DNA of 58,196 nt, the filler included, from Sphacelaria rigidula (lineage: Eukaryota): NCBI GenBank assembly GCA_964200075.2. It is 8 parts of 8 records of this genome, joined end to end, with 100 filler letters (N's around TTAATTAATTAA, not from the genome) between each part and the next. Parts side by side here need not be neighbours in the genome. Positions count along the whole stretch, not along the records: positions 14,577 to 21,763 come from CAXNAA020016065.1; 7 more parts are not named here. The stretch is one strand, 5' to 3'. Shown here piece by piece: positions 1-58,196 of the stretch. Both the position numbers and the translations under genes were made by a program. The stretch's first letter is position 1; the number at the start of each line of letters is the position of its first letter. The notes beneath the pieces were generated by a model. It was not told the DNA's origin. It did no database searches and saw nothing but the letters and a program-made list of their open reading frames with translations.

Positions 1-63
1 ACCCCCCTACTCAACCATCAGAAGGTTACGAGGTTACCAACTGAGCCACCGGGGCGACCGGCT
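1..63 (-). mobile_element. tRNA-derived SINE family A, 5' head (cut by contig start)
   Basis: Reverse complement AGCCGGTCGCCCCGGTGGCTCAGTTGGTAACCTCG contains an A-box. Nearly identical to 21864-21934 and homologous to 17643-18010. Confidence 0.8.
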
Positions 64-1723
64 ACATTGCCCGTATTATATGGTCAACACACAAGAAGTT
101 TTTTCGGTTATTGTAGCACACTACATAGCTTAAAGCTGGGGGGGAACGAATGAGCATATAAACGATTGCTTACCAGCAGAAGGATCGGGATTGGTTCGAT
201 TAAGCGAAAATATCGAAGAGTCGGAGCCTGGAGGGCCTGTATACTCGTGGGTCCTCGACAACCACCTGGCCCGTATAAATTGACCATGGGGATGATTTCT
301 CTCTCGGACTTCATTTGGGGTATAATAGTGCGTCTTTGTTAGCACTTTTTCGAATACGAAGCATTCACTGCACCGTGGAAAATCACAGTGACCGAGAAAT
401 CCGGGGAAACCGCATCTAGTTTAACCGAAAACCACCCGCGCTCGTTGGAGTGACGACTATTATACGATAGCTGGGTTGCTTTTCATGTCGATATTTGGTG
501 ACGTGTCGGTAGCTTGCCGGCGCGTGATCACATGGAAATGCACGTGAAGGCGTGTGTGATTGTCCATCAGAACCTGTCACCCCGTCGTTGTTTCGGCCAT
601 CAATGTACTACTGCATTTTCTCCTTACCGTGGGCTGGCTCACGAACAAAAACAGGAAGAGAGGCGGAAGGCGTTACAAACCGGTTGGTTGCTCTCCCACT
701 AGCTCCCTGTACATACCGTTATTCTTGTACCGCTGAAAAACGGCGTAGTATCATTATACTAATGATAACAACTGCTTCGTCATCAGGCTTCTTGCACCGG
801 CGCTGCACCAATCTCGCATATGGGTACTACCTATACCTTGGGTGTAAACCTGGCAACTTCCTAACCTATAACGGGGCACTTCAGTCCTCCTCCACCGTAA
901 AATGCCACACAAACTGAACCATCATATTGTATAATATCCTGTCGTCCCCGGGTTTGCTAGAGACGAAAAACGCCCGTTTCTTTTCAAGCATTCAAATGTA
1001 AAATGTCCAGGTGACCCGCACCTTTCATTCCAAATCTCGCACAGCGATAGTAAGGCAATGATCGAGCCCACAATCATGATGACTCGTGCAGCAGCCGTTA
1101 TTGGTGGCGCGGGGGCAAGGCTTCATCGTCAAGCAGGAGTTGCCCCCCCTCAGGTCATCGACGTAGCGGTGCCCGGGCAACACCATGATCTCCAGGTATT
1201 GTATACCTGAAGAGGTATTTTCAAAACAGCTAGTGAATACTTGTAGGAGAGCCAAACGCGGCTGGCGGGTGTTTCGAGATGTTCGCTTTTACTGTTCAGT
1301 GTGATGATTGTTGGTTGCAGGGAAGCACCCAACTGTGTCAGGCGTGATTTCGCCGGCAGAACCTTGATCTTCTCGAATTGGACTTACTTCATTTTTCAGT
1401 CGCGGAAGGCACCCTGTTGTCTTCCCCGTAGGGACAGAGCACCAGAGCACGCTCCCGCATTCGAGCGGCAATAAAAAACTGTGTACCCATCCGCGACAGA
1501 CGGCCAATAAGCGAGCTATGCAGTAGTGGTGGTGGTTGACGAAGCGCGCACGCATACAGACAAGGGTTATGTATGCAGCAGTATCTACTGCTGCATACAA
1601 TCGTAGTACGAGCTGGGCCAGCTGACAATGATTTTTCAATGTTTTCGGGCCGGGCTGTGGGTGACTCTAGAAGTTGAGCTCTGAAATTTTGATACGACAT
1701 TTTTATCTGCATCAATAAGGTCA

Positions 1724-2194
1724 ACTCTAACGGGAGCCGTTCAAAATTCCTGTCGAAAACTGCCTTTTGGGCCCTTCTCCGTCGATTTACGCCCGAAAAG
1801 AGGGGGCTAGGCGGATGTTGACGCCTTGGAACGGGTCGCTCTACTCGTTGAGACGCTTCCAGAGTAACTTTGCATTTCCCGCTGGCGGCACTTTTGTTTT
1901 TGGCCGAATGATGCCAAGCACGGGTTTTCAGTAAAATACGCGGCCAGGTGATCAAAATTTCGCCCTATTTTTTTATCGCTTGACCTTTTTCTGTTGAAAA
2001 TCCGTGTTCGGCCAAGAATAAAAGTGCGGCCAGCGGGAAATGCAACGTTGTCCTGGGACGGCCTCAATCTGATCTATTGAGCAAGGCATTCCAAGGCGTC
2101 AACAGCCCCCTATCCCTCTTTTCAGGCGTAAAACGACGGAGAGGTGCCAAAATGGCAGTTTTAAACAGGAATTTTCAACGGCTCCCATTAGAGT
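1724..2194. mobile_element. Foldback/MITE-like long imperfect palindrome
   Basis: 1724-1831 pairs with 2089-2194, and 1870-1932 pairs with 1991-2046 (nested inverted arms around one centre). Confidence 0.75.
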
Positions 2195-3436
2195 CGGTCT
2201 AACAACGTGCCGGGGGATGAAACGAGAAAAAGAAATTAACAGAAAGTTGGTGCAAGTTCAAGTTTCTGCAAAAACTGGAAAAAGGCTACAACTCCGAGTC
2301 CGTGAAAATAAAGAAAATGCGTCGGCATCCCTAGGGTGTTGTGCGTACTTGTGTGCAGTTGATCCTGGTGCAATTTCGCAGGAACTTCGGCCAAAAAACA
2401 CCTAAATTTTGGCGCAGCAAGACACTTTTTGCGTGATACCGCTGGCATGGTCCGTTCAGTCCCAGCTAGCAGTGAAGCGATCGTATTTCCACCACTTTGT
2501 GTGACATCAGCTCTTCTGACAGGTATTGTTGTACAGCTCGCCGCACAGTTCTCTCGTTCACGTTTGTGGGGCTGTGTTGTTGTTGTTGTTGTTTGCTGCT
2601 TCCGCTGCTGCTGCTGCTGCCGGAAGTGATCTCTGTGCACCCGTGCCGTAACACTGTGCCCATTCCTCCCAGCTTGCACTGGTGTTGTTTGCATGTCAAT
2701 AGTAGAAGGGAGGGGGACAGGAGAGGTGCAGTCCGCAGTCAGCACAGAGTGGTAAAGAAGTTCAGATGTAGATTGATGACGTGAGGCATACCGACTGGTT
2801 CGTGTACGACAGTACGAGTATTCCATCTCTGTAGACTAGAGCTTTGTACCGACTGTTCTGATTTGTATCCAACTGTACTGTACTGTACTGTTGTACTGAT
2901 GTACTGTTGTGACAGCTGCTGGGCACGCCGTGTGCGTGATACATCCTTCGTGTTGCGCGGGGCGCGTGTCTCTTATTCGCAAGAGCGATGGGTTGCGTGG
3001 ACGGTCCCGATGATTGGGGTACTACACATGTTCTCGAACCTCCCACTCATTACTCCGCATGTCTGCTGTGCGCACTGTGCGTGGCGCAGCTTATTTCTAT
3101 CTGTCGTACCGCGTTAGGCCATGGAACCAACACTGCCCGTGTTGTGAGTGATCCCTGAACTCCATGCTCTGACTGTACTGCGCAGTACACTTGGTGCAGT
3201 GCACTTGTACGCAAAACACTCGAGCAATATCGCGCGTCGTTGATTACCAGTAGAAAATGCGTTCTTCCATGAGTTGGTTCACGGGATCTCACCCGGTGCG
3301 CATTTATGCTCAACTCTCCTTGGGGTCGCAGTTCACAAATTATCGGTGCTGCAGCGCGCCTTTCGGCGGCAATGGTTTGAGCGAAGGCGCATGCTTGGGA
3401 CGCTGGCGAGCACTGCAATAATCAAAAGGGTGATGA

Positions 3437-4047
3437 TTCCAAGTCGCGACTTGGAAATAGACTTGGAAATAGTCATGTCCAAGTCCAGCTGCGATTCGAC
3501 TACCTGCCCGCGTTCGCACATGTGCCTTGCATCGACACCACAACACCCGGGACAAACGGCCTCGTTGCGGATGAGAAACGCCCCTGCTGCACAGCGCCGG
3601 AAAATACCGCCGCCCGACTGGAGGTGGACATAAGCTATGTCCAAGTCGCGACTTGGACATAGCTTATGTCCACCTCCAGCGAGTGGAATACCTGCCTTTG
3701 CTTGTCCCATGCCTCACGTATCGACACCACAGCAGCTGCAATACACCCACACAGTCCGTAGCCATCGTTCAAGCCATCGCGGGGTGCAAACGGCCTCTTA
3801 GAGGACGAGAAACGCGCCTGCTACACACAAATACAGTGTCAAATAATACCGCCAACCGACTGGAGTTGGACATGAGCCACGTCCAAGTCGCGACTTAACG
3901 ACTTGGACATGGCTCATGTTCAAGTCCAGCGAGTGGAATACCTGTCCGTGCTCGTCCCATGCGCCACTCTTCAACACAGCAGCTGCAATACACTCACACG
4001 GTCCGTAGCCATCATTCAAGCTATCGTCGGGTGCAAACCGCTTGCCC
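3437..4047. repeat. Head-to-tail array of ~200-240 bp units with inverted ends; palindromic junctions centred on AAGTCG/CGACTT
   Basis: Junction centres at 3446/3447, 3648/3649 and 3890/3891. Perfect 62-bp palindrome at 3618-3679. Unit interiors are homologous (TACCTGCC, TCGACACCAC, AAACGGCCTC, GAGAAACGC, ATACCGCC). Confidence 0.85.
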
Positions 4048-4704
4048 AAGATATAAAATGGGGGGCAAGAGGATGAGTTCTCAACGACTTCTGCTGTCTT
4101 TCGACTCTCATCCACCGATACCGTGTCGTATGTGGGACTTGAACAGCAAAAGCTGCTCGCAAATAAGAGTATTTTTTTGCCCAATTACAGGTATTGGTGG
4201 GCAAAAATGAGGATTTATTTCGAACAGTTTCTGGTGTACAAATTCCATTTGCGAGTGTATATGGGATTTGCACAGCCTCTGCTGTTCCTTTTGGCCTGAT
4301 GCCAATAATTTGGAATCAGGATTTATTTCGAACAGCTGTAAAAATTCCAGATTTCCATAGCACTTGTGTCTCCAAAAACAATTCAGGGAATTTTAATATC
4401 GGCACAAACCTTCGAGGGCCCCGACATTGAAAATCCTCTAGAGGATTACGAATACCCAAGATCCTCTAGGGGGGATTTTGAAACGGACGGAACCGAGGAT
4501 GACGTTTGAAAATTACTCTACGAGGTAGCCGAATGGCCGCGTGCGCACCGTACCCGCACAATCGGGTCGACCCCCCACCCCCCACAAAACTTAATTTTTC
4601 GATCTGGTGGCCTGCCTATTCAGAAAGTTTCTCCCGGCAGACCCTTGGATCACCTGGCACATTTTGACCCATGAACGTGCGTATGCTTCTCATATTAGAG
4701 GAAA

Positions 4705-5245
4705 TGTATATCAAACTCGAGGTTTCTAATATACTTGTCGGTAAATTTCTGTGAAATATACCGAGAATCTCGAGTTTGAGATATCACCAACAATGATATT
4801 CAACACTAGTCAGTCATTCGATGAGCAAGGAGATTCAAGGATGACATCACCCGCGACGGTGCCATGCCCATGACGTATCCCGACGAAAGGGCGTTAAAAC
4901 TCCAACCCCGTTGCATATTGTTGGCGAGGCGCCCAATGGTCCCCGAGTCCCGAAGTAGAGAAGAAGTATTCTAGTAGTAGCACGTCGTTCTCTCATTTGG
5001 CAAAGAAAATACGTCCTTTTTAGTCGTGGATGCATAGTGTACTGTAGTATGGAGGTATTTATACTCGAGGTTTCCGATGTATATTCAACTGTGAGTTATA
5101 CCGTGAAACATACCGGGAATCCCGACTTGGAGATACCTCCAGTCATTACTCTTCGCAGTAAAAAAAGCGGCAAGTCTTCTTCGCATCTGAGGTAGAAATC
5201 TCAAACTCGAGATTCCCGGTATATTTCACAGCAATTGACAGATAC
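4705..5245. mobile_element. MITE-like element with ~50-bp inverted sub-repeats
   Basis: CTGTGAAATATACCGAGAATCTCGAGTTTGAGAT (~4749-4782) is inverted at ~5198-5231, with a direct diverged copy at ~5101-5134. Confidence 0.6.
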
Positions 5246-5285
5246 AGTAGTGTGTTCTACACTATGAGGTCAATTATGTCGTTAA

Positions 5286-5357
5286 GGCCGGGTTTTCGGC
5301 TTGCACGGTGTAGAACAGCGGTAAGGCCGATTTCATTCGCAGAGGCCCAATCCGGCC
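5286..5357. mobile_element. Tiny TTAA-flanked inverted-repeat element
   Basis: TTAA-GGCCGG...CCGGCC-TTAA; shares its right TTAA with the next element. Confidence 0.5.
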
Positions 5358-5361
5358 TTAA

Positions 5362-5447
5362 CCCTTAGACCGCGAGATTAGTCTTTCTGGATCATTCACT
5401 TGAAATTGATGCCGACTCAACAGAAGACTAACCTCGCGATCTAAGGG
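5362..5447. mobile_element. piggyBac-like MITE (86 bp)
   Basis: TTAA on both sides (5358-5361, 5448-5451). TIRs CCCTTAGACCGCGAGATTAGTCTT / AAGACTAACCTCGCGATCTAAGGG. CCCT termini plus a TTAA TSD are piggyBac hallmarks. Confidence 0.8.
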
Positions 5448-5489
5448 TTAATCCTTAGACAGCGGCCACCTCGCAGGTGGACTGATTTG

Positions 5490-5660
5490 AATTCATTTGG
5501 GATTCAGAACTGCTCTTTTATCGCTGCACAAAACGCATTTTCCATGAACATATGGATATTTGTTATCTATATAGAAAATAGTCCCGGAGAACCCCTGACC
5601 AGTTTTGACCCTGCCGTCAACTGCATGCGTCCAGAGTTGGTATGTATGTGTGCTGTATGC
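5490..5660. repeat. Diverged dispersed repeat, inverted homologue at ~46400-46530
   Basis: AACCCCTGACCAGTTTTGA matches the reverse complement of TCAAAACGGGTCAGGGGTT at 46433-46451, with collinear similarity on both sides. Confidence 0.5.
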
Positions 5661-6615
5661 CTTCACTGAATACAACGGCAAGAGACAGTATAAGTGTGTC
5701 ATCGCTCTCCACCGAACGCAATTTCCTGCATGCTGCTGGTGCCTCTGCCTCGTGCTCAACAACAACACTACAGACAATGTGAAACTGTGCCGGCAGCACA
5801 TGAGGGGTCAGGCAGGCGGCGTAGACCACGAGCAGAATACAAGACAAGTTATTTGTACCCATGTACAAGGGCGGGTGAAAAAAATATCCCTGGACCCACA
5901 CTACGCCCCCCCCAGCAGCTCCTGATTTGATTTTTTTTCCCTCAAACGAGACAAGTGTTTAGCAGCCTTTGAGGCGTCACTCGCTCAGCAAGACGTTGTC
6001 GAAACAATGGTTACGAGCCGTGCGTGGTTCGTTCGTGTGCTTCACGAATAAACTTGGATTGTGTGCAGTGGTTTGAGCAGTGTTGAGTGTTGTTTTCGAT
6101 TAATTTATCAATATTAGTTCTCTGATGATTCAAGATGATTCAAGCAAGCAAGTAAAAATCATGACGCCAAATAAATAACGCAGATCCTCCGGCTACACCC
6201 CCTCAGCCATACTAGTGCGGCCGTTGCAGTGGTTGCTGCGGTCGCAGACGGGTGAAGGGTTTGTGGTTCGTCGCAACTGCGCCCCTCCCCCGCCTCGATC
6301 TTTTGCCCCAACTAATTAGTCTCGCCGCGTTTTTGCGAAAAACCCTTCGCTCTGCTTGTTCTGGTGTTGGGGTGCCGAACTCTAGTCATCTGACTCACTT
6401 GGGTTTTCTAGGATTCATGATCAAGTTGCATCAAGCAATGGATCAAGCGGTTTATGCTCGCTCACACAGCGTACTTCAAGCCCAGCACCAAACCAAGAGT
6501 TGCCGAGACCGCGACTGTTTTGTTTTTTCGCTGCTTGTGCTTGGGCGTGCTCTGCAAGTGAAGTGACTCTTCTCCCCCGTTCAACCCAGTCTAAAACCAA
6601 GTAACTTGTGGTTGA

Positions 6616-6777
6616 GCTTGGTTGCATTAAGTATATAGGATTAAGTATAGAAGCGGAACCTGCCAGCCCGCTTGGTTGCATTAAGTATATAGGGTTTAGT
6701 ATAGGAGCGGAACCTGCCAGCCCGCTTGGTTGAATTGAGTATATAGGATTTAGTATAGAACCGGAACCTGCCAGCCC
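6616..6777. repeat. Minisatellite, 3 x 54 bp
   Basis: Unit GCTTGGTTGCATTAAGTATATAGG...GGAACCTGCCAGCCC at 6616, 6670 and 6724. Confidence 0.92.
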
Positions 6778-6827
6778 GGACAAGGTCCCAACAGTGCTAC
6801 CTCCCCCCCTCTCCACCCCCCCAATCG

Positions 6828-7188
6828 CCTGGTCCGGCGAAAACCCGGCGTGCTCCGTCCCGGCTTTGTAGGGGCGAATCCCCTGATGGGGTTGGCGTCG
6901 GTTGGCGGTGACGCTGTAAAACACGCCACTCATTGCGTAAGCTAGGCAACCAGGTTACCGTATTTTTTTGCGCGCTTGCGTTTTTTTCCCGATGATGGTA
7001 GTCGAGCGAGATCATGTTGTGCGGCGTGGGAAAACCTCAACTCCGCACAATGGGGATGACCGTACCACGTAGTGTTTAAATGGTGAGACACCCATGAAGC
7101 AGTGTATAAGCTGTGGCTGTCTCTGGAAGTGGCGATACCAGACAATAAAGCAACTCATTGTAAGCTGTCATCCAAATGCAAGATAATC
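6828..7188 (+). mobile_element. Dispersed non-coding repeat family X (other copies 7395-7460 -, 9080-9560 -, 33520-33630 -, 43330-43624 +)
   Basis: Shared modules GGTCCGGCGAAAACCCGGCGTGCTCCGTCCCGGCTTTGTAGGG, GCGTAAGCTAGGCAACC and GACACCCATGA(A/G)GCAGTGTA...GCTGTCTCTGG occur across four different contigs. Confidence 0.8.
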
Positions 7189-7288
7189 NNNNNNNNNNNN
7201 NNNNNNNNNNNNNNNNNNNNNNNNNNNNNNNNTTAATTAATTAANNNNNNNNNNNNNNNNNNNNNNNNNNNNNNNNNNNNNNNNNNNN
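7189..7288. other. Artificial contig linker (44 N + TTAATTAATTAA + 44 N); same linker at 14477-14576, 21764-21863, 29051-29150, 36338-36437, 43625-43724, 50911-51010
   Basis: Identical 100-bp spacer with stops in all six frames. The separated pieces are 7188, 7188, 7187, 7187, 7187, 7187, 7186 and 7186 bp, i.e. contigs sorted by length. Confidence 0.98.
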
Positions 7289-7342
7289 ACGAAAGAAAAA
7301 AAAAAAAAAAAGAAAAAGAAGAAGACAGGGGGGGGGAAAAAA

Positions 7343-7383
<41 letters not shown>

Positions 7384-8510
7384 TACTCATGATGCATGCC
7401 CTAGTCGTGAGGCCATTGACGTCGCATATTTACAAAGCCGGGGACGGAGCACGCCGGACCAAGGAAGCAGGGAAGGGGGGCGGAGCTCGTGCGTTTTAGG
7501 GGAGAGGGAAACGGAGGTTGCGGCTCCTGTGTGAGCACACGATTGCATGACTCTTTCGTGTTGTATACCAGAATGAATCCGTCTACTCATCACCTTGGGT
7601 GTCATGCGTCCATCTCATCACTATAAGCAAGGCTACCTTCGTCGCAGATCGCTGATAGTTCACGAGTATCCGAACCCGCCGAATCAAACGGACGAGGTCA
7701 ATCGTATCCAAATATCTCGAGACAAAATAACAACAAAAACAATAAAAAACAAAAACAGAAACAAAAAATGAAATTGTCATCTTTTTCACAAAAAATAATA
7801 ATCCAACCACTCCCAACCAACAATCAACTCAAAAAGTTAATTGAATTTGATTCTTTAATCATGTGACTACGGATTCGAGAGATCGGGTTAATGTGCGGAA
7901 ATAATAATAATAATAATAATACTGATAATGATGATGACAATGATGATGGATGACAATTATGCATAATGAATAATGAACAATGAACAATGAATAATAAATA
8001 ATCAATAATCATAAAAAAAAAAATTACGGATTGTTCGAGGATGGATGATTGATTGAGATGGGAAATTAATTCTATTTCTGGACAAGGGGAAGACAATTTC
8101 ACCACCGGAATCACCCGCCCAGACTTTCTTGCAGCAAACAACCGGAAACTGTCACAGTTGCACCGCTTGAAAAGTACGGGCCTCCAGCACACGGAGCTCG
8201 TCGTCAAAGGTCCTATCCATTGATCAGCTCGACAGCGCGGCTCGTGGATCCCTGGTCGTGGATGATGGCCAGGTGAACCCTCACTATCTTCCCTCGCCAT
8301 GTGTAACAATAATGTATAGCTGTTTGGCTCCAAGTGTCGAGTGGGAGCGATCGGTTCTACTTTCTCTCACTACGAATGATCGACTGGGGCGTCGTATCTT
8401 CCGGGGTTTCCTTCATCATGTCCAATTATTTTCTTCGTATTGCTCCGGTTTTGATTTCTCCGATTCATCCTTCGTACTTGATTTTCCTTGTATATAGTTT
8501 TCGGTAAATA

Positions 8511-8620
8511 GCCTGTGACCACGGAAAGGCGTCCGCATCAGTTGCCCAGTACTGAAGCTCCAACAAACTGCGAAGGGATCGGAACGATTTTAAATATTGA
8601 ACGCCACAAGTACAACAGCG
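8511..8620 (+). mobile_element. 3' end of a LINE-like retroposon family with (CAA)n tail (other copies 16415-16515, 31558-31682, 41548-41660, all - strand)
   Basis: Shared motif GGGCATCTGATGCGGACGCCTTCCGTG.TCACAGG next to AAAACCGTTCCG and a (GTT)n run in the other copies. No RT ORF is visible, so LINE origin is inferred. Confidence 0.6.
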
Positions 8621-9585
8621 ATGCACGCCGAAAAAAATGAAAAAAAAAAAAAACGCACCTCTCCCGGTTGACACATGACGTCCACGCCGCAATCGAACGA
8701 AAAAGTATCCTGTCGAGGCCACAAATTCCACAAGAATCGGTCCAGAACCATGAGAATTGTTGCCAGGAACCAAACTCCGAGTTGCAGATATCTGTAACGA
8801 TTGGCGGGGTCTCGCAGGGCGAATCGCAATCGCTTCACAGGTCCCGGCTGGTGGAGGACGAAATGAGCACACAAGAAGACAAACGCGCGGGGGACAAAAT
8901 ACACCATGCACACTGGTGAGTGGAGGGGGGGGGGGGGGGAACTTTGTTTTTATTTGCCGGGGGTTGGGGACCATGGACCTAGCATCCCCACAAAACGGGG
9001 NNNNNNNNNNCGGTGTGGACGTGGTGCCTGGGGGTGTTGGGGGGGGGGGGGGGGGGGGGGGGGGGTACTTTTGATTCTATATGCCGTGGTCATGAGACCA
9101 TGGACCTAGCATCCCCACAAAGCGGGGACCAAGCTTGCCGGGTTTTCGGCGCCGCACCATACAATCAATCGATCACCAAGCGCAAAGCACAGTGGCGTGT
9201 TCGGCGAGTCGCATCAAGGGTGAGCTGCATCCTGCAACTGATTGCTCGGCCCGACGCGTACCGATAATCCGTGCCTATAGATGACAGCCTCCCATGAGAT
9301 GCTTCATTTTCTGGTGTCGCCGCTTCCAGAGACAGCGGCGGGTTAACCACTGCCTCATGGGCGTCTCACCATTTCAACACTACGTGTCGCGATCATCCCC
9401 TTGGCGCGGAGTTGCGGCTATGCCCCCCGTACAAAATGATATGAATCGACCGTCGTCACGGTTACCGCGAAGCAACGCGAGCGGGTAAAAAAACGGTAAC
9501 TCGGTTGCCTAGCTTACGCAGTGAGTGGCGTGTTTCACAGCGTCGCTTTCAACTGTCGCCAATCCTCAAAGGGATGAGTGGGGAA

Positions 9586-9690
9586 GGGCGTGCTCATTTG
9601 TTGCTCGCCTTGGTCATTTGACCATTGACCACGCATCCCTTTTCGAGACGGGGCAATTAGATGACGAGATGAGTGGGGGGTAGGGGGAGC
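9586..9690. repeat. Dispersed repeat, second copy at 14577-14700
   Basis: GGGCGT(G/A)CTCATTTGTTGCT(C/T)GCCTT(G/A)GTCATTTGACCATTGACCACGCA in two contigs. Confidence 0.75.
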
Positions 9691-9964
9691 GTGAGGGTCG
9701 TGTAGAAGCGGGAAGCACTAATATCTGAAACCACAACGACACCCGACAGTCAAACAGGATTCCTACGTGACTCTACCCGGTTTGTCTCGGAGAACCTGCC
9801 TCTTTTACGGCATATATCATGATGTATCCGTCGTACTGTAGTTTCCAACTCTCCCCTCTCACCTCATCCTTGCGACGAGTTCGAGGTCTGTCGGCATCAA
9901 CATCTCTACCCCTGTACACCCTCTGCCCTCCACATACGCTAGGACACAGCTATGGATGTGTGCC

Positions 9965-10030
9965 TTGATTGATTTTTTTTTTTTATTGTCGCACTTTAAC
10001 TGACCCCCCCGGGGTCCAGCCGTGGTCTCA
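9965..10030 (-). mobile_element. 3' end of a LINE-like family ending AAAGTGCGACAA(TCAA)n (also 29611-29668 +, 36645-36690 +, 38296-38360 -)
   Basis: GACCACGGCTGGA...AAAGTGCGACAA followed by a TCAA-type tail; only short 3' fragments, as expected for 5'-truncated TPRT insertions. Confidence 0.6.
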
Positions 10031-10754
10031 TGATAGACGTACGTATGGATTATATAATGCGCACGCCCGGGGTGATGCTGAGTACAGATGCGACAGTGCA
10101 ACACGGTCTCCGCTGGTGGATTTTTTTCTTCTTCCTATTTTATTCAATGGTCTGACCTTTCACACCACCCTCGAACTATCACCCTCAGCTGGAGAAAAAT
10201 GTCCCGAGCTGTCCCAAGAGGAAAAGATATTATGATCTCCCGTTACTTGCCTTGATTTTTGAGTATCGGGCATCAAATCAGCACTTCCGGTTCCCAGTCA
10301 ACCTTCGACCTTTGCCCAATTTTGCCTTCCCTACAACACTGCATGACCGCCACGCCTCGGTGGTGTACTCGGTCAAACTTTGAACCGATTCGAGCGGAGC
10401 TGAGGGTTGAAGCCCCTGCCGATACGTTGCCTTTCGAACATAGTATCTGATTTTTCATCGCTAGAAGCGCGAGTACGTATATAAATGAGCAGCATTTTTT
10501 CTTCTCCTCTTTTGTTCACAGGAGTCGACGCGGTGGTACTGCCGGAGAACAAACCGCTTCAATCCGCGATAACAAAAAATGCAAGGCGTGTACATGCCGG
10601 GGGAAAGACGGGTTGGCATGTGGATCCCTTCGACTCTGCTACGGACTCATCCTGCCAAAGAGGAGGGGTTGAAGTGAAGAATGACACGAGAAAAGACTTG
10701 AATCAAGAGCACTTCGAGGACATGACTGAATGTCTCAACACTTGTTCCATACTT

Positions 10755-13700
10755 CTACCAACACCTCACCGGGGGAAGCTCCTTCACCCCGTGCCATCGG
10801 CGGTCCCGCGCCTCCCCCAACTCTTCCAGCTCATTTTCATCTCCAACGACGGGAGTTACCTCTCCCGTTGTCCCCCCGTCGGCATGCCCATCACTCTGGC
10901 CGCCTCGGCGAACCCTGTCATCGGCGGGGGCAAGCATCATCGTCGCCCCGAAGTCGAAGGGATCATCTTGCGGTGAGTATGCACCGCCGCGCGCGCCACC
11001 GCCTGCATCATCTTCAGGGATGACGTCGGCAAGATCGCTCACGCTACGAGGCCCAACCGCCTCGCTGTCGGCCTCGTCCATTCCCGCGTCTGTACAAACG
11101 CGGTCGCGCCCGGCGATGGAGTCGTCGGACTCATCTTCGTATTTGCCGCCGATAACACCGTCAACGCCGCTGTCGCCACCGCCACCGCGCTCGTCGGTGG
11201 TGCCAACGACCGATTTATCTTCCTCCTCTCCCCATCTCCACGTCCTGTGGGCGTAAGCGGAATCCGTCAGGTTGTGAAATCCAGAAGCCTCCTCCACACT
11301 CACCTTCTGCCCCGCCACAGCGGCGGCTGCTGCCGACGGAGCCGGCAGAGACCCGTGATCACCCTCGCCCGCGCCGTTGGCTAAAGGAAGACGGGGGAGA
11401 GACGGCGGAACCTCCCACGATGACGACCCCCTGCTGATGCTATTGTGGATGAGTTTGTAGGGACTTGCGCTACTCCCAGCGTTACTGCCGCCATGACCGG
11501 GGATGGATGCAGCGGGGACGCCAGCGGGTCGCTGAGGGCGCGGCGGTTTGTCAGCCGCTGATGTTGCCACGCCTGCCCGACGGTGAGAGTTCGTCCGGAG
11601 GGTCGGTTGTTCCTCTTGGTCCTGCGGTGGTTGGGAGATAGCCGGACCACCACCCCGTGTATTGCTGAGATGTGCGTATGCAAGATTGGCGGTGACCTCA
11701 TGAGCGGGGATCGTGGGGTCGATCGCTGCGGTGGCGGTTGTGGAGGTACTCGCGGTGCTTTGAACGGTAACGATGCTGCTGCTGCTGAAGGCTGCCGAGA
11801 AGGGACGGGGGCCAGGCCGTGATTGCGGATTCGACGCGGTCTCAATCTCATCGGTCCCATCACAGCTGCCGTCGGCACCGTCATGCTTCTTTAGTCCGAA
11901 GATTTCGCCCGTGAGTTTGCTGAGCTTTTGAACGGTGCCGCTCTCGACGTCGATGATATCGCTATCGTGCTCGTCCGATTCCAGCCGTGGGTCGCCCCTG
12001 TCCCCATCACCTTCCTGTTCTCCCATACCGTTACCGTTGCTGTTGGTCTTGCTCTCAAACCACCTCGCCGGAGAGGAGAACGCCGCCATCAGACGTGCCA
12101 GTGGCTGGAAATTGTCATCTTCTCCTTCCCTCTCGTCCTTCACCGCGTCTTCCGTATGATCCGTGCTTCCCACGGCTGTTACCGTCCCATCTGTCGAATC
12201 TTCCGCTGCCTCCGCTGCCTCCGCGACCGGTGGAGGCGGCGGCGGCGGCGGCGGCGGCGATGGTGGCGGCGGTTGTGGCGGTAGTGTGGTGTGTGCACTC
12301 CCTTCTGCATCATGACCAGGCACTGCATCAATAGCACGGTCAAGGTGGCTACCGACAAAAACGTCTCGATCGCCCGAAGCAGGTCCCCGCTGTTCGATAC
12401 GACTCCCGCCAACGGCCTCGTTATTCACATCCACCGCTGCCACCGCTGCCGCTGCTGCCACATCTGTGGAAGATGCGGTCGATGGCACCGCCTCACTTGC
12501 GGACGCCTTATCCGCACATCTCCATGCGCTAGTTCGTGGGCTTGCCTCGGTGGTCGACACGTGACGTTCCTCTCGCGGGGTCGACGAACTCGAGTGCATC
12601 TGCCTCAACATCTGCGACGTGTCTACATTACTAATGGTCGGCCGACCGCCGGTGTATCTCTGCACCCCACCAGCGGGAGCACCGTCGCGTCGTGCCAGGA
12701 GCCACGGATAGTACTCACCACGGCCATCGTCCTCATCTCCCACCCCGCCGTCGGCAGAACCGCTTCCTGCTGGGGAAAAACCCACCAGCGACACCGCGCC
12801 GCTTGCACGCCGAACGCCGACCAAGTGCGAAGGGCTCTCAGCGATCGAGCCCACGTCGGAGCCCTGCCGGACGACCTTGCCACCATCTGATTCCGGAGGC
12901 AAACGCGTGCCCTCACTGCGTTCCTCGCTGCCCACACGGCTGCGGTAGAGGGTGTAGTTGTTGTCCAGTCGCGCGGCGGTGCTAGGACGCGCAGCGGCGC
13001 CGAGTGGTCCAGTTGTCTTGGGACGCCCGATGACGGCTACGTTCGACGAGGATCCGCCGCTGAACGGCCTGCGAGAGACGGGAGCACGCGAGAATGGTGA
13101 TGACGACGATAGCCGTGATCCAGTTCCCGGCGGGTTTCGATTCATGAGGTCCGGCGCTCCCGGGTAGCCCGAGAGTGTGCTGGCGGCGCTGCTGATCTCG
13201 CTCTGGCTTGTCATCGTGTAGTCGCTGCTGCTGCAGAACGAACTCCCGTCTTCGAGCGAACTCGTGTAGTCATCGTCATCATCGTCATCGCTCACCGCGC
13301 CGTCGGCAACGTGTGCGCCCCCTTTCGCCGGTGCGTTTTGATCCGAGTGGTCGTGCTCGACGGTGATTCCGACACCGCTTTCACGCCCGCGCCCACCATG
13401 AAGGTCCGTCGGTGTTTTACCTCCGGAGGACACGGTCCCACTGCCACCGCTCCCACCAGCGCCGCGAGAAGAAACCGGAACTGTCCCACCGTGAGCTGTA
13501 TCGACAACCCGCCCCACGTTCTCCATGTCTATTCCCGGGCTATTCCGATTGATGGCGTCAACGTCGATACGACCGTCGCCGCCGCCGCCGCCGCCAGCAG
13601 GCACAGCGAAACCCGCCTGCCCGGCTCCACCATCACTCCTTGCACTGCCGACATTGCTGGACTCGTCGCTGCCGCGCCGCCCGACGACCGCTCCTCTTCC

Positions 13701-14187
13701 CCCCTTTCCTCCGAAGATGGCCACCCGATCCGCCACCGACGGTGCCACAGTCGTAGTGGGCACAGAAAACAGCCGCTCTCGGTGAGTTGTGGGGGTGGTG
13801 CCCTCGGGACTGCTGTCCACGCTCATGACTCGGCGCCTTCTTCCAGTCGTGGCATTATCTTGACCAGGCATACGCATCCCTCGGCTGCTGCCGCCGCGGC
13901 CGCGGCCGACCCCCGGCATGGCGACAAGGGTACGGACTGCGGGTACGGGCGGTTTCATGGGCGATCCGGTGTGTCTCCTGGCCTTGAGCGCCATGATGGG
14001 CTGGGGCGGCGACCGCGTCATATCGCGCGCTATGTCGGGCGGAGATGGTGATCGCGCCGGGGATGGTGGGGGCCGCCGGGCTCCTTCGACCTCACCCCCG
14101 CCAGCCGCCGCCGTCGTACTGCGGGATGGGGCACGACTGCGGGCCTCGTTGGTTTCGGCGATCTCCGCGTGGTTCGCCATAACCCAT
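10755..14187 (-). CDS. Very large exon of an unknown, low-complexity (Gly/Ser/Ala/Asp/Pro-rich, likely disordered) protein; partial gene
   Basis: 1152-codon stop-free GC-rich ORF. Likely acceptor ...AACCGTAG at 14188-14189. Either stops at 10755 or is spliced at the GTGAGG donor after 10770. No recognisable domain. Confidence 0.8.
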
Positions 14188-15589
14188 CTACGGTTTGCGC
14201 GTTGCAGGTGCATTTCCGGTGCGAGGGGAGGGGGTGGGGGGATTCACGTGAGATGTCAACGTATGCTGCATCGCCCCGAAAACCATACAAGGTGAAAGTT
14301 TGCTCAAGTGAGTATCGAGGGCAGCACAGGTGTACCGAGAATGGAGACTATGAAGCCAAGGAAGGGGGCATTTTCGACGGTGGGCGGAAGACCCGGCGAT
14401 GCGTAAGATGAAGAACATACACCTGTTGTGCAAACTCAAGGAAAGAGGAGGGGAGTGGGGGGGGGGGCATACCCATNNNNNNNNNNNNNNNNNNNNNNNN
14501 NNNNNNNNNNNNNNNNNNNNTTAATTAATTAANNNNNNNNNNNNNNNNNNNNNNNNNNNNNNNNNNNNNNNNNNNNCACCCCTTTCGAGACGGAGCACCG
14601 CCTCTGGGGAGTGGGGGGGGGCGTACTCATTTGTTGCTTGCCTTAGTCATTTGACCATTGACCACGCACCCCTTTCGAGACTGGGGCGTGGGGGGTAGGG
14701 CGTTACGTCTTCCAGCCTGTAAGGCCCCTTGGTACAGTTATGGGGGTGAATGAGGACCGATTTTGGGTACTATATTTCGGGAAAGTGGACATCGACACCT
14801 GTCGACAGAAGAAGTACTGAAGCCATTTCTATAACCGACGTTCGTTGCTGTACATATATACACAGGGTCACAGCAGCAGGATTAAGAAGCTGCTGCTTTA
14901 GAGCCTGGCATCTCAGAAACGAAAATCGGCACAACGCCCGAACTTGGGGGTAGATCTTTGTGGTGAAACGTGAAATTTAATCAGAGACCCTTCAGTGGGG
15001 AATCGGCGCAATCTAGCGCCAGTGAAATGCGACCTTCACAGTGAATAATGTAGTGAAAATGATCGTGGTTGGCTCACACACTCGACTCACCTGTAGTGCA
15101 CGTACCACAGTAGTACATGAGTGAATAGTCGCGGCGGGACGAATAGAGCAGCAGCAGAGAAACGAAGCTGCAAGCAGACAAGCAGATGGCGAGTGGTACA
15201 TTGCCACCGCAGGGGGTCATCACGATAACCGTGCATCGGTGTACCCGCACCTCGGCTTTCCATGGCCGCGAGCGCTGGCGCCGATGCCAGCGGCAGTGGA
15301 CGCCATGCTGACGGGTGCAATCACTAAGTAGCTGTGCAGTAATACGCACTACGCTGTGGGTTGCTTCTTTCATCGGAGCACGAGGTCTGGCCCAGCCGGT
15401 CGAGCGGTCTATACCGGCGCTGCTTGTGTATCTTCACTCAGCCATGTTCGGTATCGCGCAAATCATGCGTGTGGGCAACACCTTGTTCGTTTGATGGGAG
15501 ACGAAACAATCAACACACCAGTGTGTAGACAGCACTGCGTCCCGATTGATCCTACTTTTGCAGAGACGGACACAACCGAGATTGTGTCC

Positions 15590-16110
15590 TGTAGGGTACG
15601 GTTTTCTGTACACCTGGGATTTTTCCCCAGGTATTTACCATACCTGACAGTTATGTAATCTCTGTATTACTTGCATACGCTTACTCGATAGTTCTGTGAG
15701 TTGTGTAAGCCTCCCGTACCGTCACCGGGGGGCACGGGCATGTTGTTGGCAAGATACCCAGTTGCGGATACTGTTTTTTGTGCAACCTCTATACCCTACC
15801 CGACAGTTTCTGTGAGTTCTGTTAGCCTCCCATACCCTTACCCGACAGTTCTGTGAGTTCTGTACAGAATTTTTACCCGTACCCGGAGCGTGGATATGCT
15901 CTTGAAGGGATACCCGATTGCCGGTACGATTTTTCTGTAAGTCCCCCGTACCGTAACCGACAAATCCTGTAAGTTCTGTAAGACTTCCAGACCGGTACCC
16001 GACAGTTTCGTGATTTCTGCAAGACTTTCATACCGGTACCCGGTATTTCTATAAGTTCTGTAAGTAATGTCGTACCCTACACAACATACCCGTACCCTAC
16101 AGAACACGAC
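15590..16110. repeat. Dispersed repeat built of GTACCCG / TTCTGTAAG subunits; second copy ~53600-53830
   Basis: ACCGGTACCCGACA...TTTCTG(C/T)AAGACTTT.ATACCG.TACCCGGTATTTCT...TACCCTACA is shared between contigs 3 and 8. Confidence 0.8.
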
Positions 16111-16989
16111 CTTGACACTCAAATGCAGCAACTCAGGCCATCTCAGTGGAGACCAAACTGTCTTGGCAAGGTCTGAAGCTACCACAAAACAGTGAAAGCT
16201 ACAGCGCATGAGAGAACACGTGGGTGTGTTTGCGCTACAGTACAGTGAAACAGGATGTGTCCCATGTTTGAGTTATTCGCCTGATTTGAAGCGGGTCCTC
16301 AGTGTTTGCCGGGTGCGGATCTTGAACGCTCGGCCATAATCGCGCTTGGCGCAAACAATTGAATTCGCTACAAGATCACCCCCATGTATGGGCGCTGTGC
16401 CAAAAAACGGGTGGGCATGTTGTGGTTGTTGTCTTCACAAATAAACCGTTGCGATATCCGCTCAGTACTCTGTACTGGGGCATCTGATGCAGACACCTTC
16501 CGTGCTCACAACCTAAATACCCCAAAAGAGAGTAAAATACAACTGAAAAATAAAAGCGGACCCAGAAAAATCCACGCAGACGTTACATGGCCGAAACTGC
16601 TTGCGTACCCTGAGCCTATTGGACGAAATAAACGAAATTTCGATGACGACTCCAACCTCTCCCGAATGATGGATCTCAAATTTTATTCCGCGCTGTTTCC
16701 TTATGGCTTTTGACAAGTACTACACACCATCGAATTTGTATTCCGATACCCGAAATTTACGGGTCGGGTGCAAAAACAAAATGTGGTTTCGGTGATTCGG
16801 TACCTATCAACAACAACACGGCATACAACGTATCTAGATGGTGTTACCGTTCTCTTCCGCCCTCACGGGATGGTTCACGATATAATTCAAGTGGACGATA
16901 TGAGAAGAACTTGACCTTGTATGTGCAATATGTGGTATGTGGGAATATGTGAAGATATATCCTCCAAACGGCCACTTCCGCAGCTCACG

Positions 16990-17360
16990 TTTACCTCAAT
17001 TTTTACAGGACGGGATGGCCGGTCACAAATTTTGAGGCGAGGGTTTGTGACGGGACTTCGGCACGGGACCATTTCCCCGTCGGCATTATGACGCGATGAA
17101 GCTAACGTATTCCTATGCTGTGTCTCCCCACACCTGTGATCATCTCCTTGGTGAACGTGTCGGAGCATCGCTGCACCAAAGTACTATCTCATCGTATCGA
17201 GGTTCAGGGACAGTTACATGCACATTCCCATAATCGTTCCGCCCTGTCTGTCCCCAGAATTCCCGGCCCGTCCCATCATTTTTGAGGCGACGAGTAGCCG
17301 TGCCCATCCCGTCCCGTCCCATCCCATGTTTATTTCAACGAAAAGAAAACGGTCCCGTCA
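16990..17360. mobile_element. MITE-like element with GACGGGA / TCCCGTC motifs in opposite orientation in its two halves
   Basis: GACGGGA repeats on the left (17009, 17049) and TCCCGTC/CCCGTCCC repeats on the right (17267-17358). Confidence 0.45.
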
Positions 17361-17642
17361 AGGAGTTCTGTGGCAAGACCTGCATTATATTGTCGTGAGT
17401 GCAACACAGATCATATTCACGACTTCTATCGAGTACCGTGAATCTGTCCATAGGTCCGGAACACACTCGCGTACGGGTGAAACATGGAGCGAAGGATACT
17501 TGAGTGCCCGTCCACAAAGAACGTGAAGAATAGTGCGCACGATACGTGCATCACACACACACAATGGTATGTGTTTTGAATCCGTTACGCCGCCGCCCTT
17601 TCCCCTCGGTATAAAAACAGGAAAAGGGAGAGTGACGATAAA

Positions 17643-18010
17643 ACCGGTCGCCCCGGTAGCTCAGATGGTAGCCTCGACTCCTTCTGACGGTCGGGTCGTG
17701 GGTTCGAATCTCGGTGCAGTCACACGATCTGGTATTTTATCTCACACAACGCCCGACAGTGGAAATCGAGGATGTCGTGAGTACACAAAGATCGACGTCA
17801 CGGTCGACGAGGGAAAGGGTGTGTCGAACCCCTCTCGCGATAAAAAAAAGACAAGCACCGCAGGAGGAAGGTGGAAAAGGATTTATTGAAAAAGAAAAAA
17901 GAGAAAACCTCCTGTGTTGGCAATCCTTCTGGGTGACCCCGGCTAATGCACCCACATATACCGAAAGGCGTAGACTGAAGTGCAAAATAGATGGAATGAT
18001 GACGCGCACA
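17643..18010 (+). mobile_element. tRNA-derived SINE family A, full length (~370 bp)
   Basis: A-box TAGCTCAGATGG at 17657-17668 and B-box GGTTCGAATC at 17701-17710. The tRNA-unrelated body is homologous to the copies at 22335-22677, 26806-26975 and 27714-28116. Confidence 0.85.
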
Positions 18011-18726
18011 CCCGATGAACATGTAGGCACCAGCACGTGGAAAAAGCGGGCGAAACAGTGTGCCGTCGAAGAGTACTTGTACACCCGAAGAGTACTTCTA
18101 CACCCAAAATACACATGTATTGCGCAGAGCATAGACGGCACGTGTGCACTACCTTTGTACAAGGGATCGAACCCTACTCCATCCGCCGCCCCCTCCCCGG
18201 CCAACACACGGATGAAAATATACAAAATTTTGTCGCCACGAGCACACTAGATAGTGGAGTGGAACGAGAATGCCACTATCGCGCGATAGCATCCTCCCCC
18301 GCCCTCCGAAAACCGGAAGATACAGCGAATGCATCATGATCCTTCTATCCTCCTGATAATAGAACAAATTGCCACTATGATCTGATTGTATTCAGCTTTG
18401 TCTTCCTTGCATCCCTTGCCCTTAGCGAACACGAGTCTGGTAGTTTGAGGGGTCGATGCATGTCTTTTCCCGCATGTACTTGGCTTGCTCTTCATATCAT
18501 CAAATGCTGGGTCAAAAGTCCTGCAACCCTTCGGCTTCTATGAAACTTCGACGTTACGCGTGTGGATGTCGAAGGGCGGATAACGTCGAGTGTATGATAC
18601 CGTGACGCGGCAGCAGCACACTGTGATCAGACCGATGGAGCTTCACCTACGCCGTCTTTCTCCTTCTGCGTGTTGTTCGCCAAACGCGACTGTGCCACTT
18701 GCTCAGGAGTGTTTCAAGGCGCTGCA

Positions 18727-18762
18727 ATGGCATCCCCGGCTGTCGTGGGCACTCGGGTCCAG
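18727..18762 (+). CDS. NLR-like gene, probable first coding exon (MASPAVVGTRVQ)
   Basis: ATG at 18727 and strong donor CAG/GTGAGC after 18762; phase 0 joins in frame to the next exon. Confidence 0.6.
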
Positions 18763-19180
18763 GTGAGCACGACTACTCGATGTGTTCGAAATCTTGTGAT
18801 GTATGCGACGAAGAAGCGTACCCGCGAGCGGTGTGTGCGGGAATGGCAAAGCACGGGTGAGGACACGGATATCATCGCTAGAGCGAACACGTGCTTCTTG
18901 GCGATGCTAGCGGAGAAATGTGGTGACACTTGTATGCAACCCCGGGAGAGCCGGAAATTCATGAAACATGTGGACAATGAACAACACCACAATATGAAAC
19001 GCCGGGACATGAAAATACTGTGCATACAGGCTATGTCTCGATTAGCGTTTCCTCGAGGCTCGGGCTTTGTGCATGAGTCCAGCGTTGAGCTACCGATTTT
19101 TATCGTCGAAACAGAGAGACGTCGGTTCGCACTTGACGTTCCGTGTGCTGCATCGGGGGTGGTGTTCCCTCATCCCTCAG

Positions 19181-20335
19181 GCACTGGAAACGACGCAGAG
19201 GGCCATCGAAGAGAATAGGCCGTGGTACCAAGCTGTCCTTCTTCGGGCGGAGACGGCAGAGGCTGCGGTCGGAGAGACTTCCACCGGGGTGGTAATTGAG
19301 GGGTTCCGTGTACTGGTGAATGCGGTCAACGTGGACGCTGTGAAGCCCGTCTGTGTTGTCCTTAGTGCTCTGTTCGAGGCTGCGAAAGGAGCCACCGCTG
19401 CCCGGGAGGAACTGCTAGATCTGCTGAGCTACTGCGTCTTGATCACGAGTATCGTACTGGACAATGCCCGTGCGCCGGAGCTTCCGGCGCACATCCAGAA
19501 GGCTTTGCAGCAGGTGACAGTGGAGATGACCAACATACATCACGCCGCTAGCCAGTTCGACGCCAAGGCGAGCCGTTCTTCGCCTTGGCGAAGGTTGCGT
19601 CTGCACGCCAGAGACAGAAGTAGGATCGAGACGCACAGGACGACACTCGAGGACATCTTGGCCACGGCGACGAGCGCTGCCGCGCTTTCTGCCGCTGCTG
19701 ACGCGAGCGCTATTCGCAGCATGCTGATACCCTTTTCCACACCTGGACGTATGGCGAGGGTTCCGCATGAAGCGCGGTTGCGACCTTCCAGCCACGTGGA
19801 GCGCCCGGCTCTGTTGTCCGAGATTGTTCCTAAACTCACGGCAGCAGATGCTAGCAGTCGTCCATACGTCCTTTTTGGTATGGGAGGAGCGGGCAAGACA
19901 ATGCTAGCATCCTCAGTCGTTCGCAACCCAGACGTCCTGGACCACTTCACGGGAGGGATCTTCTGGCTTCGGGTAGGACGAGCTGGTGAGACTCACCCTC
20001 TAGCGCTCCTCGAGGGGCTAGCCGCCAAGGTGATTGTATCTCCCACAGGTCCGCGCAATTTCAGCAGCGAGGACGAGGTGGTTCGGAGCCTGACGGCAGC
20101 CATTTTAGAAGATGGTCTACCTCGCCTGGTTGTGGTGGACGATGTGTGGGAGCGGGACATGGTGGATGTGCTGTCGCGCACCGGACTTCGACTCCTGGTG
20201 ACCACGCGTGTCCGTGCAGCAGTTGCCATGGACGGAGGGTGCACGGAGGTGGGAAGCATGAACCAGGTGGAGGCGCGACAGCTGCTGAAATCGAGGAGTG
20301 GCGCGGTGGCACTTCCGGAGAGGGAAGCTGACCAG
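19181..20335 (+). CDS. NLR-like STAND protein exon: N-terminal helical domain + NB-ARC nucleotide-binding domain
   Basis: Acceptor CCCTCAG/19181, donor CAG/GTACAC. P-loop GMGGAGKT, GGIFWL, Walker B LVVVDDVW, RNBS-B LLVTTR. Confidence 0.92.
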
Positions 20336-20638
20336 GTACACGTACGGGGGCCACTGGTTCAGCATGGAGCGTTTGAGAGGTGTCAGCCATGCTCATGTAT
20401 CGACCGCAAACATGGCTCTGTTCATAGCAATGTCTGGCGTGATTGCTGATTCCTTGGTAGACCCAAGGTTGTCCTGTTTCACAGAATAAACCACGTCGCT
20501 GTCAAAGTAAGACTTCAAGCGGCCTTGGCTTGTTACGCGGTACTATCATATAGTGCTGATTTATGCTGAACTCGCTCGATTGCTTCCCCGGCCTGTGTTG
20601 GTCTGTTGGTATCCTCCGTCGTGATGTATCCGTCGCAG

Positions 20639-20953
20639 GTTGCTGAGGAATGCGGGCGGTTACCGTTGGCCCTAGCTATTGCAGGGTCGCTCCCATGTGT
20701 GACCAACAGTCCAGACTCTGCTTTATCGTGGAATCAGCTGCACCAAGAGATCAAACAGAAGAAGGCAACGCCCCGAGGCCTGCAGATGAGCAGAGACATC
20801 GCCGACGACAAGTCCAAGACATCACTGTTTCCCGTTCTGTCCGTGAGCCTCGAAGAGTTAGGTGAAGAGGAGGAGGTCATGTTCCTGAGTCTGGTTGTGC
20901 TCGCCCGTGGTGTCTGGGCATCAACTGCTATGCTGGCCACGCTCTGGGAGAAG
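20639..20953 (+). CDS. NLR-like gene exon: ARC1/helical domain
   Basis: Acceptor GTCGCAG/20639, donor AAG/GTGTGG. VAEECGRLPLALAIAGS (GLPL motif) and LATLW; phase 0 at both ends. Confidence 0.92.
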
Positions 20954-21547
20954 GTGTGGTTCAATTGAAAGCGCCGTTGCATCGATTACGGACCTTTGTA
21001 CATACAGGATGCGCAGTGATGGTTGCGAGATGGTTGGAGCTTCACAGAGCGATGCGCTCCCCCTCCTGTTCATCAGGTATTTGAGTCGGTATGCCTGACG
21101 ATATAAACAGCTCGACTCATGTGTACTGTGAAGTAGCATATTCTCTTGAACGTTTTGCCAACATCGAGCGATCAGTTGTTTGCAGCTGCGAGATGAGAAG
21201 TACGTGAGAGGGCATTTTGGGTCCACGGTGATTCAAAAAAGGTTTGTTTTCATTGTGAGGCCGAAATTATTTGATTTCAGCATGCCGCTTTTAACCCCCG
21301 ATGCTTTGGGCTTACCGTGTATGTCCGTTGGGTGTTATGGCATGACCGCCATATACAGCGCGAACCCGCGTCCATGTAAACTCCCTGTATAGTAGACGAG
21401 TGTGGAAAGGAGGAATGGAGGCTTGCGCGACAAGGTTGTGAGGAGATCTTCCTGTCAGCTGGGGCCGTCGCGGCAGTCGCTTCGTGAAGCCCGTGGGATT
21501 GCCCTTGCTCAACATGGACCTGTGTTTTGAACTATATCGCGTCGCAG

Positions 21548-21763
21548 GATGTCGAAGGTGCAAAAAATGAAGCTGAGTTCCTAGCGCGTAATGCACTGAT
21601 GAATGAGGTGGAAGGCTCCTTCTACGTGCACGACCTGCTGTTGGACTTCATCAAACTGAGGTGTACAAGCACGGGCTTGCGCGGGTTGGTCGAGGATGCT
21701 GTGAATCGTCAAGCACGGTACTTGAGCCAACCGTCCGTGGTCCGAGAGTTTGGTGAGAACGGG
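21548..21763 (+). CDS. NLR-like gene exon: winged helix with MHD-equivalent motif; truncated by contig end
   Basis: Acceptor GTCGCAG/21548; FYVHDLLLDFI. Confidence 0.88.
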
Positions 21764-21863
21764 NNNNNNNNNNNNNNNNNNNNNNNNNNNNNNNNNNNNN
21801 NNNNNNNTTAATTAATTAANNNNNNNNNNNNNNNNNNNNNNNNNNNNNNNNNNNNNNNNNNNN

Positions 21864-21934
21864 GGAATCGAACCCCCCAACTCAACCATCAGAAGGTTAC
21901 GAGGTTACCAACTGAGCCACCGGGGCGACCGGCT
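21864..21934 (-). mobile_element. SINE family A head (cut by contig start)
   Basis: Near identical to 1-63; includes the B-box GGTTCGATTCC on the - strand. Confidence 0.8.
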
Positions 21935-22334
21935 CATGTAGAAGCAGATATACCGACCACGCAAAGTCCACCATGCTTCTCGGTTTTGTCGGTGTTTATT
22001 GATCAATTTCTTGCAACAAAATGAACAGAAAATAGTCCAAAGTCTGTATTGATCAATTTCTTGGAACGAAGTCGACAAGAAAAATAATCAGGGGTCTACA
22101 CGTTACACTCGACACTTTAACGTGACAACATTCGAAAAAACGGGAAAACGTAACTTCGGGTCATTCAGCGCTACGTGAGGTTTGACTTTTTGGATGGGAC
22201 AAATTTAAGCTAACGTGATGTAACGTGTGGTCCTTCGAATGAACCCGAACGTAAAGTTTTACTTTGCAAATGTGACGACGGAAACTCTGCTACTGGCCCT
22301 GCTCATACCTGTAGATGTGCAAAAAGCTGAAACT

Positions 22335-22677
22335 GTGTGTGTGTGTGTGTGTATGTGTGTGTGTTGTCGTCCCATCTATTCTGGGCACCGGTCTACACCT
22401 TTCGGTATAATAGGGCGCACCAGCCGCGGTTATTTGTTTTGAGTACCTCACCTTCCTTCTGCGGTGCTTGCTTTTTATTTTCTATCGCAAGAGGGGTTCA
22501 ACAGTCCCTTTCCCTCGTCGACCCTTCAGTCGAATTTCGTGTACCCACGACTTCATCGCTCTCCGCTGTTGGGCATGGTGTGAGAAAAAAATCCCAGATC
22601 GCTCCGAGAATTGAACCCAGAAAACCAATCGTCAGCAGGTTCCAAGGATACCAACTGAGCCACCGGGGCGATCGGCT
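22335..22677 (-). mobile_element. SINE family A, full length with (CA)n tail
   Basis: Homologous end to end to 17643-18010; the (GT)n run at 22335-22363 is the tail. Confidence 0.85.
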
Positions 22678-22787
22678 CCTCTGAAAGAACCGAGGAAAAA
22701 ATGGGGGATCTCGGGCATCGGCTATTCGACAGAGGTGAAACGCGATGGCCCGAGCTTCGACAGTGGAAAGCAGACACTTCGAACACG

Positions 22788-22860
22788 ATGCATCGGGAAT
22801 CGAACGAACCGTTGTCTCCACCCTAATGGTGAAAGCCGGACCGTTGGACCACCGGGGCGC
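22788..22860 (-). mobile_element. tRNA-like head of SINE family B
   Basis: Reverse complement GCGCCCCGGTGGTCCAACGG...TAGGGTGGAGACAACGGTTCGTTCGATTCCCGATGC matches 30521-30590. Confidence 0.65.
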
Positions 22861-24359
22861 GACGCGGTCAGGACTGTCAGCGGGAAGAACCTCGAAACAT
22901 CAGCGTTCCAGATGCAGTAGCTGTTGCGCTGTTAGGTCTCCGAAACAATTCAATGAGGAACATGTGCGGCATTTCCGCCTTAGGCGCCGAGGAAATGGGT
23001 ACGTCATTTCTCGGCCGAAGGCGATAATTTGCTGGGGGCCTTTTTTCTTCTCACCGAAACGAGAAAAAATGAGAAAATGACCAACACTGAACAGCAATCA
23101 TTTTGATGGTGATTTTCGGTGGGAAAATTGTGAGAATATCCCCCAAGAGATAGCCTCCGGCGACCCTACGGGAGGCCCGTGGCGGGAGACCATCATCCCG
23201 GAACGCACCTCCGGGGTAACTGCCGCCGGTCTATCTGAAACACTAAACAGACTCCGAGGACATTCAAAATTCAATAAATTCTGCAGATGCGCGCGCTTTT
23301 TCAAAATTTGAATCCATGGAATCCTGGTCACATGGACATCTGTGTGCTGCGGGCAGGTGCAAGCGAAAGAGGGTGTGAACTTCATACTGACTGTTGTACG
23401 TCATGCAGGTGACATTTCAATTTCAATAAACTGACCCAAGCGACAGCCGAGCACGTCCTGGGCGACTCATTTCGTCCGTACGGGACCTCTGGCTTGCTGT
23501 ACCCGCCGAAGGTTTGCTTTCGGCGCACCGCGGCGACATTTTACCCTCCATACAGGTCGAATCCGTCGCTTTAGATGGCCCGGCATCATAAAAGCGGAAG
23601 AGACGGAAAAATCAAATGCGCGGGAAGGAACAAGTTGCGACCCACTCATCTATTGCTGAGTGCGAAAGACGAGAAAGCATCTCAACGCATCATGTCAGTG
23701 AAGAGGTGAAGTAGATTGGGGATATAACGTATCCATGAGTGTGTCTGCGCCACAACGCGCGACTCGTCACGCCACTCATGCCTGGCGGGCTCGTTCTGTG
23801 GGCGCAAGGTGCCCAGAGCGAATGCGGGTAAAGCCCCGACACACGATGATATGATGTAACAGAACTGAGTGCGACCATTCAAAGAGCCAAACGGCGACAG
23901 CTGGGAGCCGTGTCCAGAGCCCCTGGACATAAACTCGAAAACATGCGCAAGGCGAAGCGCGGAGATGAAAACCATTCCAAGAGAACGAACAAGGTACAAG
24001 TCAAGTGTTACAAAAATAAATTACACGATGCATCGTCATGTCAGTCTACTTTCTGAAGGCACTGAAGCCGGCGAAGTGAAGACAATCCGTGCCGCAAGGA
24101 CTACTGTTACCGCAGGCGCGCCTTGCAGGGCTGGGGCGCATCAAACCCGGAAAGAGGGACGAAAATGCACAGCGCAAAACACAGAGCCCTACCGCACCAT
24201 ACTACACGCATAAACATGCGCATGCCGGAGCCTCGGGACATGGGCATGTTAGATGGAGGCTCAGGAAAAAGAACAAATAATCTCCATGTTCACATTCAAA
24301 TCGGGTAATATCAACCATGAATACTTTGACACCAAATGGGACAAAACTGTGCTGCGTTA

Positions 24360-24615
24360 CATTCACTTTTTCGGCCTGCATCAAACAAGATGCGCGCCTG
24401 ATCTATCGACAATAATCCGCGATGGCACCGGTAGGCCATGAACTGCAATGGCAAAAATACACTGTGCCCACTCCCCTTACCCTACGCACTTCGTCGACCT
24501 GCATCAAACAAGAGGCGCGCCTCATCTCTAGACAAATAATCCGCGCACCGAATGAGGATGGCTACAGCAGGGCATGAGCTTCAACGGCAAACAAACAATG
24601 TGTCTACTCCTTTTA
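24360..24615. repeat. Diverged tandem duplication (~123-bp period)
   Basis: CCTGCATCAAACAAGA.GCGCGCCT at 24375 and 24498, with collinear downstream similarity. Confidence 0.75.
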
Positions 24616-25353
24616 TCTTCTGCTAGTCATCGTGCATGACCCGCCTTCTACAACCGCCCAAGCAGCGTAACGTTTACACTGATAGTACAGAGGTACAGGA
24701 CTCTTCGATACAACGTAAATTCAACTCGTGTTTGGCACAAAACACTGTTCACGCAATAAACATGAAAAACGTGCCGTTTAGGGTCAAATACACCGGGTCA
24801 CAACTTACAACAGACCGGATGGAATGGGGGGCAGGACACATTCGAGGAAAACACCACATATACCACCTACACGTGGAGGCGGCTTCTACACACGAGTTAC
24901 TTATCAATCCGACATCCCCAAATCTTACATCCCATATCACTACACATTTGATTGAGCAACGCTCATTTCTCGCTACCCGAACTCTTCGTACGCTTTTTTC
25001 ACGGAGCTCATCCACCAGGGAAAAACATGAGAGAGTCCGTCGTTTTCTACAACTGGAAGACAGTGGTACCTCGACGTGTCGATCATTATATTGACAATTA
25101 CAATAACCAGCAAAAATAGGGTGCCTCTTTTCGGTCTGGATGGAAGGCGTGTGTATGTATGGGGTTTGGAATCGGGGGACATCATATATATTGTGCTGAA
25201 CACCAGAATAGACCAACTCAACACTCATGAAACAGAAACACGTCTAACTGAAAGAGCTGGAAGGCCGTTACCGACAAGGCAAGCTCCGCGCTCAATTATA
25301 AAATAAAAACACGACATATATCTCAATCCCACTCTCCGTCTCCTTTTCTCTAT

Positions 25354-25700
25354 TCACCACCTGCCTCGAGCACCATCACTGGTCCTGGACCTCTTACAGG
25401 GACGGTCCTGAGTCTCCTCCTCCACCCACAGCTCACTGCCGACCACAGGATAACAAGTCAGCTCCATACGAGGGCTTACTAGCCCCGCCACGCTGCGCCC
25501 CCAGCTCCTGCCTGCGTCGCTACCCGATCTAGACTGCGCTTCCGGCGTGCTGCAGATGCCACGGTCCGAGTCCGACGGCGGGAACGGCCACGGCGCGCGG
25601 CAAACCGACGACGAAGATGACCCTGACGGAGAGACCAAGGCGAATAGAGGAGGATTTGTGAATATCTCCTCGTTCCGGAAACGAGATGGGGGTATGACAG

Positions 25701-25752
<52 letters not shown>

Positions 25753-26238
25753 ACTGCTGCTGCTGCTGCTGCTGCTGTCATTGATGCTGCTGATACTATC
25801 GACTTCCCCCGCCCTCCATCGCTTTCCCCCCACGTGTTGCCCTATCTTACTTGTGAGCGAAGCTACTTCCTCGTCTAGGTCACTGAAATCGCTCCCGCTG
25901 AGATAACCCGGCTCTGCTGCATTTTCCGTACAACAGCGGCTGTGCGCAGTGTCGGATGCTCTCACTTGCGATTGCGCAACTCTCCCAGCATGCCGCGGCA
26001 GCAGCCAGCCCGCGCACGCCGGCGTTCGGGCAGAATGCGTACTGGGGCATGTTTTCAACCCCCCAGCACCGCCACGGCGTAGGTGGGCCTGTCCCAGTTT
26101 CGTTGCTGTCGTTGTCGGCATTGCTGTCAACGTGCGCGAGTGCCGACGGGACATCGATGCGTATGACTTAGGAGATGCAATCTGGCTGGTGCTGCCTTTT
26201 GCGGCGTCCTGACGCGCGCGCCCTGATACTGTCTCCAT
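25354..26238 (-). CDS. Hypothetical Ser-rich protein (single ORF; poly-Ser from a (CAG)n-type repeat at ~25701-25778)
   Basis: 321-codon GC-rich open frame; first ATG at 26238 (METVSG...). Basic C-terminal stretch RPCKRSR. No domain recognised. Confidence 0.45.
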
Positions 26239-26802
26239 GAAAACAGTGGTCGGGTCTGTCGTAGCAGCGGTTGTCAGCGGTCCGTGTCGGCGTGTTCTTT
26301 CCCCAAAATATATCTGCAAGCCGCCACGTGCGTTCGTTGTTGTTAGAGATGCGGATACTACACTGGAATTGGCTTGGCACTAGCGCGCGGCCGTCATATG
26401 TAGGTGTCGGCAATTGCCAGAGCATCAAAATTCAAATTTATTCTTCCGGTTCTCGGATGTGCAAGGATGGTTGAAGTACGTGCTGGGGATTTTTTTTCTC
26501 ATTATAAATGAAGTTGTATGAGGGTGGTCGCTATTGTAATAACGTTCATCTTTCGTTCTTTATATTGTATGCCGCCGTACCTCCTTGGCTCGCTTCCGCC
26601 TGCCCGTAGAATTGACGAATGACTAGGCCTTATTAGCCAGTGACATTTGCCTTATATCAAAAATAGGACTGATAATAGGACTGACGCATGTATCGCTAAC
26701 TGACGTTTCATGTGTCCAAGAAAGGCTTTCGACCTACACCCAACGATCTTTGTTCCCATGACACCAACCTTCGCACGCGTACGTGGTCGGTTGGGTCGGC
26801 TA

Positions 26803-26805
<3 letters not shown>

Positions 26806-26870
<65 letters not shown>

Positions 26871-26975
26871 GTCGTCCCATCTATTCTGGACGCCAGTCTA
26901 CACCTTTTGGTATATGTGGGCGCACCGCGCGGGGTCCCACAGGAGGAAGGTCAGCACAGGAGCTTTTTTTTTATT
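26806..26975 (-). mobile_element. SINE family A, 5'-truncated copy with long (CA)n tail
   Basis: (GT)n at 26806-26869 followed by GTCGTCCCATCTATTCTGG...CACAGGAGGAAGGTCA, as in the other copies. Confidence 0.8.
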
Positions 26976-27713
26976 TGGTACCCCTCCTTCAAAGGGTTTC
27001 GATAATTTCGTGATGGGGGGTCTAGGCAGCTAAGCGGCTCTCAAATGGTTACCTAGGGTTGCGATCGGCGCCCCTTGTCTTTTTATCCGCGATTGTATCA
27101 ACCATGCGTTCGCAGTACAACAGTATCCTGACTCCTCAGACCTCCTCATGTGCTTGCTCTTGCCGTTGTTGTTGAAATGAATCATATCTTTGGTTGAAAA
27201 CATTGCGTTCTCTGCCTCTCTGGGACGGAGGTGGTTTGTAGATGTATTCAGAGCTGCATGATGGGGCTGACGCCACGAATCTTCGTACGGCCGACTGTAA
27301 CTGCCCCAGAAATTTTGCGCCACACACGGACGGGAGTGCTCCGCCACGCGTGTTGTGTTTAAAGCTTTTTCGCCGCTACGCGCGTGTGTAGCTGAGTTTT
27401 CCGCTTCAATCGTACTCTAGCTCCCGAGATTTTGGTGAATACAGGAGTTAGTCACGTTGGTCGCGGCGGTCGCCTTGATGGGCTTGTTGCCCTGCGTCTC
27501 CCAGAGCAACCTAGAGTGAAACCACGGCTGGCTTCTGTCGAGCATTTGGCTTTCTCGGTTTTCCGGTCAGCTTTCACGCGATAGACTGGATCTGTGATTT
27601 AAATTTCTGATGCTCTCTCCAGTAGTTTGCCGGCTAAATCTCGCTGTGAGTCAAACACGTAATATTTATTACTTTAATGATTAGCGGGTATAGACGACGT
27701 GCACATGGTGTGT

Positions 27714-27714
27714 G

Positions 27715-27767
<53 letters not shown>

Positions 27768-28116
27768 GTCGTCCCATCTATTCTGGGCGCCGGTTTACAC
27801 ATTTCGGTATATGTGGGAGCACCAGCCTGGGTCACACATGAGGAAGGTCAATACAGGAGCATTTTCTTTGTCGTTTTAGTACCCCACCTTCCTTCTGTTG
27901 TGCTCGCCTTCATTTTTTATCGCAAGAGGGGTTTAGCACAGCAGTCCCTTTCCCTCTTCAACCGTCAAGTCGAATTTTGTTCACCCATGACATATTCGCT
28001 CTCCACTGTTGCGCATTGTGTGACAAAAAAATCCCAGATCGCTCCGAGAATTGAACCCACGACCCACCCGTAGAAGGGTTTCGAGGTTACCAACTGAGCC
28101 ACCGGAGTGACCGGCT
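27714..28116 (-). mobile_element. SINE family A, full length, with 11-bp target-site duplication
   Basis: ACATGGTGTGT at 27703-27713 and 28119-28129; A/B boxes; (CA)n tail. Confidence 0.88.
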
Positions 28117-30520
28117 TTACATGGTGTGTATTAATCAACGACGGTGTCATACGATGTGCTCAAAAACAAGTCCATTTGCAATGCGTTACCTTGTGATAAT
28201 ATTTCTTCGCTCGGAATATACCTCCGATTCTTGTTGGCTGCCATCTCTACTGGCAACACCGACGCTCATTCCTACCGAAAAAGCACGTCCAACAACACAA
28301 ATCTTGAACCAGGCTTTCAGGTGACACGACACTGTGGGATGATCGTATTGCCCAGCTACTAAACACAAGCCAACATCGCTTCCGGTCGACAACGAAAGCT
28401 GTTTCTCAAGGTGGAATTAAAATTCTCCTTCAAAAGATGACAAAACAGTCCGGGTGTTGGGGGGGGAAATGAGAGGTACGATGTGCGACATAAACATTGC
28501 TCGAGTTAACTCGAAATAAAAGGGTGACGACGGATGGATGTGGGTCGACGATTTTAATACATGCAGAATGGCGGAGGGAACATATCGCTCATCTCGGATA
28601 GCCAATTGGATGAAATGGGTGCACAGATTACCTGGAGCCAATAACAGGACAAGTCAAGTATACAGTACAGTATACATGAACCCTTGGACTGCGAGGCTAG
28701 TCGATCTGGAATATTTTTACTCTCCTGAAGTGAATTTGATGCCGAATCAGAAGAAGACCTACACTACTCGCCGTGTAAGAGTTAGGCGATAAAGACGTGC
28801 TGGACGGTAAATATCATATGCAAAAGGTGATGCAGCAGGACCTGCTCCTCACGTATCAGATACTTTCTACTATAGCCCCTCCCAAAAACCAGCCCGAAAG
28901 TGTCACGAAAAAAATGGCCACAAAGCGCCTAATGTTTGGGTTCAGGCTGCATGAAGCCTCATGTTGGCGACATTGGCTAGGACGAACCCAAACGTGGGAA
29001 TTCGCAGCTGCTCGTTGTGCTCGGCTTTTCCCATTTCGATTTACGTGAAGNNNNNNNNNNNNNNNNNNNNNNNNNNNNNNNNNNNNNNNNNNNNTTAATT
29101 AATTAANNNNNNNNNNNNNNNNNNNNNNNNNNNNNNNNNNNNNNNNNNNNGGAGGCACGGTGTTGGGAGGGTGGGGGTTGCTAGTCGGTGCTCCCCCCCC
29201 CCCCCCCCCCCCCCCCCGAAGAAGCATGGGACCACCAGGTGGCGGCGCCGGGAAGATGTGTTACAATGTGGAACTTTGGGTCCTAATTTCTGGTTACAGT
29301 TTTGACAGTTTATCGCGTTCGGGCGTGACACTCGTATCGCTCTGATTATACCACCGTTTATGGGGGACAAATCTGCACTTGTACAAATCTAATATTCTCA
29401 GCATGTCTGCAAGCGATTGACTTTTCGAACCCCAGTCTTTCGGGCAATGTTTGTCGACTAGCTGTGATAAAACCGCATCAATTCTCTGATTCTCTGGACA
29501 TCGACCCCACGATCGATCACCCTTACCCTAAAATCGAGACACTCCCGAGTGTGCGTGTACAAAAAAGTTTCGGTTCTGTTTTGTCTCGGTTACGTTTCAT
29601 CGTGTGGATAATGACCAGGCTGGATCCCTGGCTGACCAGTTAAAAGTGCGACAATCAATCAAATCAAGTCGACTCAACAAAAAGACTGATACTACCGTAA
29701 ACGCGCTGTCGGGGCTACACCGCGTTGAAAAGTCCAGGTGTCATGTGAAGTATAACCAATGAGCTCTGTCACTGCTTCTGGTCTTGCGCGTTCCAGGAGC
29801 GTGCAAAGAGGCGAAACGAAGCCAGATGTTGAAAACAGAAACTTGTTTTCTTCCTTTTGGCATAACACTGGCACTCGCTAGAGACTGAATTATCAGGTGA
29901 TTGCCCAGCGGATATTGCCTCCCTCGTTATTGACAGAGTTATCCACATGTCGATGTCCGGTCGTAGAAGCTGAGCCAGCATGGAAGAAGATTTGGGCTTG
30001 AAAGTGAATTTCCAACCTCAGCTTCGAAAGTTACGCGTTGAAATTTGGTACGGAGCATCGGAGGGAAAAAATAAGAAATGATTTGTGCATGCTGACGGTT
30101 TTTCTTTCACGAGTTGAAGGCAAAAACAAGATCGTTGTTCACAGAAACGTCCTCGACTCATAAAAAAAAATAAAAAAAACGTACAGAAAATATTCTACTC
30201 AATGTTTCACTGGGATATTACTCCATACCAAATTCCAAAGCACAACTCTCAGAACTGAAGTGGGAAATCTACTGAGGTCATATCACCACTTGGTAGAGTG
30301 GAATTTCGTCGGAAACTCATTGTTTTTTAGATAACGCTGACCCTAAACCTAACAAACGAAAACCCTTGAGCAAGCGGGGGGTGCAAACTGTTTCCTAGGC
30401 AAACTGTGGCGCTGGTGAACCAGGCACCGATTGACACGAACACGTTTTCTGTGCACGCTAGAATCACTTGGAACTGTCAAATCCATTGGAAAACCGAATT
30501 TCGGAGTTCATACTGCCGCT

Positions 30521-30975
30521 GCGCCCCGGTGGTGTGATAGTCCACCTGTCACCGTTAGGGTGGAGAGAACGACGGTTCGATTCCCGATGCGTTGGGTTTT
30601 TTCTTAGTACTGTCTGGTATCCACCGTGGAAAGCGTGAGAACGGGAGTGAACAGAATAGTTAACCAAGTTTGTTTGACATGAGTTGACGCGGTGCCGACT
30701 ATCGCCAATAGGGTGGAGAGAACAAGGGTTCAACCCCCGTGGGCTATTTCGTCGTAGTATCTGACTTCCACCGTGGAAAGCGTGAGAGCGTAAATAAACA
30801 AAGTAGTTGACTGAGTTTGTTCGACGTGGGTTGACGCGGTGCGGGAGTGATGTCCCACTCCGCGAGAGCAAAATTCAAGGCGTGTACCGGGGAGAGATGG
30901 GTTAATCCCTTGAGACCACGGACTCGTCCCGAGGAAGGGGAGGGGTTCAAAGTGCGACAAATAAAATGAAATAAA
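30521..30975 (+). mobile_element. SINE family B with internally duplicated 5' module and LINE-like 3' end
   Basis: B-box GGTTCGATTCC at 30574-30584. A ~150-bp module (TAGGGTGGAGAGAAC...CCACCGTGGAAAGCGTGAGA...GTTGACGCGGTGC) is present twice. Ends GACCACGG...AAAGTGCGACAA plus an A-rich tail. Confidence 0.7.
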
Positions 30976-32301
30976 AACACCCAAAAAATAATATTCCGGG
31001 AAAGTTTTATTCTTCCAAGTGGTGACATCTGCTGAATCCACTCTTGGTGCATGTAGTGTAATGCTTTGTATCATGTAATGAGTTTAGAGCGAATTATTGA
31101 CAACACGTATCTCTCATTAGTTGACGAGTTCGATCGTCTCTCCTTGCCCGAGAAAATGTTCACCCCCAAAATCAGCGCCATTGCGCTGATCATATTGTGA
31201 CGGAGACTCTACTCAGTGTCCGAGATGTCTCCGTAACTCACGGGGATCACCCGACATCGCGTCTCATCAACGAAAATAGCATCTGGCCGGGCTGATGAGT
31301 AAATAGACATATCTCCCCTTGATTGAGCGACAAATAAGATTCGCGGAACACGGCCCCATTCATCCGCGTTGATGAGATATGGCCACGTATGACAGCTCAA
31401 GACCGTTTTTAGGCTGGACCAGCTTGTACAGTGCAGTAGTAAGTGATGTCTGCAGCTCGGACAGGTTTAGACGATGGTCTCTGGTGGTCTGGTGACTGAC
31501 CCTGCGGGTCCTGCTATCCGCTCAGGGGTGAGATATTCGCTAACTCGTAATTGACGGTTGTTGTTGTTGTTGTTGTTGTTGTTGTCGTTGTTGTTGTCTT
31601 TACATTAAAAACCGTTCCGGTATCTGCGCGGTGCATTCGTACTGGGCATCTGATGCGGACGCCTTCCGTGTTCACAGGCTAGCAAAAAAAAGAGAAGATT
31701 AAAACTCACAAAACGCAATACAAGCAAAACAGGGATAAATAAAAAAGAAGAAAGAGAGTAAAAGTGGCCAACCTTAAAACATAGGTGGTGCGCTGGCAAA
31801 TTTCTGCTATTGCGGTAAATGTTTTGGACGTTCGTTGCACGTCTGCGGCGCAGGCCTGCTGGGCCTAATAATGGTTATATAAATGACAGTTTTTTCTTCT
31901 CAGCGATCGGGGAACGGGTTGGAGGGAAACGTCTTCCTTGCTATGGGGAGGGGAGTGGCTAGGGCTGTATTGTGTTGTGTTTAGTTGACTTTCTCGTCAT
32001 ACACACTGTACAGACTGATACACGCCTTCGACACCAAATCCATTCACTCACGAATATTCACGCCGATTCTCAAGAGTTAGATATTCTGAAAAAAATTACA
32101 CACATACCATATGGCACAACGAAACTTTTATGGGACGGTGTTTTTTCTAGTCATTCTCTTCACCGATTATCGGGGTTCCCAGGATCCTGAAGAGTTACAT
32201 ACCCTTCTGGGACCCCCGACAACCTGCGATTTTTCTTCAAACACCGTTTCTTGGGCGTTTGAAAATACCCCATGGTAATGTCTGTAATTGTTCAGACTTC
32301 A

Positions 32302-32606
32302 ACTCCTGGAATCTGCGTGAACATTTTCGCCTCTGTGGTGTGAAGTGAGCTCAGGTAAAGACTCTCAACTACTCGTTTTTCTTCATGGAAACGGATTTTT
32401 CGAGTATAACTAGCGTTAACCCTTAGACAGCGAGCGTCGCCTCGGAACAGTTTCACCGACTGACGGTCCATGGACATCCGGGGGTTTCCAAAGGCGAGGG
32501 GGGAGTGATTTTTGCCAGGGGGGGGGGGGTCTGTTCGCCGAACAGCCGATAAGCTCATCATGTTTACCATGTGTGTTTGGAACTTTCCCACGTGAAATTC
32601 CAGGGG
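32302..32606. mobile_element. piggyBac-like MITE remnant(s) at TTAA sites
   Basis: Right end CACGTGAAATTCCAGGGG-TTAA, degenerate left end CTCCTGGAATCTGCGTG, and an internal TTAA-CCCTTAGACAGCG end at 32416. Confidence 0.5.
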
Positions 32607-33065
32607 TTAACACGTGACACGTTTACGCTACGTTCATCACGTGTGTAAAATTTGACGTTCACGTTACCGTCCGTTTAGCACGTGAAAAAAAATCACGTCA
32701 CGTTGACGTTTCAATTGAAAAAATAATCCTTTTGAAACCCGTTGACGATTTTTGTTTTCGTGAATCGGCATCATTTTGACTTGAAAATGACTAAAAACGA
32801 TGCCGATTCACGAAAACAAAAATCGTCAAAGGGTTCCAAAAGGGTTAACGTTACGTACATCACGTGAAAAATTCACGTCACATTTCGTTACGTGTAACGT
32901 AATATGAAACGTTTCATGGAAGGTGTGACGTCTAATATAACGTTTCGTTGACACGTGTAAAGTCCGAATGTAGCGTTTCATGTTGTGCATGTCACGGGCT
33001 ACTTTACCAGTGTTTAAGGCGCTATAACGTGTCGTGTAACGCGTGACGTCCCCGTGTACGTGACG
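32590..33065. repeat. ACGT-dense degenerate repeat (related sequence at ~22095-22280)
   Basis: About 24 ACGT tetramers counted by eye in ~475 bp. Confidence 0.65.
32727..32844. mobile_element. 118-bp hairpin MITE, piggyBac-like
   Basis: 31-bp perfect stem (32742-32772 / 32799-32829) with a 26-nt loop. Ends (T)CCTTTTG...CAAAAGGG followed by TTAA. Confidence 0.8.
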
Positions 33066-35523
33066 CTAACGATGAACCGTTGTGTTTTTGAGCGTAGGCG
33101 CATCATCTGATCGTGTAGGGTGACTTTCTCTATAGTGTATCGTCCATTCGTTTTTTACCGATATACTTTCCTATATCCTCTTCTCTTTACATCTTTTCGT
33201 TTTCAATTTTCAATTTTCTAAATGCTTAATCATTCGCACGACAGCACATGCGGTACACACATCAGATTGTGAACATGATTGAACGCCGGCTTGAGCCGTC
33301 CCAACATTCCGCAGACAAAATCATATCGGGTACCCTTGGTTCTATACATGTATGATACATGTATATATGGACAAAAAAGACACTTCATCACGGCGCCGTT
33401 AAAGGCAGGCGTACGTATCTACGCATATATGTATGACAGAGATACACCGCGATTCAGGCGATCAATGCATTGATCGAGCAGAAAAATTATATCCCCCCAT
33501 TGTTCGGCGCGAAGCCTACTGAATATCTTGCATTTGCATGACAGCCAACAATGAGTTGCTTTATTCTGTGGTATCGCCACTTTCAGAGACAGCCACGGGT
33601 TGTACACTGCCTCATTGGTGCGTCACAGTATATATCGCATGTTTTATTCCCGGAGCAGATGCATGTCCAATATATATTGTCATGTATTCATGACACGAGA
33701 AATTTATGCCGTTGCTTAAATGTCTCCGAGGACATCTCAACACAACATATATTGAAAGAGCAATATTTGCGATATCTCCAATACAAAGTATTGGTATCAT
33801 ATTGGAACATACTGTATTCTCCAGGATATAAGCAACACAGCACCGGTGACCACAGGGATACCAAAAGGCGCATGTCGACCCGCGTTTTCTGTCGCCGTGA
33901 TGTTTACCGAATAAAGATTAGATGCTGTGAAGGGGATGGGCGGCCCCGTAACGGTAGCCAGGTAGGTATCAGAAGGCATATATACCGGGTCGTCTCTCCT
34001 GCCACCAGTATATATACATATATATATATCAAACGAATTCGACAACTCTTCGTAGCAATGCACGCGAAGTTTTGCGGCTCCCTTCGAAGCTTTTCCCAAG
34101 CTGCGCAGGCTCCGGCATCCATCGCGTCTGTATATTTTTTAAAGCGTACCCCATTCCTGTCATTTTCGATATATTGACCGGTCGATACATTGGCACACAC
34201 GCAGACCCAATATATACTGACCGGTCAATATGTTCTCACGAATTCGACCCAAATATATATATTGGTCGTGCAATATGCCGTCGCCCACACTGCCCCAATA
34301 TATATATATATATATATTGATGGGACAACATGTGTCTAACTCCACGGTACCAATATGTATTTTGGGCGGGCAATATGTATGCAGTCCCAGGACATCGATA
34401 TATATTGGGCGTACAACACGTGTGCAGTCCTAGAGTACCAACATATATTACGCCGGTAATATATCGCAAAATTCCAATACGATCGACTGATATATATTGA
34501 AAACGTGTTGCATTGTCCTGGGATTGGTCTCTGTTCTATGCGACAGTTTCGATTATCAGCTCACTCGCTGTTATTACTTTGTGTATACACCAGTGCGTGG
34601 CAAAGTAGTCGGAGAGGTCACACGCGGGGACTTCTTCGATTCCAGTACACGTAGGTCTCCTGTAGTTAAATTGGTCTCATACGGATCCTTCGTGGTGTAG
34701 GTGCTCTTTTGTCGTGTATGTTTCGTTTCTTGCCTTCTTCTGAGGGCTGTTCGGGTTATGGGTATGGGTGGTATGCTCCTTGCACTCTGTGACCACGGGT
34801 TCGAGAGATCGAGCTAATGTGACGGATATAATAATGATAATAATGATAATAATGATAATAATAATAATTGTCCAGGGTGTGGAGCTTTTCAACGACAGGT
34901 GAACGGAAAACCGTCGGGAGGCTTCTTGAGGTCTTTGGTGCACAGCAGTGGAAATCTGACAACGTCGGGACCCTGCATCACCGAAATATCCACGATTTCA
35001 GGAATAATTCGGTCCAGTCCTGACTGGTTTCAAACATATGTTTCTCTTTACCTTCCCGAGCTGACGGCCGTTTACCAAGATTTGAAGCATGAGGAGAGTG
35101 GATATAAATTGTGATGGAAAATCGTATTTTGAGTTTCAGAACACTTTAAAAGCCCTTTCGGTCGTTAGCGCCACCGCTATGATCTTGAAGGAAATCCGGC
35201 TATTTCACTCTCTTCCGTTGTCTATGGCGGTCAATACGATAGCATACATGCAGATTAGTGAAATTTGGGTCGAAAGCGCGAACCAGCCTGTACTGTAAAA
35301 CAGGTACGTCACAATTTCTCATCGCGCGTGCACACAACATACCGTGGCCCAACTAACGCTTCACGAAACAGCTACGGTACTCGAACCACCTGAAACCTGC
35401 GCGTTGTATCTCGTTCGTACTTGCGCCACAAATCTACAAAAAAGGTAAGTAAACGCAGGCGAAGCGCACGGCTGGCTGCTGTTCGGTAGCAGTCGGAAGT
35501 TTGCGCCATACTTGCTGCGTCAC

Positions 35524-35582
35524 CTTTGAGGTTTCACAACCGACACGCCACTCCAGTAGTTGGCCGCCAGTTGGACATACTC
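35524..35582 (-). CDS. Possible next exon of the TPR-like gene (EYVQLAANYWSGVSVVKPQ)
   Basis: CCTTCAG acceptor and AAG/GTGACG donor; phase compatible with the preceding exon. Confidence 0.35.
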
Positions 35583-35886
35583 CTGAAGGATTGTAATGAT
35601 TGCTCTTGATGAATAGGAAACGCTTACTATAGACACAGGGGGAAGATGGGGAATGAAGAGACCGTGCCACGTTCATCCCTTGTTTCGATATGGTGAAAAA
35701 AATCGTGGTTTTGCCTGGCGGTACGATCAACCTCCTTGTGCCCTGGGCTGTTCCACAAGGGTTCGAGTTCTCCCCCAAGCTACAAATGGGCATTGCTCGT
35801 TCGGCGTTCACCCCAACCGGGGAGTCATTGACCCACTTCGATCGTTCCCATCCCACCTCCTGCCCGTCCCCCGGCGGTTCACTTAC

Positions 35887-36009
35887 CGCAGCGCCGGCGA
35901 GTAGCATTTCCGGATAGTTGGGATAGCGCTGCAACAGTTGCCCAATCAAGTACGCCCCCTTGTCGACATTTCCGATCTCTATCTCGGCCAGTGCCACCTT
36001 GCTCCGGAA
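35887..36009 (-). CDS. Internal exon of a probable TPR-repeat protein
   Basis: TTGCAG acceptor, GTAAGT donor, 123 nt, phase 0. FRSKVALAEIEIGNVDKGAYLIGQLLQRYPNYPEMLLAGAA has TPR-like spacing (AL...G....G.....L...P). Confidence 0.7.
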
Positions 36010-36472
36010 CTGCAACCCGACAACAGCAAGGGTAATCCGAGAAGACATGAAGAGACCGAGAGATGGAGGGGAGAGGACGTGGGCAGGGGCAGAAGTAACT
36101 ATAAATAGGAGAACCATGTCAGGATTGGAGAGATGAGAACCTCGGAAGTTTTCACGGTTAGGACGAATCATCACGACTACGAATCACCAAACCCACGATT
36201 TCTTCGGCCTGATTTTGCCCTCAGAGGAGAAAAAAGTTGACCGCTGGTCAAAGGGGTATCCACGCAACTTTTGCACCATTCCATGTATCTGGGCTGCGCG
36301 TACCTGGGTTGCAACGCTGAAAACAAAGCCTAGGGATNNNNNNNNNNNNNNNNNNNNNNNNNNNNNNNNNNNNNNNNNNNNTTAATTAATTAANNNNNNN
36401 NNNNNNNNNNNNNNNNNNNNNNNNNNNNNNNNNNNNNTTTTTTTGTTTCCTTTTTTGTGGGGGGAGAGTTAT

Positions 36473-36509
<37 letters not shown>

Positions 36510-37296
36510 CCCCCCCCCCCCCCCCCCCCCCCCACTCATCTCCCTGTGAACTCATTTGTAGCTACTGTAGCTGGGTGAAATCTGGTTCATGCACGATTCA
36601 AGCAAAGTGTGCATATTCTTCGGGGCATATTATCTAGGGGGCTATTTCAAGTGCGACAATCAATCAATCGATCAATCAATCGATCAATATTCACATGCTG
36701 CAACTGTGTGCGAGTAACCAAGAAAAAAGTAAACGCCATTTTGCCTGTTCTTCTTGGCGTCTGTCTCGTTGAAGCTCGCACTCACTCACGCACGCACGCA
36801 CGCACTGCCTTCATGTCAGTATCTCAAGCGACCCTTGATCCATTCTACTGCAGTAGTGTCGGGAATTTCATTGTAGCGGTAGTGCTACTTTTTTGGATGT
36901 CGATGACAATCGACGGACTGCGAGAGTGAGAGCTGGTCGGATGCCCCTGCAAGCGAAGGTATCGATGGGCCGACGGAAAGGGTTGAATCCTCAGCCCTCG
37001 AGACTCCGGCCTCATCCCGCGTACAACAAAATACAACAAGTGACGGATAGTATAATAACAAGCTTTATTCCTCTTTCTTGCTCATCGAGCTGACCAACTA
37101 CGACATCACTGCGGGAAAAACGACGGCTACTGCCGGGCTCGAGTAGTGTCTATTTGAGCGACCGACTGTCGAGGCATGGAGTGAGTTGTTGCGTCGAGGC
37201 ACGCTGCAAGTTAATTCCAGCCACATATATGCAGCTTGGTACATAAATCCCCCCAAAAACGACGGCGAGTTCGCTGGTTGAAAAAAGCGCGCGCCC

Positions 37297-37670
37297 CTCA
37301 CGTTCCTCACGTTCCTCACGTTCCTCACGTTCCTCACGTTCCTCACGTTCCAAGGGTTGGGTACAGAAAATAATTCATCTGAGAATGACTTGCTTTTAGT
37401 GCAACTGATTCGTACCGTACGAATCAATCCTTAGGCTTCGTTTTTCAGCGTTGCTCCCCAGGTACGCAACCCCCCAGGCACGTGGAATAGCGCAAAAATT
37501 GCGTCGAGAGTTACCGGCGGTTAAGGTGTCCATCTCTGTCGAGCAATCAGGTCTCCGGAGTCGTAGATGTGGTGATCCGAACCAGCGACGATTCGTCCGA
37601 CCCTCGTCACATATCTCACGTTCCTCACGTTCCTCATGTTCCTCACGTCACTCACGTTACTCGCGTCCCT
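37297..37670. repeat. Repeat element with 9-bp CACGTTCCT tandem arrays; inverted homologue at 36130-36337
   Basis: CACGTTCCT arrays at 37297-37351 and 37616-37660. 37427-37500 is the reverse complement of 36265-36337 in another contig. Confidence 0.7.
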
Positions 37671-39025
37671 CAAACCGCGACTACCCCGACACAAGATACA
37701 CGAAGGGTTTTCAACATACTCATGAAAGGCTGCTGCTGCTGCTGCCAGGAATTAACCTGATACCGCTTCTTTCGCTAGTTAGCTTGCGTGCGTCCCACGG
37801 TACATCCGTGTACCTAGACCCAACGAAAATATTGGGACGCGAACGTAGCCCCCCCCGTATGCGACCCTGATACCCGTGGGAGTCTGGTACTACAGCGTTT
37901 TCAAATACTCCTCCTGTCCTCAATGTTTACGTAGGGTGTATGGAGGTGCTGGCGATGCGTTAAGTCAATATGTCACCTGAGGTTGATGCTTGGTTCGACG
38001 CACCCAAAAAGCACAAAGTCGCCCGCCCTTCTTGCGTGCAGCTCTCTACCCTTCCTCCCCCTCCCCCCCTCTCCCTTCCCCTCTCTCAGAATGTCAAAGT
38101 TTTTTTTGCTTCTCCAATATTTCTCTTTTCTTGTTTGTTTCAGTATGTAGCCCTTTTTCACCTGAACGGCTCGTCAATTGATATATTCCGTGGTGTCTTT
38201 TTGTAGTCTACAGGGGGCGCGCCACCAGCTGAGATCCGCTTATTTTGCACGAGGCTCGTGGCTTATTTCCTCTTCATGGGGCAACCAACAGCGACTTGAT
38301 TGATTGATTGTATCACAGTAGTAATTGATCCCCTCAGTGATCCAGCCGTGGTCATATGATGGACGTACAGGAGATAAGAACAATATGGGAACACTCACTG
38401 AAGCAAGGTGAAGGAAACAGAAGGTAGGACAGTAGACTGAGAAAAGAGAAGAAGGAAGAAAAAAGGAAGAAATAACAAAACAGAATAGATAAAAACAAAA
38501 CAGAGCAAAACAAAGCAAAGACAAGACAAGAAAACTGAAAATGGCCGGCCTCTGCACACATGGCTTCGGTGGGAAAAGTCTTGCGCAACAAACAAACTCG
38601 TGCCCAATCGTAATACACAAAAAGCCGTGGGAATACGTTGCGGCTGATCTATTTTGACCTCACTGTTTTGGGAATGAAGCTGTCATCCATGCACCCCACG
38701 GAGGCGAGGTACCGCACTACTGCAGTAGTTGCTGGAGGAAATATTGCACAAATAGAGAAAGAGAGAGAGAGAGAGAGGGAGAGAGGGAGATGGGGAAAGC
38801 GACTGCGTAGGGTATGGTGCAGGGGTTTTGACGGGCGTCACAATTTGTGCACAAGTTGTCACATTTTAATTTTCTTGAGGCTTGAGTTTTTTTTTAGCAC
38901 CATTTTATTTAGTGTTGACGCCACCCGTACTATACGTCGTATTTATGCATGTATTTGTTCGTTCCTTCGTCCATTTCCTGTTGTCCTCCTTGTTCAATTT
39001 TCTGACGATCATCTCATCACATCAG

Positions 39026-39099
39026 GTGGAACTGAAGAATCTCAACTCCTTCAGGGCGATCCAGGAAGCAGTTGACTTCGAGATCGTCCGACAGGCAAA
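39026..39099 (+). CDS. gatB: Glu/Asp-tRNA amidotransferase subunit B (organellar GatB/PET112), internal exon
   Basis: VELKNLNSFRAIQEAVDFEIVRQAK matches the GatB signature (VEIKNLNSF...AI.YE..RQ). CATCAG acceptor, GT donor, phase 2. Confidence 0.93.
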
Positions 39100-41216
39100 G
39101 TGTGTTGTGTTTTTCTCCTTCTCCTTCTTCTTTTCCTCCGTCCTGTTTTTTTTTTCTTCCTCAGCTGCGTTTGTTTTATTTGCGTGCGTTCGTGTGTTGG
39201 AATATGACATAACAAACACGAGCGCCTGCCCTCATATTTTATTATTAATCATAGTTTTGTGTTTCCGTGGAACCTGTTCATGATACGCGTTATGTCTGCC
39301 TTGACGTGCAGCGCACGCACAATGATTTCTAGGCGTGACTTATGGGGTACCGGCTAACATGCCTCCTCGTGTACGGTGCACCGAAACTGTTTCCGGCTAT
39401 ACTTTTGGAATTCAGTCTATCACACCGAGGGCAATCTATTACATTGAAACAATGTGTACTGCGTACATTATCGAAGCTATTGCCTGTTGCAAATTTAAAA
39501 TTGATTCGATACTGTATACAAAACAATTTTGTTGTCATGGCTATCTCACGTCCAGGGCGTGAGATTTGTTCGCTTGATGGTCCTCTTGTGGATGATGGCA
39601 ATGACCACACGGATACTTTCACCGCGTCTTGCTTTGCCAACACATAGACATGTTTTATTGCGTCTTATATGCGGTTGGGGGGATGGGGGGTCTGATTGGT
39701 CCGATCGCACTACGGCTTGTGACTCCACACTCCATGGTGATGGAGAATGGATTTTTTCCGTTTTTTTTTTTTTTTTTTTGCCACTGTCGAGGATAGTGTT
39801 TCATCTTAACATCCTTTTTTTTACTTTTCCTTCAAATTGGCTTTTGTTGCTTTNNNNNNNNNNTGGTCCTGTCGCGTTGTTTTCCACCACGATTTGTTTT
39901 TTTTTTTTTGGGGGTGGGGGGGGGGGGGGGGTGTGGGTTTTTTTTTTTTTTTTTTTTAGCCACCGCAGCGGGTGGGACTTGCTCATGACAGCCATTTTTT
40001 TCACTGCGCTTCAAGTGTGTATTGGTGTGTTTGTGTTTCGTACTCGTGTCTTTGCTCTGTCCTTGTTCTCTCACCCGAGTGTCCTCTATTTGTTTTACGA
40101 GTGTTTTACATGTATCTATTATACCTCACGTGCTCGTGTATATCTTGTTGTGCCATCTCTCAATATAATCTATTCTCCAGGGTGTGAAAAACTTGTTTTT
40201 AGTGTAATTGGTTCGTACCTTACAAATTAATCAGCCTTTGGGCTTTGCTTTCAGTGTTGCACTACACTACCCAGGCACGAATGATCCACCGAGGCATGTA
40301 TGTGGAACAACGCAAAAGTATGCGTTGATTTTTGTTTTTCACCCGCGATCATTTTTTTTTCATCTTTCTCTTTGGATCAACTGGGCCTCAAAAATCGTAG
40401 ATTTGGTGATTCGTCCGACCCTTTCAAACAATTAGAACGACCGACCAAATCGATCGAGAATTCATTGAAAAAAAATTGACGCAGAGCAATCAATCAACCA
40501 AATCGATATGTTGGAGCGTATAGTACGAGACATGCCACGCACAAAACAAACCCGAATATTTGTGAAATGGCGAGACCCCTAGAAGTTGAGGAGGAGACTG
40601 ACCGCACTATAGTGGGACCAAAACACTGTAACAAGGCCACCGCACTATAATGGGACCAACGTACTATAGTGACACCACTGCACTATAATGAAACCAAACG
40701 CGAAATGCTCGCTGAAGAGTGAAGTGGCGGGGGGGAAAACGAGGTAAAGAAGGAAAAAAAAGGAGTATACTAGGGAAGCAAGAACCAGAGAAAGAAACCA
40801 AAAACCAAAACCAAGCAGGAAAGGAGAGGGAAGAAAAGGAACAGAGAAAAAACAGAAATATGTATACCAACAAAATGAAAACGAAATGAGCCCAGAAATG
40901 GCCGGTCCCTGCAGGATGGCTCCAGCTGAAAAAAGGCCGTGCACAACAAGAGCGCTCGTCCATACACAGGAGCAGTAAAAACTTGAGCCGCGACATGCAT
41001 GTAGTCCATGTATTGTCTAGAAATACACTACAAAAACAATGAACGCCTGGCTCATCTCATTTGTAAAAAATAGCGGTGAAGCACGTGCAGTCAGTCTGGT
41101 TGTTGATTTCTGTGTTGTTTCGTTTCCCGCCTCTTTTGCTTTGCTTCTCCTCCACATTTTCTTTTTTTCCCTCCTGCTTCTTTTCCCCCCACCCCGTTTT
41201 TTCGCTCGTTGGGGAG

Positions 41217-41305
41217 GTGTTACGACACGGGAGAAGCAATCCGTCAGGAGACGCGTCTGTGGGACGAGAAGAAAAGAGCAACGAAAATCATGCGCGTAAA
41301 GGAAG
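41217..41305 (+). CDS. gatB: GatB, next exon
   Basis: Phase-2 continuation CYDTGEAIRQETRLWDEKKRATKIMRVKE (GatB QETRLWD...MR.KE motif). Polypyrimidine tract + AG acceptor, AAG/GTACG donor. Confidence 0.93.
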
Positions 41306-43724
41306 GTACGGAACGAAACGGTATACGAAACACGCGGAGCGGTACGATGCGCTATTGCCCGGTTCTGGATGTGGACTAGCCCTCGCTCGGGGTAATAGAG
41401 GGGGGGCGGGAAGGCAGGAGGGGGTGGGGTGTTTGTCGTACTCTAGTGGTCACTACTAAGTAGAACCAAATAATGTCTCGCCGTTGTACAACGGACTTCG
41501 CAACAGAATGATCGAGGACAGGTCAATTGGTATAATATTGAAAAAAAATGTTGTTGTTGTTGTTGTTGTCTCACATTGAAAACCGTTCCGATATCTGTGC
41601 TATGTCTTCTACCCTTTACATTGGCCATCTGAAGCGAACGCCTTCCGTGGTCACAGGTAACGAACTTACGACACTTTCTACGATAGCCCCCCCCCCCCAA
41701 AAGTGCATGGTTTTGGGAGGCAAAATCTTCACGTAAATCGAAATGGGAAAACGAGCACAACGAGCAGCTGGGAATTCTCACGACTGGGTTCGTTCTAGCC
41801 AGTATTGCCAATATGAGGCGCTTCATGCAGCCTGTACCCAGGCATCAGGCGCTGTATGCTCATTTTTTTCGTGACACGTTTGGCTGGTTTTGGGGGGGGC
41901 TATCGTAGAAAGTGTCTCACCAAAATACGGTGTCCAAGGAAATCTCCGAAAAAATGGAGTAGGGCCCAGAAAAAGACAACGCACGCGGGATGCAATGAAG
42001 TAAGAGATAATGCTAGCCATCAGATGCCGCAGACGGCCGTTCGGGCTGAAGGAGATAGAGTCCATCGCTCCCACTCAATACACGAAGTCAAGCAAAATAG
42101 AAACCGAGATCAAGAAGCATAGGTCGCCAATCTTGAAAATACAACTTCCCATTTATCTACTTTGTACCTCAACCATGGTGACCAGTAATTCCCAGGACCG
42201 AACGATGTCGCGCTGTTCTTCAACAAACTTTGGTGAAAAACAATAGGAGAAAGTCAAGTCGGCATCAACTGAAAAAATACAATTTATTCACTGACCGAAA
42301 AGTCGAAATTAATCTGTCGACTGAGTCCCACTCTCATCGGAAACGGTTGAGTAATAATTTCCTCATGGTTTGTTTCTTCAAGACGGCCTGTGAGTGATAG
42401 CTGCGACACCACCCCCTCAAACGAAATGTACTTCATAATTTTTCATCTTTTATTTTGTTGAAACGATTTTGTTTCTCAGCCCGGAGAAGACCATAGATGT
42501 CCTGTTGGGAGGGGCACATCCAAAGAACCCCAACACAATCAGAGCTGAACCTGAGGAACTCTCTGCCTCCCATGAACCAGATGTGCACAGCTGAAGCCAC
42601 GCGGTAGCTACTCACCAGCTGAGCACGTCGTGCGCGAACTTGCTCAAATCCGCTCAGAATTTGATGAGAAACGATCGTTTGTGTGAAACGCGCACAACAG
42701 CACACGCACACCAAGTAGATAGCACCCGCACGTTTTCGTTCGTAATTTGACTCTCACGCGGCCGCCTTCCCTCCAACACAGAACGGATCTCCCGTCAAAC
42801 GAACAAACACCATGTGTAAATGAGCAAGGGCCAGAGCACTGGAGCCAATGCGCGTGAGTTGTGGGTGCCTGCGCGTTTTTGTCCGGAGCTCGGGGCGTGA
42901 GGGTGTTGAATTGCCTCGCTGCGTCTCGTCTGTATAGTAAGTACAGAGATGTTGGGCCGACGACCACTCCCAGCACCGCCGCACGTTTGAACCTGTGTGC
43001 AGGTCTGCGCTTCGATCTGAACAGAAGTTGTGATCGGTACGGCTAAAAACAGGTCGATGTGGAGACCGTTTTTTTTTTTTCTAGATTTTTCTATGGAAAC
43101 GATTACTTATGACTGTTTCCGATGAAAGAATGGGCCTGAAGGGTGCGAACTGTCCGTTTCTCCCAAGTCGTTAAGACTCGTGGAGCAGGATACTGTGTAG
43201 CTGACACACCACATTGCATGGCTGACAATGAACGTAGACAAGTAGAACCAACGAAAATGAGGGAAACATCGGGAAATCTAGTCGATCTTCATGAATGAGT
43301 CGGGTCCCCCCCCCCCCTCCCTCCACGATCATGGTGCGACACCCATGAGGCAGTGTAGAACCCGTTGCTGTCTCTGGGATTGGCGATGCCAGAAAAGTAA
43401 GTAGCTCATTATAGGCTGCCATCCATATGCAACATGTTTAGTATACTGCAGGCTGAACTATCTCAGCAGGGTGCAGCTCACGCTTCATGCCACTCGCCCA
43501 ATAGATCACGGCGCTTCGCGCTTGGTGATTGACTGCGAGCTTGGTCCGGCGAAAACCCGGCGTGCTCCGTCCCGGCTTTGTAGGGATACGAGGTCGATGG
43601 CCACAGGGCTATGGCATGCAAAATNNNNNNNNNNNNNNNNNNNNNNNNNNNNNNNNNNNNNNNNNNNNTTAATTAATTAANNNNNNNNNNNNNNNNNNNN
43701 NNNNNNNNNNNNNNNNNNNNNNNN

Positions 43725-43857
43725 GGGGGGGAGTCGTTTTCGGGATGGGTGGGAGGGGAACAAGGGCTCGTTCGCAGAATAGCTGTAAAGCTCACGAAGC
43801 CAGCCAAGTATGTTCGAACGAGTCGAGCAGATAATTTCATGTCACCAGAAACGCTCG
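43725..43857. repeat. Left arm of inverted repeat pair; right arm 50138-50274
   Basis: AACAAGGGCTCGTTCGCAGAATAGC...CACCAGAAACGCTCG is an exact reverse complement over ~100 bp. Confidence 0.9.
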
Positions 43858-44044
43858 AGACGGGCGGTGACCATTCTGATCAATCACAGCTATCAAAATG
43901 GTGACACTGTTCTCCAGGTGGAGCGCAGGTACGGCGCCTCTCTTCGAATGGTAGTAGAATCGAAGAAGTCGGACGGATTTTGTTTTCTTATATCGGATAA
44001 GTCAGCACAGATTGTCATTTGTGTCCCCGTCATTCCATGTTTAT

Positions 44045-44247
44045 CCCTCAGATCTCGAGAGTAGTCCATCTGAACTATGTGTACTTTTTTCAAGTTAAAT
44101 TGATGCCGGTTCAACAGCTATAGCCTATGCTGGTGATGATCAAAGGTTCAACACTTGAACGGCGAGGGGAGATCATGAGTATAATCGGCATCAATTTCAC
44201 TAGGAAAAGGTATGCATGATCCATGAACTACTCTCGCAATCTAAGGG
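44045..44247. mobile_element. piggyBac-like MITE related to 5362-5447
   Basis: TIRs CCCTCAGATCTCGAGAGTAGT / ACTACTCTCGCAATCTAAGGG. Internal AAATTGATGCCG motif is shared with 5403-5414. TSD is degenerate. Confidence 0.65.
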
Positions 44248-47200
44248 CGTGCCTTGGCATTCTTTTTTATATAAAAAAAGTGCAGTCGATTTTTTTTCGA
44301 TCTGATAGGTCCACCGCATTTCTCTTCTTAAAAGGCTTCAAACCAAAATAAGAATTAGTGGCGCGCGGAGGGAACATAGAAAAGGCGAACAATAAGCTTT
44401 TCGATAAAAAAGAATGTAGTCGGAAGGTACGAAAAGGTACTTGACCCCTATCTTCTTGACCACCACGCCAGATAACACCAGTTTACTGAAGCGTGCGAAC
44501 TCCATAACTCATCATCGGCCACCACTGCAACCCTGCAGCAAAGAGCACCAGTGAGCACAGGGATAGATACACTGCAGTGGTTAGGTATACCTTGTTTCTT
44601 TCTGTTGGTGAAAACTTGAGCATCTTCTCCCCTGGTAGGGATCAGCGATGGAACGGCGTGGTATGGTGGGCAACCGGATTGCGTCGCGCTCATGGACAGT
44701 GCAGACCGTACCAAGCTGCACGTTGTATAGATCGTTCTCACGTCGCATGGTGAGCAGATATTACACATTGTCCTGCGCTGTCTGTACTGCATGTTGCCCG
44801 CTTATTCCTCAGGTGTTCCTACTGTACGCAACACACACGCACACACCCAGACACATTGCATACAAACAGTGCAGAAAGTACAGACTGTTTGTACTGTACA
44901 CAACGGACCAACTACCGTTTCACGAATTTCACCGCCTTTCTTCGATCGAACGCTTGAAACTTCGCTTGGACCCAACTCGACAAAAGCAAGCGAATTTCAA
45001 TCATATCCCTTCCACCGCTCCATTGTTCGATCGAAACAAATTGTGTTAAGACACGCCCTCAGGGTTGGAGCGATTCATCTGGTAAAAACTTTTTATTCCA
45101 CACCACTTTTTCGAGGGGTAATACATAAAAGGGGTACACCATGGTGCTTTTGGAATTGGGAATGTGACGCGTTTTTCGGTATGGGGTGCGGCGCTGCACG
45201 CAGGCTGAACACCTCGAAAAACGTTCCGGTACCTCAGCCCCACGCACAAGGTGTCTGGGCAGGACGCCCGACCATTTTTTCAATTCTCACACATCGTACT
45301 ACAGTACGCGTCAGCACTTGAGAATTGGGCAGTCGAGGATTCGATGCAGAAACTTCCGGTATTACAACGACTTACAGGGAAGTATTTGTGTTTAACTCTA
45401 TCAGGGAAAAAGAACTGTAATCATTTGTGCTGAACTCGATGAGAAATTGAATTTGAGCGTTTGTGTTAAAATTGGAGAGAGAATGGGACGCGGGCCTTCG
45501 CCAAGATAGGAGTTTCTCGAGTGCTAACGCGTACTGTAGGCTAAACTACGACGCGAAAAAGCACAGTCCATGAGAGTACTCTTGTGAACAAACCAGGAGG
45601 GTACACCCTGCACTCTGCTATAAGGTTTCCTTGCCCTTTTTTGTTCACGTGTGGACCCTTTTAATGCTCGAGTGCATACCCTTCTTTATCCATTTGATCC
45701 CTTTTTTTTTACCGTACCCCCGGCTCCGCAGAAGATACGCCAAAGGATCCCAACCATGGCCATTTTTTGTCAATTACACCCCGCCAAAGGGCCAAACACA
45801 ACGAACGAGCTCCCTGCTGGATGGCCCGCAGACCCCGAAGATTCGACGATGAATCCAGGACGCGACGTTTTGTGTGCTGGAGCTCACAAACATCCAACGA
45901 GCATGTATCATGCCGCTCGGGCCTGTGTTGGTCGGCTTTTGTTTCACTAGATGGAGCATCAGCTGCAGCTGAGTAGTACACGGACTACTGGAAAAGATGC
46001 ACGTGCAATTGAGACGATGAGGCATGCGTATAAGATCAAAACATGCTCAACGCGTGCCAGCCTTGCCCCGGCACCCCGACTGTTTTATACCGATGCACGT
46101 ATTCAGCCGCTGATGGGAAAAGGTTCGCATCATCTTTGTACGTCGTAGTCGCAGCAGCACAGACAGTAAAACGAGGGGGGATGCAGTTCAGAAGAAGTGA
46201 CGTGCGTGAATAATCAACATACGCTCAAGGTATGGCAGCGGTGCACTGACAGTACCAGGACTGCTGCGAAAGCATGGACGATAGCACAGGATGTATGTTG
46301 GTTGCATATTTCGAGTCAGGGGCGAACGTCGGCGTGCGCCGCTCGTAAACCATAAGAAGCATGTGCCCACGAAAACTGAAAACTGCTCAGCGACGAGATA
46401 CATTGTAACTCTGCATGTACTCTACCACGAGCTCAAAACGGGTCAGGGGTTTTCCGTGAGTACCTCCTATGCATATTTGCCCAACATCCATTTGTTTTTA
46501 GAATGACTTCGTTCAGTGAAGAAAAAGCTTTTCGATCTCTAAATGTCGCGTGGTCTGTCTGGGTTCCCCTGAGGGGGATCGTAGTCAAAGGTTATGGGCT
46601 CATATCGTCACTTGGTTGAATCGCTCTTTGAAGAACTGCCTTCGAAATGTTTCGACTCCAAATAACGCTGAGTCTAACCCTAACCACAGGCATACCGTAA
46701 ACCCTCGGGCAAGGGGAGTGCAACGGGTGCTCTAGCAAAGTGTTAGTTGGCCGACTTGGACAGAAACTCGATCTGCTTACGTCACGGTAGGAGCACGTGG
46801 GACGATCGACCCCACTGAAGATCCGAAGGTCAGTATACAAACTAAAATCACATAATGATATATCGTGAAATTTTTCACAAGTCGAACAGATCATGATTTG
46901 TCTGAAACAACTGGTACAAGAAGACACTTCAACCCATTGGTCCAAAAACACAGAATACGTAGCCGCATAGTAACAAAAGCCAAGGCGCAACCATTGCGCT
47001 ACTCGTCGTGGTCGGCGTCCGGCGCTGTAAGGAGCAAACATGGAGAAGGGGGGGCAACTGATGCGGATCATGATTTGGATCAATAAACGAAGAATAAGGA
47101 AATTCAGATGGATCGTGATCTGTCAGACGTGGAAAGTTTTATCCGATCAAGTGAGTGGTGTGATATGTCACACCCTAAACAAACAAACAGCAGAAAAAAG

Positions 47201-50200
47201 GTGTACTTTGTAGAGAATCCAATTTAATTGCTAATGCGAAGTATCTACCAAAGGTAGCTACTGAGCATTATCCGGTATCGTGTACCCTGCACCTGTGCCG
47301 TCCAATGCGAAATTGAAGCTATTCCGAAGAACCAAGCGTATTTCAGTGACAGCACCGCCACCACGTTATCTGTGTCCGATATCTTGGTAAATATGCGCCC
47401 AAATTCAAATCAAGACAAAAACGCATGTGACAACGTGTCAAACGCACACCATCAGGTATCAGAGTGTTTCAACTTGCCGAACAAACGTACGTGCAGTAGG
47501 CTCGGGGATGGTACCGTAGGAAGGGGGGGGGGTGATGGAGTTCACCTCCTTGGGCTCCGGCCTCACGAACGACCTAAAGGGCGTCTTGCTGGCTGATCGT
47601 TAGTGCATAAAACGGCACACGTAATCATATCCAATCACGCCTATTCAGAAGTCTCAAGAGAGCGCATTCATTCAAGCATACCTCACTAGTCACGTCAGTA
47701 CCGTCATCAGTAGTGTAGAGGCGGTACTTCGAAAGGATGGACGTTCAAACACAGCGCACTTGGCGTCTGATGACACTGAAACTTGACGTATTCATAGGTT
47801 GAGGCCGCAGGTGGCTTTGCCTCAGCAGTATCAGCAGCCCAAGGCTGTTTGTACGTGCGTGGGTTGAAAGGATAACTATCCACCATGCTGCCTCTACGCT
47901 TGGAAGCGTTTTCGCTTTTGAACGAGAAATATTAAGGGCACGATGTCGATGCGGACGCAGCGACCAGCCTAGTTGTTCAGGTTGGGTCACGTGTCGGTTG
48001 ACGCTACGCTCGCTGAAACACAGATAACAACCACCAGTCAGGCTTCGTCATATCGTTGAGGCTTCTGGCCCCAAATTTTATACCCCATCTCGGGCAAGAT
48101 GTGACCGTACGGCCGAGTCAAAGAGAACAATGCCTTATGGCAAGGACCATCGTGAAGCCGTTCTGGAGGGGGACAGCATCCTTTTACAGACAGTACCAGG
48201 GATTGCGTGGGCAACATCACGACAGACTGACCACTACGGGGGCGGTTGCTCATATCTTCTAGTCCGGAGAATCAGAATCAAGCTGCGAAGTTTCCTGGGC
48301 GGGCCCCCACGTGGATATCTTGAGCCTTTCCGACATGCACCTTATGGGGCGTTTTGTGGAGTTTTTCCCATTTGATTCGCTCTCGAAGTGGGATCGAGAG
48401 CACTAGTCAATTTTCATTGATTAATAGCAGGAATTCCAGCCCTGCCCAAGTGTGGTTCACATCGTACAGTCAGTCCAGCCCCGCCGGCTCGAAGTAGACA
48501 GTGTCAATTTCGCCAAATTCCGGGTGGGATGACGAATTTCTCGGATATCGAGCGCTTTCTCCGTACATCGTAAGATGCATTTCTTGCTATCCGAGCGCGG
48601 CAGCCACCGGTCTTCTCTGCAGCTCCAGCTTTCCGTGCTGATGTGGACACCTCATTTCCGAGGACGCGTGTCCCTCTCATCTCGAGACATTTCATGCTGT
48701 AAAAATGACCGCTTTCATGGAACCTGCACACTAGAGAAAAAAAACAATCCCTGAAAGATCTCATTGTGAAGAAACAGCAGTGTACAGTACAAAGAGAGGT
48801 GGCAAGGCGCTGCGCAGCACAGCATCACACCACACCAAAGCGCACCATACAGTATCCATACGCCCATCTGAAACTATTCCTTCACCGACAGACGTATCTC
48901 CCAGCTTGAAGTCAGGGCAACAACGACGTGTCTTGGGGGCTGATGGCCAAAAACGAGCCTACGGTGCAGCACACTAAAGTGTATGTGCGGCAGATGTATC
49001 ATCAGAAGCCAGGGGCATACTATCCTTGTGGCCAACAGTTGCTAGCGGCTTTTGCTCTCAATCACCTTGCTACCAGCGGCATGAGTGACAGCCTCTGTCA
49101 TTGCTGAGCGTTGCAGTCGTCGCACACGCTCGGTTCATGTGATCTCTCAGCTGCTTGTCAGTATTGGTACATTGATTTTTGGTTGTGTCTACGGAGGGGT
49201 AGCCCGGGGTTTCCGCAGTTTGTCTTCATCTGAAAATCAAAAGGTGCTGTCAATAGCCCATCGAATTTCGAAATGTTTTGTGAATGAACATCAAGTGAGA
49301 TATACCCCGGAAAGCACCCAAACCTCGACACAACATCCGTGTCTTGTGTGCGCACTCTGGATAATGACAATAGATAACATTTTCGAAACGTGTACTGCGT
49401 ACAGTAGGGAATCTATTTTCTATCGCAGTAGACGCAACAATCGATTCGGTACGCAGCACACGGTTTGACTGATTATCTTTCGTGTAGAGTATGCTTGTTT
49501 GCCTCTCTGTGTTGATACTTGATCGTTATATGGGGCATGTTCTCCCCGAGGCACGCTGTTGCCGTATAAACTAGAAATAAACTGCCCGTTTGTGGTCACT
49601 GGCCGATATATTGCTCCACCCTCTGCTCACGGGCTTGGTTTAGCACCACCGCGAGATTGAAAAAACACGAGATCAACTCTACCTTCATGTATTACCAACA
49701 CGGCATGGGGAGCAAAGGACTGGGTGGGTGTTGACACCTTCATCGCCCACGAAGCACTGACTGGCAGTGTTGCATTCACCGTTCGCTTGTTGGTACGCTA
49801 GTAAGCTTTCACCGCCGGTGTGTTTTCCAACGACCACTCCTCAATGCCTTCTTCATGTAGGTACCACCCTACCGCGGCACCACGGTAATGCACGGTAAAA
49901 TCTTGATGGTAACTCGTACGCAAGCTTAGCCTACTGAGCAAAGGCAGTCTCTCGCAGCCAAAAGAAGAAAGACGACAAACTGAATCCAGAGCTACACCCA
50001 GGAATATGAGGCATTTGTTCAGTGACCAGAAACCGTGAAAACCATGGCCATTCTCTTTCAGACAGAAGACTGACGTGCTCACCTCCAGTCGCGTGTGTCT
50101 CGTGTGGTGAGTATTATTGTGGATTCATGCTTCAGTACGAGCGTTTCTGGTGACATGAAATTATCTGCTCGACTCGTTCGAACATACTTGGCTGGCTTCG

Positions 50201-53200
50201 TGAGCTTTACAGCTATTCTGCGAACGAGCCCTTGTTGCCCTCCCCCCCCTCCCGAAAACGACCCCCCCCCCCCCTCTTTTTGCCCCATGGAAACCCCTCC
50301 CTGTCCCTGGACTGTAAACCGGTGAACTTGTTCCGAAGCGACGCTCGCAGTCTGAAGAATAAGGTCGCCCAGCAGTAGTTCGAGATCTAACATGAGATTC
50401 CAGGATGACAGAGGAGGTTGGCTGGAACGGAGATGACCACATTCAAGAAACATCCCTTGCCCGGATGCATATCACCCTACCGTAGCATGTGGTGAACAAG
50501 TCGCCAGTCCTAGACTAGCTAGGTAAGGAACGGCATGCAAACATGTTTGATGATGCAGGTACCTACCCTACTTTCGCGGTTGAAAGCATAGACCTGGATG
50601 GACACGAAACCAATCTCACCTAGGAAGTCAACTCTAAAGCGGAGAGAGGAGCAATGTAGGGAAGCTGGAGGCAAAGGAAGTGGGCTCGAGTGTCGGCTAT
50701 TGTGAACAACACGGAGAAATCCGATTCCGCGCCCACAGGTTGACCTCTGCATTGATTAAGTAAAATACATTGAATTAAATTACGTATGTTGTCAGTCATT
50801 TTCTTGGTTACGAACAGCAAAAAAATCAAAGGGCAATGGCCTAGAAAAGGTATACTTTCTCGTTTTTTGCCTAAGAAAGGTACAAAAAATGGCCAGAAAC
50901 GCGAAAACAGNNNNNNNNNNNNNNNNNNNNNNNNNNNNNNNNNNNNNNNNNNNNTTAATTAATTAANNNNNNNNNNNNNNNNNNNNNNNNNNNNNNNNNN
51001 NNNNNNNNNNTTGACATGAACTTTTCATTGTCCATTTCCATGCACGATGTGTATCGGTGGCATGAACCAAAATTTATCGTTACCGACAAGTGCCCATCGG
51101 TGTAATATTTCACACATCATTGCCAGTAAAGATATATATCGATGAAAACATCACCCAGGACATTGTTTCCAGCAATGGATATGGACAAATATATGTTGGA
51201 GTCATTGTTCTCCACAATGGATATCAATATGATCATCACCGTAGCTATTAGTGCAGCAATAGACCATTACCATGTCTATTGTCCAGGGTGTGAAAGGTTG
51301 TTTCTAGCGAGGTTCGAGCCCTGCACTACCCTAGAATCCAGTGTAACTGATCCGCGGTGTCGACGCGCGATTAAGCTAACCAGCGAATCGTTCTCCAGTC
51401 TAACTGAGATCCCGGGAAAACGCTAGCAACCGTACTTGTCTGCTGTTTCTGTCGTTGGAAAGGGCGCTATATATATTTTTCCTTTCCCAACGGATGGGGT
51501 TTTCCCCTGCCTTACAGGGTTTACCTATTCATTAGATATGGAGTTTTCCCCTGCATTGTAATTTAGCAGGTTTTTCTCGTTTTATCTTCAGGTGTTGATG
51601 CACAGACTCGGTTTTTTTTTCGGCCCCTCCAGCCCATATATCCTTTTTGTTTAGCCTGATATATGAGACTGGGGGCATGTCATGGATTTTTTGGTTATTT
51701 TCCAGTCGACTAGGCTCATGTGTCATACTTTTGTCATGCTTTGTGTCGGATTATCTACCCATGTCCTCACAGAGCTTTTAGGATTGATCCCAGCACGTAC
51801 AGCAGCCTGTCGCCGACAATACAAGAAGCATTTACGCCATCCATGAACTGCGATATCAGAGGTGTCGCTGGTCTTCGTCTAAAGTAAGCCTGACTTGCCT
51901 GCAGCTGGTGTTGCCTCGAGCATGCGCTGCAGGTGGAGACTTAATTTGAACCATCTTGCATCCATAATCATCATCGAACTCGGTCGGATCCTGGTGCTTA
52001 CATGTCTTTTGAGATGACTACTCGGGTGCCCACGAACTGGCACTCTTCACCTCTAGACATCCACCACGTGATTCGTGACACACGCGCTATGGTGCACTAT
52101 GCGTGAACTCCACCCGTATCCAAACACACTTGCCGGCCAAGATGCCTCCCCCATCACAAGTTGCCACACTACGACTGCTGGCCCGTGGGGACCGGGACGT
52201 GTCCTCCGGTGTAATCTAATTCATCCCTCTGGGTCCAGTCACCTGGGCAACGCAGTCCCAGTCGGAGATGTTAGCGGCGTCTTTCCCTCGGCAGCGTTAG
52301 TGAGACAACACCGATACCGCTCCCGTCCCTCCCGGATCAACCAGAAAGTCGATGTTGCCCTGGTTCGGGTCCCTACGGGGTGCATTCTGGCGCTGTTATG
52401 GAAGGTACCCACCAACTTGCCATGGCGCACCGCGGACATGGCCTGCTCCTTCGTCGGGTTCCTGCGCGAACCCAGCCCAGCTCGGATGTGCGTAAATCAG
52501 TGCTCAAGAATGTCCTGCATGTTACGCAGAGGAGATCATTCACACCTGAATTGGGCGAACGATAGCAACAATCAACTCTCATGGACATGCACCGACATGG
52601 AGCGGAAAGCGTGGGACATCTACGGCGCGATGTCGTGAGCACATACCTTCGGTGCTATCGCGCAGAGTCGGCGACGCTTTGGTCGCTATTTGGGCAATTG
52701 TCAAAACCGTTATACCGCTTGCATTTTCGCCAGAGTCCGTTGGCGGCGTGATTTCGTCAACCAGGTGGCAGCACATGTTGCATTTCTGAAGTGCATCTTC
52801 AGCTACACGGGATTTTGGCGAAAATGCGAGCGGTATACCGGTCTTTCGACGATTGCCCTTCACGTTTGGTGCAGCACCTGTAGTACAACAGTAAAGAACA
52901 GTACAGAACATGACAGTACACTACAGCCCTACATATACGGACCACTTCACCCCAATACAAATGGTAAGCGATACAACACACATACACGATACACGACACG
53001 AAGTCTACAAGGGCATGAAGTCTGCAGAACAATAGCACCAAAGTGCGGGACAATTGGGCTCACTTCTCGTGCCTAAAAACCAGCGAAAATGAGGTCTCGT
53101 TTCACCGTCTGGTAGGGTCGTGGGTGATGCCGCAAGATCCTGCAAAGGTTAATTTCAAGATTACACGCCGTTCTCCACACTGCACGGGTCGATTGATCCC

Positions 53201-54097
53201 AAATTTTGCACAGCGTCGGCCAACTATATAGAGAACGAGATGGCGCAGGCGTTGCAGACCTTTGATCAAAGGGACTCGGATGCACTCGCTTCTAGGAGGG
53301 GACATACGGGTGTCGACGGCTGTCTGTAGAGTGTACACCTGCCGCTGGGGGCACCGACCTTGCCACTCACCGGATGAAATGAGGAGATTCCACTTGCTCA
53401 GATGTTTGCAAACGTAGCGCAGTTGCTCCTCGTCACTTCTTGCGGTCCCTCGTTGGCTGCAACTACTGCGCTGGTGGCTGTAGTGCATCGCACCCGTCGG
53501 CCAAACTGTTGTCCATGCCCCGTCTACGTTGTCATGTTCTAACGAAAAAAAACGCTCCATCACCATGTGATGGATGATGACGAAAAACGACACAAGTGCA
53601 CACCCTATGGTAGATATGTCATACCCTTTGCTCTACCCGAGAGTTTCGGTGAATTCTGTCAGCTTCCCTTACCGTACCCGACAACTTTTGTAATTTTCGT
53701 AAGACTTTCTAACCGGTACCCGACAATTTTATAATTTCTGTAAGACTTTTATACCGATACCCGGTATTTCTGTAAGATCTGTACGTAATCTCATACCCTA
53801 CAGGACATACCTGTACTCTAAAAAACCCAATCTTGCAATGAGAGATGTTGAACGGATGACATCCCGTTACGACCGCGGAAATAAAACCCAAGCTGCGATC
53901 GCCCCGGTGACAAATCATTCGCAATTATTTCCATATCCACTTGTCACGCCGAAAGCCGACTGTAAGTGCCTGTCCGCCGATCCACCATCTCACGACTAGA
54001 AACTCTTCACTGAGCCGGTTGACGCCTGTAACTCACATGTGCACTCAATCAAGTGTCGGGGGTTGGTAAGTACACGCTTCATACGTTTTCTTAGGAA

Positions 54098-54160
54098 AAT
54101 GTGACATCCCCGACAAGCCAGTTGTTCCAATGACATCCCCGACCAGCCAATTGTTCCATT
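54098..54160. repeat. Tandem duplication of ~29 bp
   Basis: TGACATCCCCGAC.AGCCA.TTGTTCCA twice. Confidence 0.8.
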
Positions 54161-54539
54161 GGCAACACAAGAGTTGTTCCTAACAAAAATAGACGCCGGG
54201 GTGCTGCTACAGTACTCACAACAAAGCAGCACCAGATAAAGGGATGTTCTGCAGTACGTTTTACGAGTGCCAATCAACAGGACAGGCATTACAGTGTTCA
54301 TACCCGCTGCACCAAAACAAAACACTTGGGCGACCTACTTCCACGAAGCACTTGGTTGAACCAATAACAGAACTCCGGCGCCGGCATCATCATGGTCACA
54401 CAAGAACAGCTGCACCCTGTCGGAACGACACGCACGAAAGCCGGGGCTGCCGCGGCGTATCTGAATATACCACCGAGCTCTTCAGGCAGAACTGGCGCTG
54501 AGCTACAGATCGGCGTGCAGCGAGCATATCATCATCACT

Positions 54540-56264
54540 CTATCTCGCGTTCGTGTTTATACTACTTACGCAAGGGGGGGGAAACGAAGGCAAAACTGCC
54601 AGCTCCATCTTCAGGCCTTCCTCTTTCCCATGAAACACCACCGTATCGACAGCAGCGTCTTCTGTCCGAAGGTGTTCACGAACAATCGACGGCGTCCTGC
54701 AAATCCGTTTCTTCATTCTTCCATCGCAATTATCGCTGGAGTTACAGCCAATCGTGCTACTCCCACCTTCATCAGAGCAGGTGGCCCTGCCAACACTCCT
54801 TGGCAACCTCTGCTTGGAACACTGAAGGGGAGCAGACGGTTCCAATTTCACCCTCGTGTGCGGCCGTTTCCACAAAGATTCTTCGGCACCCTCGGCGGGC
54901 TGCGGCGGCGCGGTACCAACAAGTTCGGAACTCACGAGCGAAACAGGGCCGAACCCGACATCACCCGTACCATCCTCATGACTAGTGGAATATTTGGGTT
55001 GTCCGTCCTTGGTGGAACTTTCATCGAAGACGTCTCCATGATGCCCTCGTCCGGTTGCTCGAGATACGGCATGTTGGCATACGTCAACATATTCGTCGCC
55101 ATCAACGCGATACACACACCGATTCAAACAGCCCTCGGTGCCACGCGTCTTTCTCTTTACACTAACCATCCCCACCCTCGCGTGATCGGCACAGAACTGC
55201 GCCTTCCGGCTTCCCGCCACACCAAACGATGGTTGTTTGGAGCAGCCCTCATTTCCGCACTTCTTGCTCGCTACATTGACCATCCCTTCCCTGGCGTGAT
55301 CAGCACAGAACTCCGCCAACCGGCTTCCACCTACACCGTAAGATGGACGTTTGGAGCAGCCCTGATTGTCGCACTTCTTGCTCGCTACATTGACCATCCC
55401 TGCCATGGCGTGATCAGCACAGAAAACCACTTTCCGACTGCCCGCTACACCGTACGATGGTTGTTTGGAGCAGCCCTCTTTGCCGCACTTCTCGCTCCTT
55501 ACATTGACCATCCCTGCCCTGGTATGATTAGCACAGAACTCCGCCTTCCGGCTTCCCGCTATACCGTACGATGCTTTCTTGGAGCATCCCTCGTTGCCGC
55601 ACCTCTTGCTCACTACATAGATCATGTCCGCCCTGGCGTGATCAGTACAGAACTCCGGCTTCCGGCTTCCCGCTATACCGTATGATGGTCGTTTGGAGCA
55701 GCCCTCGTTGCCGCACGTTTTGCTCCTTACATCAACCATCCCTTCCCTGGCGTGATCAGCACAGAACTCCGGCTTCCGGCTTCCCGCTATACCGTATGAT
55801 GGTCGTTTGGAGCAGCCCTTGTTGCCGCACGTTTTGCTCCTTACATCAACCATCCCTTCCTTGGCGTGATCAGCACAGAAAACCGCTTTCCGACTGCCCG
55901 CTACACCGTACGATGGTTGTTTGGAGCAGCTTTCGATAGCGCACTTCTTGCTCGCTACATTGACCATCCCTGCCCCGGCATGATTAGCACAGAACTCCGC
56001 CTTTCGGCTTCCCGTTTTACCGTACGATGGTTGTTTGGAGCAGCCCCCGTTGCCGCACTCCTTCTTTTTCACATTGACCATCTCCACCTTCGCGTGGCCA
56101 GCACAGAATTCCGCTTTCCGACTTCCTGCTATACCGTACGATGGTTCCTTCCAGCAGCCATCTTTGCCGCACCCCTTCCTTACCGTTTTCACCATCCCAA
56201 TCCTGCTCCCCGGCACCTCCTGATGCTGCCCGAGAATATGCAACGGATTCAAAAGCCGGGTCAA
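54540..56264 (-). CDS. EsV-1-7 cysteine-rich repeat protein (9 full + 1 degenerate 38-aa repeats, unique C-terminal tail); 5' end uncertain
   Basis: Repeat C-x4-C-x-K-x-PSYG-x2-GSRK-x2-FC-x2-H-x3-GMV-x-V with a 114-bp period matches the EsV-1-7 motif of brown algae and Ectocarpus siliculosus virus 1. Confidence 0.93.
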   Translation of the reverse strand: MTRLLNPLHILGQHQEVPGSRIGMVKTVRKGCGKDGCWKEPSYGIAGSRKAEFCAGHAKVEMVNVKKKECGNGGCSKQPSYGKTGSRKAEFCANHAGAGMVNVASKKCAIESCSKQPSYGVAGSRKAVFCADHAKEGMVDVRSKTCGNKGCSKRPSYGIAGSRKPEFCADHAREGMVDVRSKTCGNEGCSKRPSYGIAGSRKPEFCTDHARADMIYVVSKRCGNEGCSKKASYGIAGSRKAEFCANHTRAGMVNVRSEKCGKEGCSKQPSYGVAGSRKVVFCADHAMAGMVNVASKKCDNQGCSKRPSYGVGGSRLAEFCADHAREGMVNVASKKCGNEGCSKQPSFGVAGSRKAQFCADHARVGMVSVKRKTRGTEGCLNRCVYRVDGDEYVDVCQHAVSRATGRGHHGDVFDESSTKDGQPKYSTSHEDGTGDVGFGPVSLVSSELVGTAPPQPAEGAEESLWKRPHTRVKLEPSAPLQCSKQRLPRSVGRATCSDEGGSSTIGCNSSDNCDGRMKKRICRTPSIVREHLRTEDAAVDTVVFHGKEEGLKMELAVLPSFPPPCVSSINTNAR

Positions 56265-58196
56265 AGATTGTCAAGTGTTTATCAAATGCGGCATACAGTA
56301 CTTCGAGAAAAATGGTGAGTGCGGGCTGTTTATATCTCGCATGGGCCTTCACTATGTGATAAGCCCGGGCAGGCCTTTGCTCTGTCGAACGTTTCATTTC
56401 CAAACGTGGTGCTGCCGATTCGTGGAGAGCTTTGCAAAACCCTACATATTTCCTTCACTGAATTTGCCACTGGATTGCGCAACCCATTCAAAAAAGCAAC
56501 ACAGACGCACGTCACACGCCACGGCCAAACACCGGCAGTATGGGAGAATGGTATCGATCGAAAGCACACACTACAAGCTTGATATATTCGTTATTGGAAG
56601 TTGTAAGATCTCAAGCCTCCACGAGAAATTCGTAGCCCACTCTCTGTTGCAGTCAGTTATGCTACGCAGAAAGCTTGACAAAATCAAATGTATGTGTATC
56701 ACAAATGTCTTCGCCTGCGGAAACCTCTTCCACTAAACTTGAGTCATTTTGCGCGTTTGGAGTGACATGGTTGAGAGGGTGGTAACGTCCTCGTCGTGAG
56801 TAGCATCCTGCAAACTTCTGCGTTAGTACGTGCTACCGCTGTTGTTTTGCGTATTGACACAACCGGTCGACGACTCCGGGCCTCAAAAGGTAGGCAGGTT
56901 TCTCGGCGACTGGTGACCACCAAACCTTTTGTTTCCGCAACACCCACTGACATGCTTGCAACCAATTAGTACCGAAAATTGTCGACTAAGCACGCGAAAC
57001 TACAATACGAAAAACACGGGGTAGACAACCGAAGTTGATTTTTCCACGAATGAGTCGGGAATCCTACTAAAATTATACGGAATCCTAATCTACTCTCGGT
57101 CAATTTCGATCCATCTTGCAAGCGAAAGCTTAGGAAGACGGCATACCAAAGGAGAGGCGATCGAAACGACTGGTGACGAGAACAAGAGCAACAAACGTTG
57201 GAATATCTACCTCTTCATGCGAGAACCGAAAGTCAGTGCCTTGCTGAATGCTAGACCTACTCAGCACACTTGACCACGAGATGGTGGGGGTAAGCTATAC
57301 ACTTCGAAATGTACGATAATAACGCGGCCCAAGTTAACTTGTTGAAGGAGAAGTACGTATCGGTGTCTACCGAGTCTACTGACTGCGAACTGTCCATTAC
57401 GTCGGCAAGTTGCCCAGTCACGGTATGGCTTGAGCGGTGAAGCCCATGCTTGAAAACATTCATTTCGCGGTGGCTGGAAATTCTAAAAAGCTCAGGTCTC
57501 GCCTCAGAACCAATACATAATAATCCTAACAAATTCCGGTCGACAGCTCATGACGCATGCATGGCCACATCACCTACGCCCAACAAGTACACGTCCTTGA
57601 CGAAGCCATAATGGATTGTGTCATGTACTTGAAGTTCCTCCACAGTATACCTCAAGGGTTGATGCCGAGTTTGCGAATGAAAATGGCTTCAAATGTGCAC
57701 GGAGAGACACCATATGCACTGCCCTCCGTGTGTGTCACGATACATTATATTATTTATATAAGGTTCCTCGCCGGCCTTCGGCCGGCAGCGGTCCCTTTTT
57801 TAGCGGGTCACGGCTGACGCGTTATAAACAGTCAAGCCCTCGTGTTTCGTTGTGTAAATGATTGTTCGAGAACCATAAAAGGTTCGGCGCTGGTTTGGCA
57901 GGAGGGTTGGCGGGGAGATGGCCGTCACTATGTGATTGTAAAAAATGAAGAGTGTGAGGAATGGTATCGGGTGCATCGTAAGAAACTTAGACCCGAGTTT
58001 AAGTGTCGGCGGTACATTTTTCTCATGTAATTTGTGTCGAAGCATAAAATAAAGAACAACGCCGCATGACAAAAATAAACACGATTTGTGGTGTCGGAAA
58101 GCAGTGTTCTAAAATAGCAACGCTTAAAGTGGGGGGGGGGGGGGGGGGGGGGGGGAAGATTTGTACTGGTGTTTTGGTGTTGAGGAAAAAAGTATT

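What the first reader, a model, noticed from the sequence alone, without database searches (positions are those of the whole stretch)
18727..21763. Brown-algal NLR with a candidate MLKL/RPW8/HeLo-like cell-death domain fused to an intact NB-ARC
Seen: a four-exon gene with all NB-ARC motifs (GMGGAGKT, DDVW, TTR, GRLPLAL, VHD). Before it lie ~170 aa of amphipathic helices: VKPVCVVLSALFEAAKGATAAREELLDLLSYCVLITSIV ... ALQQVTVEMTNIHHAASQF ... WRRLRLHARDRSRIETHRTTLEDIL. Known: MLKL N-terminal, RPW8 and fungal HeLo-like four-helix bundles are membrane-disrupting executors in NLR-type immunity. Brown algal NB-ARC genes are mostly described by their C-terminal repeats. Inference: the helix pattern (P-started first helix, short turn with acidic residues, basic/aromatic motif before the last helix) resembles the MLKL-type bundle, so this may be a resistosome-like receptor in a stramenopile. 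The sensor domain lies beyond the contig end.
Basis: partly seen in the sequence, partly recalled or inferred. Interest (0 to 1): 0.72.

Follow-up and report, generated by a model that had tools for sequence, protein, structure and literature searches.

The report
Brown-algal NLR with MLKL-like helical head
This is a real, intact but contig-truncated immune-receptor-like gene of the brown alga Sphacelaria rigidula whose N-terminal domain is predicted to be a four-helix bundle most like the cell-killing domain of MLKL, but the resemblance is weak and brown-algal receptors of this type are already known.

Summary
Window 18727-21763 (+) carries a four-exon, phase-0, GT-AG gene of 574 codons with no stop. 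It runs off a 7187-bp contig of Sphacelaria rigidula. Its first 422 residues match the deposited protein exactly. All five quoted NB-ARC motifs are present, and Pfam NB-ARC scores E=2e-12. A 79%-identical paralog continues into TPR repeats, so this is a brown-algal NB-ARC-TPR gene, a family known since 2012.

The N-terminal ~200 residues form a family with 42 cluster representatives. Most sit on NB-ARC, and at least five on TIR. AlphaFold2 gives a confident four-helix bundle for residues 61-202 (pLDDT 88.6).

Three leads point to MLKL_N, none significant alone:
- The solved MLKL N-terminal domain has the highest TM-scores among listed Foldseek hits (0.58/0.54), but E=1.4.
- Three of 38 relatives give sub-threshold Pfam MLKL_N hits in one register.
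- MLKL_N is the only named family at 0.9 or above in two ESM Atlas searches.

No RPW8, HeLo or Rx_N signal was found. The bundle lies behind a conserved ~65-residue cap, not at the N-terminus.

Killing activity is inferred. Novelty is modest.

The parts
18727..18762 (+). Exon 1. It holds the start codon plus 11 more codons and is followed by a GT donor at 18763.
   Evidence: Sequence read. Splice flanks. Identical to the start of deposited protein P0051.
18763..19180 (+). Intron 1 (418 nt, GT...AG, phase 0).
   Evidence: The junction is confirmed by P0051 and by paralog P0005.
19181..20335 (+). Exon 2 (385 codons). It encodes the N-terminal helical domain, a linker and the first half of the NB-ARC.
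   Evidence: Translation (P0001). Pfam NB-ARC on residues 228-370 of the exon.
19181..19324 (+). N-terminal cap (with exon 1: protein residues 1-60). It is predicted as three short helices at lower confidence. It carries the family's conserved P-W-Y-E-x-L-G-L-type motif at 19217-19243.
   Evidence: AF2 pLDDT about 65 for this part. The Trp is present in every aligned member. Motif coordinates.
19325..19750 (+). Four-helix-bundle core of the N-domain (protein residues 61-202). This is the part that resembles MLKL_N.
   Evidence: AF2 core model: pLDDT 88.6, pTM 0.77, helices 3-22, 27-47, 55-84 and 95-134. Foldseek. Register of the Pfam MLKL_N hits of relatives.
19751..19861 (+). Conserved Pro/Ala-rich linker between the bundle and the NB-ARC.
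   Evidence: Conserved columns P188, A192, V194, P195 and P202 of the exon-2 numbering. Predicted to lack helix.
19862..20335 (+). NB-ARC, first part. Holds the P-loop at 19877-19900, Walker B at 20126-20149 and TTR at 20201-20209.
20336..20638 (+). Intron 2 (GT...AG, phase 0).
   Evidence: The junction matches P0051.
20639..20953 (+). Exon 3 (105 codons). NB-ARC ARC1 part, with the GLPL-type motif at 20654-20674.
   Evidence: tblastn with paralog P0005 gives 87% identity.
20954..21547 (+). Intron 3 (GT...AG, phase 0).
   Evidence: The junction is supported by colinear alignment to P0005.
21548..21763 (+). Exon 4 (72 codons, open at the 3' end). ARC2 part, with the MHD-type motif VHD at 21626-21634. 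It is cut by the contig end.
   Evidence: P0005 continues from the matching point into TPR repeats.

Best explanation
The locus is a functional-looking member of the brown-algal NB-ARC-TPR family of candidate immune receptors (STAND/NLR-like) in Sphacelaria rigidula. The contig end cuts it off before its TPR sensor.

Its N-terminal domain is a lineage-wide module made of two parts. The first is a ~65-residue cap. The second is a four-helix bundle that is most probably a distant relative, or at least a structural equivalent, of the MLKL_N / HeLo-like / CC-R class of executioner bundles.

Proposed mechanism:
1. The TPR repeats bind a ligand.
2. This releases the NB-ARC switch (ADP to ATP).
3. 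The receptor oligomerises.
4. The clustered bundles are released from the cap and from the NB-ARC.
5. The bundles act on a membrane, as a pore or ion leak, causing cell death or a calcium signal.

Shown here: the gene, the intact NB-ARC, the existence and modularity of the domain family, and the predicted bundle. Inferred: homology to MLKL_N (my odds about 0.65-0.7), and every step of activation and membrane action.
For: **Gene and splicing:**. Deposited protein P0051 is an exact prefix of the model.

**NB-ARC**
- Pfam E=2e-12, above the cut-off.
- The nearest solved sequences are Apaf-1 (E=1.1e-8), NRC1 and NRC4.

**TPR sensor in relatives**
- P0005 (79% identical, 1226 aa) and P0006 carry TPR families.
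- P0015, P0028 and P0043 carry NB-ARC plus TPR.

**N-domain family**
- 42 cluster representatives at E<=1e-3 among 1.84 billion.
- NB-ARC is present in 27 of the 38 members of alignment A1.

**Fold:** all-helical; the core model has pLDDT 88.6 and pTM 0.77 with four long helices.

**Foldseek against the PDB**
- Core model: among the 47 rows listed, MLKL N-terminal domain 2msv has the highest TM-score by both normalisations (0.58/0.54, rmsd 3.6 over 117 columns). MLKL 6d74 scores 0.52/0.48 and NRG1.1 CC-R 7l7v scores 0.41/0.50.
- Full-domain model: 2msv has the highest target-normalised TM (0.51) and the lowest rmsd (4.0).

**Pfam MLKL_N (PF22215)**
- It is the only family outside the NTPase, TPR and TIR groups that three of the 38 members match.
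- The three are P0020 (E=0.0071), P0038 (E=0.092) and P0011 (E=0.1).
- The hits of P0020 and P0011 map to the window protein with the same offset, 50-55.
- The three lie in both halves of a quick tree of the domain.
- P0020 is tied to the window domain by BLASTP E=8e-21.

**ESM Atlas:** MLKL_N-bearing clusters are the only named family at 0.9 or above. They are 6 of 30 hits for the whole domain and 7 of 30 for the core, and they include an oomycete cluster.

**Background:** HeLo-like and Goodbye-like bundles on fungal NLRs, and CC domains on plant NLRs, are described as relatives of the MLKL bundle (passages of PMC10197012).
Against: **No statistically significant link**
- Foldseek found 0 PDB matches at E<=0.001 with either model. 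By E-value, the best hits are designed helical repeat proteins; MLKL ranks 29th, 31st and 38th. Four-helix bundles match one another easily.
- The window's own N-domain has no Pfam hit to MLKL_N at E<=10; its best hit is TetR_C_13 at E=0.25.
- 35 of the 38 members give no MLKL_N hit, and the three hits (12.6-16.3 bits) are far under the 27-bit cut-off.
- A profile of the domain found no MLKL, NLR-CC or HeLo chain among PDB sequences at E<=10. Single-sequence searches found none either.
- The first Atlas call warns that only 5 of the 10 best named hits agree, which it rates as 'family is probably wrong'.

**Architecture**
- The helix equivalent to MLKL helix 1 starts at about residue 67, behind a conserved cap. 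In MLKL, HeLo and CC domains the acting helix is N-terminal.
- The cap helices are not hydrophobic. The most hydrophobic 19-residue windows only touch 1.6 on the Kyte-Doolittle scale, and 13 of 38 members reach that value.

**Missing data**
- No expression data could be checked.
- The TPR part is not on the contig.
- No functional test exists.
Confidence: 0.5

Rival explanations
1. The N-domain is a homotypic adaptor rather than an executioner. Like a CARD or death domain, it would let the oligomerised NB-ARC-TPR receptor recruit other proteins that carry the same domain. The best candidates are the small N-domain-TIR proteins, whose layout resembles that of MyD88. The output would then be TIR enzymatic signalling, not membrane damage by the bundle.
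For: - The same domain occurs on two kinds of protein: NB-ARC receptors and, in at least five relatives, a TIR domain with no NTPase (P0046, P0047, P0052, P0054, P0057).
- The TIR-linked copy is 39% identical over 185 residues to the copy on an NB-ARC protein (E=2e-34).
- The six TIR-linked domains, counting the truncated P0044, group together inside the family tree (SH-aLRT 92, quick tree).
- Their TIR part matches bacterial defence TIR models (PDC-S66 at E=9.6e-19, and ThsB).
- A shared domain on receptor and effector is the logic of CARD and PYD signalling (established knowledge).
Against: - The predicted fold is a four-helix bundle, not a six-helix death fold.
- The weak family signals all point to MLKL_N.
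- It is not known whether S. rigidula itself encodes a TIR-linked copy.
- The TIR-linked copies belong to the other half of the tree from the window's domain.
Confidence: 0.22
2. The N-domain is a lineage-specific helical domain with a regulatory or scaffolding role, for example holding the NB-ARC inactive or docking it to a cellular structure. Its likeness to MLKL would be the generic likeness of four-helix bundles.
For: - No significant match to any known family or structure.
- Designed helical repeats, talin bundles, IncA and membrane four-helix proteins score as well as or better than MLKL by E-value.
- The cap in front of the bundle has no equivalent in MLKL.
Against: - Three independent kinds of weak evidence pick the same family out of about 24,700 Pfam models and 350,000 PDB chains.
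- Two Pfam hits from different subfamilies share one register.
- The position N-terminal to an NB-ARC is where fungi and plants place their bundle effectors (PMC10197012 passages).
Confidence: 0.2
3. The locus is a dead or dying paralog (pseudogene or fragment) in a fast-turnover family, so no function needs explaining.
For: - High birth-and-death rates and many pseudogenes are reported for Ectocarpus NB-ARC-TPR loci (abstract and passages of PMC3341825).
- The contig is short and ends inside the gene.
- Repeats lie 0.7-1.1 kb upstream.
- Expression could not be checked.
Against: - 574 codons over four exons without a stop or frameshift, and canonical splice sites.
- Every NB-ARC motif is intact.
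- Only one 2-residue indel against a 79%-identical paralog.
Confidence: 0.08

Closest known systems
[quoted passage not shown] 2012, PMC3341825)
   Same: - NB-ARC of the Apaf-1/R-protein type in a brown alga.
- Close paralogs carry C-terminal TPR arrays.
- Multi-exon, phase-0 gene structure.
   Different: - The TPR part of this copy is off the contig.
- The passages I read of that paper describe the NB-ARC and TPR parts and say nothing about a domain in front of the NB-ARC.
- A later paper on the family (Teng et al. 2023, Plant J 114:246) is not held here. From recall only, it predicted a four-helix-bundle N-terminal domain for some members.
MLKL N-terminal executioner domain (Pfam PF22215; PDB 2msv, 6d74)
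   Same: - Predicted four-helix bundle of similar size.
- Best TM-scores of the listed PDB matches (0.58/0.54).
- Sub-threshold Pfam hits in three relatives, all colinear.
- Nearest named family in the ESM Atlas.
   Different: - Fused to an NB-ARC NTPase, not to a pseudokinase.
- About 65 extra residues precede the bundle.
- Scores lie below every significance threshold.
- No evidence of lipid binding or killing.
Fungal NLRs with HeLo-like or Goodbye-like N-terminal domains on NB-ARC-TPR or NACHT scaffolds
   Same: - Same overall layout: helical bundle, then NB-ARC, then TPR.
- The Atlas's best unnamed look-alikes are short Basidiomycota proteins (scores 0.91-0.95).
- Those fungal domains are described as relatives of the MLKL bundle (PMC10197012 passages).
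   Different: - No family member hits the Pfam HeLo, HeLo-like, SesA or Goodbye models in the scans made.
- No N-terminal helix with transmembrane propensity.
Plant helper NLRs with RPW8-like CC-R domains (NRG1, ADR1)
   Same: - Bundle-NB-ARC order.
- NRG1.1 CC-R (7l7v) appears among the listed Foldseek matches (TM 0.41/0.50).
- The NB-ARC of exon 2 weakly matches ADR1 and an RPW8-domain NLR by sequence (E 0.04-0.08).
   Different: - TPR instead of LRR.
- No Pfam RPW8 hit in any member.
- E=1.3 in Foldseek.
Apaf-1
   Same: Nearest solved NB-ARC by sequence: E=1.1e-8 for the window, and 1.3e-13 for relative P0020.
   Different: Apaf-1 has a CARD in front and WD40 repeats behind. Here there is a four-helix bundle in front and, in paralogs, TPR repeats behind.

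Membership tests
NB-ARC (Pfam PF00931, STAND AP-ATPase) | Score above the Pfam gathering cut-off | tested here: met
   47.4 bits against a cut-off of 23.5, E=2e-12, on exon 2 alone.
NB-ARC (Pfam PF00931, STAND AP-ATPase) | P-loop, Walker B, RNBS-B (TTR), GLPL and MHD motifs, all intact and in order | tested here: met
   Each motif occurs once, in order, at 19877, 20126, 20201, 20654 and 21626. The motif names and their meaning are from established knowledge.
Brown-algal NB-ARC-TPR family | C-terminal TPR array fused to the NB-ARC | not testable with these tools
   The contig ends 43 codons after the MHD motif. The 79%-identical paralog P0005 continues into TPRs. No TPR exon was found elsewhere in the window.
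Brown-algal NB-ARC-TPR family | Brown-algal origin and close kinship to family members | tested here: met
   100% identical to a deposited Sphacelaria rigidula protein. Relatives occur in S. rigidula and Pylaiella littoralis.
MLKL_N (Pfam PF22215) | Score above the Pfam gathering cut-off (27 bits) | tested here: not met
   The window domain has no hit at E<=10. The best relatives score 16.3, 12.7 and 12.6 bits.
MLKL_N (Pfam PF22215) | Four-helix-bundle fold that superposes on the solved MLKL N-terminal domain | tested here: inconclusive
   Confident four-helix model. TM 0.58/0.54 to 2msv, the highest of the listed rows, but E=1.4 and no PDB match at E<=0.001.
MLKL_N / HeLo / plant CC executioner bundles | The acting first helix lies at the very N-terminus (with transmembrane propensity in HeLo/HELL; MADA-type motif in plant CC domains) | tested here: not met
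   - The helix equivalent to MLKL helix 1 starts near residue 67.
- The preceding cap helices have low hydrophobicity.
- The N-terminus does not resemble the MADA consensus as I recall it.
- The feature itself is taken from PMC10197012 passages.
MLKL_N / HeLo / plant CC executioner bundles | Membrane permeabilisation or cell death caused by the isolated domain | not testable with these tools
   This needs an experiment.
RPW8 (PF05659), HeLo (PF14479), HeLo-like, Rx_N (PF18052) | Any Pfam match of the domain or of its relatives | tested here: not met
   None of these families appears for any protein. HMMER filters drop most matches above E of about 0.1. The accession numbers are recalled.

The most novel reading that the evidence does not exclude
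The N-domain is a true stramenopile branch of the MLKL / HeLo / RPW8 four-helix-bundle executioners. If so, NLR-driven membrane attack exists in a fourth eukaryotic supergroup, with two features not described elsewhere.

1. A conserved ~65-residue cap, carrying an invariant Trp motif, would have to be moved aside to free the bundle. That would be a new way of gating.
2. The module is swappable. Brown algae also fuse it to stand-alone TIR domains, so bundle-bundle contacts could couple NB-ARC-TPR receptors to TIR enzymes in one death-signalling network.
Probability: 0.27. Interest if true: 0.65.

Novelty: new member of a known kind. Interest (0 to 1): 0.4.

Why it matters
Brown algae became multicellular independently of plants, animals and fungi, and their immunity is almost unstudied at the molecular level.

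If their NB-ARC-TPR receptors carry an MLKL-like killing head, then the pairing of a nucleotide-switch oligomeriser with a four-helix membrane executioner is either very ancient or repeatedly reinvented. It also becomes directly testable in a stramenopile.

On the practical side, the domain family gives a handle for annotating the unexplained N-termini of these receptors across the new brown-algal genomes. It also draws attention to the small bundle-TIR proteins as possible partners.

The gain is limited for two reasons. The receptor family is already known, and the four-helix-bundle idea has probably already been raised for it.

Tried and rejected
**Self-association test.** Complex prediction with two copies of the bundle core gave no verdict (score 0.02). 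It is neither evidence for nor against.

**Searches that found nothing for the N-domain**
- Sequence searches against PDB chains: single sequence, family profile, and relatives P0020 and P0038. Apart from chance-level helical proteins, they found only NB-ARC matches.
- PADLOC and NCBIfam: no hit for the N-domain.

**Weak leads set aside**
- TetR_C_13 hits (P0004 E=0.25; its 78%-identical paralog P0059 E=0.013). I treat them as generic helical matches, because they occur only in near-copies.
- Atlas hits to TNFAIP8 (0.86-0.87) and DUF7708 (0.85). Both are under the 0.9 line and I did not pursue them.

**Alternatives considered and rejected**
- Death-fold (CARD/DD) identity: rejected on the predicted four-helix topology.
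- MADA-type N-terminal motif: rejected by eye, and exon 1 is not conserved in the family.
- A classical transmembrane helix: not supported, since the maximum Kyte-Doolittle 19-residue mean is 1.6.

**Searches for longer relatives.** These returned only 3 and 2 proteins, because long repeat proteins crowd the candidate list.

**The tRNA-like repeat near the gene.** It is not called a tRNA by ARAGORN or by Rfam.

**Literature**
- Teng et al. 2023 could not be opened.
- Seven full-text searches found no held paper that links the N-terminus of brown-algal NB-ARC proteins to MLKL or to a four-helix bundle.

the metagenome and viral contig collections and the bioRxiv supplements were closed, so Table S3 of the Phaeoexplorer preprint was not seen.
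Full report
**What is at the coordinates**

The window is not one stretch of genome. It is eight pieces of about 7.2 kb joined by N44-TTAATTAATTAA-N44 linkers. The finding lies in the third piece, 14577-21763 (7187 nt).

Reading the + strand gives four exons: 18727-18762, 19181-20335, 20639-20953 and 21548-21763. All introns are GT...AG and phase 0. Joined, the exons make 574 codons with no stop.

A profile search returned a deposited protein, P0051. It is 422 aa, named 'unnamed protein product, partial [Sphacelaria rigidula]', and lies on a contig of 7187 nt. It is an exact prefix of my model. The organism is therefore the brown alga Sphacelaria rigidula. The first two junctions are independently annotated, and the gene truly ends at a contig end.

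The third junction is supported by the paralog P0005, which aligns at 79% identity over 573 columns with one 2-residue gap. tblastn with P0005 finds no other related exon in the window.

**The NB-ARC**

Exon 2 alone scores E=2e-12 against Pfam NB-ARC, 47.4 bits against a cut-off of 23.5. The nearest solved sequences are Apaf-1 (E=1.1e-8), NRC1 and NRC4.

| Motif | Window coordinates |
|---|---|
| P-loop | 19877-19900 |
| Walker B | 20126-20149 |
| TTR | 20201-20209 |
| GLPL-type | 20654-20674 |
| VHD | 21626-21634 |

P0005 (1226 aa) continues from the point where the contig stops into a long TPR array. P0006, P0015, P0028 and P0043 also combine NB-ARC and/or TPR families.

This is the NB-ARC-TPR architecture described for Ectocarpus in 2012: 24 genes, a TPR sensor and exon shuffling (abstract and passages of PMC3341825). 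The Phaeoexplorer preprint lists it among families that expanded in brown algae (passage).

**The N-terminal domain is a family of its own**

The 203 residues at the start of exon 2 (P0004) have no Pfam hit of note; the best is TetR_C_13 at E=0.25. They also have no match among PDB sequences.

An exhaustive HMMER scan of 1.84 billion cluster representatives found 42 relatives at E<=1e-3, 17 of them at E<=1e-10.
- Of 38 members aligned (A1), 27 carry NB-ARC directly after the domain.
- The remaining members are short N-terminal pieces (many representatives look like single-exon reads), apart from two that carry a TIR (next paragraph).
- The domain has a well-conserved skeleton:
  - an invariant Trp in a P-W-Y-E-x-L-G-L-type motif near the start;
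  - a Pro (97%) that opens the first core helix;
  - a Leu (95%) and a Y-C-V motif in the second helix;
  - a D...H...L pattern in the last helix;
  - a Pro/Ala-rich linker before the NTPase.

At least five relatives (P0046, P0047, P0052, P0054, P0057) carry the same domain in front of a TIR domain, with no NTPase. One of them is 39% identical over 185 residues to the N-domain of an NB-ARC protein (E=2e-34). The domain is therefore a mobile module.

A quick maximum-likelihood tree was built (45 rows, SH-aLRT support only, midpoint root for drawing; the careful search was not finished).
- It splits the family into two halves, each with support 95.
- The window's copy sits in a nine-member clade (support 100) with S. 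rigidula paralogs and a Pylaiella littoralis protein.
- The six TIR-linked copies (counting the truncated P0044) group together (support 92) in the other half.

**Fold**

AlphaFold2 with the family alignment predicts an all-helical domain: mean pLDDT 81.2, but only about 65 for the first 50 residues.

Modelled alone, the core (protein residues 61-202, window 19325-19750) reaches pLDDT 88.6 and pTM 0.77. It has four long helices (3-22, 27-47, 55-84, 95-134) and a short one. That is a four-helix bundle whose last helix runs on towards the NB-ARC.

**Is it MLKL-like?**

Four tests were possible. None is decisive alone, and I report them with their weaknesses.

*(1) Foldseek against 350,542 PDB chains.*
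- No match at E<=0.001 with either model. By E-value, designed helical repeat proteins lead.
- Among the 47 rows listed for the core, the solved MLKL N-terminal domain 2msv has the highest TM-score on both normalisations (0.58/0.54, rmsd 3.6, 117 columns).
- MLKL 6d74 follows at 0.52/0.48. The RPW8-like CC-R domain of NRG1.1 (7l7v) is listed at 0.41/0.50.
- Their E-values are 1.2-1.4.

*(2) Pfam.*
- MLKL_N (PF22215) is matched by 3 of the 38 A1 members. It is the only recurrent family that is not an NTPase, TPR or TIR model.
- The three are P0020 (E=0.0071, 16.3 bits), P0038 (E=0.092) and P0011 (E=0.1). All are far below the 27-bit cut-off.
- The hits of P0020 and P0011 cover different parts of the profile (10-83 and 43-107). 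Both map onto the window protein with the same offset of 50-55 residues.
- The three proteins come from both halves of the tree.
- P0020 is linked to the window domain at E=8e-21.
- No member matches RPW8, HeLo, HeLo-like, SesA, Goodbye or Rx_N.

*(3) ESM Atlas.*
- For the whole domain, the best hits are unnamed Basidiomycota clusters (0.94-0.95). The only named family at 0.9 or above is MLKL_N, with 6 of 30 hits; the best such cluster carries it on 36% of its members.
- The tool warns that only 5 of the 10 best named hits agree.
- For the core alone, MLKL_N is again the only named family at 0.9 or above, with 7 of 30 hits. These include an oomycete cluster with MLKL_N on 22% of members, and 7 of the 10 best named hits agree.

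*(4) Profile against PDB sequences.* Nothing relevant was found.

Taken together, I put the odds that the core belongs to the MLKL_N / HeLo-like / CC-R class of bundles at about two in three. By Pfam's own criterion it is not a member of MLKL_N.

**How it differs from the known executioner bundles**

The helix that corresponds to MLKL helix 1 begins at about residue 67. In MLKL, in fungal HeLo/HELL domains and in plant CC domains, the acting helix is at the extreme N-terminus. In HeLo/HELL it has transmembrane propensity (PMC10197012 passages).

Here a conserved cap of about 65 residues comes first. Its helices are not hydrophobic. The first two core helices are the most hydrophobic part: the best 19-residue Kyte-Doolittle means are 1.6, and 13 of 38 members reach 1.6. 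That is borderline at best.

**Most likely mechanism**

By analogy with Apaf-1, plant resistosomes, fungal NLRs and MLKL (established knowledge), the steps would be as follows.
1. A ligand is read by the TPR array.
2. The NB-ARC exchanges nucleotide and oligomerises.
3. The N-terminal bundles are brought together and released.
4. The bundles act on a membrane.

Only the parts list is shown here. Every step of activation is inferred.

The main rival is that the domain is a homotypic adaptor that recruits bundle-TIR proteins. The TIR of those proteins resembles bacterial defence TIRs (PDC-S66 at E=9.6e-19, and ThsB). By my reading it keeps a Glu in the W-x-x-x-E-L position typical of NAD-cleaving TIRs; the meaning of that motif is recalled, not tested.

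The two readings are not exclusive. A self-association prediction gave no verdict.

**Novelty**

- The gene is already in a public annotation, unnamed.
- Its family has been known since 2012.
- The passages I read of the 2012 paper do not describe a domain before the NB-ARC.
- Seven full-text searches found no held paper linking it to MLKL or to a four-helix bundle.
- The key follow-up paper (Teng et al. 2023, Plant J 114:246) is not held; I saw it only as a citation. I recall that its abstract mentions a predicted four-helix-bundle N-terminal effector domain in some brown-algal NB-ARC-TPR proteins. If that recollection is right, the central idea is in print.
- What may be new:
  - the sequence-level pointer to MLKL_N;
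  - the conserved cap;
  - the bundle-TIR fusions.

**Verdict**

- It is a new member of a known kind, of moderate interest (0.4).

**Unchecked**

- Expression.
- The 3' end of the gene.
- The closed contig collections.
- The preprint's supplements.

Noticed in passing
window 7189-7288, 14477-14576, 21764-21863, 29051-29150, 36338-36437, 43625-43724, 50911-51010: The window is eight separate pieces of about 7.2 kb, joined by N44-TTAATTAATTAA-N44 linkers. Neighbouring pieces are therefore not genomic neighbours. Two further 10-N gaps lie at 9001-9010 and 39854-39863.
   Followed up: yes
relatives P0046, P0047, P0052, P0054, P0057 (and the truncated P0044); not in the window: The same N-terminal helical domain is fused directly to a TIR domain, with no NTPase, in at least five small proteins from unnamed sources. 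The TIR matches bacterial anti-phage TIR models. They may be partners or alternative outputs of the NB-ARC-TPR receptors.
   Followed up: partly
window 17639-17717 (+), 21865-21944, 22608-22687, 28047-28126; flanking repeat 17735-18011 vs 22355-22590, 26860-26976, 27757-27864: A tRNA-like repeat of about 80 nt, with D-loop- and T-loop-like boxes, has an adjoining unit of about 110-280 nt. It lies 0.7-1.1 kb upstream of the gene and recurs on the next contig piece. It looks like a tRNA-derived SINE. ARAGORN and Rfam call no tRNA there.
   Followed up: partly
window 54543-56270 (-): A 576-codon open frame holds nine EsV-1-7 cysteine-rich repeats (Pfam PF19114, E=1.1e-140). This is a brown-algal/phaeovirus-type repeat family.
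   Followed up: partly
window 10755-14243 (-): A 1162-codon open frame with low-complexity, Gly/Ser/Ala/Pro-rich content sits in the most GC-rich part of the window (58-64% GC). It has no Pfam match.
   Followed up: partly
relative P0007 (eukprot), not in the window: A 1282-aa gene model ends with a copy of the N-domain that begins at its own Met. That copy follows R3H, 3'-5' exonuclease and HRDC domains. This is most likely two neighbouring genes merged by the annotation, not a real fusion.
   Followed up: no
window 15651-16064; 25683-25805: Tandem 41/157-nt repeats lie upstream on the gene's contig. On the next piece, a (TGC)n microsatellite encodes a poly-Ser run inside a 341-codon open frame with no Pfam match.
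   Followed up: no
alignment A1 (relatives), matching window position 20335/20336: Many unnamed representatives stop being alignable right after the residues that end exon 2 here, and then continue as unrelated sequence. It looks as if an intron at the same phase-0 position had been read through. This suggests a conserved intron position across the family.
   Followed up: no
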